A stretch of 62,707 nucleotides of DNA, counting the filler, from Stramenopiles sp. TOSAG23-3 (Eukaryota): assembly GCA_900128585.1 (NCBI GenBank). It is 25 parts of 25 records of this genome, joined end to end, with 100 filler letters (N's around TTAATTAATTAA, not from the genome) between each part and the next. Parts side by side here need not be neighbours in the genome. Positions count along the whole stretch, not along the records: positions 60,309 to 62,707 come from LT644842.1; 24 more parts are not named here. One strand, 5' to 3'. Under the pieces are notes generated by a model that did no database searches, was not told the origin of the DNA, and worked only from the letters and a program-made list of their open reading frames with translations. Both the position numbers and the translations under genes were made by a program. The number at the start of each line of letters is the position of its first letter. Position 1 is the stretch's first letter. Positions 1-62,707 of the stretch are shown here, one piece after another.

Positions 1-123
1 AGTTTTATGTTTTTCTTTTGTTATTTATTCTATTTTTTATTATTTTTATGTACCAAATGGGATGTTGGGATGTTGGGATAGTATAGTAGTGATGGATGAT
101 GGATGGATGGAGGTACGGATAGC

Positions 124-219
124 GGACCCCCCGGGAGGACCCTCAGATCCCATTCGTATGTGGAAAGAGATGGAATTGTGGCTGAAAACGCACTGGAATG
201 GAAATTGTGGTATTTAAAG
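124..219 (+). promoter_or_regulatory. Putative viral promoter: GGACC-GGACC-GATCCC then TATA-like GTATTTAAAG
   Basis: GGACC at 124 and 137, GATCCC at 146, GTATTTAAAG at 210-219, 17 nt before ATG 237. The same motif order occurs upstream of the Rpb12-like gene on another contig. Confidence 0.45.
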
Positions 220-236
220 CCTCACATTGAATCAAA

Positions 237-860
237 ATGAAGACCTGTACTAAATGCAACAAGACCAAAGCGCTCACGGAGTTTAGCAAGCGGCCCGAAA
301 GACCCTGTGGACTCCAAGCCCGATGCAAAGTATGTAAGAGGGCATATGCCAAGGAGTACCGCGAAAACAACCTTGAGAAAGAACTAGCGAGAAACAAGAA
401 GTATCGCGAAAACAACCGGGAGAAATACAATGCATCGTCAAGGAAGAGCAAGCAACGCCCGGAAGCCAAGAAACGAAAAAATGCACGTCGTAGGGAACGT
501 TACCATTCTGATCCACAGTTCCGAATTCAGTGTAATTTACGCTGCCGCTTACGCAATGCACTCAAAGGCAAGCCCAAGAGTGCGAGTACCATGACATTGG
601 TTGGTTGTTCCATATCACACCTAAAGGACCATCTCGAAAAGCAGTTCCTACCCGGAATGACATGGGAGAATCAAGGGAAATGGCACATCGATCATATGAT
701 GCCCTGTGCCTCCTTTGACTTGAGCTGTCCCGAACAGCAGAGACGGTGTTTTCATTACACCAACCTCCAGCCCATGTGGGGTACCGAGAACATAAGCAAA
801 GGCGATAATATCCTCTACAATCGCGTATGGAATGGGTGTAGATGGATAAATAATGATTAA
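237..860 (+). CDS. HNH-type endonuclease with N-terminal Zn ribbon (large DNA virus/phage type)
   Basis: CTKC...CKVC ribbon, basic helical linker, C-terminal WHIDHMMPCASFDL...CFHYTNLQPMW..ENISKG, the motif set of HNH proteins common in giant viruses. Confidence 0.88.
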   Translation: MKTCTKCNKTKALTEFSKRPERPCGLQARCKVCKRAYAKEYRENNLEKELARNKKYRENNREKYNASSRKSKQRPEAKKRKNARRRERYHSDPQFRIQCNLRCRLRNALKGKPKSASTMTLVGCSISHLKDHLEKQFLPGMTWENQGKWHIDHMMPCASFDLSCPEQQRRCFHYTNLQPMWGTENISKGDNILYNRVWNGCRWINND

Positions 861-872
861 ATAAAGTATAGT

Positions 873-1334
873 TTAGTTTATTTCAATAGGGGTGTAGCGT
901 CCGCCGCGGTCGTCCAAACAGCATTTCAACCGCTTCACTTTTTCCATGTCAGCAATATCGTTTTCAGTAGCTTCAGAACGTGGTATTAATCCCCATTCTT
1001 GTAAAGGCACACCAGCATGGGTCACCGATCGTTTAAAACGGTAGGCGTACCCCTCCTGAAACTTGCGTTTGAAGCGTCTTAGTACTCGTTTTCTCGTTCG
1101 TTTCTTCGCCTTCCGAAAATCCGTCCTCAACTTGTTCACAGTGATTTCACGCTTCCTTTTGCCATGCGTCTTGACTTCAGCGAAGGTTCGGCGACAAGTA
1201 GGGCATGTATCGTTTTTCAACGCCCATGTCTCTAAGCAGCCGACACAGTATGGATGCTCACAGACCTCAGTGGTGGCTTTTCGCTTAGCGGGCCCCAAAT
1301 CCTCAAAACAAATACCGCATTGTTGAGATTCCAT
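873..1334 (-). CDS. RING-finger (C3HC4) protein, putative E3 ligase with basic NLS-like segments
   Basis: CGIC...CEHPYCVGC...W...CPTCR; KRKRE and KKRTRKR basic stretches; convergent with the HNH gene across a 12-bp gap. Confidence 0.88.
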   Translation of the reverse strand: MESQQCGICFEDLGPAKRKATTEVCEHPYCVGCLETWALKNDTCPTCRRTFAEVKTHGKRKREITVNKLRTDFRKAKKRTRKRVLRRFKRKFQEGYAYRFKRSVTHAGVPLQEWGLIPRSEATENDIADMEKVKRLKCCLDDRGGRYTPIEIN

Positions 1335-1851
1335 TGTGATTTCGTATTAGTATGTGCTATTTTTATTTGTGTTTCATTTGCTTTTATATTATTTTACACT
1401 TATTTAGTTTCCATGTTTCCAATTTACCAGTAAGACCAGTACCTTTGCGTTCGTGAAGACAAAAAAATTTTGGAGGGAGGATGAAGAAAAAAAATTGTGG
1501 TACCAGATGGGATTATTTGGGATTTTCATTAACATGAAGACAGCATAGAAATAAATTATTGATTTTTGGTCGAAAATAACATAGGAATAACAAGGCCATG
1601 GGTCATTTTTTTAATCATTATTTGAATTAACATAGAGACAGCATCGAAACAATAAATCTTATTTTTTTGAATCAATAAATAATAATCCCATCGCGATTGT
1701 GGTTGGTTGACACTTACATTACTCGCACGAGTTGCCTTCCATGGGAATTCCATTTACGAAAAAGAAATAAGAATGAATACTCAATACATTAAACAAACAA
1801 ACAAACAAACAAACTAACAAAACTCCTTTAACTAACACAAAAACAACTACC

Positions 1852-2298
1852 ATGTTTATCGATTGTCTCGTAGATTACCTTGTCGATAGCGCGATCCAAG
1901 AAGCTGAAGTTTGGGAATGGGAAAGATATACAGAACCTCATCCTTCGGCACTTGCACTAGCAGAACGTCGCCCAGACTATAACGAGTACATGGGCTCTAG
2001 ACTCGGCTGGAAGAAGAACTGTGGGACGAGCACAACACAGCCTATGTTCATCGAGTCACCGAACTCGGCGTATTCTCCATTGAAAAAACGCAAACGAGAC
2101 GAAGAAGACGAGTACGAAGTTACTTTGAAGATACGAGCGCCGAAACATACGAAACTTTGCAATGTGGACGTCGAAATTGATAACAATAAGGCGTGGTTCT
2201 CGAGCGGCGAGCATTATCGCATGTCGCCCTACATGTACACTAAGACTGTGCTGTGCGCTGGAAGAAATTGTGGTGGCTGCTTACAAAACGACTGCTAA
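1852..2298 (+). CDS. Hypothetical protein (148 aa) with NLS-like PLKKRKR and C-terminal Cys cluster
   Basis: Clean ATG-TAA ORF after an A/C-rich leader; no family recognised. Confidence 0.65.
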   Translation: MFIDCLVDYLVDSAIQEAEVWEWERYTEPHPSALALAERRPDYNEYMGSRLGWKKNCGTSTTQPMFIESPNSAYSPLKKRKRDEEDEYEVTLKIRAPKHTKLCNVDVEIDNNKAWFSSGEHYRMSPYMYTKTVLCAGRNCGGCLQNDC

Positions 2299-2321
2299 AT
2301 ATTTTACTTTTTTTTATATAG

Positions 2322-2415
2322 CTACTACCTACAACCTACACAACCTACTACAACCTACAACCTTCTACAACCTACAACCTTCTACAACCGACTTACCGAC
2401 TTACCAACCTACCGA
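2322..2415 (+). repeat. Degenerate CTACAAC-type tandem repeat at contig end
   Basis: ctacaacctacacaacctactacaacctacaaccttctacaacctacaaccttctacaaccgacttaccgacttacc. Confidence 0.85.
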
Positions 2416-2426
2416 AATTACATAAA

Positions 2427-2526
2427 NNNNNNNNNNNNNNNNNNNNNNNNNNNNNNNNNNNNNNNNNNNNTTAATTAATTAANNNNNNNNNNNNNNNNNN
2501 NNNNNNNNNNNNNNNNNNNNNNNNNN
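2427..2526. other. Artificial contig spacer (first of 24), N44-TTAATTAATTAA-N44
   Basis: Identical 100-bp spacers with stops in all six frames start at 2427, 4953, 7478, 10001, 12522, 15042, 17560, 20076, 22591, 25106, 27620, 30133, 32646, 35156, 37666, 40176, 42685, 45193, 47700, 50206, 52709, 55209, 57709 and 60209. The segments between them shrink or stay equal in length, from 2426 to 2399 bp. Confidence 0.99.
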
Positions 2527-4155
2527 GGGAAATTTGAAAAAAATACCGCTTCCTGGGGGGAGCGGCTTCTCCACGTGAAGCTCTCCCCCAGGCCTCATCT
2601 TTTCCAGCTCTTTCAAACGCGACTGTACGAGGCCCGCGTTGTAGCCAAACTTGTTGTTTATCCATTTATCGACGAAGCGCTGCTTGTGCTCAATATCCTC
2701 CTGCTGCTTAGCGTACTCTCGACTCTGGGCCAGGTAACGATCGGCGCTGCTCTTTCTGTATGCATCCCAGTTGCCCCTGTAAAACTGCAACTGGCGGTTC
2801 CGAAATTCAACAATGTCTGTGCAAACATGGTTCAAAAACGACGAGTCGTGAGACACTAAGATGAGTGTGGTTGCCCAATCCGCCAAGTAAGTTTCTAGCC
2901 ATATAACGGCGTGCAAATCTAAATGGTTCGTCGGTTCGTCCAGCAGAAGCAGGTCCGGTTTCAGGAACAGGGCCCTCGCCAACGCTAGCCGCATTCGCCA
3001 CCCCCCACTCAGACTTTTCGTTGGAGCGGCTTGCATCTCCGCGGTGAACGACAAACCGTTCAAAATTGACGACGCCCGAGCCTCTGCGGAGGCGGCATCC
3101 CTCTCTTCCAGCTGCGCCGCAATCCGGTTCAGCTCGTCTGTGTCGGGGTTCTCCATGTTAGTCAGCTCTTGCTCACGCTGCAAAAGTTCCGTCGTTCCAA
3201 CGTCCGCCTCCAGGACACTCTTCAGCGAGCTCGTGTCCGTTCCTTCGGCCTCCTGCGCAACGTACAAAACGCTCATTTTCGTCCGGGCCAACTTTTCAAT
3301 GTGGTACATCATCGTGCTCTTTCCGACGCCGTTCCGGCCAATAAGACCGTACCGGTGGTTCGTAAGAATTTTTACGTCGGCCTCGTTCAACAGATTTGTC
3401 GAATCGTACGCCATCATCAAGCCATCCAGCCTGAGGCAAACGTCCGTAAAGTTCGCGCCGCTGCCGCTTTTGCTGACGTTGCTGGATTGCAGCTGGACGT
3501 TGCACTCCTCGAAATTGACGGTCCCTTCTTCCGCATTGATCGTCGCGCTCTTCAGCCGTTGCTCTATCGACATCTTTTTCTTCATGTCCTCTTCTTTCAC
3601 CGCCTCAATTTCCCGATTCTCCCGCCATTCTCGCCGTTGTTTGACGTCGGACAACAAATAGGACGTGCTGCCCGAGCGAGCGCCCGCTTGCGGAACATTT
3701 TCATACCCACGGGTCTTCGGTAGTTTTGCGTCCTCAACCTTGGACTTGTCGACGCCTCGGAGGTCGTTGGCGAGCTTCGCCACTTCTTTGTCCTGCTCGG
3801 CATCGTCTAGCCTCGAAAATGATGGCGCCACGCCCAATCCCACCAGCAATTCCTTTACGTCCTCCAGTTCAACGGTTGTGTCGGACACTATGTTAAAAAT
3901 GTACTCGCACACCTCGTCGGCAATGTCTTCCTCGCTGTCTCCGCCTTGCCCAGCAATCCAATGTTTTATTTTTTCGCTCGGTGTCCCCGCCTTCGATACC
4001 TTTCCACCACTAGCCGCTGCTGTCAATGGCGCGGCGCCTTCCTCCGCGGCGGCTTTCCTTGCCTTGGCGGCGGCCCGCTTCCCCTTTCGTCGCTGCCGCC
4101 TTAGCTTCGTTTTATTGGTGCCCCCAACCGATTCGCTGTCCGCCACTGAAGCCAT
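2527..4155 (-). CDS. ABC-F family ATPase (GCN20/ABCF3-like), 3'-truncated
   Basis: Walker A GRNGVGKST, signature LSGGWRMR, Walker B LLLLDEPTNHLD, H-loop VSHD, inter-ABC linker, no TM segments. Confidence 0.93.
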
Positions 4156-5326
4156 CCTGTGAAGTGAACTCTTGGGCAGTACAAGTTGGTATTAGTGTTC
4201 ACGTACAGTATTCAGAAACAAATAAAATTAAGCAAGAATGAATTGAAAAATGAGGTAGATGTACATGCGTTCATGAAAGAAATAAACCCTCGTTCATTGG
4301 TAATTAAGCTATAGATATATCGCATCGATCAGGGAACAGGGAACAAAAGGCCGGTATAATAATAAGCAGGGGCAAGAAGAAGAAGAAGAAGAAGAAGGGA
4401 AAAAAAATTATTATAATAATATTCTTCGAGTACCAAGGTATGCCAATGTGGATACCATCATCATCCATCATTGCCAATCATCGTCGAAGAAAAAGAAAAG
4501 ATGCGAAAAACAATTATGAAGAAGAATATCTAAATCCTTAATATAAATATATGTTCCTTAATTATTTTAATTTGTAATTCTATATTTTAAATACATTTTT
4601 CTATAGTAATTAGGCCTCTCGTACTACATACTTATTTAATACATGATATCGTAGCCATCAGTTTATCTATCATACCACCACAGCAGTAGTGTCAAATCAT
4701 CTACACTTTATTTAGTCCTCGTATGAAATATAATTTATTAAATACGACCTAGAAGTAATTATAACGTACTATTACTACTGTATAATTTTAAAAAATGGAG
4801 GAAGAAGAACAAATAAATAACAATGCCATTATTTATATAGAACTAGTATATGATGATGATGGAGGAAGAAGAAAAAAGAAAAGAAAAGAAAAAAAGAAAA
4901 GAAAAGAAAAAAAGAAAAGATATATAAATAGTCCTATCATACATAATAATATNNNNNNNNNNNNNNNNNNNNNNNNNNNNNNNNNNNNNNNNNNNNTTAA
5001 TTAATTAANNNNNNNNNNNNNNNNNNNNNNNNNNNNNNNNNNNNNNNNNNNNGTGTTGTGTATTGTATTGGGGGATTATTTATTGAGGAGTGTAATAATA
5101 TAATAATGTGAAAGAAAGAAGAAAAGGAGGAGGAGGACAGAGTACAGACAGAGCTACTCGGACTACCCACTCTCTAAACCTACGACACATGAATACAATA
5201 ATTCAACTCAGAAAAAAGATGATCATACATAAGAATATTCTTTACAGTTCTCAAATAAAGCACATTTCTTTCCAGATTTGCATTTATGCATCTTTTTCTT
5301 ATACATCTGCAAGGTTGAGATCAAAT

Positions 5327-7295
5327 ATGGTTCTCGCCGACATTGAACTTGTTGAAAGACGCAGTCCGGCAGGTGGTGTGCTATCGCTCAAGCCGCAGGA
5401 CGTTTGGGAAGACACCATTAGTCCATGCGGCCGTTTCTGGAGACTAATGAGTGCATGGGAGATTTGCGTGGTCGTTATATTGTACGTGTACGCAATTGCA
5501 GGAAACATGTACTTTTACATTTATAGAGAGACTGGCAACCGTCCGTTCATTTGGATACACCTTTTAATGGTTTTCATAGCCCTGCTCTCCATGGCTTTGT
5601 TTATTTTCCACGGCATGAGAGTTGCACAATGTTTTCGAAAACCGAACAAAACTTGTAAAAATAAACTCAATGACTCCAAATCACAAAGCACTGGGCTATG
5701 GCATGATTTAAAAAGAAAGGTCATTCATCCATGTTTTGATTTGAACGGAGAATATTTTCTTCTGAGAATGTTTTTCACGGAACACCTCGAAATCATATAT
5801 CAGTTCTACACATACTTTTCTGTATATGCATGCACATTACCGCCGTGGGTCCTGGGCACTGTTGCGTCGGTTATGCTTCTCGATGTTGCTTGTTGTCAGT
5901 GGACTATGAAGAACATGGAGTCATCAACTGCCNNNNNTACCAGTAACACCTTTAAACACGCATTTGTTGATTAATGTTCCTTTAGTGGCCCTATTACTAA
6001 AAATGTATGATTTGGGGGTTGATACTATAAACGTAGCCCGTAAAAAGTATGAAGAAGAGGTAGAAGCGGGAAAAGAGCACCGGGTTTCTAGAAGAATGTC
6101 TATTACACGCGAATCTATGCGACAAGCTCACAATGTCCCACGGTGGATAGTGGTAGTATTTTCCAGTTTGAATGCCATATATTCTTTATGTTGGATTTCA
6201 ATTATGGCTCTTTTAGCTTTTGCGCAGCCTTCACCAGAGACCTGTTACGAAGAAATAGGTATGCAAATTTGGGAAGGTTGCCATGTCCATGTACCATTCT
6301 GCAGCAGGCCATTTGCGCCCCAATGCAACTGTGCAATCATGACGCTAGTACAGTATAATGAAAGCAAACTTCCAGATAGTTTTGCAAAATTGGACGGTTT
6401 GGCAAAATTACGCATCATATTCGGGTCGTTGGAAAAATTGGACGACAATTTTGGTTTTAATCACCACAGACTTGTACACTTAGAAATAGTAAATCAGAAA
6501 TTAAAAGCCTTGCCTGATAGCGTATTTGCTTCAAAACATTTGTTCCGTTTAGAATTGTCAAACAACCAGCTTTCGGCTATTCCCTCGTCAATTGAACATG
6601 CAATCGAATTGTTTTACCTCGGTGCAGAACAAAACAACTTGACTGAATTCCCAATTGTCGCTACCATGCCACAAATGGTACATTTGTTTTTAGGGCGAAA
6701 TCAAATAAAGACCCTACCATCAAACATTGATGCGTTACTACCAATTGCTCAACAGTTGGTTTTGGCGTTCAACACCATTGAAACTTTACCACAATCGCTA
6801 GGCAAGATGTCCTCTTTGAAAGTTCTCTTGCTGCATCAAAACAGGATATCTAGACTTCCAGAATCAATGTGCGATCTTTCAAAGCTGGGACAGTTATTTG
6901 CCTGGAATAATAGTCTGACAGTAGTGCCATCATGTATGGATAAAACCAACATTGATTTTTTTGACATTCGAAATAATAAAATCAAAGCTTTTGAGCCATC
7001 CGTATTGGTGCGTGCAAAAGGGATGACCTATTTTAGCGCTGCCGGTAATCCAATATGCACAGCAAACCCGGCGTCATTTTGTGGCGGAACGTGCTCAGCA
7101 AATTGTCCTTCGGTATGGCGAGCGGACGGTTGCTGTAGTGATGGGATATATCTTGCTTGCAAGTATAATAATATAGGCAAATCATTTCCAAAATTGAAGA
7201 TAAAACCAGAAGTCCTCATGCAGTTACGGAATGAGAACACTGAATGCTTCACGGAGGAATGTAATTACGATGACAGTGATTGTTTTTTCAAGTAA
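5327..7295 (+). CDS. Multi-pass membrane protein with extracellular LRRs and a C-terminal LNR(Notch)-like module; split by an internal assembly gap at 5933-5937
   Basis: Hydrophobic helices in both ORF halves; about 8 LxxLxLxxNxLxxLP repeats; CSANCPSVWRADGCC...CFTEECNYDDSDC. The frame changes across the NNNNN gap. Confidence 0.8.
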
Positions 7296-7666
7296 AATCG
7301 TTTTATTATCTTACAAGTTTTAATCAACATAAAATAGTAATATCGCCACAACCTTAAACACAGAATGAAAGGGAAACTAAGTCTTACTATTAAAATCAAT
7401 ATGTTTTAAGTCAAAAAAGAAAAGAAAAAAGAAGGTAAAACCGTTCAAGAACCCAAACTCCTCCTTGTTCCAGAATANNNNNNNNNNNNNNNNNNNNNNN
7501 NNNNNNNNNNNNNNNNNNNNNTTAATTAATTAANNNNNNNNNNNNNNNNNNNNNNNNNNNNNNNNNNNNNNNNNNNNATGCATGATCCGAATCAGTGTGT
7601 GGAATTGCGTCGATGTCAGGAGACCCATAATCAACTTCCTCATCCGATGTCTCACTTATATGTGAA

Positions 7667-9289
7667 TCATTCCTTGTGAGGGAATTGTCGTTTGTGAGTT
7701 GAGGGGGTCGGGAGAGGGTTGTTTGTCCAAACAGAAGCCTCTTGAAATACCGTCATCTTTGTTCCCGATGACTCTGTTTCACTATCCTCACTGTCACTCT
7801 CAGAAGCATCTAAGGTTAAGTTTATAGGCTGGTGCAATCTCTGGGCCAACCTAACAGAGTCTACCCTCCGCTGGGAATGTTGGTCAATTACGTCGTGGGT
7901 TGATTTCCGCAAAAATTTCATGGCAATCTCTCGGACATGTGCGGTGTGCCGGCAGCCACTGTGAACTCGGCCCATGTTTCTGAAGTAAAAGTCTGCCCCT
8001 TCTTTCGACATCCGGGATCGAACTTCTAAAGCCACGAGAGCAACGAAGTAGATCGCCCCCCAAATATTATACGCCACAACGAGCCCGTGAGAGTTGCTAA
8101 CTTTTGTCCCGAGTATCGTTTTATCCCCATGGTACAGCCTGCGAATTCCCGAGCCGACTTGAATGAAGCCAACAAGCACCACTACCCAACCGAGCACTAT
8201 ATGGGCAACGCGAGTGGGTCGATTGAAATCCTTTTTAGCATACTTCATTGCCTCGTGTTCAAAGCCGCTTCTGGCGTGGTAGCCCGTATACATTATTACA
8301 ACAATGAACAGAAACACAAACAAGCCCGTGAAACTGTGGTAATCGACTTTGATTTCCTGCACGACAAATATTGCGACGGCGATGAAACTAACCGCCCCAC
8401 CGGCTGACAACTTTCCTGTCACCTTGTGGACTATCAGCCAGAATCTGCTTTGCGACTTGCCGTATCGTGTGAACATGCTGTTGAGCGGTACCAATACGCC
8501 CCAGAAACACCCCATGACCAACGCGTGCAGAGTAATCACCGACCCGTTGTTCGATGTATCCCAACGGCTCGCGCTAATGTCAATCTTTGTTCTCCATGTC
8601 GGCATTCCGCTCGGGGGGTAGTAGGAAGGTTTATTCGGCTCATATGTAAAACCGACAATAATTGGCCCCGTGAATGGCACCAGGTTGTCTTCTTCGTCCC
8701 CAGTATCTCTTTTTCGGGAAAAAGAGAACGACTGGAAAGTTATGCCGCCTTTCGTAAATGTTGTATGGGACTTTCCAAATAAGTTGTCTTCCTTGTCTAG
8801 GACTGGTCTGGCTTGCGAAGCACTGTGGTAGTCTTTGATGCTAACTTTCCCACCGTTGCTCCAGGCCATCACGATATCGCCTCCGGACATTATGTTTTCA
8901 AACGTGCTCCCGTGCGTAGCCCCGATGCACATGCCGACCCAGCCCCCGTCAGCGGGAATTGTCAGCGTAAAAGAGACCGCAACAAACTGTTCGTGGGTTT
9001 TCTTGTCGACGCAAATGCAAGAAAGGTAGGACGCGGCAACGTACCCAGGGTCTTCCTTTGCGATTACCCGGTGGTAGGGCAATACTGTGCCCGTGTTCGG
9101 ACAAGCGCCATCGTTTGTCAACGACGCGTTATGATCCGGGCAAGCGCACTGTGCATACTCCAACTTGTCTACATTCTTTAAAATGGTGGGCTGCTTGTCT
9201 TCCATATGGTTACCATGGCCGGTGGAACTGCACTCCCCAAACATTGTCGCCACGCCCAAGGCAACGAACAACAAATGGCGCATAACCAT
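7667..9289 (-). CDS. DOMON + cytochrome b561 protein (ferric-chelate reductase-like)
   Basis: Signal peptide MVMRHLLFVALG; DOMON GWVGMCIG...MSGGDIVMAW...FSFSRKRDTGD; b561 His ligands in LHALVM, VHKV, YHSFTG and AHIVLG. Confidence 0.88.
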   Translation of the reverse strand: MVMRHLLFVALGVATMFGECSSTGHGNHMEDKQPTILKNVDKLEYAQCACPDHNASLTNDGACPNTGTVLPYHRVIAKEDPGYVAASYLSCICVDKKTHEQFVAVSFTLTIPADGGWVGMCIGATHGSTFENIMSGGDIVMAWSNGGKVSIKDYHSASQARPVLDKEDNLFGKSHTTFTKGGITFQSFSFSRKRDTGDEEDNLVPFTGPIIVGFTYEPNKPSYYPPSGMPTWRTKIDISASRWDTSNNGSVITLHALVMGCFWGVLVPLNSMFTRYGKSQSRFWLIVHKVTGKLSAGGAVSFIAVAIFVVQEIKVDYHSFTGLFVFLFIVVIMYTGYHARSGFEHEAMKYAKKDFNRPTRVAHIVLGWVVVLVGFIQVGSGIRRLYHGDKTILGTKVSNSHGLVVAYNIWGAIYFVALVALEVRSRMSKEGADFYFRNMGRVHSGCRHTAHVREIAMKFLRKSTHDVIDQHSQRRVDSVRLAQRLHQPINLTLDASESDSEDSETESSGTKMTVFQEASVWTNNPLPTPSTHKRQFPHKE

Positions 9290-10100
9290 GGCGCTGGTGT
9301 ATGTGTGATGGTAAAGAATGTACACGAATGGTCTACCAATATATGCTGTATCATCGGTTTATTTTATGCACTACACTTTCGCTATAACAATGCATTTTTC
9401 TTTTTTTGTGGTGATTGCCTTTACTTCTTGTCCCACAATTCAAGTCAGTGCAGGTTAAAAATTTAACTTCGATCCTCCAAATAATAATTTAAAGTGGTGG
9501 TGTCGTTGTTTGCTGTGTGTGTGTGTTTAATAAAGCTTAAATAATTAATAGATAGAAGAAGAAAGTAAAAATCCTACGGAATTTTTCAGATGGTGGGTGT
9601 GTGGTTAGTGTATTATTTCTATGTAAAATAATAAATAGAAGAAAAAGATAGAAATCCAAAAAATCATAATTGTGTGTGGTGTTCTGTAGACTATTATAAC
9701 TAGAATAACATAATTGCACAAACTCTGCAATTTAAATACATCCTCGTATACTTAAAATACAATACAATACAAGGAAAGAGACGAGGAGAGAGGAGTACAA
9801 GGAAAGAGACAAAGGAAAAAAAGATTTGATACTGTAATTGTATTCCTCGTATTATAGCTCTAATTACGAAGAAGACTAAACAATGTTGTAATATTAATTA
9901 CATTACATCCCTATCATCAAAACACATTAGAATACAAAACGAATGAAAGGGCAAGTTTCCAAAATATAATTGTTTTAAAACTAGTCGTACGTAGTCCTAT
10001 NNNNNNNNNNNNNNNNNNNNNNNNNNNNNNNNNNNNNNNNNNNNTTAATTAATTAANNNNNNNNNNNNNNNNNNNNNNNNNNNNNNNNNNNNNNNNNNNN

Positions 10101-11318
10101 GTTCGAGCGAGCAGGGTACGGGTTACCGGCTTTCTCCCTAAAATCCTCTTCCGTTCGGGCCGGGAGGAAGTGCGCAAAGGCCCTCCCGTCGACGGGGTGG
10201 TCGACTTCTCCACGCTTCCACTTAAAAAAATATTCACCGTTTCCGCTCATCCTAGGCTCCCCGCACAAGTGCTCGTATCCTTTCTTGATGAACTTTTTAA
10301 ACTGCTTTCTATTGCCAAGGGGGTCGGTGCGCACTACCGAAGGCAGGTAGGTCTCTAAATTCTCACTCTCCGGTTTGATCAGGGTGTAGTTCAGCGGCTG
10401 CTCTGGGGCGAGGCGAAAGTGCTGCCTCGTGAGATCGTACCACTTGGGCTTGCAGAACATCCCGCTGAGCCGGACGCGGTGCTTCTTCCGTTTCCGCGAC
10501 GGGTCGAACCGTTCGATCGTTGACAGGTGCCACCGGCTGCCGCTTGGGTTGTTCGCCAGCTTCAGCTCGATCTGTCTCCCGTCGATCAGGTCATCGTAAT
10601 CGCAAACGTACCGATTTTTGTGGTAAAGGACCGTTCTCGTTTCTCCCGATTTGTTTTTGAGCACGCCCAGACCATGCATGTCGTCCTCGTAAAATTCTCC
10701 AGTGTAGCTCTCTCCCAGCTTCTCTTCCGACTGCCAGTAGTACGTGCCCTTTCCGTGTTTCTTTCCGTAGAACCATTGGCCCTCGTACAGCAGGTGCAAT
10801 TGTGCAGCGAAGTATTTCCCTTTCCCGTGGGGAGTGCGAATGTGATTGTGCCTTGGGTTGTACCGGTCCTTCCAGGACTCCTCCTCCAGCCATTCCCCGC
10901 GGTAGAACCCGTCCCCTAACTTTCTAGTGATCCGCCGCTCTTCCGCCTTTGCCGCCGCAACCGCCGCCTTTTCCTTTCTAAGCTTTTCGCGCTCTTTGGC
11001 AAGCCGTTCCTCCTTCTCCTTTCGTTTGATTTCATCCTCTACCCGTTCCTGTTCCTCTCGGAACTTCTTTGCGGCCATTTCTTTCTCCTCCTGCCGGACC
11101 ATGCGATTGTAGTACGTTTTCCCCGTTTTCTTCCACAGTTCATGGCGCTTCTCTCGCTCGATTTCCTCCGCCTTCAACCGCTTGGCTTCCTTTATCCTTT
11201 CTTTCTCCGCTCTCACCCGTTCTACCTCCGCTCTCGCTTCCGCCTCGAACTTCTCCCTCTGCTTGCGCTCTTGATCCGCAATCCGCTTGAACAGCTGTTC
11301 CCTTTCGTACTTGTTCAT
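10101..11318 (-). CDS. Coiled-coil + MORN-repeat protein, 3'-truncated
   Basis: YRGEW...PHGKGKY, YEGQWFYGKKHGKGTY and YTGEFYEDDMHGLGVL after an E/K/R-rich coil. Confidence 0.88.
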
Positions 11319-12210
11319 GGTTCGTTGGGGTTTCCTGTTTCGTCGCAGTTTCGTTGCAGCTTCGTTCTCTTTCCCTTCTTGAAACACCACCGATTGGTTT
11401 CGTTGCTGTCACTAAGACGGGAATGGGAGGGAAAGAAATACTTTTGTTCCCCTTTAAACAATCCCATGTTGTAGTAATCACACACATACGTAGTATTAGT
11501 CGGTGAGGTTCCAAGTAATTTAGAATTGGGTAAATACATGGTAACCGATCAATAAAAAAGACGACAAAAAAATAATATTTTAATTATAAATAAAAATAAG
11601 TGAATTCAAATCCAATTTCATATAACCATAGCATAGGAATAAATTATAACAGCTATGAGGATACCATTAATAATAACGTATAAATAATAATACGAGTAAT
11701 AAAAAGAACTGGAATAAGAATAAAGAGAAGTAGAACTCTCTTCTCTTTCTTTAAAAATGAAAAAAAGAGGCAGAAGAAGAATACTTCTCTCCTTGATGAA
11801 ACATTAAAATTAAAAAAAGGGGGGGGGATGGAGATAATAGGTATATTGTATGCTATTACCATTTAAATATTTAATATATATATAAATAGCATACAGACGA
11901 TCTATTAATTTTAAGTTATAATATACCGGTATATAGAAATAGAAGAGGAAGATAAAAACAACAATTACGGTATGGCTTACGTAAACCTATCTCACCTCCC
12001 TCCTTTTTAGATAAAATATTATAGTTATATATGATATGATTATTATGTAATAATATTAATGAGCAAGGGAAGAAAGGTAAAAGAGATGAGTTATGAACAA
12101 TTTACATTAGGATGATTGTTTTAATGATTTTGCAAGATATTTATCAAGAGTTTACAGGAAAAAGAATTGGGATTGGAAAGAAAACGACTTAATTTGTTTA
12201 TACAGAAACA

Positions 12211-12444
12211 ATGAATCGATTTATTCTGTTTACGTTATGTGTTGTATCGTTTGCCCCGGTGCTTGCATTGGGCGTGGGCCTGAGAAGGCTTGGACAACGT
12301 GGTGGTGAGGTGTGCGATGCGCAGGTGTGCAAAAAACGTACGAGGGATGCCACTGTGAAACGTCTGCCCAAGCGGAAACGGGTGAAGGTATGCCTGGGTA
12401 ATGACGACTGTTGCATGTACAAAAGTAAGCCGAGCCGAGGGTAG
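12211..12444 (+). CDS. Small secreted, cationic Cys-containing protein (or first exon of a longer gene)
   Basis: Signal peptide MNRFILFTLCVVSFAPVLA, LRRL, five further Cys, K/R-rich; GC rises relative to the AT-rich upstream DNA. Confidence 0.55.
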   Translation: MNRFILFTLCVVSFAPVLALGVGLRRLGQRGGEVCDAQVCKKRTRDATVKRLPKRKRVKVCLGNDDCCMYKSKPSRG

Positions 12445-12634
12445 TGAGCTCTACGGTAACGGCATCCGGACCCTCCCAACTGTCTTCATCTTACCAATTT
12501 CAACCAAACACGATTATATTTNNNNNNNNNNNNNNNNNNNNNNNNNNNNNNNNNNNNNNNNNNNNTTAATTAATTAANNNNNNNNNNNNNNNNNNNNNNN
12601 NNNNNNNNNNNNNNNNNNNNNCAATAATATCATC

Positions 12635-14830
12635 TCAATACAATGGTTCCATCCCACTGTCACAGAGCAAGATGCACTCGACGTCGTACAGGTTCCGGTA
12701 ATTGACGGACAAATGGGGGTTCTCCGGGTCCAGCTCTTTGGCCTTCTCAAAGTCCTCGGCGGCCCGGTCGTACTCCTTGACGCTCTTGTACGCGAACGCG
12801 CGGCGAAAGTGGGCGTGGGCGTTCCTCGGGTTCATGGCCAGCACGAAGCTAAAGTTCTCGATCGCCTCGTAGTACTCCCCGCACATTTGAAGGCTCTTCG
12901 CGAGCTCGTGCAGATCGTTCTCCTCCTCCTCCTGCTCCGTCCGCACGCCCTCCCAGGCCATCTTGCTCCGGTCCATGTCCTCCCCCTTGCCGAGGCCCAC
13001 GCTCAGGAGCCTCCCCCCCTCCAGCGCCAGTCTGAAGTATTTCACGGCCTCCTCGTGCCGGTCGCTGTTGGCGTAGCTGCAGCCCAGCGTCCGGTGGACC
13101 TCGACCTTGCTCCGGCGGGTCGGCTCGCACCGGAGCGCGTCGAGCAAGTCCTCGATCGCCTCGTCGAACATGTGCAGGGCCAGCCGCGCCTCCCCGCGCC
13201 GCTGGTACAGCCGGCCGTCCCGGGCGTTCAGCTCCAGGGCCTCCGTCATGTCCGCCTCGGCGCTCCCCGGGTCGTCGACGTCCAGGAAGCAGGTGCTTCT
13301 ATTGAGCAAAAATTCAATGTTCTCCGGGGCGTGCTGGATCGCGTCCGTCAGGTCGCTGATGGCCTCGTCCAGGTGCCCCAGGGCCCGCTTCGTCATCCCG
13401 CGGGCGTTGTACACCAGCGGGTTGGTGAACTTGAGCTTGGTCGCCTTCGCAAAGTCCACGATCGCGCCCTGCAGGTCCCCCAGGCGCAGCAGGCTCTCCC
13501 CCCGGTGGTAGTGGTTCTCCCCCTGCCCCGGGTCCAGCTCGAGCGCCGTCGTAAAGTCGGAGACGGCCGAGGGGTGCCGGTGCAAGTCCTGCCAGACGAG
13601 GCCGCGGCTCTCGTAGACCAGGCGGTCGTCCCCGCTCTTCTCCAGGACCTCGGAAAAAATTGCGATCGCCTCGTCGAGGCGCTGGAGGCTGTGGAGCATG
13701 AGGCCGCGGTGGTACAGGGAGGGGATGTGGTCCGGGTTTAACTCTATCGCTCTGTCGAAGTGCTCGAGCGCCTGCTGCTCCTCCCCCTTCGCCTGCTGGT
13801 GCGCGAGGCCGACGGCGTGGACGTACCGCGCGTCCCCCGGGGCGATCCGGGCGGCCTCGACGAAGTCGGACATGGCCCGGCCCGTCTCCTTCAGGGCGAG
13901 GCGCGCGTTCCCCCGGTTGAAGTAGAAGTTCGGGTCCGGGGACTTGGCGTTGTCCCGCGCGATCGCCTCGTTCAGGTCGCTGATCGCGTCCTTCATGTCC
14001 CCCCGGTGGTACAGCGCTAGCCCACGGTTGTTGTAAAAGGTCGGGTTGTCCTCGTCGATCCCCACCGCGTCCGAGAAGCACTTGATGGCCGTGTCGTACT
14101 CCTTCGCCTCGAAGTAGGACAGCCCGAGGTTGTTGTGGCCCGAGGGGTTCCGGGGCTCCAGGTCGATCGCCTTGTTCAGGTCGTCGATGCTCTCGTCCAT
14201 CCGGAGCAGCCTCCGGTAGCAGTTCCCCCGGTTGTAGTGCGCCCGGTACGTCTGCTTCCGGTCCTTGATGGCGGTGGTAAAGTCCTTCAGCGCGTCGTTG
14301 TAGCGCCCCGCGTCGTACAGGGCCATCCCGCGGTGGAAAAAGAAGGTCCCGTTCCCTGGCTCGAGGGCCAGGGCGGCCTCGAAGTCCCCGAGGGCGACCG
14401 TGGGCTTCCCGACCTTTCGGTAGCACTGGCCCCGGTTGCTGTAGTAGAGCGCGGTCCCGCTGTCCAGGCGGATGGCGCTGGAGTAGTCCAGAATGGCCTT
14501 TTTGTTCTCCCCCATCACGCGGTACGTGTTCCCCCGCGCAAAGTAGTACCGCGCGTTGCTCCCCTTCAGCGTGATGGCCATGGTGTAGGCCTCGAGCGCC
14601 TCGGCGTACTCGCCCTTGTTCTTCGCCTTCTTGCTCTTGCTCAGGCCTATCTTGAAGTACTCTGCGGCCTTCTGCCCCGACATCTTCTTCTCCGAGTTTG
14701 CGAGGGCCGCCGCCTTCTTCGTGACATTGTCCAGGTCCGGGTCCCCGTCCTCTACGTCCGAGACGACCTGCCCCTCCTCCTTGCTCTCTTTCCCCCCCCG
14801 CCGCCGGGACGACCGCCCCTTCGAAGCCAT
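12635..14830 (-). CDS. Multi-TPR protein (TTC6-like)
   Basis: About 17 TPR motifs (e.g. AHYNRGNCYRRLLRMDESIDDLNKAIDLEP); intronless and very GC-rich. Confidence 0.92.
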   Translation of the reverse strand: MASKGRSSRRRGGKESKEEGQVVSDVEDGDPDLDNVTKKAAALANSEKKMSGQKAAEYFKIGLSKSKKAKNKGEYAEALEAYTMAITLKGSNARYYFARGNTYRVMGENKKAILDYSSAIRLDSGTALYYSNRGQCYRKVGKPTVALGDFEAALALEPGNGTFFFHRGMALYDAGRYNDALKDFTTAIKDRKQTYRAHYNRGNCYRRLLRMDESIDDLNKAIDLEPRNPSGHNNLGLSYFEAKEYDTAIKCFSDAVGIDEDNPTFYNNRGLALYHRGDMKDAISDLNEAIARDNAKSPDPNFYFNRGNARLALKETGRAMSDFVEAARIAPGDARYVHAVGLAHQQAKGEEQQALEHFDRAIELNPDHIPSLYHRGLMLHSLQRLDEAIAIFSEVLEKSGDDRLVYESRGLVWQDLHRHPSAVSDFTTALELDPGQGENHYHRGESLLRLGDLQGAIVDFAKATKLKFTNPLVYNARGMTKRALGHLDEAISDLTDAIQHAPENIEFLLNRSTCFLDVDDPGSAEADMTEALELNARDGRLYQRRGEARLALHMFDEAIEDLLDALRCEPTRRSKVEVHRTLGCSYANSDRHEEAVKYFRLALEGGRLLSVGLGKGEDMDRSKMAWEGVRTEQEEEENDLHELAKSLQMCGEYYEAIENFSFVLAMNPRNAHAHFRRAFAYKSVKEYDRAAEDFEKAKELDPENPHLSVNYRNLYDVECILLCDSGMEPLY

Positions 14831-15141
14831 GTGATGCTGGGTCTGTACCAAACCCAACCCGTGCGTTTGTTTGGTTGGTTGGTTCGTTCGTTCGTCGGTG
14901 GATCGATCGCCTCCCCCCGTGCACCGTGTTCTTGTGTTTGCTTCTGTACGGTGAATTGTTTTACAGTAGCTTGTATTAAATAACTAGTTTAATAATTAGA
15001 CTGTCGATAATGAAGACATCGATAATAATAAATAATAGCTANNNNNNNNNNNNNNNNNNNNNNNNNNNNNNNNNNNNNNNNNNNNTTAATTAATTAANNN
15101 NNNNNNNNNNNNNNNNNNNNNNNNNNNNNNNNNNNNNNNNN

Positions 15142-15336
15142 TCTCGAACTTGCAGAGTCATAAAGTGACCGTTCTAGTTCCATCGCTATATTATCTTTCG
15201 TACCCTGGTCAAGGCTCGCAGTACGCTTCATTATACACAACGCCTCTAATATGCTCTGAAGCATTCTGTTTCTGAAGCTAATGTCTGCACCTTCCGAACG
15301 CCAAGCTGTTGGTTCATTATATTTCTGACAAAGCAT
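15142..15336 (-). CDS. N-terminus of a KIX-like (Med15/CBP KIX_2) domain protein, truncated
   Basis: WRSEGADISFRNRMLQSILEAL...AMELERSLYDSASSR matches the WRS...R..M...I....A..LE..LY.SA.S pattern. Confidence 0.6.
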
Positions 15337-16440
15337 TGGCGAATTTATTTTCCAACTGTTTTCTTTTTTTATTTATTTAGTTTGTGTAAAAATTTGCACG
15401 GACGAAGGGTGGGGGGGAGACGGGAGCAGACCTGCTGGCAGATCTGTTGGCTGATTTTCTTATTTTTTTGATTTTTATTTACAATTTTGTTCCTTTTCTT
15501 GTGTAAAATAGATATTATTCTTTCTCTTTTAATTGCGCAACTTTTACACTAATTTTTATCGTTTGATTCTTTTTATTTCTCTTAATCTTTATTTTTGTAT
15601 TCTTTGAAATTTGGTCACGCGCAAAAATAGGAATCGCATTCAATTTACAATTTCAATCGGGGGGATGATGTTGTTGTTGAAGAAAATAATAATAAATAAA
15701 TAAATAAAAAATAGGATGATTAAAAATAATGAAGCAACAAAGGACCCGGACTGAGGGAATTATATAATACATATAGAAATAGCATTGAAGAATGAAAAAG
15801 AAAATTCTTTTTCTTTTTGTATATATATTATACCCTATTCTTAACCATATATTTATTAATAAATTATAAATTAAAATGTCAACTCTCTTTTCTCTCCGGA
15901 GAAGGAGAAGTGAGAATTGTATTGTTGGAATTTCAAGAGGCTATTATTGTATATAATTATTATTAGGCCCTCAACAGAAGGAAAGAAATAATAGTCTAAA
16001 TAAAAATAACAAACAACAAAAAAAGATATTTTATTAAACTAGATGATGATGATTTAAATCCGTGGATGAGTCCTCGTACGGGTACGAGGGTAGAAGTAGG
16101 AAGAATGGCAAAAAAATAGAAAAAAGAAAAGAAGAAGAGATAGAGGAGGAGGACAACAATAGGACTAAAATATTAAAATTATAAGAAGAAGAGGACAAAA
16201 AATAGTAGAATTCGCCAAAAAAATTGAAGTTTCTTATTTTATTAGACGACGACTACGTATGTACTCTAACTACAGTACCACCTCTGTTCTAACAAAAACC
16301 AAGGAATGGAACAGAATATTATGTACCACTAATTCACAATATTCCTCAAATTCCCTGAAAAGCTCAAAAACGTCAAAACGGCAGCGTTATAATTTTACGC
16401 TTTGAAAACTTTTGGCTGTTGTTTATTGGATACTAGTAGA

Positions 16441-17559
16441 ATGAGGCGGCGGAAGGTGAGGCTTCGGAGACGTACACCAGCGAAGAAGCAAGCGACGTCC
16501 TCCCCAAATGATGGGACATTTGATGAAGCGCTGGCCGACGGTTGGGAGGGAAAGATTGACCGCCTATTAGAGAGCAACGCAGACGACTTATTTAAGCAAG
16601 AGATTGATGCTTTTCGTTTAACCTCAGAAGAAGCCAAAAGTAATCTTCAAAATCATAACCACTCAAACCTTCCCTTTCTCCAGTTAACCCTTAATTTGGT
16701 CCGGTCTGAGCTGGATCAGGAAAATGCACTGCAGGGTAGGAAAGCGCAGGTAATCAACGCTGTACAAGAAGCAGTTTTCAAGCGGAAAGAAAAGTTGACA
16801 TTACCACCATTCTGCGATATTCCCATTCATCCATTTCTTGAAACCGTAGAGAAAATGGAATTTTCCTCAGTTGACACTCTAGACATTTTGTTTGAGGCGT
16901 TTGAAACGCCATTGGAGAGAGCACTCGAGGACTATAGGAGGGCGCGAGAGAACATGAAAGGCTACGAAGAATTGTTGGAGGAGCGGCCAGTAAGTGAAGA
17001 GAACCTGGGCCTTGGTGAATTAAGAGACAAAGCCTTAAAAGCGATAGTTGACCTGCTTCTGGTAAAGGAGGCAGGGCTCACCGCATGGTCAGAAACAATT
17101 AAACGCAGCATAAAGGTCTCGTTGTCGGTAGAGCAAACGAACAGGAGTGGAAGTTTCTTGAACGATACTTCTGGTACGTCCCCCTTGGCAACATCGATCA
17201 GCAACCTAGTCGATTACAACATTTCGATCCGCAATGAGCTTGAAGCGTTGACAGCCGAAATGGTGACCCTTGGCCAAGCGTTGAAAGGCGACCTCCAGAA
17301 GAAGTTGGAAGGCATCCAACGTTTGCAAGACACCACAAGCAACAGATTATACTATTACCACGAAACTATCTACGGGAGGCGTGTGGAAGCAAGCAATGCG
17401 ATGGCAAATTTAAATTTACTGACAAAAACTTTGGCAGAATCAAAAGACCTATATAAAAAAGCAAAAAATGCTTTCCAGGAGTTTGATGATTCTGATTACG
17501 AGGAGGACGAATCTGATCTTGAATACGTCAATGCAAGAAATCAAATGAAGAAATGCGAG
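16441..17559 (+). CDS. Helical coiled-coil hypothetical protein, 3'-truncated
   Basis: Open frame of about 370 codons, L/E/K-rich, basic N-terminus. Confidence 0.75.
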
Positions 17560-18422
17560 NNNNNNNNNNNNNNNNNNNNNNNNNNNNNNNNNNNNNNNNN
17601 NNNTTAATTAATTAANNNNNNNNNNNNNNNNNNNNNNNNNNNNNNNNNNNNNNNNNNNNATAATAATAACAACAACACAGTATATGTTTTTAAAACACAC
17701 ACCACCTTTTTCCATAACTAAAATATTTCTAGTTTCGTGTTTCGTTTACTTTAAAATATTATATACAAGTAGTTACGATCTAACTAAAAATCTAAAATTA
17801 TAATAATACCTTGGTATATTAGCCCGACTATGAGGATAGTACAGGTTCTATTATTCCTTAATAAATATTAAGTTTTACCTTAATTATAAAAAATCTTCTA
17901 TTTCTTTTTCTTCATGGAAAATAGCTCAGCAGCAGAACTCAAGAGCTCAGAGCTCATCATCAAAAGCTCCCTCCTACCTAAATTACTTTCTTCTTTCTTC
18001 TTCTTCTTCTTGTTCTTCTTCTTTTTCTTCTTTCTTGTTTTTTATTGTTTTATTATTCTATACTGTACTGTGTATTTATTTTATTTAAAAAAAAAAAAAA
18101 ATGTTTTTTTTATCCATTATTGTTGTTGTACCGGTACTGGTAAATTATTATTATTTTTTAGTTGTTGTTGTGGGTGGTGGTGGTGGTTAGACGTCGCGTG
18201 TGGTGTGTGCGCGCGGTGTGTTGGCTTTGGCTATTATGCTTTTGAGATAGAATACATACAAGTTATACGCACAAACTCTACAGTTTCTGTTTTTTGTTCT
18301 AACTGACGTTTTCAAGGAAAGGATTCGAACGTTTTTTCTTTGTTGAAAATATTGTATACTACACACAGTTTTATTGGTGGATCAGAAGAGCTTCGTTTGG
18401 TACAGCAGCTTCGTGTTGAATT

Positions 18423-19694
18423 ATGGGGCAAGGGCAGTCGGGAAATACTGGTCGCCACGCGCCCAATAGTAGCAGCGACTCACAGGACAGACACTACGAA
18501 CTCCGTCCAGTAGAAGAGGATGGAATACAGGATATTTTGCAAGAATTTGCAATCAGTGCCGTGCTAGGGATAACCGTATATTGTGCGAGTACGTACTTAA
18601 TTCGTAAATTCCAGGACGACGGAGACAGCCAACCGGTAGACGCCGGAAAGGTGGCCAAGGCGCTTCGCCGTCGAAAGAGAAAAAACATAACCATGAACAA
18701 GTACGAAAAGCAGGTGGCGGTAGACTTTGTAGATCCCCTAGAGATGAATGTGGCGTTTGATGACATAGGCGGGCTAGAGAAACAGAAAGAAGAGATCTAC
18801 AAGCTTTTGATTCTACCCTTAAAGCGACCAGAGCTCTTTCGGTCTCGCAAGGCTGTCTTGAAGCCACCGGCCGGAGTTATGTTTTACGGGGAGCCGGGAT
18901 GTGGGAAGACGATGTTGGCGCAAGCAGTGGCCAAAGAGTGCGGTTTCTTTTTCTTAAACTTGCGCTTGAGCACCCTGCAGAACAAGTGGTACGGTGAATC
19001 TGTAAAAATGGCGCGGGCAGTGTTCTCGCTGGCACGAAAACTATCTCCCTGCGTCATCTTTATCGATGAAATGGACATATTTTTGAGAGAACGGGGGCGC
19101 AGTGGTGGCCACAGCGAGGCGAGCGCTCACGTCAAGGGCGAATTTCTTACGGAATGGGATGGTTTGTTGTCACAAGTTGGCGGGGACGGGAACGGGGTGG
19201 AAGTGATTGTGATGGGGGCCACCAACCGCCCCAGCGACGTCGACCCTGCCTTTTTGCGGCGCATGCCCGCTCGGTTTGAAGTGCGCTTGCCCAGCTTGGA
19301 CGATCGTGCAAGTATTTTACGAGCAATTTTGAAGGGGAGCCTAAGCGAGGAGGAGTTGAAGTCGCTCAATTTCAAAAACGTTGCCAGCCACACAGATGGC
19401 TTTTCTGGAAGTGATCTGAAAGAGCTGTGCCGCGTCGCCAACATGAGTGTAGTTATGGAAGCCGCGCAAGGGACTGGCGATGAGCTCCGGCCACTCCGAA
19501 CGAGCGACTTTGTAGAAGCCATCAAATCAGTGAAGAGCACAAATGCTGGCGCAGAAGAGTTTCGGGAATGGCAGTACCAGCACACCCCTGAACCGAACAA
19601 CCCCCGTATTAACACAAACGCAGCCACGCAGGAAATGCTTGCCCAGCTCCTTGCAATGATGATGGCGTCATCAAACAACAACGCCCACCGCTGA
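18423..19694 (+). CDS. ATAD1: Membrane-anchored AAA ATPase Msp1/ATAD1
   Basis: N-terminal TM, MNKYEKQVA..FVDP..MNVAFDDIGGL, GEPGCGKT, KWYGES, IFIDE, GATNRP.DVDPAFLRRMP. Confidence 0.9.
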   Translation: MGQGQSGNTGRHAPNSSSDSQDRHYELRPVEEDGIQDILQEFAISAVLGITVYCASTYLIRKFQDDGDSQPVDAGKVAKALRRRKRKNITMNKYEKQVAVDFVDPLEMNVAFDDIGGLEKQKEEIYKLLILPLKRPELFRSRKAVLKPPAGVMFYGEPGCGKTMLAQAVAKECGFFFLNLRLSTLQNKWYGESVKMARAVFSLARKLSPCVIFIDEMDIFLRERGRSGGHSEASAHVKGEFLTEWDGLLSQVGGDGNGVEVIVMGATNRPSDVDPAFLRRMPARFEVRLPSLDDRASILRAILKGSLSEEELKSLNFKNVASHTDGFSGSDLKELCRVANMSVVMEAAQGTGDELRPLRTSDFVEAIKSVKSTNAGAEEFREWQYQHTPEPNNPRINTNAATQEMLAQLLAMMMASSNNNAHR

Positions 19695-19867
19695 GTGACA
19701 AGGGCGTGGGGCCAAAATATTCTTAAGATGGTGTGCAACGGGTGTGGGCGTACGGGAGAAATGAACATTTGTTTTTTAAATAAGTTACGTATATGATTTC
19801 TTAAAGGATAAAGTTAATGATGAAAAAACAAAAAAAATTCTTTTAAAGTTTTTAAGAACTAATAAGA

Positions 19868-19919
19868 AAAAACACTAATTATATAGTATGTTTTAAGACT
19901 CTCAAGATTCTCTCAATTG
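19868..19919 (-). repeat. Copy of dispersed 3'-flank repeat
   Basis: The reverse complement contains aatcttgagagtcttaaaacatactatataattagt, 36 bp identical to about 58893-58928 on another contig. Confidence 0.85.
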
Positions 19920-20175
19920 TAAGGTCAATTCGTGATTATGACTAATAAAAATCATAAAAATCAAAATCGGTCGAGACAATCATTATCATTCCTATGATAT
20001 GTTACCATACGTTCCTGAACCCAATCATAATCCTCATAATCACGTATCTCCACCTCGGGCTGTGTTCCGTAATTTNNNNNNNNNNNNNNNNNNNNNNNNN
20101 NNNNNNNNNNNNNNNNNNNTTAATTAATTAANNNNNNNNNNNNNNNNNNNNNNNNNNNNNNNNNNNNNNNNNNNN

Positions 20176-22590
20176 CACAGATTAACCAACCCTTTGACTA
20201 GCGTTGAAATTGACGTTTTCACGGAGGCCTTTTTCATCACCAAAGTCAGCATTGCTACTAGTAATTTAAGAACAAACGGGGGTACCTTCAAAGTTTTTGC
20301 TAGCTGATCAACATTCTTGCCCCTGCAGCGGCCAAGTCTTATTTGTTGAATACCGTTAGCAGCGGACTCCGGCAACTTGCAGATTGCAGTAGACAAAGAG
20401 CTCCAATCTTTAGCAAAAGTCACATCTGCATCCGACACACTGTCGTTTCGCAAAAGTTCCAAAAATCCACTAACGCTTTTGACTCGTTTTCCTGTTTGCG
20501 ACGAGCTTGACGTTTTTTCGTGCGCCAATTCGTTGCAAATATCGACAATGCGCCCAATGTTTCCTCGACCAACGCTCACAACAGACTCAATTTGATGTGG
20601 ACTGACATCTTCAGTTTCATTATTTATCAGCAAGGAGTGGATTATTCCTTCCTTCAGAGAGAGACGCAGCGCCTGTTCATCTTGAGTCCGGGTGAGGTGA
20701 AACAATATCGCAATAGTTGCTTCTTCTACATGTATCCCTTCAATTTGCGAGATCTCCGTAATTGCTTGACGTAAGCTTTCTTTATCCTTTCTTGCACATG
20801 CTACTATGCTATACATTAAACCGTAGCTCATTCCGTAGAACTCGGCAGCCTCCATAACGGCCTTTTCTTGGCCCTTTGCTAGCCCTACTGCAAGGGATAA
20901 ATCTACCCCAGACTCTTCTAGTATTGACTTTAGCGATTTGTCACTTTCTACAAGTGCAACGGCCTTGATATGGGCCGGGTCTTGTGAATTTGAGTCTTCC
21001 AGGCTGTCTTCCTCCATTTTTTCTAGGAATTTAAACATTTGAATAACCCTGTCAGCAAACGTTTTTCGGACGATTTTTAGAACAGCAGAGTAAACTTTTG
21101 CAAAGATAAGGGTGGCAATTCCCGCTTTTGAGGCAAAAAAAACCATAAACGTAGCTGCAGCTGCTGCGTACGGGAGGTATATGTTTGGATTTATGAGACA
21201 GCCAAGTATCATCCACATCAGTGCTAGTCCGATGTACCATACAGGAATATTGGTGAAGAAAAATTTGTCGTTTGCCCGGAGACCTGGAGCGCGCAAATTG
21301 TAGACTACGAAGTGATGGCCTTCTGGATCTTCCTGGTACGAAGCAGCAGCTTCCTGAGCCCCAAAAGTAGCCAATTTGGAAAACGTTGGCCCGTTGCTCA
21401 TTTCGATCCCTTGTTGAACATAAAGGGCAGGACTGGTGTTGGTCCCGTTGGTGTTTGCGGGCTTTTCCATGAAATCACTGGCAAACCCAATTTGCTTCAC
21501 TTCTACTGAATCCTCGCCGAGGTTAATCGTGCTGACGCGCGGTCTTTCAACCGTTACGTACATGGAACCGTCCGTACTTTCCATTTTCAAGATGGGAGGA
21601 GTCTTTGCTGGGCAGTCGTCGACGTCCGTTTCTGCACACAAAATTGACTCGCCACTACAGGATATAGTATTTGGTGCCGCCGCCTCACCACTGATGGCAA
21701 GCGTCGAAGTGATATTTGAAGCATTCTGGTTCGGTATAATGCACTCTTCTGAAACGATGGTGACGTTTGCCGCAGCAAAGCAATACGATGCTTCTGGGTG
21801 TAAGTAATTCACCTGCACCGTCTCACTTGTTGTGACGAGGACATCCCCCCGTCGAGTTACGAGGGAACCAACACTAGCCTGGGCCTCCACTCTACTAGCA
21901 TTAAAATTTTCAAGGTGTATGCTGCCACGGGCGACGTTAACGTCGACCCCCCCTGCCCCAACGTTGACGCTGTTCAACGAGACGTCCGCATAATTTGCTG
22001 AAATTTTGAGAGCGGCATCGTCTTTAAAATACAGCTGAGTTGCTTCAGCGTGTTTGATGATGGTTTTTTCTGCGCTAATTGCAGATATTTTTAGAGACGA
22101 AATTGTCGATGCTTTCGAGTACTTTAATGTAACATGGCACCGTATCACGTCAATGGAATTGTCATCTTTTGAAAAGGTCGGCTGGCATCCCTTAAACCCT
22201 CCTTTCGCAACATGAAACTGTACTGTTCCTGCACTGAGGTTATCGTCGCTTTGTAATACCAAATTCGAGTCTGTCATCCCAATGGTCAGTTCGCTTTCTG
22301 TTGACAGTTCCATCTGTACGGCTTCCTGCTCGAACCAATCGATCAATACAAACGAAACTGGCAAGTAGATCGTTTGCGATATCAAAGCTGTGACAACGAA
22401 TATACGCACAATTCTTCTGCTTGCCAAGAACAGTAACATGAACGCGCACTTGATGCAGTCAAGAAAGTATTCTGCTGTCGACCTTGACCTCGGTGCAGTC
22501 CCGACGGTGGGCTTCTGGAGAGTTGTTTCCCCCTGTCCTTTAGACGCATGGTTCTCCGGGTCGGTCAAAGAGGAAGTTGCAGGATTGTCC
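20176..22590 (-). CDS. Fragment of a large membrane protein with a beta-rich (adhesin/DUF4097-like) ectodomain and helical tail
   Basis: Frame open across the whole contig; TM segments near both ends of a beta-strand-rich region (VDVNVARGSIHL...LVTRRGDVLV). Confidence 0.7.
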
Positions 22591-23242
22591 NNNNNNNNNN
22601 NNNNNNNNNNNNNNNNNNNNNNNNNNNNNNNNNNTTAATTAATTAANNNNNNNNNNNNNNNNNNNNNNNNNNNNNNNNNNNNNNNNNNNNTATCAATAAA
22701 CTGCGGTACGTAGCTTCTTCTTCTTCTTTCTTCTTCTTCTTCTGCTTCTTCTTCTTTCTCTCTTTTCTTCTTCTTTTTTCTTCTTCTTTTTTCTTCTTCT
22801 TCTTTCTTCTTTCTTCTTTCTTCTTTCTTCTTCTTCAGAAATATAATATTTAATAATACACGTACGGTACCTGGTACCTGTGCTGTATTACTGTATTATT
22901 ATTATTTTTTTTTTATTATTTTTTATTATTATTATTTTTACATTTAATTAAATTATATTATCGAATTATAGTGTAGTGTAGAGGTGGTACCAGGTACCTG
23001 TACCAGAGTTTGGTAGGTAATGAGAAAGAAGAAAATTACATTAAGAGTAAACAGGAGACAGAATAATTGATTAGAGGCATTCAAAACGTAAAGAATCTAC
23101 ACATTGAAGTGCGGAGAAAAAAAGACAGTTGGACTGTAGACAGGAAACTTGCATGTATCACCCTGTTTTTATTTTTGTTAGTTAGTCTGAAAGACGTATT
23201 ATTAAGCTCTGGTACTTACGCTTTGCTGCGGGGCTAGCCAGC

Positions 23243-25060
23243 ATGGGCAATACTTTTCGAAAGAAACACCCGTTGGAACATCTTACAAAACCGACCGGTC
23301 TGTACCCTGAGGGTACTCCCAACTGGAAGGGTGCAGTGATTGCAAAATGTATTTATTCTGGTAAAATGGCACCTCGATTCCCAGGGGTCGAAGACGAGTC
23401 CGGAACGGTAAAGTGTGAGTGCCCAATATGTTTTTTGTATTATCCCGACCATGCCATGAACGCCACCAGTTGTTGCAAGCAGGAAGTATGTACAGAGTGC
23501 GTTTTGCAAGTTTTGAAACCCAGCGAACCGGCAACTTGCCCCTTTTGCAACAAAAACGGATTAAAGTTTGTGGTAAAGGTGGCGGCCGTAGAGCAGCCGG
23601 AAAGGTTCGGCTTATCGGCGGAGCAGTACGGCAGGTACGTCCAGGACGTGAGGCGTTTGAAAGAGAAAGGAAAGGCGGCGGCGAATTCAGAGAGCTCCCA
23701 GGCAAATTTAGTTACTGCGACAAAGAAAGAGCGCGCGGAGCACGAAGAGTACTGCACTCAGTTGAACCGCGCAGCTGAGTTAGAGCGACAGACTTCGCCG
23801 ACTCTCAAAGCCTTCAATAGGTCTGTGCAGGGTCGGCAAGTTCCATCGTACAGTTTAGACTCTTCAGGCGCTTTTAATAGAAACTACCGCGCCCCGCCTG
23901 CCCAGGGGAGACGGAGTGGCGGAGGCTCACCACGCAGGCGCGGAAGCCGACGTGGAAGAGTTTTGCGAGGGAACAGTGCCAGCGCTGCCGCGACGAACCG
24001 ACAGCAGCAATTGTCTTCGACCACATTTGATATCCCAGGAGATTTGGCGCAAATGCTGACCCAAGGAAACATCGAAGAGTTGATGATGGCAGAAGCCATA
24101 CGCAGGTCAATGGCGGAGAGCGCTACGTCCAGCTCAGAGGCGACACCAGGGGGCACTGTGAGCGGCACCGATGCCAACACTGAAGAGGATCAAGCGGTAT
24201 CTGAGGAAAATAGTAGGAAGGAAGAAACACCATTAGAAAAAGCCATACGGCTGTCGTTGCTGGAAGCGAACGAGCCGGAGGCCCTTCAGTCGACAGAGCT
24301 TTCCGTTGAGGATAGGCCAGCGAAGCGGGAAGACGGTGACCACGCAGACAACGAGGATAAGAAGGCCGCAGCAGACACTAGCATCGGCCGAAAGAGCGAG
24401 GTGCAAGAGAGCGTGGGCAATATCCATGCAAAGAATTTAGAAGATGCAAAATTTTTGTCTCGGGTTGAAGCTACTTTGGAGGACGACTGTAAGAAGGGTT
24501 CCGCCGATTCGAAACGAAGTGCTCGGGAGGTTGATGCCTCCACAGAAGTGAAAATACCAACCGTGCCACCTCAGGCTTTGGCACAACCACCATCTGAGAC
24601 TTTCGCAAATCGAGAAGAACACACTGGCAATGGCGCAACTGTAGAAACTAGTGAAACAATTGCCATCGAGGAAGCGTTGAAGCAAGACACGTCAGCAAAG
24701 TTGACCGTCCAAACATCAACACCAGGTGATACCGGTGCAGTCGTTGGCGGTGGAATTGGGGATGAAGTGATTGCAGGCCGGAAAAGCGACGAGGGTGGAG
24801 AAGTTTCTGAAAGCGCTGAGAGCACGGACCTTGACGCACGGAAACCGAGTGACGCTGAAGATAGCACAAGCGGACCGGTTAAAGAGCCTGACAGCACCCC
24901 AAGACCTGAAGTGCAAGCTACAAATTCTGCCGGTTCGAAAACCGAGGAACTTGAAGGAAGTTCTCTAGAAGTTCCAGGCAAGACGTTGCCGGCGCGGGAA
25001 GATGCCGAAGGCGACACACCTGTCGTTAAGAATGATGGTGCGGTGACAGAGCTGGAGTAA
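23243..25060 (+). CDS. Sip5/DA2/GW2-family RING protein with UIM motifs
   Basis: MGN myristoylation-type start, GKMAPRFPG, ECPICFLYYP..MNATSCCKQEVCTECVLQ...CPFC, UIM-like EELMMAEAIRRSM and LEKAIRLSLLE. Confidence 0.88.
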   Translation: MGNTFRKKHPLEHLTKPTGLYPEGTPNWKGAVIAKCIYSGKMAPRFPGVEDESGTVKCECPICFLYYPDHAMNATSCCKQEVCTECVLQVLKPSEPATCPFCNKNGLKFVVKVAAVEQPERFGLSAEQYGRYVQDVRRLKEKGKAAANSESSQANLVTATKKERAEHEEYCTQLNRAAELERQTSPTLKAFNRSVQGRQVPSYSLDSSGAFNRNYRAPPAQGRRSGGGSPRRRGSRRGRVLRGNSASAAATNRQQQLSSTTFDIPGDLAQMLTQGNIEELMMAEAIRRSMAESATSSSEATPGGTVSGTDANTEEDQAVSEENSRKEETPLEKAIRLSLLEANEPEALQSTELSVEDRPAKREDGDHADNEDKKAAADTSIGRKSEVQESVGNIHAKNLEDAKFLSRVEATLEDDCKKGSADSKRSAREVDASTEVKIPTVPPQALAQPPSETFANREEHTGNGATVETSETIAIEEALKQDTSAKLTVQTSTPGDTGAVVGGGIGDEVIAGRKSDEGGEVSESAESTDLDARKPSDAEDSTSGPVKEPDSTPRPEVQATNSAGSKTEELEGSSLEVPGKTLPAREDAEGDTPVVKNDGAVTELE

Positions 25061-26865
25061 GCTCGAACTGTCTCATGCCTTTTGTACTAAATACTGAAAA
25101 ATCGCNNNNNNNNNNNNNNNNNNNNNNNNNNNNNNNNNNNNNNNNNNNNTTAATTAATTAANNNNNNNNNNNNNNNNNNNNNNNNNNNNNNNNNNNNNNN
25201 NNNNNTATTTTGATCATGGCGAGCCATAGAACAATCCGTTTCGTTCGTATCAGCAATTATTTTTATTGTTGTATTTTTCGACACCACCACAAATAATATA
25301 ATAATAATAATAATAGTTGTTTTCTTTTTTTTCTTCCTTTTGTATTACTGTACTACCTGTACTACTCTTTTTTCATCATCTCATCCTCCTCCTCCTCCTC
25401 TCCGTCCTCCTCCTCAATAATAATACAAAAATAATATAATTTAAAATAACAAAAAACAATCAAACTAACAAACAAACAAAACAAAAACGAGCAAATAGGA
25501 TGAAGAGAAAAGAAGGTCCAGTCGATTTATGTACGCATTTGTAGTTTGTAGATAGACCGACTGCTAGCCAAATGTTTGTAATCTTTTCTTTATTCGAATA
25601 GGAAGTATTATACTGTATCTTTTAACCAATCCTCATCCGTATTATATTTTTATACTTGTTTACAACGAGAAGAGCAACGAGAGACTGTTTGCTTTTTGCT
25701 TGTTTGCTATCTTACTCTCTTAAAAGGTGCGGTATTAATACTACGGCTGCTGAATGCTGAATCACTTCTCGTTTGCGATTTGCTTGCGGTTTCACCTCCT
25801 ATTCCTCCCTCCTTCACTCACGCACTTGGTGACATTGGACTTTGTAACATTTTATGTATAATAACCACACAGCATATATAATAAATAATAATACATCCTT
25901 AATTTAATGGCTCAAAAAAACCCCTGATTTTAATACCAATTTTTAATATTAAACTAGATATCCCGAAAGTCAACCCTTCGATAAATATGTCCAGTAATTA
26001 ATTATAATAAGGTATTATTTGTATAACAATTAGTATAACAATTATTACAGTTAAATTGAATTATATCTCTCTAATTGTTAATTGTAAAAAAAAATGAAAC
26101 GAAAATTTCAGTAGAAAAGATTATATTGTAATTGGAATTTGGAATAAATATTTAGAATAGTCGTTCTACATCTATTAATTAATACAGCAATACAATACAG
26201 CAATACAGCATTAGATTTAAAATATATAATAAATATTTTTATAGCAAAAAATAGTGTTGTTAATTTTAAAAAACAAAAACAACCAGAAGGACAACGACGA
26301 ATTTATCTAAAATAAAATAATAATAAACGTATTATTAATATTCGTTCTATATTTAAAGAGCTAAAAGCACACTAAAAGCTAAAAGGACAATGGACAAAAT
26401 TAATGCATAGCACAGCATCAGGGATGTTCTCATAGAGTTTACAATGATGAAAAGAAATAGCGGCGCTTATTAAAATACGTCCAGATCCAGGAGGAGACCA
26501 CCACTCGTTTTATTTTTTTGAATTTTATTTATTATTATTTTTTTCTCTTCTTCTTTCTTTCTTCTTCTTCTTCTTCTACTTGGTATTTTTATTATTTTAT
26601 TTAGAACTATAAGGTTGATTATTTCGTTTGTTGAAAAACAGAAGAGTATATTAATATATTTAGTCGTCTAGTTCTACTCCTTCTCTAATAATAAATAGAT
26701 TAACAATCTCATAAAAAAGGTGAAACAGACACTTTTGCCAACATCAGGAATTAAGAAGTACTACTGACCTGATATATTATTTCAACACGTTTGATATAAT
26801 AGCATACCCTCACCGCACGAAGGGAGAGAAAAAGAGAGAGAGGATCGTGATAACACGTTTAAGCA

Positions 26866-27619
26866 ATGATTGGTCAGAAAAACATCATTGTCTTTCTTGT
26901 GGCATGCGCATTTGCCTTGTACCAGTTTCGCAATGCGAAGAACAAAGCCGACTTGATGAGCCCCAACTTTCAAATGAAAAAGGCCAAGCAAATGATTATT
27001 AATCACATGAATATGTTCGACCATAAGATTTACGACGCAAAGACAGGGAGAGGGGATTTTGAGATTCTAATTATGACGAACGAAAAAGGCGGGAAGGCGC
27101 CCCAGCTACTGGGTAGACTCACAGAGGACAAATCAGTGAGGCGCGCTCGGCGGCACGGAAGGCGCAGTGGGCACGACTATAGAAGGAAGAAAAGAAGGAA
27201 GCCCAACTCGCGGCGAAGACGGGGGCGAAAGGAACGACAGGAACATATTTTTACCCCGACCTTAAGGCTTGTAAAATACGATGAAAAACTGACAAAGTTG
27301 GAATACGTCTTGATTCGTCGAGGGCTGATAACAAATGTACTGAACGCCAAAGCCAAGGAAACACTGAAAGAAGGGAACGCTGTTAATGCCCCGAAAACCA
27401 CGGCAGAGGAAAAGGAGCAGAAAGAGTCTATAAAAGCCGACACCATAAAAGAAATTGAAAAGCGAACGGCAGAAAAGGAAGCTGAGGAAACCAGAAAATC
27501 AAACGAACAAGCGAAGAAGACCAAAGAGCAAACGCGCAAGCAAAATAAGCGAGAAGAAGTTAAAAAACAGAAGGAAGCTAGTGATGATGACACGACAGTG
27601 GTGGTAGATACCGACGGAA
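26866..27619 (+). CDS. Hypothetical protein with N-terminal signal anchor, 3'-truncated
   Basis: IIVFLVACAFALY hydrophobic segment followed by basic and charged regions. Confidence 0.7.
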
Positions 27620-27719
27620 NNNNNNNNNNNNNNNNNNNNNNNNNNNNNNNNNNNNNNNNNNNNTTAATTAATTAANNNNNNNNNNNNNNNNNNNNNNNNN
27701 NNNNNNNNNNNNNNNNNNN

Positions 27720-29621
27720 AACAGCTCGTTCTCGTTCGAGGACCGGTTACCGCTGGACACCCCGTCACATATGCCGCCCCATTTCTACCAACAGGGCACC
27801 ACCGAGGTCGACGTCGAGACGTCCCTGAGCCTGGGAAAGCTGGAGAACGTGCTGAAGCGCGGGGGCGGGTCTGCCGGCGCCGGGCCGGGTGGGCGCACGA
27901 ACGCGTCCGAGGCGAACCGGATCCTCAAGATCGAGAACGAGCTGTTGGAGGCCCGCCAGCGCCTGGCCAAGAGCGAGGAGAGACTGGGCACCAACGTAGA
28001 GTCCCCGTTGTCGACGCTTCGGCGGCAGCTTGACATGGCACAGGGGATGGGGGTGGGGCCGCAGGTGACGATGTTCGAAGGGATCACCCGGCCGGACGAC
28101 GTGCGGGTCCGGAACGAGCTGAACGCCACGCTGCGGCGGCTGGAGGCGGCCGCCAGCCGGGAGGGGGCGCTGCGGATGGAGAACCACTACTTGCGAACGA
28201 GCAACAGGTTGGACGGAACTGGGGCCGGAGCGGTAGTCCCGACGGTAGCCTCAACGACCACGGGGGCGCGGACGATCAAAAAGCCCGACGTCGCCCCCAC
28301 CGCCACCGAGGCCGCGAGCGCCGCGGCCAACGACTCGGTGTCCAGGAACCTCATCCTTCGGTGTGCCCTCCTGGAAGAGAAGCTTGAATCGGCTGAGATC
28401 CGGGCAAACCGGGCCGAGACGACCGTCGAGGCGCTCGTCCAGCAGCTCAAGCGGATCCGGTCCCAGCGGACCCAAGAAGCGCTCGAGCGGGAGACGAAGC
28501 TGTACAGCCGGATCGAGGCGAACATGGCGAGCGTGTTCGACGTGACCGGGCCGTTGCTCGACACGGAGAACAAGGCGCACGAGCGTCACGCGGAAATCGC
28601 GGAGAACCTGCACCAATTGGACACCGTCATGCAGCGAAAGGTGGCGACTCTGCGAAACCGGGTAAAGCAGCTTGAGGGAGAGAACAGCAAGCTGGGCGAA
28701 GAGCTCCAGCTTCGCCCGATGTACAAAGACTACAAAGAGCTGCTGCACAGGGAGAACGCGCTCCACGACGTGATCCACCGCAACAACATCGCCGTGGACG
28801 CCGCCTCGCCGGGGGGAGGGAAGCCGGCGACCCAAGACGCCATCCGCAGGGACCGCACGCTGACTGGGGTGGACAGCGCCGACCTCGAGCACGCCCAGGA
28901 GCGCGTCAGTAGGTTCATGAAGGGGGAGAAACGGGTGCAGCAGCAGCGCAGCAACCAGTCCGAGGCGGCCGAGCCGAAGCCCGACGGGGACGGCATATTC
29001 TCCGGGCCATTACGCCCGCCGCTGGACCAGATATCGGTCCTCTGGGCGGCAGCGTCCGTGCTGAGGGACGTCGTGGACTACCTGAACGTCGACAGCGTGC
29101 TGGAGGTGCTCCCCAGGATCAAGGAGTTGTCTCAGGACGGCCATTTGCACTCCTCGTACCGACGGTTTGTCGAGGCCGCCACCGACGAGATCGAACGGGG
29201 GACGCGCATCGACGTGGGCCGTGTGTTCGACCCCGACAAGAAGGGCGCGAACGAAGCCCCAGGCGAGGCGAAGCTGCGAACGAGCGTTCTATCACTCGAC
29301 CAGGCCATGATTACGCTCGTGGGGCAGATGCGAGAGCGCAGGGCGATGGCGTTTGCCCAGACGGCCCCGCAGCTGCTCGTGCACCAGATTTTGGTGCAGT
29401 TCCAGATGCTCTTGAACGTCGACGCCGGCGACAGGGTGGTGCCCGCGCTGCAGAACCTTGTCTCCAAGCTCCGGGCTTCCAAGATGGTCCTCCAGAAGAT
29501 ACGGGGCCTGTTCGGGCTCCCTAGAAAGGTCGACGACGACGGTGACTTGTTGTCCGTGGTACAGCTCTACGTGCGGAACCTTGGTCTGGCCCAGGCTAGT
29601 GACTGGGCGGGGATAATGTGA
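27720..29621 (+). CDS. Coiled-coil protein, CEP70-like C-terminus, 5'-truncated
   Basis: Long coils; C-terminal ILVQFQMLLNV....VVPALQNLVSKL.....VLQKIRGLFGL resembles the CEP70 C-terminal helical region. Confidence 0.6.
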   Translation, partial: NSSFSFEDRLPLDTPSHMPPHFYQQGTTEVDVETSLSLGKLENVLKRGGGSAGAGPGGRTNASEANRILKIENELLEARQRLAKSEERLGTNVESPLSTLRRQLDMAQGMGVGPQVTMFEGITRPDDVRVRNELNATLRRLEAAASREGALRMENHYLRTSNRLDGTGAGAVVPTVASTTTGARTIKKPDVAPTATEAASAAANDSVSRNLILRCALLEEKLESAEIRANRAETTVEALVQQLKRIRSQRTQEALERETKLYSRIEANMASVFDVTGPLLDTENKAHERHAEIAENLHQLDTVMQRKVATLRNRVKQLEGENSKLGEELQLRPMYKDYKELLHRENALHDVIHRNNIAVDAASPGGGKPATQDAIRRDRTLTGVDSADLEHAQERVSRFMKGEKRVQQQRSNQSEAAEPKPDGDGIFSGPLRPPLDQISVLWAAASVLRDVVDYLNVDSVLEVLPRIKELSQDGHLHSSYRRFVEAATDEIERGTRIDVGRVFDPDKKGANEAPGEAKLRTSVLSLDQAMITLVGQMRERRAMAFAQTAPQLLVHQILVQFQMLLNVDAGDRVVPALQNLVSKLRASKMVLQKIRGLFGLPRKVDDDGDLLSVVQLYVRNLGLAQASDWAGIM

Positions 29622-30243
29622 CTAGAAAATAGAGAAAGGGACGGGAAGGGAGAAAAGGAACGATTAAGTTAACTTCTTTGGCATGGCCTGGCTGGCTTCA
29701 CGAACAACGTTTTTGGCCTTTGGATTTCGCATAAAAAAAGCTTTATGATGATGATATAGATATAACAAATCGACCGTATTCTATGTTTTACTCCATTGTT
29801 CATTGTATCTTCATCTTATTTTTCACTTCTATTCTTCTATCATTCATCATAAACTCAACTCCGTCGCTTGTCAATTGAGCATTGAGCACCATCATCCTAT
29901 CTAATTGTACATGTATATTATAAATGAATACGGTATTATTATTTCTTCTATTTGTTTTCATACTACTACTACATAAAAAGTACATGAATAGCAAAAAATA
30001 ATAGTCTAAGAATAAAAACACAAAATAATCATCCCCAGCGTCAGCAGCAGTTCGTTGTTGTTATAATTTTAGACCGAAGAAGGGATGCAAATTAGATGAC
30101 TTCCGAATCCGAACCTACCTGTATTATTAATANNNNNNNNNNNNNNNNNNNNNNNNNNNNNNNNNNNNNNNNNNNNTTAATTAATTAANNNNNNNNNNNN
30201 NNNNNNNNNNNNNNNNNNNNNNNNNNNNNNNNAATTTTCAGCC

Positions 30244-32052
30244 ATGCTTGTGTGGAGGAGAGCAAGTGTGGAAACCAGATCAAACGATAGAACATTTGCA
30301 TGTTCCGAATTAGGCACAGAAGAATTTCTTGGCACGCGATTGATAACTGGTAGAACTATGGATTATGGAGGGTTGCCGCCCTTGCGGCACATACAGGTGG
30401 GCGTTCAGATAGGAGGGGGCAGGAAGTTAAGACGAAATATAGAGAAAAGAAAGCAAAAGGCAAATGCCACTTCAATCGCGAAACGGAAGCGTACCAGGGT
30501 AGGCATGGGGATGTCAACTGTATATACAAAAGGGAAAAAGAGTCAAGCGCAGGATCGCGATCGAGGGAATTCCCCCCCTTCACCTACTTTTGGGCGAAAA
30601 AAGGCAAAGGCACACCATGAAGATTTTGTGAACCAGAAGCTTCAGAACCACAGCCCGTACCGGTTTGGGGTAAGCTCTGGCCTCGAAAGTCCTGAGCCAA
30701 ATGCCGGAGGCTCTGTAATTCTGAATAGGCTGGCCGAAAAAATACATGCCCCGGAAGACTTTTTGATAGAACCGGGGGAGCCCCTTCATTCTCCTTCGGG
30801 AAGCCAACAGAACGAACTGTCTCCCACCCCGTCAATAACTAATAGCAAACGACAACTGGGCCCGAGGCCTGGGAACATAGTCAGGATTCGTGGCCGTACC
30901 AGCTGGGGTAGAAAACTAGAAAAAAATGTAGCCCAGATCAAGGGGACGACATTCAAGATTATAGAAGAGGAGCCACCCAAAGCTCACGAGTCTTTTTCTC
31001 ACGCGAGCCTAGACGAGGAGTTCAAACTCTGTTTTGTGCCTAAAGAACGGAACCCTGTTATCGAGCGGGCGACGCTGGAAGACCAGAAAATTTCTCTGCT
31101 CAACTCCAGGATGACGAACATGGCCCAAAATATCCAAGGCGGTCTAAAAAAACTAGGAATTTTTCCCACCGCTAGTGGGATGGTTCCCGTCTCCGATTTT
31201 CAGAGACTTGGGAAGCAGCTCAACATGGCGCCCAAGTATTTGGACCAGTTGGTGTATGGGAAAGCGGGTGTATGCGACGAGAACGGAAACGTTGATTTGG
31301 TCGCGTTGGGAATTCTGAAAACGAGCGTCGCCTCCCCGGTAAGAAAGAGAGGAGGACCAAGCGTTGAACAGGCGCAATACCACAGAAGTAGAAATGGCTT
31401 TAATTCGCCCATCTACATGAGCGCACAGTTAAATGTAGGAGCAGAGACAAAGAAATCGCTTATGAAAAAAAGCTCGAGCCTGCCCGCTCTCAGCCAGCAC
31501 AATACAATCGACCAAAAGGGCGTCCGGGCAAAAAACCCCCCGTGGAAGAGAGGCTTGGCTAGTGCTCGTTGGGGCGATGAGCATTACAGAAGCACGTTTT
31601 CGTTGACCCAAGGCCGCCAAGGCAGTGCTTTGTACGAAAAAAATAATTTTGAAAGAAAGAAAGTCCTCTTCTCAGAAATAGATCACCAGAAGAAAAAAAA
31701 GTTTAAACAGCACAGGCAAGCACTGTACAATGATCACGAAAACAAGCTTCAGAACCGGAGAGCGCAAGAGCACTGGCTGCAAAAGCACCTAGAAACGCGA
31801 AAGAGCAATACAATTATGAGACAGGCTGCAAGGTACGAAGATTTTCTGTCGAAAGAACGGATTCGCCGAGCGACGCTTTGGTCAGACTCTGGAAAGCATT
31901 ACCAAGACGGTTTACCGCAGCGGTTGGAACATCGAAAACACCAGTACAAACAAACAATAGACGACGGCTCTTACGCCACAGCAATGGGACGACGGAACGG
32001 TTTGCAAAAACGAGAGTGGGAGCGCGTGTTCAAAAGGAGTCCCGTGAGGTGA
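30244..32052 (+). CDS. Basic, largely disordered hypothetical protein (start may be ATG 30358)
   Basis: 602-codon open frame; no family recognised. Confidence 0.75.
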   Translation: MLVWRRASVETRSNDRTFACSELGTEEFLGTRLITGRTMDYGGLPPLRHIQVGVQIGGGRKLRRNIEKRKQKANATSIAKRKRTRVGMGMSTVYTKGKKSQAQDRDRGNSPPSPTFGRKKAKAHHEDFVNQKLQNHSPYRFGVSSGLESPEPNAGGSVILNRLAEKIHAPEDFLIEPGEPLHSPSGSQQNELSPTPSITNSKRQLGPRPGNIVRIRGRTSWGRKLEKNVAQIKGTTFKIIEEEPPKAHESFSHASLDEEFKLCFVPKERNPVIERATLEDQKISLLNSRMTNMAQNIQGGLKKLGIFPTASGMVPVSDFQRLGKQLNMAPKYLDQLVYGKAGVCDENGNVDLVALGILKTSVASPVRKRGGPSVEQAQYHRSRNGFNSPIYMSAQLNVGAETKKSLMKKSSSLPALSQHNTIDQKGVRAKNPPWKRGLASARWGDEHYRSTFSLTQGRQGSALYEKNNFERKKVLFSEIDHQKKKKFKQHRQALYNDHENKLQNRRAQEHWLQKHLETRKSNTIMRQAARYEDFLSKERIRRATLWSDSGKHYQDGLPQRLEHRKHQYKQTIDDGSYATAMGRRNGLQKREWERVFKRSPVR

Positions 32053-32441
32053 GACGATGACCGCATTCCAAATGAACATCATCATAATCTCTCATTTGTA
32101 CTATTATAATAACTATGACTACGCATAATTGCCTATCAATTTCGAATGACCTAATTATTGTCTACAACACAACGTAACACCAAGCGAGGAGGAAGAAATA
32201 AAGGAGCTTCTTCTTTTTTTTCTTCTTCGTAATTTATTACAGAAGTCGACTATTTAAAGATTTAGTACCGGTAGTGAGTAGGAAATAAATGAATGGATAG
32301 TCGTGTGCACAGTACGAGATTTTTAGTTCAAAAGAGTATTTTATATAAGATTTTGCGAGTCCTGCCTTTCAAGATTTTTTTTACCCTACGGTTTGGTGAC
32401 GGCAGCCTTCACGTTCACTCGTTGGCCAAAGCGTAAATAGT

Positions 32442-32645
32442 ATGGCTTCCTTGGCGGCACCAAAAGAAATAGGGGTCGATGAATACTACACCGACGACAA
32501 ATTTGATAACGAGGGGCTGTTTGCCCCACCCAATGATGGAGATGGGTGGGACGTTCTTATGAATGACCCGGGAAAATTTCAAATGTGGCGCAAGCTTGTT
32601 CCTGGTACTCAAGTTTATGAGTACAAATGTATTGGGACATCCGCC
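32442..32645 (+). CDS. START-domain (PCTP/STARD2-like) protein, N-terminal fragment
   Basis: GWDVLMN..GKFQMWRKLVPGTQVYEYKCIGT. Confidence 0.7.
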
Positions 32646-32746
32646 NNNNNNNNNNNNNNNNNNNNNNNNNNNNNNNNNNNNNNNNNNNNTTAATTAATTA
32701 ANNNNNNNNNNNNNNNNNNNNNNNNNNNNNNNNNNNNNNNNNNNNA

Positions 32747-35155
32747 AAGAGCTCAAACTACCAATTGCGTCTTATAGGCGACAGGATCCTTTTCCACACA
32801 TCCATTATTGCCGCAATGACTTTGGTGATAAACGGCAGCACAACAGCTTACTTGCTCAAGTATTTGCGACTTAACCGTGTATCCAAAGCTAGTATCAAGA
32901 CGAAGTTGCGAGCAACTGTCCGCCTAGACCACGTGATAAAAAACAGAGCGAAACAACTCCACCGAGCAGAGTTCAGCACGTTCTTCAAGCAATTAACTGA
33001 ACAAGAGTGGACAAAGGTTTGGTACCATCTTCCCGTTCACTCAGAGGCGGTGTATGTTTTAAGAACAGAGAGCAAACACCGAGTGTTCGATGGCAACGAC
33101 GAGTCGCTGATTCCAGTAAATTTTCGTGGACGCTGGAGACGGTATAAAAAACATTGGGGATCAGAGGAGGTAAAGGACCGCGTGAACAAAATTTTGCGGT
33201 CTAATGCGACGGCTGATATTCAAGGGGTTGTGCATCGCATGAGAACACGCTCGATATCCAGATCGACGACTGTAGACTTTGGTTTAGACATGGAGGAAGC
33301 CCGAAGGCGCTTTGTTGCCGCCGCCAAAGGCATGTATAACGAGCAATTCACCGACGGGTTTATATCGATGTCTGCGGCTTACAGCCACCTAATCGAGGCA
33401 GAGGACCTTACGATTGACCACCCGGATAGGCCAATGGATCATTTTAATGCTACCCTAAGCTCCGCTGTCGAGTTACCGGGTTGCGCAAAATGCCTTTTGA
33501 AGTTCATGAAGAGGGGCCCTTTGAAATGTATTTCAAATTTTTTGCTTCAACGCCACGCCCTTATGGTGTTTGAGATACTGTCAAACTTTATATACGTCCA
33601 CGAGCGAGTGATGAGGCATTTGCAGTCAAGTCAAAACCATGAAGGGGTGCTTGGAAACAACGAAGCTCTTCGCTTGTCGTTTGAAAACAGAAAACTGCTG
33701 GAAGAGGCGCATGTGGCGTTGAAAGACTTGCACACACTTTTCCCTGATTTACTAAGGGAAGCAGGAACCAAAATGGCCGCAAGAGTCATGCTGGAAACGG
33801 AACGAGCGACGACTATGGAGGAGTACGAAGACGGCGAATTAATGTCAAACGAGATGAAGGCCATGATCCACGATACCGTTTCGTCAATAGCCAAAAGTAC
33901 AATCGAGGGAGACAGTTTTGCCGCTTGCACTAGCGTGGGAACACGGTTAGATGCATTAACGCTTGTCCAGAAAAACAATCGCGCTCGACCGTACCAGACT
34001 CTGGCACTCTTCCCAGACCCTATCTTACAAGAAATTGTGCGTGTCGGAAGCGAACGTTTTTACGAGCACGGAGAAATAATTTACAATGCACAGGATGGAA
34101 AGCTCGGGCTCCACTACATTGGCCGTGGCCATGCGATTGTTTGCTGTGTATTGAACGGTCCCCACGAGAACGATAATAGGGCAAGAAAAATATTCGAAAA
34201 TCTCCAACGTGGGCACAATGCAGCAGTGACGGCGGCAAGAAAATTGCGGAGGAAGGAGAAATCAGGGGGAAGGAAACTCTTCAGCGCAGTAGAAACGAAT
34301 CTGGGGCAGGCCATGCAAAAAGCTTCCCCCAGCCCGTCTAATCGATTGTCACGCCCTGTGATAGGTTTCGGTTTGGACAGTGAGAGAGCATTGGAGAAAG
34401 CGATGCACGGAGGGAAAATATCTACCGTATCGGCGATAAACCTTATGCCCCTGAAAGACACGGAAAAATCCCCACGATCAGACGAAGGCTTGCAAAGTAA
34501 TGCCGATAAGTTAAAACACACCAGCAGCGAACACGTCATGAGCATACCATTGCGGAAAAGGAGCAGCAAACGGGAACTTCTGGAGCTAGCCTCAGAGTGC
34601 GGGGCTGACATGGACAACAATGGATTAATAAGCGAGCACGAACTGGATATGTTCATCAACATCCAACAAATGTTTTCCTCGGGCACTGTTTCAATAATCA
34701 GGTCATTGCGGTTTGGGGACATAGCTGGATCCACTGAAGTGCTGCAAAACTTCAATAGTTACAGTAGCACTATGGAAGCCGAGAGTTCATTGCGTACCCT
34801 CTTCTTACCCAAACAGCATATTCTTAAACTCATGGAAAAATACAAAAACTTACGGAGTATGCTGTGGAAAGAAGCGGCCGTCGAGATAATTCAAACATCA
34901 GGGGTTTTCCCGGACGACGAGTACAAAAGGTCGCAAATTTGGAACAACATCGACGTTGCCTGTAGGCACAGCCATGTCATGTTGGTGAAAGCGTCATCGT
35001 CAATTCTGAAACTCAAAGAAGGTCATGGGATGTTCATCCTGAGCGGTTCTGTGAAGTTTGAGAGCGAGGAATACGGTACGTATCACTATGCGAGTGCATC
35101 GGACGTTGCCCGCCACTACACTTGCTCTGGAGACGATGCAGTCTTGATGGTTTTT
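32747..35155 (+). CDS. SOS1/SLC9C-like Na+/H+ exchanger: last TM plus cytosolic tail with CNBD and EF-hand; truncated at both ends
   Basis: ILFHTSIIAAMTLVINGSTTAYLLKYLRL (CPA1 final helix), EEARRRFVAAAKGMYNEQFTDGFI, EYEDGELMSNE, CNBD motifs. Confidence 0.85.
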
Positions 35156-35255
35156 NNNNNNNNNNNNNNNNNNNNNNNNNNNNNNNNNNNNNNNNNNNNT
35201 TAATTAATTAANNNNNNNNNNNNNNNNNNNNNNNNNNNNNNNNNNNNNNNNNNNN

Positions 35256-35334
35256 ATTACTTCAGTACAACAGATGACAGTGAGAACAACAATAAAGTTC
35301 TTAGAATAAGAGACTACAAAGTCAACACAATGCC
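35256..35334 (+). repeat. 79-bp perfect inverted copy of this contig's other end (37587-37665); probable assembly or amplification artefact
   Basis: attacttcagtacaac...aacacaatgcc is the exact reverse complement of 37587-37665, which is in-frame coding sequence of the fibre-like gene. Confidence 0.93.
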
Positions 35335-36087
35335 TGATGCTATTTTAATTACCTTAAACCCAAATCTAACCTCGTCCTCTTCGATCAGATTGACGCACAT
35401 TTCCCACTCATGCTTGCAAGCAAGCTTGGCAACGTCTTTTGGTGTTTGATCCAATATATCCATCAAATGGGTTTTTGCCCCAGCATTAATAAGCTGATCT
35501 ACGCACGAGGAATGACCTTCAGAGCACGCAAAGTGCAAGGGAGTATTTCCACCTTCAGTTTGAGCATTTACTTCTGCTTTGTGATAAACCAGTAAACCAA
35601 CGCACTCGTCAAGGCCTAGTTGGCAAGCAATGTGCAAAGAGGTCAACCCTGACTCTACCGCACCGTGCTCTCCAAGTTCGGCTGCGTCATTTACCAGAGA
35701 GGGCTCTTTCCTCAAAAGCCTTTCCATTTCGTGAACTTTGTTGTTTATCGTTGCAGTTCGAAGTTGGAATCCCAGGGACGGTTGGTTTGTATCTTCGTCT
35801 ATGCTTACAGAATCGTTCGTGTATACTCGCTCTCGAACTCTTTTTTTCTTGCCACTTCGGCGGCTTTTCTTTGCTTTTCTGGAAGAGCGTTTCCTTACAA
35901 CTGTCTTCATTTTGAAAGTTTCATCGTCAGAGAGCGTCGTATTGACGCTAGTATCCGATATGTTAGTAAACGAACTTTTGTTGTTTACTGCCAAAAACGG
36001 AGTTCGATTGGATTTCTTTCTCGAACTCTTACTTTTCCGTTTCGAAAAGACAGGAACTGCATTTTCCAACTCCGTTATTGTTTCCAT
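35314..36087 (-). CDS. Ankyrin-repeat protein (last codons fall inside the inverted copy)
   Basis: GLTSLHIACQLG...AEVNAQTEGGNTPLHFACSEG...DQTPKDVA. Confidence 0.88.
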   Translation of the reverse strand: METITELENAVPVFSKRKSKSSRKKSNRTPFLAVNNKSSFTNISDTSVNTTLSDDETFKMKTVVRKRSSRKAKKSRRSGKKKRVRERVYTNDSVSIDEDTNQPSLGFQLRTATINNKVHEMERLLRKEPSLVNDAAELGEHGAVESGLTSLHIACQLGLDECVGLLVYHKAEVNAQTEGGNTPLHFACSEGHSSCVDQLINAGAKTHLMDILDQTPKDVAKLACKHEWEMCVNLIEEDEVRFGFKVIKIASGIVLTL

Positions 36088-36934
36088 TGCGAAAATATCA
36101 AATTTGCGTTGCACCAATTACTACAAAAATAATTTTGAAGAGAGAGAAAAATAATATCGTTCTAGTCTTCTTCTGTTAAAAATTAAACGAAACAACAGTA
36201 GATGGGAATAATTGTTTTATTCAATTAAGCAACGGCATGAAACTCTATCCTTCTTTCGACACTCTATATTCATATTTTCGACACGGGTAATGCAAAAAAT
36301 ATATTGTATTAATCGAACGAACTCTCTTCTACTACTGGTACGGTGCCAGGCAGGTACCGGTACTACTAACTACAACAAAAAATGAAAATAATTATATACC
36401 TCGTGCTGTTTGTGTTCACTATGGATACAGCAGCAATTAGTAGCAACAAAAAAAAAGAAAAAATGTATTTTTTTTTAATTTATTGTGTACAAGGGCTCTA
36501 GTAAGGGAATTAGAAGTGTGAATGGTTGATGTCAGATTGATTATAACGGTGGTGATTTATATCGAATTAGCATAAAATAAATTACATTAATAACGTCTTC
36601 TTTCTTCAGAAAACTCCTTCGCAAAACCCCAAGAAATCGAAATTTGGTTGGGGGATGATGCTGATGCTGTGATGATATGTGAAACTTGTAAATACATTGG
36701 ATAGCATTATAGCAGGAGAGAGAAAAAACCTTACAAATACTCATAGCAGGAGAGAGAACAAACCTTACAAATACTCGTAATATTGATGGTTTCTATAATA
36801 TTTGAACTTAAAAACAAAAAACTGGCTGTAATAATAGCATTTTAATTTTTTTTTTGTAATTTAATATAAAAAATGTTATACATATATAATAATCTATTCA
36901 CTATTTTTGTTTTGTGTCTATGCCCCAACAACAT

Positions 36935-37663
36935 TTAAGCGTCGATTTGTAAAATCAAGTGTGGAGCATTTAACTTTACCTTCGTGCAGGACCAAGCCCG
37001 GTTCCCGCTTGCTTTGATGCATTTGCAAGTAACAAGCACACCGTTGGTGTTATCTCCCGCCACAGTGTACCCAGTGGCCACATTGTTTATGCCTTCGCCA
37101 TTTTCTGTTTTCAGTTCAAAGTCGTTACTTCCTTCATTTAGTATCTCGACAGTGTGCCCGACGTGGTCAGCGGCATCAGGTAGGATTAAAGCTGTTCCAT
37201 TATCGCTTACTGTTAATTCAACCAGTGATACATGACTGGGGATGGTTCTGTCACTGTCAGAAATGCTGTCAGAAATTGTCATACCATTGTTGGAAGTCAC
37301 CTTAACGGTTCCACTTACATCCGGTAAAGTTATAGTCTTATTTAAACCCTTGGGATCATTTACCTGAAGCGTGGTGTACACAGAATCTTTGGTTGCTCCC
37401 CCAAATGCAATGGATGCAACTTCCTCAATCACACCACCAGTGAATTTAACGTCTTCAATTCTGACCAAACCGTTGGTGCTGGAAATGTCCAGTCTACCAC
37501 CAGAGCTATATTCTTGAGTAATTTCTGCATAGCGGCTAGTCAGTTTTAAGTCCGGCACAGAGGAGTCCCAGCTGTAGATTGTCATCGGCATTGTGTTGAC
37601 TTTGTAGTCTCTTATTCTAAGAACTTTATTGTTGTTCTCACTGTCATCTGTTGTACTGAAGTA
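36935..37663 (-). CDS. C-terminal part of a phage tail-fibre-like beta protein, 5'-truncated
   Basis: Frame open to the contig end. IAFGGATKDSVYTTLQVNDPKGLNKTITLPDVSGTV and LILPDAADHVGHTVEILN resemble motifs in marine phage fibre proteins. Confidence 0.65.
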   Translation of the reverse strand, partial: YFSTTDDSENNNKVLRIRDYKVNTMPMTIYSWDSSVPDLKLTSRYAEITQEYSSGGRLDISSTNGLVRIEDVKFTGGVIEEVASIAFGGATKDSVYTTLQVNDPKGLNKTITLPDVSGTVKVTSNNGMTISDSISDSDRTIPSHVSLVELTVSDNGTALILPDAADHVGHTVEILNEGSNDFELKTENGEGINNVATGYTVAGDNTNGVLVTCKCIKASGNRAWSCTKVKLNAPHLILQIDA

Positions 37664-37767
37664 ATNNNNNNNNNNNNNNNNNNNNNNNNNNNNNNNNNNN
37701 NNNNNNNNNTTAATTAATTAANNNNNNNNNNNNNNNNNNNNNNNNNNNNNNNNNNNNNNNNNNNNAG

Positions 37768-38028
37768 TTCGGGTCTCATTTCAAGTGCATGGATCTTTTG
37801 GACGAGTCGAAGCTGAAAGGGGATCACCTTCGCGACACGCTCTCCATCCTTTTGGGGGGCGAGCCGAACAGCTTCCCGCATCCAGACGTAGACCCTAAGG
37901 CGCTGCAAGCGCACGTTGAAATGTTGCTTAGAGACACACCCCTAGTTATGGATCCTAAGCATCTCAAGATGAAGCCGATAATAAAGGTGCATAGGTTAGG
38001 TCCATCCTCGGGATGCGTACTCCAATAG
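37768..38028 (+). CDS. C-terminal gene fragment ending in a CaaX box (CVLQ)
   Basis: Open from the contig start to TAG; ends GPSSGCVLQ*. Confidence 0.7.
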   Translation, partial: FGSHFKCMDLLDESKLKGDHLRDTLSILLGGEPNSFPHPDVDPKALQAHVEMLLRDTPLVMDPKHLKMKPIIKVHRLGPSSGCVLQ

Positions 38029-38061
38029 GAATAGTCAAAAAGCGCGCACTACATAAAGTTT

Positions 38062-38370
38062 AAAGCAAGAAAATTGGCTGTTATTAAAAAACAAGAAAAT
38101 TGGCTGTTATTTACTTATTATAAGTAATTAAATTTAGCTTCCTCATATCCTAATCCTAACTAGCTGTTATTTAAAACCTAACTGGCTGTTATTTATAAGT
38201 AATTAAAATTAATGTACTGCGAAACTGAAATCTAGATTTAGACATTCGAGGTTTACATTCCTTCATGTACTGCGAACTTTTATTTGCTCTTTTGGTTTTA
38301 CTAATCGATACATTATTGACACTATTTTTAATTAAAAACAAGAAAATTGGCTGTTATTTAAGTAATTAAT
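38062..38370 (+). repeat. Dispersed 3'-flank repeat with multiple (AAAACAAGAAAATT)GGCTGTTATT units
   Basis: Four GGCTGTTATT units plus AGCTGTTATT, and atgtactgcgaa twice; the same elements occur at 58687-59016. Confidence 0.85.
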
Positions 38371-38413
38371 TATTTTTAATTTAAACCACATTCTAGTTTG
38401 TTATTTACAACAT

Positions 38414-40110
38414 CTACGCATCCGCCTTCTGCGCGCTCGGGTCCAACCCTTTCGACTCAAACGTAGTGCTTTTGCCCACCGTCACGAACTCGTCGACAAT
38501 CTTCTTCAAATGGGCGACAATTTCGGAGTCACTCTCCTTCTTCGCGGCGTTCGTGATCATCTTTACACGCGACGCGTAGACCAGGGCGGTCTGCGTCTCG
38601 GCGGCGTTGTAGTCTGCGGGACTCGCGTTCACGAACATCAGCGTTTTCGCGTTTCCCCCCAGGCCGTCCGCCAACAGCATGGTCAGCTTGTTGTTCCGGT
38701 AAGGGATAAACTTTGCGCCCGTCGACAGGCTCGAAATGACATCCCCGAGGGCACTTAGACTCTGGTTAATGCTCTGCGCCTCTCGAAGGCGCTCTTTTGT
38801 CGCCCCTGTCTTCCCCACCCGCTCCGACCCTGCAAGATCCACCAGGGTAAGCTTCCCGACGTTCGTCTTGCCGGACGTATGGTCGTGGTTCTCTATTATG
38901 ATGCTGAAAATCAAGTGCGACCGAGAGGACACGGCGTTCATTTTGGTCGCCCCGACGTGCCTGGCGCCGTTCCCGGTGTTGAAAAGGTCCATCATTTCCT
39001 CTGGGGTATTCACTTCCACGATCTCAATCCCTTTCACGAAAACCATGCCTTTTGCATCCTTCTTGATGTCCAGTTTCGGGGGCTGCTTGTGCATCCCTTT
39101 TTCTTTCTTGTGCTTCGCCGTGTACAACAGATCAACCAACGTGTCGTTGTACAGCTCTGCCATGTATGCCTTGCACTTGATCGTCGCTTTCTTCCCTAAA
39201 TCGCCCTTCAACTGAAATATGCGGTCAATCGCGCGAGGGGTAATGCCCTTCAGCTCGGGCAGTGCGCCGAGCATCGTGAACGATTTCCCTGCCCCGGTCT
39301 GCCCGTACGCAAAGACGCACACGTTGAACCCATCGAATGCCGAATTCACCAAACTGCTGCAGTCTTCGAACACCTCCTCCTGCGTGGATGAGGGGGTGAA
39401 GCACTGGTCGAACACGAACTGTTTCGTACCCTTTTCCCCCTCCACATTTATGGTGACTTCGTCTGGGAAGTCGACGCAGATGTGGTTCCCGCGCTCTATT
39501 TCGGACTTGCTCAAGGGCCGCACACGGCAGTAGACACGAATTTTCCCCTTCATGTCCTCCATCATGTTCCAGTACCGTTTCCGCAGCACGGACTCCTCCT
39601 TGTACAGCGTCTGAAGCTCTCCCTGCCGCTTCAGGGCTGCGGCAGCAGCCTTCTTCGCGTCTTCGCACTCTGCTGCCTGGGCCTTCAAGGTTTCCATCTC
39701 TTTCCCCATCGCGCCCATCGCCCCCACTTTCTTCTTCAGCGCGTCGCGCTCTTTCTTCATCTCCGCAACGCTTGCCTCCAGTTCCTCGTGCGCCTTCTTC
39801 AACTTCTTCTCGTTCCGCTCCAAGATCGATATTTTCTTGTCAGACTCCTGCTTCGCTTTCTCCGACTCTTTCTTGTGCTTCTTCTCCACCTCTTTCATTT
39901 TTCGCTCCATAACCTGCTTCGCCTGGTCGTTTCCCGAGCTGGACGCGGCCTTCTGCTCGGCCTTCTCTAACTTCCCCTCCATCTGCTTCAGCTTGACCTT
40001 GCCGTCCTTTGCCTCCTTCTCCACCTTCTTCAGCTTTTGTTGGAGTTCCTTCAGTTTCTTTTGGTCGTTGGCGTTTCCGCCCCCACTTCCACCTCGCTTC
40101 TTTCTTCTTA
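38414..40110 (-). CDS. Kinesin-14 (C-terminal motor, KCBP-like), 5'-truncated
   Basis: Neck LRKRYWNMMEDMKGKIRVYCR, GQTGAGKS, SSRSH, DLAGSER, IPYRNNKLT. Confidence 0.95.
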
Positions 40111-40275
40111 CTTCTTCTTTTTTATTTTTTTTATTATTTTTTCTTCTTTTCTCTTTCTTCTTCTTCTTTCTTCTTNNNNNNNNNNNNNNNNNNNNNNNNN
40201 NNNNNNNNNNNNNNNNNNNTTAATTAATTAANNNNNNNNNNNNNNNNNNNNNNNNNNNNNNNNNNNNNNNNNNNN

Positions 40276-40355
40276 AAAATACCGGTAGTGTACGAAACAT
40301 GAAGAGCACAACATAAGCCGGCTACACTTAGAATAATAATATTTTGAAGTTTCAT
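40276..40355 (-). CDS. N-terminus of a signal-peptide protein (not in ORF track), truncated
   Basis: MKLQNIIILSVAGLCCALHVSYTTGI; ATG lies 1 nt after the stop of the upstream gene. Confidence 0.5.
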
Positions 40356-40356
40356 T

Positions 40357-40671
40357 TTAATAATACCTGTAATTGTATATAGGGACTCTTTGTCGTTGGG
40401 GGGACCTTGATCGCCAACGCCTCTTCTTTACCTTTGGTGCCTTTACCTTTGGTTTCTCCTTGTTAAAGGTCCTGAAGTCACGTGTTATACTCGCGTCTTC
40501 ATCTGGGTTAATGCTGTCTTTGTAACACTGAACACCGCATGTTGGTTTCTCGTCTTTGAATATGCTTTTAAGTATCAATTCGCACAGTTCCGCGGACGTC
40601 AACACCGACTTCTCCGATTCTACGGTCCAAATACTGCTGGATCCTTCGAAATGATACTTGTAAGTGAACAT
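40357..40671 (-). CDS. DWNN-like (RBBP6/Mpe1 ubiquitin-like) domain with basic/RS tail
   Basis: YKYHF...WTVESEKSVLTSAELCELIL...CGVQ...DEDASI aligns by eye with RBBP6 VHYKF...DTVTFDGLHISLCDLKKQIM...CDLQ...DDNALI; tail KKRRWRSRSPQR. Confidence 0.55.
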   Translation of the reverse strand: MFTYKYHFEGSSSIWTVESEKSVLTSAELCELILKSIFKDEKPTCGVQCYKDSINPDEDASITRDFRTFNKEKPKVKAPKVKKRRWRSRSPQRQRVPIYNYRYY

Positions 40672-40695
40672 ATCTATCTTGTAATGCCCGGGTAT

Positions 40696-40932
40696 TTATA
40701 CTGCTTTGATAACAACTGGTGCTTTTGTTCGTGCTTTTCGGAGAATTCGATAGTTGCAATGGTTACAGAGTACGATGCTGTCACAGTCTAATTTGTTCTC
40801 TTTGCCGCACTTGAAACAGACGTATAATGTTCCTACTTTTATTTCACTTGTTTCAACTTGTACAGGAACAATTACGGTTGCTTTACGCTTTTGTGGAATG
40901 CGAGAAAGTCTGTAGACTGCTAATCCGTCCAT
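40696..40932 (-). CDS. RPB12: RNA polymerase subunit Rpb12 (RPABC4), divergent
   Basis: YVCFKCGKENKL.....VLCNHCNYRILRKARTKAPVVIKAV versus the eukaryotic pattern YIC..C....I......IRC..CG.RI..K.RTKR.V.F.AR. Confidence 0.85.
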   Translation of the reverse strand: MDGLAVYRLSRIPQKRKATVIVPVQVETSEIKVGTLYVCFKCGKENKLDCDSIVLCNHCNYRILRKARTKAPVVIKAV

Positions 40933-40959
40933 TTGCGTTGTTTCTTTAAATCGAATGTT

Positions 40960-41014
40960 CTTTAAATACTATACTATTTTTCGGCGCCGGGATCCGTGCA
41001 AGGTCCTAAGGTCC
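40960..41014 (-). promoter_or_regulatory. Putative viral promoter of Rpb12: GGACC-GGACC-GATCCC then GTATTTAAAG
   Basis: Minus strand reads GGACCttaGGACCttgcacgGATCCCggcgccgaaaaatagtataGTATTTAAAG, 27 nt before the ATG at 40932. Confidence 0.45.
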
Positions 41015-41096
41015 ACAAGGTGCTTCGCTGTCCCCAAGAGGAAAAGTGGAAAAAAAATATATACATATGTAAAAATGCCCATGTTGTATACATATC

Positions 41097-41396
41097 ATGG
41101 CGTCTTACGCGGATATTGCTCGTCAAAACAACCAGCAATGGGATGTAAATAACAAAAAAAAATGTATTGTAGAAAAATTAGTGAAAAATTCCAAACGGAT
41201 CCGTCGCGGTATAAAGTTGTATTTTTTCGGTCAATGGAAAAAATGTGTTATGTGGTGTAGCATTTGCATGGAAGGTATAGGAATTAATGGTAGGAAACTG
41301 GAATGTGGACATTATTTCCATAGTGATTGCATTACAAGGTGGTGTAAAGGATGGGGTAGTTGTCCTAATTGTCGTACTACGATTCGGAGTATATAA
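41097..41396 (+). CDS. Small RING-H2 protein
   Basis: CSICME...LECGHYFHSDCITRW...SCPNCR. Confidence 0.88.
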   Translation: MASYADIARQNNQQWDVNNKKKCIVEKLVKNSKRIRRGIKLYFFGQWKKCVMWCSICMEGIGINGRKLECGHYFHSDCITRWCKGWGSCPNCRTTIRSI

Positions 41397-41417
41397 GTAC
41401 ACACTAAATGTAAATAA

Positions 41418-41597
41418 ATGGAAAGTGTTAATAAAGTAGTAAATTCAGCTATCAATACAAGTAAGAGTACGGATAAGTACAACGTCGGGATGGTAAAACA
41501 AAACTTCCCCAAATACGTCAGCTCCAACTATAAGAGTTGTAGAGGCGACACGCACGGCGATACGATGCGTAACGTAGCGAGAAAATACAAGAGTTAA
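41418..41597 (+). CDS. 59-aa protein with truncated HMG-box/YABBY-like helices (below ORF-track cutoff)
   Basis: MESVNKVVNSAINTSKSTDKYNVGMVKQNFPKYVSSNYKSCRGDTHGDTMRNVARKYKS; F..YV..NY......H.D.M..VA..YK pattern; TATA-like GTATATAAG 20 nt upstream. Confidence 0.55.
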   Translation: MESVNKVVNSAINTSKSTDKYNVGMVKQNFPKYVSSNYKSCRGDTHGDTMRNVARKYKS

Positions 41598-41877
41598 CCC
41601 TATAAGTAAAGTATACAGCTAAATACCTATACAATATAACTAAAAAAGTTAAATATATATATAAATATTAATGGTTTCAGCGCATTTTAAAAAAAAAATT
41701 TAAAAAAAATCCTCCAGGTAATAATATCCTTTTATCTCGACAAAATATTACTATCCAAAATCCAAACTCTTTCCCTTGCGAAGAAGGTACAAATGTCGCC
41801 GGATGTGTGTTATTTACCATTAATATTTACCATTAAACTCCAGAACGCTCGACTAACCAATTACACACACTTTACTG

Positions 41878-42615
41878 ATGTATCGACAACTCTTCTTTGT
41901 TGCCCTGGCGACATTTATGGTGCGGATCGACGCATATGATTGGCGACGCACTAGTTGGAAATATAAGCGTTGGGGGGACGAATGGGAGAATCTGAAAAAG
42001 TGGAAACATTATTCATGGGCGGAACCCTTGTCTTCGGCATGTGATTGGGAGCTACCTGTTAAAGTAGATGTTAAAACATTTCGTATGAATAGGGACGCAG
42101 ATCTGTCTTTATGCGGTCGCATGGTACAATACACTTATGTAAAGACACGTATATACGAGAACTGCAATTCGAGAAGTGGTAAGTGTTATTTGGTACGACG
42201 TAAGAAGTTCTGGGACACTCCCCAGGGAGCCTGCGGAAACGATGAGTGTGGGGGACCACGATACATTGTCGAAGTCCCGCCCAAATATAAATTATATTTT
42301 GGGAAGAAAGTTTTAACCAACTACGAGATCTGCCCTTGGAGGTCTACGGGATTACCGGGGGTCAGCCAAATGTCAGAAGCTGAGTTTGATGCATATTGGG
42401 ACGACCGGTGTCCAATGGGATGGGAAGACTACATCGATGACGGAAAACAACGATCAGATTACACAACAAACACGCATCTAGTCAATTGCCAAAACCGACA
42501 ATGTTCGCACAAGAGACAAGGCTGTAAACCCAATGAGTGTTCAGTATACGTTGACAATGATACCGGAATGCTAAAGCAATGTCGCGGCGGCTGTCCTGGG
42601 ATGCGACGGATATAA
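41878..42615 (+). CDS. Secreted Cys/Trp-rich hypothetical protein
   Basis: Signal peptide MYRQLFFVALATFMVRIDA; many Cys and Trp; no family recognised. Confidence 0.75.
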   Translation: MYRQLFFVALATFMVRIDAYDWRRTSWKYKRWGDEWENLKKWKHYSWAEPLSSACDWELPVKVDVKTFRMNRDADLSLCGRMVQYTYVKTRIYENCNSRSGKCYLVRRKKFWDTPQGACGNDECGGPRYIVEVPPKYKLYFGKKVLTNYEICPWRSTGLPGVSQMSEAEFDAYWDDRCPMGWEDYIDDGKQRSDYTTNTHLVNCQNRQCSHKRQGCKPNECSVYVDNDTGMLKQCRGGCPGMRRI

Positions 42616-42929
42616 GAGTTGTCGAGGCGCGCGAGAAAAGAGTTAACCCTATAGGTAACGCATACATCTAAATACCTATACAATNNNNNNNNNNNNNNNN
42701 NNNNNNNNNNNNNNNNNNNNNNNNNNNNTTAATTAATTAANNNNNNNNNNNNNNNNNNNNNNNNNNNNNNNNNNNNNNNNNNNNACCCTTTTTTAACCCA
42801 CGTTTACTCCAATTGATACTCTTACACGCCAACGTTTCGCGTGTAACAGTACTTTCCTTTCGATACTCCTAACTTAAGCATTCGCCCATCAGCCAAATCG
42901 CGGCATAACAGTACACTATAACTGCCAGG

Positions 42930-44606
42930 ATGGAAAACCTACTAGTTGACTGGGTACGGCATGACGCCGTGCGCGCCAAGCAATTCGATCATCTGAGCCA
43001 CCACGATTATGGTCGTATGGAGGATGAAACATTCTTTCAAAAGCTACAAAATGGCCAAGACTTTGGTGAGAAGCACGTTTTCGACGGGAACGAAAGGACC
43101 CATTGGGAGTATAACCTTCGCGCACGAAATTCGCCGGGAACCGTAGGCATTTGCATCGACATGTCTTCAACAACCGGTTACCCAACTGATATGATCGAAG
43201 TATTTTGGGGGTCATCTCAACGATTAGACCAAGCCCCAGTCGCCTTTGCTATCGACGTTTTGACAGTCGACAGTTTCAATTTCGTCAGAGTGTTCGAGCG
43301 AAAGGAGGACACCCAAAGGCTTCCTACCCGTACCTCGTCCGCGGACGAAAAGGGGGACTCTGATTCGAGTGCTTCCAGTGACCGTGATGACTTTGAGCCC
43401 GGGATGGAAGCGTTCGAACAGTCTCAGATGACATCATTTAACTTTATCAACCGAAGCGGGTCGTCTCTATCGACCTCTTCGGAGTCGATGGACCCCCAGC
43501 TGGCAGGGGACAGGTTTGCTCGGGACTACCCCGGTGTGACTGCAACGCGAGTGTCGTTCCCCCACCAAGAGCGACTGCGGGCCATTTGTATCAAGGTGTT
43601 TAATTTTGGAGCCATGGAAGATTTCCCTGCCATTCGCCGCGTCCACGCGTGGGGAAAAGTGTCGCACGATCCCGCAAAAGCGATGGGGGTTATGGTCAGC
43701 ACGGCCGGTCCCTCCCTGACTCAGCAAATGGACCCTCGGTTGTTTACCGTGCCTCTTCAGCATGGTATCCTCGCACTTGACACCACGCAACGATCGTGCT
43801 TTGGGCAAAGCCCTCGGGCACAGGCGCGTCTAAAACTGGGCCAAGAGAATTTCCTTGGGGTAATGGCGATGATGCCTATGCACATTGTGCAAGAAATGCT
43901 GTGCTACCTCAACATGAAATCGTTGTTCGCATTGCGATCGGTGTCCAAGAATCTTGGAAATTTTGGACAAGACCTCTGGACGTCAACGGACGTTGAGTGC
44001 AAAAAGAGCATGTTCAACTGGGCAAGAATGACCTGTGCAAAAGTCGCGGCGACTTCGCGCTGGAACAACACGGAAAAAGAAGACCCCAATAACCTTATTG
44101 ACGGCTCGAACGACACGTGGTGGAGCAGTGCCCAGGGCGTTAACCACTGTGAGATACGAATTGATTTAGGGTACGTGTGCCCAATCGAGAAAATCGATGT
44201 CCTTTGGGGGGATGACAATGGCCGCATACGCCCCTGTTCGAAACGGTTCGAAATATTCCTTTCAAAAACGGACGCCGCGCGGCCGGGATCTGTGTTTCAA
44301 AACAATACTGACAATGTTGGTGAGGGCTGGAACGGGAACGACGGTCCCGTCTATTTGCCAGACCGAGATGTTCTCCAATACACCACAACAAGCGTAACCC
44401 TGAAAGGCGAGTCCCTCGCACGGTTTGTCACGCTGAAACTGTACGAACGGGCTCCAAGGTGGGCCAACCACGCTATCTCGCAGATTCAAATATACGGGTT
44501 TGCCCGTCCGAATGATGTGAATGGCATGGCGGACATGGCGCTCGTACGACAGTACTGCGCAAGAGCGACCCAGACGAAAATGCCGTGCGGATGCCAGACT
44601 AGTTAG
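42930..44606 (+). CDS. F-box protein with discoidin/F5-8-type galactose-binding-like domains
   Basis: F-box MPMHIVQEMLCYLNMKSLFALRSVSK; C-terminal ATSRW...PNNLIDGSNDTWWSS...IRIDLG...IEKIDVLW...ARFVTLKL...ISQIQIYG; similar N-terminal HVFDGNERTHW...AIRRVHAWG. Confidence 0.8.
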   Translation: MENLLVDWVRHDAVRAKQFDHLSHHDYGRMEDETFFQKLQNGQDFGEKHVFDGNERTHWEYNLRARNSPGTVGICIDMSSTTGYPTDMIEVFWGSSQRLDQAPVAFAIDVLTVDSFNFVRVFERKEDTQRLPTRTSSADEKGDSDSSASSDRDDFEPGMEAFEQSQMTSFNFINRSGSSLSTSSESMDPQLAGDRFARDYPGVTATRVSFPHQERLRAICIKVFNFGAMEDFPAIRRVHAWGKVSHDPAKAMGVMVSTAGPSLTQQMDPRLFTVPLQHGILALDTTQRSCFGQSPRAQARLKLGQENFLGVMAMMPMHIVQEMLCYLNMKSLFALRSVSKNLGNFGQDLWTSTDVECKKSMFNWARMTCAKVAATSRWNNTEKEDPNNLIDGSNDTWWSSAQGVNHCEIRIDLGYVCPIEKIDVLWGDDNGRIRPCSKRFEIFLSKTDAARPGSVFQNNTDNVGEGWNGNDGPVYLPDRDVLQYTTTSVTLKGESLARFVTLKLYERAPRWANHAISQIQIYGFARPNDVNGMADMALVRQYCARATQTKMPCGCQTS

Positions 44607-44807
44607 CTTGGCGGCAGCAACGCACCCCAATTGCCGGCAACGGAACCTATTTTTTAAATTCCTCTCTTCTGGGCCCATTTCTGGGTCCGATAGACAGGGG
44701 GCTGTTTAAAGGTTATGTATGCAGTGCGCATATTGCTCATTGTACAAATGTAAAATAAAAACTTGAAACTATTATTTTCTTGTGTTTAGGTGTATAAAGT
44801 TGTTTTC

Positions 44808-45192
44808 TCAGTAGTTCAGTTCATCGTAGACGCCCGGCTGTTTGTCAGCAATAAGCACCGAAGACCTCACTGCCCCGATCGCAAAGACTTCTCGACGCGT
44901 CGCCCTATGGATGATTTCCACACGCTCGCCCGGCCCCGCCAAATGAATGGTATGCTCGCCAAACACGTCTCCTAGGCGCAAGTCATTGCATCGAATTTCC
45001 TTCCCCTCAAGCACCGGAGCATTCGTGGCCTTCATGGCGTTAACTAGTTTCTTTCCTGTTCCACTAGGAGCATCCAACTTCCGGGTATGGTGTGTTTCTG
45101 TCATTTCAACGTTCCAGCCAGCGGGCAGCGCTTTCACCGCCATCTGCGCAAGCTTTGTTACGAGCGGGATCCCAATGCTAAAGTTGGGTACA
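44808..45192 (-). CDS. dapB: 4-hydroxy-tetrahydrodipicolinate reductase, C-terminal part
   Basis: PNFSIGI, ETHHTRKLDAPSGT, RLGDVFGEHTI, ERVEIIHRATRREVFAIGA. Confidence 0.92.
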
Positions 45193-45292
45193 NNNNNNNN
45201 NNNNNNNNNNNNNNNNNNNNNNNNNNNNNNNNNNNNTTAATTAATTAANNNNNNNNNNNNNNNNNNNNNNNNNNNNNNNNNNNNNNNNNNNN

Positions 45293-45529
45293 GTCCTGGC
45301 AATCCTCTTCCTCGAACGACACTTCCCCCGTCGTGTACTGCGCGTTCCCCCCCGTGTTAAGTGACGAAAAGTACAGCGACCACGTCGGGTACACGTACGT
45401 TTGCTCCCGTAAGGCCCTCGCCCCCTGGTTGGCGTAAAATATACTGAACGTCGTGCTAAAGGCGGCCAGCCCCACTAAAACGACGGCGCAGGCCACTATG
45501 GAGGCGCATTTCCAACTCGACAACCGCAT
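45293..45529 (-). CDS. N-terminus of a type II membrane/secreted protein, truncated
   Basis: MRLSSWKCASIVACAVVLVGLAAFSTTFSIFY; divergent from the ABCC gene. Confidence 0.6.
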
Positions 45530-46072
45530 CGTCCTACCCTGCCCACGCCCCGGCCAGCCCTCCTGTTGATGAATGGTTCTCTCCTCTCCTCTCTGTCTCT
45601 CCCCTCCGTCTCTCCCCCTCCTATCCTTCCCCGAGTTCCACTGTTTCGGTAAGAACGGGAAAGCACAAATACTTTGCCCAACGGCGTCCGTCCTACTTGA
45701 CACCACCCCGCCCGTACTACCGAAAATGAAAAAAAAAGAAAAAACAATTTGAAAAAAAAATAAATTATAATATGTATGATGCTGTGTTTATGTTAAAAAA
45801 GTACATACGACATTTTTTATACTTACTTTTTTGTGGAGGAGGAGAAGATGATGATGATTGATTTCGGAAAAAAGGTCTGAGTAGATTATTCAAATACGAG
45901 ATATGGAGAAGAATCCAACTATTGAAAAGGTATAGTCCAACTTTGTACAGTTTCATACGAAATTAACCCCACAATTATAATACGAAATTAACCCCACAAT
46001 TATTAAACAGAAAGTGAAGGGGTAATATTGATTTCTGCTAATTAATCGAATACTGTTCGTTCGGTTGGTGCA

Positions 46073-47699
46073 ATGGCGACCGTCGCGCAGCGCCCGGTCA
46101 AGGAGAAGAACCCGGAGACGGAGTTGGAGTTGCAAACGAATCCTCTGGATGGGAACAGAAACCCACTGCAGGTTTTGCTGTTTCTGTTCATGCAAAAGCT
46201 AATCGTCGCTGGGACGAAGGGCCCGCTGGAAATGGCGGATATGTTTGCCCTGCCGCACCACGATCTCTCGACTCAGACGTGGAAAAGGGTAGAGAAAGAG
46301 TTTGAGCGCGAACGAAATTCTATCACGGAAGCGGAGCGGAAAAAGGTAAAGGATACGAACTATACGTCCGGGTGGAGAATTTTTAGGGCCCTCTACCGCG
46401 CGAACGGCGCCCAATCAATGTGGGGGGGAATCAGCCTTCTCGTTTGGGTCTCGGCTTACTCGGTCCAACCCTTGTTTGTACGGGCCATTTTAAACAAAAC
46501 TGTTGGAAGAACGGACCCCATTTTTGGTGGCTTTTCGAGCACGGGGCTGTTTCTGACGTTGCTGAGCGTTGCAGTCGTGCAGATAGTTTTTCTCAATCAT
46601 GGTTTTTTCTGGATGTTCCGCTTCGGGTTTCGGATGAGGTCAACCGTGATGAACTTCGTGTACAGGAAATCCATAAAGCTGTCTTCGTCTGCAAAGCTGT
46701 CTCAATCGAGTGGAAGCATCGTTACCTTAATGAGCGTCGACCCCATGCTAATTTTCGGTGGGACCGTCTCCCAGCACTGGATATGGCTGGGGCCCGCGTT
46801 GATCGTGGTGTCGATGTCTTTGCTGACGACGGAGCTCGGCCCAGTGGCAATCGTCCCCGTGGCCGTCATGATGGCCATGGCCACCGCACAAGTGAAGCTG
46901 TTCAAACTAATCAGTGTCACACGGCGGGGGCTTCTGAAAAAGACGGACGAGCGAATCGGCATCACCACAGAGATCTTAAGCGGAATTCGAATCGTCAAGA
47001 GTTACGCCTGGGAAAAGCGCGCGGCGCGGCAGGTTCAAAAATTGCGCGACGAGGAGACGGAAAAATTGCGCGTGCTGCTGTACTTGCAGGCTGCAAATCA
47101 GGTCATTTTTTTCATTTCCCCCCCCGTCATTGGGATCGCCGCATTCTTAACGTACCAGTATTTTTACCAAGACATAACTGTGCCGAAAGTTATCGTGGTT
47201 CTGGCGTACACGAATCTGCTCCGGTTGCCCATGGCAATCATGCCGCGCGCAATAGGCCAATTTATCGAAAGTTTTGTATCCTTTCGAAGGCTAGAAAAGT
47301 TTTACTTTTTTAACGAAGAGGTTCCGTCTCGAAAGCCATTTGATGTCGTCGACGCAGCGTGCCCGGACGCCATTGCCCTGGAAGACAGCCAATTCCAGTG
47401 GGAACACTCGTCTTCTCCAGTGAACTCCACCAGCGAAAAAGCCGACAAAGATTCCTCACGCAAGGCTCACACGCCATTCACGCTGAGCATCAATGAGCTG
47501 AAGATCAAGAAGGGGCAGCTGTGCATTGTGTGCGGAACCGTAGGAAGCGGAAAAACGTCCCTTCTTGCAGCAATTTTGGGTGAAATGTGCTGCAAGAAAA
47601 ACAAAGTGTTTGTCAACGGGAAAGTGTCGTACGTCTCCCAGAGGCCTTGGATTCAGAACTCCACCGTTCGGGACGGGATACTGTTCACCCGCGATTTTG
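46073..47699 (+). CDS. ABCC/MRP transporter, TMD1 and start of NBD1, 3'-truncated
   Basis: VYRKSIKLS, TDERIGITTEILSGIRIVKSYAWE, GTVGSGKTSLLAAILGEM, YVSQRPWIQNSTVRDGILF. Confidence 0.95.
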
Positions 47700-48098
47700 N
47701 NNNNNNNNNNNNNNNNNNNNNNNNNNNNNNNNNNNNNNNNNNNTTAATTAATTAANNNNNNNNNNNNNNNNNNNNNNNNNNNNNNNNNNNNNNNNNNNNG
47801 TTGTTCGATGGAGAGTGGAGAGGAGGAAAAAGAAGAAGAAAGAAGGATGGAAAAACTTTTTTTTTATTTATTTATAAATTTCTTCAGAAAAATGCTTAAA
47901 CTTAACACTTTTTTGAAAAACTAGTTTTAGATTAAAAATTAGCTTGTGTACTTTGTACGATTTACGATAATTCTTAATTCTAGATAAACTGAATAAGTTT
48001 TTTGTTTTTAACAATTAAGAGTGTGGGCCCATCACTGTCCGTATTCCGACCCGTCCATACACGAAGTCTACGAGTTCTTAGTATTTGCTGGGACTCTT

Positions 48099-49901
48099 TC
48101 AAGCGCCGTCGCCCTTTTCCGTCGGTGCGGCGTGCTTGCCGCCGCCATCGGCGTACGGCTTCGTCCCCAAGGCCTTGTACTCACCGTTTGCAAGATTCCA
48201 TGCTCCAAACCCAAAAAATAGCAGCGACAGTAGCTTGGGGATACCGCCGAGAAGCAACACTACTGTGCTCAATTGGCCATTGTCGTAATACGCACAGGAG
48301 CCTTGGTCGCCGCAGACATCTTTGTTCCAGTGCTTGCAGGTGCTATCGACCATGGCGGCCCAAACGGGTACCCCCGGAATGTTTCCCAACACTCGGTAAA
48401 TTAAATCATTGACAGCCAGCGCGTTCGCGCTCTGGCCGGCGGGTACAATGCGCATCATGACCATCTGCGACGGAGGGTTGTTTGCAAACGTGGCGAAAAT
48501 AGCTATAAAGAATAAAACAATGGTGAGTGGCAGCTTGTTACATTTTAAGCTGTCACAGATCCCTGCCTTGACGGAGGTAAACGTTTTTCCACAAACCCCG
48601 CAGTTTGAATACTCTCCGGAATCCTTCGAGTACTCCGTGCAGCCGGCATAGCAGCCGCTGAAGTGTAATTTTTCTCCATTTTCGCAAACGGGCTCAAATT
48701 TGTCGAAGCAGTTGCAATTGGTAGTAGCATTCCCGTTGCTGCTGCAGTCGTCCTGGTTCTCGAAGCTCAGGGTGTCGCACTGAATGCTGTACAGCAGCAG
48801 GACGAGCACGAGGGCCACGGCGGCAATTTTTTTCGTCAGGCCGGACGTATCGCTTAAGCTTTTGCTGCGCTTCGAATCCACGACACCACCCGCCAGTTGG
48901 CCGAACACTGCTGCTGGAACAAGTAGCCCGCCGGTCAACAATGATGCATTAGATGGGTTCATGCTGAAGTAGCTCGCAAAGATCTTTGGGCCGTAATTGT
49001 TGATGCCGACGACAAAGAATGCTTCCACGCTCGCAGCAGCGGAAAACCACCAAAACACGCGGTTTGACAGAATAAGCTTTGCATTCTTCAAGAAATCGTT
49101 GAGGGACTGCCCTTGGGCTTTTTCGTTCATATCCGCGACGCCGTCCTCTGCATCGGGGTTCCCGTCAGAGCTAACACTTGCCAACAGAATTTCTTTGTTT
49201 GGGGCCTCGTCCGTCATCGTCTTTGGCAGTTTGAAATGGTAGAAGGGAACGATCCCCGCCAGAACAACTGCGACCACGAGGTAAGGCACCCCCCAGGCTG
49301 TCTCCGTCGCAAATGTGCCCATTACAATAAAGCCAAAGGCCACGCCCAAAGGACCGCATGCGAAAAAGTACGCAACATAACGCGTCGCCAAGGATGGTGC
49401 AGCGTTCGCGTTGATATAGGCTGGGATCAGTGTGTACATGCAGGCCCCCGCCATCCCATTCATGGCCTGGCCGACAAATACGAAGTACTGCAACCCACTG
49501 GAGTCTACTTTCTTGTCGCACGACGCCGCGTCCGGGTGGCCCCCGACGTAGCAAAGGTTTGCGACGGGGGTTGAACTCTCGGCCTGCGCAACAATCCATG
49601 GTATGGCGGTGATGAGGGCGCTCAGGGCGCAGATAGCGCACTGCCAGGCCAAGTGCTTGGGAATGTGCCCTGGAGAACAAAAGTACGTCAAGGGTATGGC
49701 CGACGCGAGCTTTGCAAAAGTGTACGAGGACACCGCCGGGCTGGTCTCCAGTGCAGTCAGTCTGAACACCTTCTCCCATACACCCAACGTGACGGGGATA
49801 AAACCAGAGGCGTAACCGCCTTGAAAGAAAACGTATAGACAGGAAATGAAAACAAACCCTTCGATCCTTTGCAGGAACGGCTTCTTGGCATTGTTGTCCA
49901 T
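48099..49901 (-). CDS. Organic anion transporter (OATP/SLCO) with Kazal-like loop
   Basis: Multiple TMs; CNCFDKFEPVCENG..HFSGCYAGC; RVLGNIPGVPVWAAMVDSTCKHW...CGDQGSCAYYDN. Confidence 0.92.
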   Translation of the reverse strand: MDNNAKKPFLQRIEGFVFISCLYVFFQGGYASGFIPVTLGVWEKVFRLTALETSPAVSSYTFAKLASAIPLTYFCSPGHIPKHLAWQCAICALSALITAIPWIVAQAESSTPVANLCYVGGHPDAASCDKKVDSSGLQYFVFVGQAMNGMAGACMYTLIPAYINANAAPSLATRYVAYFFACGPLGVAFGFIVMGTFATETAWGVPYLVVAVVLAGIVPFYHFKLPKTMTDEAPNKEILLASVSSDGNPDAEDGVADMNEKAQGQSLNDFLKNAKLILSNRVFWWFSAAASVEAFFVVGINNYGPKIFASYFSMNPSNASLLTGGLLVPAAVFGQLAGGVVDSKRSKSLSDTSGLTKKIAAVALVLVLLLYSIQCDTLSFENQDDCSSNGNATTNCNCFDKFEPVCENGEKLHFSGCYAGCTEYSKDSGEYSNCGVCGKTFTSVKAGICDSLKCNKLPLTIVLFFIAIFATFANNPPSQMVMMRIVPAGQSANALAVNDLIYRVLGNIPGVPVWAAMVDSTCKHWNKDVCGDQGSCAYYDNGQLSTVVLLLGGIPKLLSLLFFGFGAWNLANGEYKALGTKPYADGGGKHAAPTEKGDGA

Positions 49902-50305
49902 TGTTGGCTTCAAACGCACTCTCAACTTTCCTTTTATTGTATCGCCCTTTTCTGAACAACAAACAACACTTTCTGTGAGAAATTCTTTTTGTGTTTTAAT
50001 GATATCTACCGATGCGCAGAGCGTAGATGTACATATCTGTATACAAATATCTTTCGAACCAAAACCTTGTGATGAACTTAAATCTTCTCTGTCTATTAAA
50101 ATCGTGTATAAACGTATAAACGTATAAACGTATAAACGTTCGAAGGTATGTATGTACAATAAAAAAATGCATTATTCAATCTGCTGGCTGCTGCTGCTGC
50201 TGCTGNNNNNNNNNNNNNNNNNNNNNNNNNNNNNNNNNNNNNNNNNNNNTTAATTAATTAANNNNNNNNNNNNNNNNNNNNNNNNNNNNNNNNNNNNNNN
50301 NNNNN

Positions 50306-50537
50306 TTGTAACCGTGAAATCGGTTGCTTGTGCTGTGAATACACCGGTTGAGGTGACCGTAATGGTATCATCCTCTGCCAAAGCGCCACTTCCGCTTACG
50401 TCTGCACCGAAGGTAAGTAACGTTGGCGTAGCACTCGTGCGAAGATCGTTCGCAACGAACGCCGCAGAACCTACCGAAGTAGCGTTGGCGACGTGACTGC
50501 ATAGAGCAGACAAGAATAGAACTAAGAAAATTTTCAT
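50306..50537 (-). CDS. Secreted T/A/S-rich beta protein, N-terminal fragment
   Basis: Signal peptide MKIFLVLFLSALCSHVANA; open to the contig end. Confidence 0.7.
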
Positions 50538-51329
50538 GTTGTTGGTTGCTTTTGTTTTTGTTCCTGATTTAATATATGATATCCTGTCGCAAATTGTTGA
50601 CACCTCCTAAACTTTAACTTGTCATCGATTTCCATACCGTTCAATACACATACTTCGTTTATCTCTAAGTTGTAGGATTTGTTTATCTCTAAGTTGTAGG
50701 ATTTCGACGGAAGGCGTACCACATGGTATAATAATACATTACGATCAGCAATGGATATTATTTAATACCGCTTACTAATGACAAAGTTCCAATCTAACAT
50801 CCAGCATCACAGCATTGTTATAAAGTTTTCCGAATCCGAACGAAACAATTTTTTCCCCCCTTTCGCCTTGCTATTCCCATAGTAGTCTCTTGGAATGTTT
50901 GTCGAGTTGACGATATAAAAAATAAATTGTGGCGGCTCAATGGTATGTAGTAGTACAACTGCTTCCTTTTTCTTCTTTTTTTTGGTTTTGGATCCATTTT
51001 TTTGGTTTTGGATCCAATGGATGTTGATCGTTTTCGGTGGTATTCCCCTGTGGCAATTACAAGTATAGATCGTCGTATGGTTTTCAAAATAGTATGCCTA
51101 TTCGATTGGCATCGCTAGAGAACAGGCAGAACACAGTAGGAAAAACAAATTAGACTATCCGATTACTGTACTTCGAGAATAATTCTTTTGAAGTTTTTCT
51201 CTTCCATCGTCGAAGAAAGTTTTTTTAGCAGCCACACAGGACACTGCTGTTAATTTTAATAAAGGAATAATACGGGAATACTACCACCCCCAAAAACGCA
51301 AATAGTTTTTGTTTTTAAAGAATGTTGCG

Positions 51330-51467
51330 TTAGGGGGCTTTCTTTAGGGAAGTTGCTTAGGGTTTGCGATCTAAGACGTTGCTTAGGGTTTGCGATCTAA
51401 GACGTTGCCTAGGGTTTGCGATCTGAGGGGTATTTCGGCTTCGTCTAGCAAAAATTGCGTAGGGTTG
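51330..51467 (+). repeat. 26-bp tandem repeat containing telomere-like TTAGGGTTT
   Basis: gttgcttagggtttgcgatctaagac at 51352 and 51378, a partial third copy at 51404, flanked by further TTAGGG/TTTAGGG/TAGGG words. Confidence 0.88.
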
Positions 51468-52810
51468 TGTGTTTACGAATCCGTCTGCGGCCACGGTCGG
51501 CCTAAATTCCTCTGAAAAAAAGGAAACGCATAGGGGCAGGCTGCCTAGGCCTGTCGCCAGGCGAACTTTCCGAGGGCATTCGAGAAGCAACAACCTCCGC
51601 GTCTCGCCAGGCGGATCTCCCGAGGGCGTCCGAGAAGCAGCTAGGGTACATGAAAGCATTCTGCCGGGGCTGGGTGCCTCGGTTCTGTGGCAGCGGGTGC
51701 GCTCATTTAAGTCCCCCCCTCTCCGTTAACTCCCCAATTGTATCTCTGTGTGACTGTCTATCATATCGAGCCTTGGAACAACGAGGCCCGACTGGAATAG
51801 CAAACCCTCTGCTGTTTGAGTTTGCTCCGTAAGGCACACCGTCAGGTCGAACCCCAGAGCACGAAAAGCGTCTTTGCCGTCCACCTAACTGAACTGCGCG
51901 GCCGGTTTCATGAAGGAGACGTAGGTTTCTACCTCCGTATCCGACTCATCCTTCACAACTGCTGTGGGTGCCGGCGATGTTGTCTCCGCCCCGCTTGAAT
52001 GTGTCTTGACCGTCGGCTTGGCTTTCAACAATACCCTGAAGTTCTGCCCCTTCACACTCGCCCGTTTTGTCTGCCGCTGAACGCGTCTGTAGGTTTCCAA
52101 GAGACGCGAGCGTCGGTCCAATGGAGACTCGTTAAAAGGCATCTTCTACCCAAGTTACGATGGGTATTCGATGAGACAGCCCTGAAGGACAATATCTGCA
52201 TTGTGTGTGCAGTTGGCATTGTAATTTTTCCATTACCAACTACATCAGTGATGAGAATTGTGTACGATGGCGTTGCCGCTGCAGATGGTATTGATGGCTT
52301 CATGATTACTGTACTTAAATTCTTGTTCACTTGTGCTAGTTGTTAGGGAAACCTGAAAAAGTGTTTTTTTTTCCTTGTCGCTGTAACATTCTATAAAGCA
52401 AAAAATCACGCACAATAGGTATTTTCCAGTAGGTATAAATAGAAAAGAAAAAAACAAATGCCCAATGATATGCTTATGTGTTAGATGTTACTATCCAAAT
52501 GCATTAGAATACAAAACGAAAAATAAAATGTGATAATAAAGTGGTGTTTCCAAAAAAAAATATTTTAAATGCTGCGACATTCGTATGACATTTTAGAGTG
52601 ACTAGCAAAAACCCTACTATAACTAACTATCTCACTATTTCGTGCCAGGGTACGACTGAATGTAAAAATCTTCCATGCGACGTGCAGGTCGTCGGTGTAA
52701 ACCCAGGCNNNNNNNNNNNNNNNNNNNNNNNNNNNNNNNNNNNNNNNNNNNNTTAATTAATTAANNNNNNNNNNNNNNNNNNNNNNNNNNNNNNNNNNNN
52801 NNNNNNNNGC

Positions 52811-55208
52811 GATGGGTCAAGTCAACGTTGTACGATCTGCAAAGAATACGGACACAGATACGACCAATGCCCAAACGTATCAGACCCGCAACACCATGAG
52901 TCACGCCGAAACAATTACCGAAATCGTTCAAACCAACAAAATCGGAACAAAACCAAAAATCGCCAGCGCGACAACTACCGAAGCGAAAGCGCCGAAAACG
53001 CAAAGCAGATACAAGCTTTGCAGAAGGCCCTACAGCAAGTCATGCGGAATCCCAACACCTCATTGCAAGCAAACATCGTTACCGAAGGACATTGGTCTGG
53101 CATACCAAAGTCACAAAACGTCCTCATGATCTCGACCCCGGAAAAGGTGAGCAAACAAATTTCACAAGCAAATCAAAATCGTGAAAATCATCTCAAATTA
53201 TACAAGCTCAAAACGATCGAACCGTACTCACTCAAATCAATCGAAACGACAACCAAAGAAAATCCAAAATTCGATATAACATTCAAGGGTGAGATTGCTG
53301 GAAAACGACTATACGAGCTGACTGAAGCCGAAAAGAACCGACTGCTTTACGAACTCCTACAGGATCGAGACGACGACATACCCACGACGTACGCTACACT
53401 GAAAAGGCAACACGATGCCTACAAAGAAAGCAAGAAAACAAAATCGAAACCACTGGCAGAGGACGAGTTGACAACCAAGCATCCGGACGAGCTAAACCAC
53501 GAACAACTCGACCGCGTTCTGGAAAGTCAAGCACACAAGGACAACCACGACGGTGACAAGAAAATAGGCGAACAAGACGACACCATCGATCTAACGAAGA
53601 ATGAACCAGACGAAAAGATGCCAGCTCAAACACACGAACCTCGAGATTTCAACCAAGCATACGTGCAAGCACCGATCGACGAAAATGACATGACTGCTAG
53701 CGCACCACCATCGCCATTTGGTTACAAATCATACAAGGAAAGTACTCCCTCGGACGCGGACGCGAACAGCGAAATGCAAAATTGGGTCGAAGCACGCGTC
53801 ATAGCAAACTCACCATACGACGAATACTGTGAAGACACACTGACGCAACTATTGATCGCCAAGCGGAGCAAAACGCTAAAAGAAGTCAACGACAAAATCC
53901 GACAACTCAAATACGAGCTTGCCGCCCTCGAAGAACAACGAAATCTGTATCGACTGCCAATCACAGACTTACTTAACCCAAAGGTAAACTCAAACATTGA
54001 AAGCCCGGACTACGCAAGGAACCGGAGCAACCGCTACGACCCACACAGGCGACAATATGACAAGAAATCGCCCAGAGGAAGACACTCCGGCAAGATTCAT
54101 CAACACAAACCATCAAAAGCCATATTGGAAAAGCAAAGGACTCGGGAACTCGACAAAATCAAGGCACGTATGCACCGCCAACAACGACAATTGAATCAGG
54201 TAACGACTGCAATACAACGACAGAAAATTCGAACTCCAGCCGCACGAAAGGTCAATCCTAACCACCACGTATTCATGATAAACGGCACACCTCGCAGATC
54301 AGAGAGATTACGGAAACGAAACAGGCACCCACAGTCCACGTTTGACAAAAACTCCTGGGTCCTGGACAGCGGAGCCACAGTGTCATACGTCAACTCCCTA
54401 CGCTACCTATCAAACGTCGAACTGCTAGCCACACCAGCAGAAATCGGATGTGCACTTTCCGGAAAGAAAGAAGTCATCAACTACTTCGGCACACTTCCGA
54501 ACGGAATGCAAGCACTTTACGCCCCGAATTTCATTTCAAATCTGATATCAGCACAAGACGCCACAAAATGTTTTGGAAAACTTACACTCTCAGCAACCGA
54601 AATAACGGCAAACGTACAGGGACGAGAAACCCAAATCGCAGAATTCAACGACGGACAATATATAATATCACCAGAGAAATTCCTGTCGATACCTGCTACA
54701 CGACCGTGCACGACGCCCCTGCACGCAAACCTGGTAGCGACAATCGACGATGCCAAACTTCGATTCCGCCAAACAGGCGCACCCGGACTAGGAAAACTTT
54801 GTTCCCTACAAAACCACATCAACGGTTTTCCGAAAATCGCACCAGAAGACGGTCGACGACTTTTCAGGCACCACGACGTTATCAAAACAATTGCAACCAC
54901 CAGACAAATTGCAACCTCCTTCAAGCATACCAATCGAAATGAGGATCACCCGGAACAACGAGCATACAAATTCCTCGAGAAAATCAGCTGCGACACCGCT
55001 CACGAACCGAACCACCCGTCCATCAACGGGGATCACCAATGGGAATCCATCAAATGCCACGGAACGAACTATGGATGGGTCCTCCCATTACAAGACGTAA
55101 AAGACCTGCGCCGCGAACTGCCCAAGTTTCTAGACAACATCCAAAACCACTGCGGCATGCCAATACGGATCATAAAAACCGACAACCATCAGTGCTACAA
55201 AAACTCAT
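52811..55208 (+). mobile_element. Ty1/copia-like LTR retrotransposon Gag-Pol internal fragment (Zn knuckle, protease, integrase start)
   Basis: Single frame open from 52811: CTICKEYGHRYDQC, WVLDSGAT, ALYAPNFISNLIS, then integrase LEKISCDT...IRIIKTDN. Protease-integrase order is copia-type; strongly A/C-rich sense strand. Confidence 0.88.
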
Positions 55209-55309
55209 NNNNNNNNNNNNNNNNNNNNNNNNNNNNNNNNNNNNNNNNNNNNTTAATTAATTAANNNNNNNNNNNNNNNNNNNNNNNNNNNNNNNNNNNN
55301 NNNNNNNNA

Positions 55310-57708
55310 AATTTCTACAAGAGCGTGAAAGTTTGCGCCCACTGCTACGTTGTGTATACCACGTTGGATCGGGCCCGCGAGATCTTGCGGATGCGAGAAG
55401 AAGAGGCCCGTGCGGCTAAAGCGGCCCGGCGCATGGCACAATCGACTGTTCCGCTTCTGGAAGACATGTCGTCCCAGTTTGATGCAGATGTGCGGGCCAG
55501 GGCGCATGTCATGGGGGGGACTGTGCGGCAGCGCCAGGGTGGGTCGCAGCTCAGCCCCGGTGCCAGCACCGACGAGGTTGGGCACGGGGGGATTACTTCC
55601 CCGCTGGTCCTTCCTACGCTTGCAGTAGTGGAACCCGACTCGCTTCAGTTGGATGAATCCCCAATTAGAAACGGTAGAAAGTCGCCCGAGATGGCAGAGC
55701 ATGAACGAAGAAGTCGAAGTCAAACGATGCCGTGGAAGGGGGAAGAGAGAACAGCCATGAAGACGGCCAAGAATCAGCTCCGTGAGCGCAGGAGACAACG
55801 CGAGTTGACCCGGGGCAACGAAAAAATGGATAGATTCGAAGGCCTTGAAGAGTACATACGAAAGGACGCAAAAGTAGAAGAAAAGGCGGAGAGTGTCGTC
55901 TCTTCGGTGGAGGACGAGGATACGTGGGAAGCAAAGAAAGAATCGTCTGCGGAAGATCATGGCGTTGTCCTTGTCGTAGACGAAGAGCCACCAACTCGCA
56001 CCTTGTGCGTAAATGTTTTAGAAAACAATTACTTCGAAGTGGACGTAGCCAGCGACGGGAACCGGGCCCTTGAGATGGCGAAGGAAAGAAAGTACGACGC
56101 CATCCTTGTCTCTCGCGGTTTGCCTGGCATCGATGGCATTGAATTGACGAAGCTAATCAGACGCAAAGAGGCAACGGACGAAGCAAATCTACCACCCCCT
56201 AAGTTTGGGGAGAAATCCAGAAAGGTCATGCGGGTCCCTATCATCGCGTACACCGACATGGCATCGCAGGAAGACTTGCGGCTGTACATGGAAGTGGGAA
56301 TGGACGGGTGCGTTAGCAAGCCTTTGAACGAGCAAGCTTTGTTGGCGACGATGGCGGCAGCTGTGCCGCACCACAAAGGCCCCAGCCAACAGCGATCCCC
56401 ACAGGGCTTTCGTAGTGGTGGGGGAAAGGGGGGAAAGCGCCACCAACCAAATTTTCGGGCGCCCTCAACAAGCGCAAAAAATGGGACGTCTGGTCAATTT
56501 CGTGGGTCTACCACAAAATTGCAAATGGCTTCCTCGACGTCTATTGTGAATAAGTCGTTGACGCTGCCTGTTCCCATGGTCACGCCGGTGACGGGCGGAA
56601 TTTTTCAAATGGATGCTGATACCGCAATTCCTTACACAATTGTTGGTCAACGGCATGATAATTCCCGTCTGTTCAATTTTGTTGTATGCCAAGATTTGTT
56701 TGACACGTGCGAAACCATGCAAATTTTCTTCCGCCCCATCGTTGCCAAATATCCAGGAATGCAGGTTTTGGTCTGGAATTACCCCGGCCAAGCATTTTCC
56801 GAATGGAGGAAGGACGTAACCCTGAACAACAAGTATCTTGCCGGCTGCTTGGATGCACTTCTTCGCCACGTTAGTGTCGAGGGGACTGGGGAGTTTCGAA
56901 CGGACGGCTCCCCTTTCTACTTGGTTGGGTTTGGTAATGGAGGAAATGTTGCGTCGTATTTTGGTTGCCATTACGCTTCTAGCGGGCCGTTTTCGATGTC
57001 TCTGAGAGCCGTTCTACTGCTGAATGGTTTCTCGTACGTTGGTCCGCACTTGGCGGGTGTTCTGCACGATTGTATGAATGTGTTTGCGTGTTCCCCTGCA
57101 AATCGTCCCGATTTGCCCGTGTACTTTTGGACAAGGTTTCTTTTTTCGGCCTCGTATTTGACACGAGTGTCCGCTCCCCTGGCGTTGAATTTATACACGG
57201 CGGTGCACAACCCTATTACATTAGAGGGAAGGATACAACTTTGCCAAGGCGCCTTGGCAAACACAGACCTTCGAACGCCGTTGCGAAACCTCCATTATCC
57301 CATGATTGCTGTCCACTCCGCCCAAAACGGGCTTGTTAAGCCCAGCCATATTGCAGCGCTAGTCGATGCACGTGGAGGGGAAGTTCGATCGCTTCAAAAG
57401 GCGCTCAAGTATCGCAAAAAACTATGCGTTATATGGATGAAAGCTGGGCATGAACTGTTTCAAGAGTGTCGAAAGCCATTGGCTAATTTATTTGAACAAC
57501 TTGCCACGGGCTTCCACGAAACGCATGATGTTTCCTTCTTTCCCGACAATGCGGGACCGGTCGGGCAGCGCACCAGCGGTGGGCTTGGGGCCATTATGGA
57601 CCAGTCGGTTTTAAGCGGGGGGTTGAGTGCTAGCCTTTCCGGGACAATAGGCGGTGGCGGGAGCATGCTAGCCCCTGGCGGTGGAAGCGGCAGCATGAGA
57701 AGCCCTCC
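55310..57708 (+). CDS. Receiver-like domain + alpha/beta-hydrolase-like domain protein; truncated at both ends
   Basis: VLVVDEE...YDAILVSRGLPGIDGIEL...PIIAYT...GMDGCVSKPL; QVLVWNYPGQA, FYLVGFGNGG, AGHELFQE. Confidence 0.85.
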
Positions 57709-57810
57709 NNNNNNNNNNNNNNNNNNNNNNNNNNNNNNNNNNNNNNNNNNNNTTAATTAATTAANNNNNNNNNNNNNNNNNNNNNNNNNNNNNNNNNNNN
57801 NNNNNNNNAA

Positions 57811-58629
57811 AAAAAAAAAACAAACGCACGCGACCAATGGGATCTAGTGTACGAACCCCCTGATCCGCAACCACTGTTTGATGAGAGCTTGGGAGAAACG
57901 CTTCGGTACAGCGACGCCTTAAAGATTGCAAATGTAAACACCCCTAGACCACCTCCTAAGCCTTCGGGCGAGCGGGACTGGAGCAAAGTTGCCGTTACTA
58001 CAAGAATAGGAAACGTCCGAACGGGAATAGTTCCGGATATTGACGTGCACAGCAAATATTTTGAGGAGCACACGGAGCGCATGTTAAACAGGACTGGTGG
58101 TGGTGGGGATGTTTCGAACGGTATAAAAAATTCGCAGTCTATTCAGCTTCCTTTGCGCGTCCCAGAACCACCAACGGGTGATGCAGCGGCAGGCAAGAAA
58201 CCGAAGCCTGGTCCCAGCAGAAGGCAGTTAAACGCTTTACTTCGAAATTACGAAGGCACAAATGGAATGTTTTCACCATACAAAGAGACGTCAAGAGTTT
58301 CTGCGAAGGAATACAAATCCGTGGGGGTACCAGTGCCCAAGCCGATATTTACCAACGACGACAAAAAGAAATATAATTATTCGAAGAAAATGAAGGTGAC
58401 CCAACTTGATATGAAGAATATTCAAAGTTTGCCCAAATATTCTTCCCCGCAAGCCAAAACATCAAGAGATTGGGCGCGGCAAACTTTGAAAGAGCGCATG
58501 AACGTCCTTGCGAAAAGAAGTGGGAGCCAAAGCGCCAGAAGGCACGAATCGGAAAAGGCCATCCTGTCAAAATATTCCACGATTGGAGGCAATGTAAAGA
58601 ATGCGAAGAAACCAATGCCGTGTTTTTGA
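57811..58629 (+). CDS. Hypothetical basic P/S/K-rich protein, C-terminal part
   Basis: Frame open from the contig start to TGA at 58629. Confidence 0.7.
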   Translation, partial: KKKTNARDQWDLVYEPPDPQPLFDESLGETLRYSDALKIANVNTPRPPPKPSGERDWSKVAVTTRIGNVRTGIVPDIDVHSKYFEEHTERMLNRTGGGGDVSNGIKNSQSIQLPLRVPEPPTGDAAAGKKPKPGPSRRQLNALLRNYEGTNGMFSPYKETSRVSAKEYKSVGVPVPKPIFTNDDKKKYNYSKKMKVTQLDMKNIQSLPKYSSPQAKTSRDWARQTLKERMNVLAKRSGSQSARRHESEKAILSKYSTIGGNVKNAKKPMPCF

Positions 58630-58686
58630 ACAAAAGAAGCGTAAAGCGGAGAGGTAATGTAATTCTGAGCATTTTAAGTATAAATT

Positions 58687-59016
58687 AAAAACAAAAAAAT
58701 GGCTGTTATTTAAGTGCATTATAATTTAATAAAAACAAAAAATTGGCTATTTAGAGTAAAACGTTTTAGTATAAAAACTCTTATAAAAAGAACTTAGTAT
58801 TGGATTTAAAATGAGAGTCTTAAAACATACTATATATTTTGTGTTTTTTAAAAAGAACATAGAAATGAATTGATTTTACACCCAATTGGGATAATCTTGA
58901 GAGTCTTAAAACATACTATATAATTAGTTTTTTTTTAAAAAGAACAAGAAAAAATTGGCTGTTATTTAAGTAATTAATGTATATTGCGAACTGAACTCTA
59001 CTAAACATTCGAGGTC
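58687..59016 (+). repeat. Composite copy of the dispersed 3'-flank repeat
   Basis: Two tgagagtcttaaaacatactatata units, three aaaacaaaaaa(t)tggct units and tgcgaactgaa...acattcgaggt, shared with 19868-19919 and 38062-38370. Confidence 0.85.
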
Positions 59017-59119
59017 ATGAAAAAACAAATTATATCTCCTAGTGTATGTTTTCAAGATATAAAATATCCCAGAGAGCATTTAATAAATTACGAATTCTCG
59101 TAATTATTTCAAATGTTGG

Positions 59120-60154
59120 CTAAGGGTAGCGAGGCGATGTAAAAAATTGAGCAGTGAGCCCTAGCTTTTCGCACACATACACAGGCAGAGCAAACGAAGG
59201 ATGTATCTGGTTATACTCCATTTTTGCAGGACCCTCTCCTTCAAAATGATCTAACATGCAAAGACCTGCAATCCCAAAATACGTATGAAACACATCAGAC
59301 ATGTTTCCAGGGCGATCCGCTATCCCGCCGTCTTCTTCGTTTTGACATTTCAGTATAAAATCTTTCAAAAGCGGTTTGTCTATCCAGTCAGAGCGACCTA
59401 AAATTTCTAAAACGGATAGCACCCACCAGCTGTAGCACACGTCCGCCTGCTTTTCTGGCCTGCCATTCAACCCCCCAGAATCACATTGCCGTTGCGACAG
59501 CCACCACCCTAATAGGTCACGGTCAATATGGTGCAGCGCTTTACCAACAGATAGCGCCGCAACGCAGCAAAAGCACTGCGCCGCGTGTGATTCAGCACCC
59601 GGGACGCAGCCAAAACCCCCATCAAAATTTTGACATCGCGCCACAAAGTCTGTTGCTTTTCGAACGTCCACATACTCCAACTTCTTCAGAATTGCCAGCG
59701 TTAACAGGGCACAATAAGAGAACCTGGTGTCTACTTCGATCCAGGCATCGCCGACAAAAGAACCATCATCCAACTGCAATGATTTAATGTACGTGGCAAC
59801 CTTGTCCGCATCAATAACGTCCAGCTTGTCGCATATTGCTAGTAGCTGGATGGCGCTGGTCGTGTAAAGGATATGGCCCGAGTGGCCAGCGTTTCCACCC
59901 CAGGACCCATCTTGGCGCTGGCTTTTCACGATCCATTCAACAATTTCCTCTTTCTTCATCAAGTCCCCAGATTTCATCAATTCCATCGCCATTAACCCCC
60001 AGTACACACCACTCATGCGGAGGTGCTCAGTCGCGTGGTACTCAAAGGTTTCTGTGTTCTGGCCAAGTTCGACAACGTACTTTGCGTGAAGGTCTCTGTA
60101 GAAAGGCAGAAGCACACGCTCGGTCTCGCCGGCAGCGGACACCAAAGACGCCAT
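59120..60154 (-). CDS. RABGGTB: Rab geranylgeranyltransferase (type II) beta subunit
   Basis: [68 protein letters not shown]. Confidence 0.96.
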
Positions 60155-60310
60155 AACACGTAGAGGTGGGAAGCGGTTTGTGCCTGGAACTATTAAGGTT
60201 CAAGAAAGNNNNNNNNNNNNNNNNNNNNNNNNNNNNNNNNNNNNNNNNNNNNTTAATTAATTAANNNNNNNNNNNNNNNNNNNNNNNNNNNNNNNNNNNN
60301 NNNNNNNNAC

Positions 60311-62707
60311 CATACCTTGAAAGACGAGACCAGTGTAGATATTGTGAGGTCGCGCGTGAAACAAATGCGAATATCGTCGGTGCCGTTGCACCAGAAACGA
60401 ATTTTGGAGAAGATAAAAACGAGGCATGTAACGCTTGAAGATTTGAGGGATGCCCTAGACGATCAGGAAGAGGCCTTCGCGAACTATGAAAATATCGCCA
60501 TTGACTTACAGAAGCAAAACCAACTATTAGCAAAAGACTTCTATAAATTTGACGACGAGCAGAAAACATTTTTGAGAGACATACAGCAAGCCGTGGAGCA
60601 TCGGCAACATTACACCGCTGAGTTGGAACAACTTCAAGTGACGAAAACAAAAATAGGATCCTTGAAGAAAGATTTGGTATCGATGCTAGATGAATGGCGA
60701 GAGCTGAAGGCAAAGGTTAGAGAAGAAAGGGAATTGTACGACGGTTATAAGAACGGCCATCTGCTCCTGGAAAATGAGGTGAAGGCGGAAACAGGGGCTG
60801 TCCGAGCATGGTCCGAAGATTTGAAGAAGACTCGGGAAAGGCTCTATCCGCGAGATCACAAGTACGGAGATTTAGAATTTTTACTGAAAAAAAGTATGGC
60901 GAAGAACCAGTTTGCCTCCATGAGATCGTACATACTGAAAATAGTTCAGCGAATGGTGGAGCCCGGTGTGGATGCGTCTCGCGGCAACGGTGATGGTGCT
61001 GAAAGAAAAGACGACGACGAACTGGGCGGCGTCCCCGACGATTTTATCCCGATAGTAAACAAAGCTCAAGCCATTGTATTGGACCACGAAATAGACGCCA
61101 TCCACGATGTGAAGAAGAGTTTTCTTAAAACCGTGTCGTCTCCCGCTTCCAGTTTAATGTCCGCCAATGCTCTTTTGAAAAAACACTTGGCCCGTGCAAA
61201 TTCAATCGGCATGCTTGCCTGTCCACCCTACCGCAACATGTTTGCGCTGGTAAAACTGTACTCCGGCGATATTGAAGAGTACGACACGCTTTCACATTTT
61301 ATATCACAATTTGCAAACAATTGGGTAGAGCATTTAGAAGAATCGTTTTCATCTTTTCCGCAAACTGAAAACATACTCAGAGCCGCACTGGTCCTTTTAG
61401 GAAATTTTGCGTATGAAAATGTCCAGACGTGGAGCGATATTGTTGAGACTCTGAAGTCTTCCCCCGTTTTATACACTGTAAAGAATTTTGACCCATTTAC
61501 GATATCCCCAGAGCACGTCTCGTTTGCCAAAAAGTGCATACACGGCATAGATGGGGCGAAGCTATTCGGGCGGTCGATTTCGGAAGTCGGGTCATTTTAT
61601 AGGTGGGCAAAGCAGTGCATCAAGCTAGCAGACGGTGTCGCGGAGTCCAAAGCAGCGAAAATATTGGAACATGCCCCGACGCCAAAAGGCGAACACTGGG
61701 TGATGCACCCGGACGCGCCTTGGCATAAATCACATGTAAATTCTAGAAGGGGCGAAAGTGGTTTTCCAAGTGCGAAGAAAAGAAACAAGATTGGTTCGAA
61801 GGGGAATAAGAACGAACCGCAGGCGCCCCCGAAAGCACACGACGTCGAGCCTTCTCTGCCAGAATGGCCCACAGCCCTCCGGCTGATTCCAAAGCCTACT
61901 GGTAGATACGGCGAAACTACAAAGCGTATGAAAAGGTTGGAACACCCAGAGATCAAAACGCCCCACTTAAGGGCAGAGCCAAACGATGGACAATCGCAGA
62001 CGAAAATTATTCCCCGCAACATTGCGAAAAAGTCTATTCCAACGCAGAAAAGTGATGGCGCAGACTTTCTTGCACAAACTGGCCATAAAGGAGGACAAAA
62101 GAAATTGGAACGGCTTAAAAATACGTACATAGAAAATCCTAAAGTGACGTCCCGGTTCATGTGGTGTTTGGCACTGACAAACGTTATAATTTTGATTGTT
62201 TTATTAAGCTCATTTTATGACCTAGAGGGTTTTGTGAAACGAGCAGGCAGCAAAGTGGCTTCGGCAACCCAAAGCGGGGCTGTTGCAGCTGCAAATAGAG
62301 TAGGATTCGGGGAAGGTGGGTTGATGGGAGGGGTTGCAGAGGTAGTCAATATTAGTGCTGGAAATTTAGTTTTGCGCGATGGGCAGATTTCAGCCTCAAA
62401 GTTATCGGGGGGGCTATTTGCACCGTCTACAAATTATAGTTTTCTCGGGTCTACCATTGAAAACTCTGGGACAATCTTAGAGGTGGACATTAAAAGTGGG
62501 ACGATAAGCGGGGTAAGCATAAGCGATACCGACATGGTGATTGGCGCAGGAAACACCTTGGATGTCTCAGGCGGCCAGTTGGTTCTGGACGATGGACAGA
62601 TTCCAGGCGAGAAAATATCGTTTGGTGATTTAAACGTCGCAGGCAGTGTTTCGCTGGGCAGCGCGAGTACCGATACCATAACGATAAAGTCCCGTGTAGT
62701 TCACAAC
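60311..62707 (+). CDS. 799-codon open frame (missing from ORF track, no stop in window): coiled coil, dynein MTBD-like domain, TM helix, fibre-like ectodomain
   Basis: Translated by hand with no stop from HTLKDETSV to TITIKSRVVHN; TM FMWCLALTNVIILIVLLSSFY at about 62156-62218. Confidence 0.85.

Follow-up and report, generated by a model that had tools for sequence, protein, structure and literature searches.

The closest relatives of the ectodomain described here are uncharacterized type II repeat proteins of dinoflagellates, such as A0A6T1AGB4 of Alexandrium monilatum (P0116), and the unnamed look-alikes P0003, P0004, P0006, P0017 and P0117, with E values from 1e-31 to 1e-22. In these proteins the membrane anchor is located within the first ~60 residues, and it is followed by a coiled coil on the luminal side, by a domain containing ~10–14 cysteines and by tandem copies of the repeat. 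The same repeat, 'TxxDIxxGTIxGxxIxxxDxxxGxxxTLDVSxGxLxLxxxQIxxxKI', is shared by tail-fibre and tail-spike proteins of phages that end in a C-terminal Peptidase_S74 intramolecular chaperone (P0040, P0041, P0044, P0090 and the L002 ORF). The repeat module lies outside Pfam, yet it occurs in tail fibres of phages, in giant proteins of bacteria and in type II membrane proteins of eukaryotes.

Membrane proteins that connect to microtubules are known from other systems. CLIMP-63/CKAP4 is a type II membrane protein linking the ER to microtubules. In Chlamydomonas, the membrane protein PKD2 is reported to connect the microtubules of the axoneme with hairs outside the cell, the mastigonemes (PMC7265326). 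Both are only functional analogues of the tether discussed below, in which microtubule contact inside would be combined with a rod on the extracellular or luminal side: PKD2 is a multi-pass channel, and we found no sequence relationship of either protein to the one studied here. In the literature searched, no paper linked tail fibers with heterotrophic flagellates or MAST-4, the dynein microtubule-binding domain (MTBD) and domains like it returned only papers on TTLL11, and the combination of tail fibers, dinoflagellates and horizontal gene transfer returned nothing on eukaryotic fibre-repeat proteins; no description of the present architecture was found there.

The locus analyzed in this work occupies positions 60311–62707 of the window, by which we mean the whole stretch of 62,707 nucleotides. 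Comparison with the described systems revealed that: (i) like the dinoflagellate proteins, its product (P0001) carries tandem copies of the repeat after a membrane anchor, but this anchor is preceded by at least 785 residues; (ii) unlike the Alexandrium type, it has no Cys-rich domain, with 0 cysteines in residues 638–799 and only two in the C-terminal part of P0115, a near-identical protein from EukProt; (iii) it has the 'LGSxxTDTITIK' motif in common with the phage tail-fibre proteins but differs from them in its eukaryote-like gene, its transmembrane (TM) anchor, its presence in polyadenylated-RNA libraries and the absence of any S74, Mtd_N, PHROG or Pfam family. On the best reading, this is a type II protein specific to its lineage that would serve as a surface fibre or an adhesin. 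We estimate at about 0.6 the probability that the gene and its domain order represent a large single-pass type II membrane protein of a marine protist, serving as a surface fibre or adhesin; the latter function we infer purely.

A transcribed open frame that fills its contig

The sequence-only reading had reported one uninterrupted frame absent from the ORF track, and both statements proved true. The 799 codons of frame 1 contain zero stops, the remaining five frames of the same region contain 15–62 stops each, and the chance of 799 stop-free codons calculated from base composition is ~3e-21. The default ORF listing omits this frame because it runs off the window end. The features of the locus are as follows.

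60311..62707, + strand: open frame, 799 codons (P0001); internal part of a gene that comprises ~1300 codons or more
60368..60733, + strand: heptad-rich segment, probably a coiled coil, residues ~20–141; heptad score no lower than the 99th percentile of shuffles
60911..61675, + strand: orphan all-helical region, residues 201–455; all helices in the AF2 model (pLDDT 41.5); contains the 'MTBD-like' stretch at ~61361–61626
61676..62152, + strand: basic Pro-rich linker, residues 456–614, probably disordered, judged by composition
62156..62218, + strand: single predicted TM helix, residues 616–636, FMWCLALTNVIILIVLLSSFY; Kyte-Doolittle 19-residue maximum 2.27, the only such peak
62165..62482, + strand: in-frame 318-nt segment, residues 619–724 (TM helix and first fibre repeat), missing from P0115
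62345..62554, + strand: fibre repeat copy 1, residues ~679–748, assigned by similarity to A. monilatum P0116, HMMER matches and alignment A1
62555..62707, + strand: second copy of the fibre repeat and, after it, the 'GSVSLGSASTDTITIK' motif, residues 749–799, cut by the contig end

The window is divided by 24 TTAATTAATTAA spacers, with N runs on each side, into 25 length-sorted pieces of 2399–2426 nt. The open frame occupies the entire last piece (60309–62707, 2399 nt), is open at both ends and is the only ORF of this contig; therefore the gene is truncated both 5' and 3'. Since the pieces are unrelated contigs, the upstream 'neighbours' are unlinked and give no context. Neither a second copy nor a paralogue of the gene was found in the other contigs of the window. 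P0115 (1203 aa) extends P0001 by 169 residues upstream and ~340 residues downstream, and its C-terminus may itself be incomplete.

In total, 20 of the 24 listed runs contain at least half of the sampled words of the gene. These positive runs come from 13 marine studies, one of which may be the source itself, and seven of them are RNA libraries, including one prepared with oligo-dT. Region 60311–62707 is a genuine, transcribed and intron-free stretch of a gene. Its host is an uncultured, widely distributed marine protist, which we tentatively place among the stramenopiles according to the best named matches of one gene located on a different, unlinked contig. GC3 varies from 0.47 to 0.93 across the contigs of the window, and the assembly may thus be mixed.

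Chimeras do arise in single-cell and metagenome assemblies, and the ENA protein P0002 departs from the P0001 sequence beyond residue 126. An artefact joining unrelated cytoplasmic and fibre-coding sequences is nevertheless extremely improbable here. The junction at 61630–62340, for which the sequence-only reading had proposed a check of reads and transcripts, is continuous in both DNA and RNA contigs: an independent DNA contig (X5 record 10) covers 61425–62568, and RNA contigs X9 record 14 and X10 record 3 cover 61487–62228 and 61944–62533, respectively, each with 0 gaps. These contigs originate from different studies and bridge the helical region, the linker, the TM helix and the repeats; the same N- and C-terminal parts are independently joined in P0115. 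That contigs were obtained per run argues against one shared mis-assembly behind all data sets, and no joints were seen in the four runs examined. The fusion of the cytoplasmic and fibre parts is real and non-chimeric, and the chimera has essentially been refuted already.

Fibre repeats and their relatives

The G/S/T-rich motifs LVLRDGQISASKL, LDVSGGQLVLDDGQIPGEKI and GDLNVAGSVSLGSASTDTITIK, which had been assigned to a phage-fibre-like ectodomain, are indeed found C-terminal to the TM helix. The tandem unit, also rich in G/S/T, is ~65–70 residues long; residues 679–799 contain ~1.7 copies of it, and one more copy lies near 1099–1161 of P0115. In the HMMER search at E<=1e-3, 112 of the 113 matches fell on residues 628–799, with a best E value of 1.6e-31 and 23 matches at E<=1e-10. 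The tandem repeats of A. monilatum P0116 are 45% identical to those of P0001 over 109 residues (E 4e-22). A Pfam scan of 93 of the 112 matches revealed Peptidase_S74 in eight of them, Mtd_N in one and C1q in one, and 79 of the 93 had no family at all. P0040 and P0012 match PHROG tail-fibre families, the viral-contig relative L002 lies inside a 1551-aa PHROG tail-fibre ORF with three copies of the TDTITIK-type motif, and the NCBI name of the P0007 cluster is 'tail fiber domain-containing protein'. The likeness to phage fibres is thus upheld by the matches themselves, and the C-terminal repeats are truly homologous to those of phage tail fibres and of dinoflagellate type II membrane proteins.

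It should be added that neither P0115 (Pfam at E<=1) nor P0001 contains Peptidase_S74, Mtd_N or any other family in Pfam and PHROG, and that the repeat profile gave 0 matches at E<=1 against PDB chain sequences. No match was obtained by tblastn with the C-terminal 160 aa and the consensus-like P0098 in 50,697 cultured-phage records, a result to which the low-complexity filter may contribute. One IMG/VR locus, L001, was rejected as a relative of the repeats since its match is spurious and lies within a helicase ORF. The AF2 model of residues 640–799, built from a 30-sequence alignment, has a pLDDT of 75 (>=90 over ~70 residues) and contains no secondary structure within the chain, which is what would be expected of a single chain removed from an intertwined fibre.

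Repeats of this type are typically found in viral fibres, and this raises the question of whether the gene is part of a giant virus or another virus-derived element of the protist and encodes a membrane-anchored fibre of the virion or factory, not a cellular surface protein. The orphan cytoplasmic part without a cellular homologue, the short contig with no linked cellular gene and the giant-virus proteins among the BFVD rows, weak and non-significant as they are, would all agree with such an origin. We consider it unlikely for the following reasons. Residues 1–620 have no relative in 2.9 million IMG/VR contigs (four pattern matches, 0 confirmed), and the repeat region found only two weak loci there, one of them spurious. 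P0115 belongs to a eukaryote protein set, the closest relatives of the repeats include transcripts from one dinoflagellate, and the GC content of 0.47 and GC3 of 0.50 are like those of several cellular-looking contigs from the same assembly (0.50 and 0.54 in the contig with Rab-GGTase beta).

Predicted membrane anchor and probable orientation

A single TM helix had been claimed, and the hydropathy profile agrees with it, showing one hydrophobic peak at residues 616–636. Both the helix and the signal peptide were judged by hydropathy and composition. No signal peptide was seen at the N-terminus of P0115, which is hydrophilic and basic. The charge of the flanks is +3 before the helix and +1 after it. 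In P0115 only one N-glycosylation sequon is found in the 787 residues before the helix position (3.9 expected from shuffles), and nine are found in the 416 residues after it (4.9 expected from shuffles). In addition, a hydrophobic anchor at the N-terminus precedes these repeats in the relatives P0006, P0017 and P0116–P0118. By these heuristics only, the proposed type II orientation (N-in, C-out) is plausible, the flank charge and the sequon bias being suggestive of it.

Comparison of P0115 with P0001 revealed 616 of 618 identical residues before a break and 75 of 75 after it, with residues 619–724 (106 residues) skipped. Therefore, a soluble isoform or allele without the TM helix may exist. 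It could even be supposed that this soluble form is the true product, devoid of any membrane anchor, and that the 318-nt segment is an intron-like or strain-specific insertion, as the in-frame skip in such a similar protein might suggest. Several observations make this quite improbable. The C-terminal half of the segment is clearly coding: the alignment with the Alexandrium repeats is unbroken through residues 674–782 (E 4e-22), and many HMMER matches begin at 674–690. The edges of the segment read TG..AG or GT..GA, not GT..AG, and no DNA repeats were found flanking it. DNA contig X5 record 10 contains the segment without gaps, as do the RNA contigs (record 3 of X10, records 14 and 16 of X9); both edges are thus present in RNA contigs of two studies and no joint was reported for the four runs, although contigs drop rare variants.

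According to the membrane-protein reading, the ~785 residues before the helix would stay cytoplasmic: a disordered and very basic head, followed by a coiled coil oligomerising the chains, the orphan helical region and the basic Pro-rich linker. At least 500 residues after the helix would extend into the cell exterior or the lumen of a compartment of the secretory pathway. This outer part would form an elongated beta-rich fibre, probably trimeric, acting as a surface fibril or adhesin, and by analogy with phage fibres of the same module its ligands might be glycans of prey bacteria, of particles or of the substrate. Should the ectodomain indeed be a fibre that binds glycans, it would represent a candidate surface receptor, for instance for prey or substrate, in protists about whose cell surface very little is known. 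It would also exemplify the movement of fibre modules between viruses and eukaryotes; the gene that carries the module here is expressed and geographically widespread, and its source is an uncultured marine protist.

The cytoplasmic part and the supposed dynein-type domain

The heptad signal at residues ~20–141 fits the coiled coil proposed from the sequence, as far as our crude score can tell; the coiled-coil-type Pfam matches of P0001 are weak noise (E 0.05–7). No relative of the cytoplasmic region was found. It had no homologue among the HMMER matches in 1.84 billion representatives and no usable match in the ESM Atlas feature search. In the word-index search of cluster representatives, limited to those of 439–1399 aa and not including P0115, there was no match at E<=0.001 for the whole protein and none at E<=1 for residues 200–460. 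The latter residues gave 218 pattern matches in JGI metagenome contigs, of which 0 were confirmed. The AF2 model of residues 225–460 was made from a single sequence with no homologues to align and is unusable (pLDDT 41.5, pTM 0.26), and structure searches with it returned generic helical matches only.

The sequence-only reading had recognized in this region a domain like the dynein stalk MTBD. Accordingly formulated, residues ~352–440 would be a divergent dynein-type MTBD tethering an extracellular fibre, such as a flagellar hair, a capture filament or an extrusome, directly to microtubules. The motif string on which the claim was built, ILRAALVLLG...SFYRWAKQCI, is really there (residues ~355–437, about 61373–61621), and the low-confidence model puts short helices over the region, at its positions 128–146, 150–158, 161–167, 176–195 and 203–229, equivalent to residues 352–453. 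The reported link of PKD2 between axonemal microtubules and mastigonemes (PMC7265326) is a precedent for a tether of this kind. Dynein heavy chain 7z8f_e does appear among the Foldseek matches, but at rank 40, with E 1.4 and TM 0.25, amid 14-3-3 proteins. The likeness to the dynein domain (PF12777, 'MT') consists only of hand-matched hydrophobic and aromatic positions (LLG...W...L...NFD...I...W) and the predicted short helices.

Against these points, the domain found no support from Pfam, PDB sequences, homologues or a returning coiled coil. With hmmscan, the 799-aa protein had 0 Pfam-A families at E<=1, PF12777 included. When residues 293–460 were searched at E<=10, the only family was Tad4 (E 0.13) and PF12777 was absent, whereby the HMMER filters discard most matches above about E 0.1. 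A phmmer search at E<=10 of 177,635 distinct PDB sequences, a chain library that presumably includes solved dynein MTBDs, revealed no dynein and only 2fdr_A (E 0.084–0.82), an unrelated hydrolase-like chain annotated as 'conserved hypothetical protein'. Dynein was likewise absent among the 113 matches in the 1.84 billion representatives, and the ESM Atlas result was no more favourable to it.

The architecture around the region also differs from that of dynein, in which the domain, a small six-helix bundle, sits at the tip of an antiparallel coiled-coil stalk with one arm (CC1) before it and the other (CC2) after it. No such stalk is seen here: past the region, the next helix runs only to ~453, and the Pro-rich linker starts at ~456. 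The main heptad signal lies ~200 residues upstream of the MTBD-like region, and downstream the crude test marked only window 421–451. Besides, there is no HMM or phmmer similarity and no AAA+ motor. It should be noted that the dynein consensus was fitted post hoc, and that its literal spacings are only partly met, the distance from LLG to W, for instance, being nine residues and not three. Taken together, a dynein-type MTBD in this protein is very improbable. Fusion of a dynein-type microtubule binder with an extracellular fibre would have been remarkable but has no support; the orphan architecture remains and is solid, though of moderate interest.

Nothing measured points to binding of microtubules by the cytoplasmic part, and microtubule tethering, flagellar hairs and extrusomes are speculation. 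A broader variant of the surface-fibre reading would have a bacterivorous marine protist displaying the receptor-binding module of phage tail fibres on its surface, as a membrane-anchored trimeric fibre recognising bacteria or particles; the single helix would couple this fibre to a long coiled-coil scaffold in the cytoplasm that engages the cytoskeleton, possibly microtubules, via the orphan helical domain and/or the basic tails. We regard this as unlikely too; if true, a tail-fibre receptor coupled to a cytoplasmic scaffold would represent an undescribed kind of prey-capture or hair-anchoring receptor.

If the cytoskeleton is contacted at all, the 'MTBD-like' helices are no better candidates for this than two disordered stretches of highly basic character. 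The first is the hydrophilic head at the N-terminus of P0115, with a net charge of +28 and a pI of 10.8. The second is the linker at residues 456–614, whose basic and Pro-rich character had been correctly recognized from the sequence: it contains 19 Pro and 31 K/R against 16 D/E, with a net charge of +15 and a pI of 10.2.

The open frame and its setting

Frame 1 from position 60311 runs through 799 codons without a stop; the five other frames contain 15–62 stops, and the chance of an open frame of this length is about 3e-21. The ORF is absent from the default ORF list because its frame runs past the window end. It fills the entire last contig (60309–62707), so it has no genomic neighbour upstream and the gene is truncated at both ends. 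All the parts that the sequence-only reading had described were located in the translated ORF, the window protein (residue numbers refer to it, plus strand):

Residues ~20–141, plus: heptad-rich segment (crude heptad score)
Residues 201–455, plus: predicted all-helical region (low-confidence model)
Residues 456–614, plus: basic Pro-rich linker (19 Pro, net charge +15, pI 10.2)
Residues 616–636, plus: single hydrophobic helix (Kyte-Doolittle maximum 2.27)

The C-terminal tail consists of G, S and T to 36%.

The sequence TTAATTAATTAA occurs 24 times in the 62,707 bases, each time inside runs of N (0.01 copies expected by chance). These spacers, at 2471, 4997 and so on to 60253, split the window into 25 pieces of 2399–2426 nt in descending order of size, one of them interrupted by five Ns. 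Thus small unrelated contigs have been joined by spacers of N run, TTAATTAATTAA and N run, and gene-neighbourhood arguments across any spacer are invalid.

Elsewhere in the window the contigs contain eukaryotic genes without introns, including those for a kinesin, an OATP transporter, ABC transporters and the beta subunit of Rab geranylgeranyltransferase (Rab-GGTase). The best named relatives of the latter are from stramenopiles (Ectocarpus, Pylaiella, Chrysoparadoxa and oomycetes; 53–57% identity), and further relatives reach 68–75%; these matches, rather than a phylogeny, hint at a stramenopile lineage. GC3 varies between 0.47 and 0.93 from contig to contig. It is about 0.5 in the target ORF, Rab-GGTase and several other ORFs, far below the values of three ORFs:

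12635–14857, minus: TPR protein, GC3 0.93
27771–29621, plus: unknown ORF, GC3 0.87
38414–40024, minus: kinesin, GC3 0.78

Given this range, the assembly may be mixed from several organisms, or it may contain strongly biased genes.

It should be added that six long ORFs (602–814 aa), several of which fill their own contig, match no Pfam family at E<=1e-5 and may represent additional orphan proteins of the same assembly:

20124–22568, minus: long ORF with no Pfam family at this threshold
23243–25060, 27771–29621, 30244–32052, 32765–35203 and 53018–55264, plus: long ORFs with no Pfam family at this threshold

One more ORF of 811 aa (55325–57760, plus) spans its contig and contains a response-regulator receiver domain (PF00072, E 9e-20), with nothing else recognised.

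Continuity of the fusion in independent data

At least half of the sampled words of the target stretch are present in 20 of the 24 listed public runs. These belong to 13 studies, all marine and one of them a possible source, and include seven RNA libraries, one oligo-dT primed. Contigs were compared in four runs from four different studies, and no joints, indels or loose ends relative to the window contig were reported in them. A DNA contig (X5 record 10) spans 61425–62568, and two RNA contigs span 61487–62228 (X9 record 14) and 61944–62533 (X10 record 3), all with 0 gaps. These contigs thus give independent support to the linkage of helical region, linker, transmembrane (TM) helix and repeats, and the fusion is real; they essentially refute a chimeric contig, which would have brought these domains together artificially. 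As DNA and RNA contigs are colinear along the window contig, there is no intron in the target stretch.

An HMMER search of 1.84 billion representatives revealed an ENA protein of 319 aa (P0002) that is identical to residues 1–126 (60311–60688) and divergent beyond, where 32 unrelated residues follow. This divergence was not found in any DNA or RNA contig of the four runs compared, and it is probably a contig-end mis-assembly in the other data set. The 90% cluster of P0002 includes a EukProt protein of 1203 aa (P0115), which extends the window protein upstream by 169 residues (net charge +28, pI 10.8) and downstream by about 340. In its basic head, at residues ~24–75, a unit of ~30 residues (..KNAKRSLRKSNSPSKKV..LEEMFGTT..) is directly duplicated.

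P0115 shares 616 of 618 residues with the window protein in the part that ends at W618, and all 75 in the part that starts at V725, but it lacks residues 619–724, that is, the TM helix and the first repeat. The corresponding 318-nt segment (62165–62482) has the edges TG..AG or GT..GA, not GT..AG, and no flanking DNA repeat was found. Its distal half is plainly coding, because the alignment with an Alexandrium repeat protein runs through residues 674–782, and both its edges are present in RNA contigs from two studies. We accordingly regard the TM-containing form as real. As contigs hide rare variants, the TM-less sequence may still represent a second form (an isoform or an allele), or it may stem from faulty assembly of the other data set; that the true product is soluble and devoid of the TM segment seems quite improbable.

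Topology and the putative dynein-like region

A single span preceded by ~785 residues is by default inserted as a signal anchor, N-in/C-out. The N-terminus of P0115 is hydrophilic and basic, without a signal peptide, and the charges flanking the TM helix (+3 versus +1) agree weakly with this orientation. P0115 has one N-glycosylation sequon in the 787 residues ahead of the helix position (3.9 expected from shuffling) and nine in the 416 that follow (4.9); the window protein has none in 614 residues before the helix and two in 162 after. In dinoflagellate relatives the repeats are placed exoplasmic to a signal anchor. Taken together, these features support a putative type II topology, as proposed.

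A dynein microtubule-binding domain (MTBD), proposed to tether the fibre to microtubules, found no support. The letters quoted for it are present in the ORF, but the consensus had been fitted by eye, and its literal spacings are only partly matched. Against Pfam-A, the dynein stalk family PF12777 included, the entire window protein matched nothing at E<=1, and residues 293–460 at E<=10 matched nothing except Tad4 (E 0.13). A phmmer search against every distinct PDB chain sequence returned 2fdr_A alone (E 0.084), no dynein occurred among the representative matches, and the Atlas feature search found nothing. No homologue of the region was detectable in protein libraries, JGI metagenome contigs or IMG/VR, so no alignment could be built; the single-sequence model was unusable (pLDDT 41.5), and structure searches with it gave generic helical matches. 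In its characteristic architecture, an MTBD caps an antiparallel coiled-coil hairpin. Such a hairpin is absent around this region: the following helix stops near residue 453 and gives way to the Pro-rich linker. A genuine MTBD is thus very improbable. Basic MAP-type regions are known to contact the cytoskeleton, and the two strongly basic disordered segments of this protein would be equally plausible contacts, if there is any contact.

The probable fibre-type ectodomain

For 112 of the 113 proteins found at E<=1e-3 in the HMMER search, the best match lies inside residues 628–799 (lowest E 1.6e-31). They share a repeat unit of ~65–70 residues with the consensus ...TxxDINxGTIDGxTIATSDITVGAGKTLDVSAGTLTLAxxQISGDKIxGG... 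(repeat alignment A1), present in about 1.7 copies in the window protein and in another copy in the downstream extension of P0115. This repeat family is real and is covered by no Pfam model; no Pfam family at 1e-5 was found in 79 of the 93 carriers scanned (of 112). Families of trimeric phage fibres and spikes accompany the repeat in this set (Peptidase_S74, n=8; Mtd_N and C1q, n=1 each), together with Laminin_G_3 (n=2) and phiJL001 Gp84_N, Bactofilin and DUF4183 (n=1 each).

The carriers P0040 and P0012 match PHROG tail-fibre families, and the cluster of another (P0007, Ekhidna) bears the NCBI name 'tail fiber domain-containing protein'. A relative on an IMG/VR viral contig (L002) lies inside a 1551-aa ORF (3567–8222, plus) that matches six PHROG tail-fibre/baseplate families. 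The suggested phage-fibre-like character of the ectodomain is thus supported by homology and by domain company. A giant-virus or virus-derived gene nevertheless appears unlikely; the closest ectodomain relatives are eukaryote-type, not phage, proteins. The one that is named, Alexandrium monilatum A0A6T1AGB4, shares 45% identity over 109 residues with the repeats of the window protein (E 4e-22). In relatives of this type an N-terminal hydrophobic anchor is followed by a coiled coil, a Cys-rich domain and the repeats.

The ectodomain model from a 30-sequence alignment (pLDDT 75; at least 90 over ~70 residues) is a monomer without regular secondary structure, and Foldseek gave no match to PDB or BFVD at E<=0.001. 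The label 'fibre-like' is accordingly a putative one, drawn from homology and co-occurring domains rather than from a fold match.

The favoured reading, at a probability of about 0.6, is a type II membrane protein specific to its lineage, with a cytoplasmic coiled coil and a phage-fibre-type exoplasmic rod. The coiled coil would gather the chains, and the rod, probably trimeric, would work as a surface fibril or adhesin. No full-length homologue with this architecture was found, and the repeat appears undescribed in eukaryotic membrane proteins in the literature searched. The protein probably belongs with fibre-repeat surface proteins and forms no new category.

The viral ORF contains three copies of the motif G.V.LG...TDTITIK, and residues 782–794 of the window protein, at its end, likewise read ..LG.A.TDTITIK. 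Motifs of this type may be a useful marker of the fibre class.
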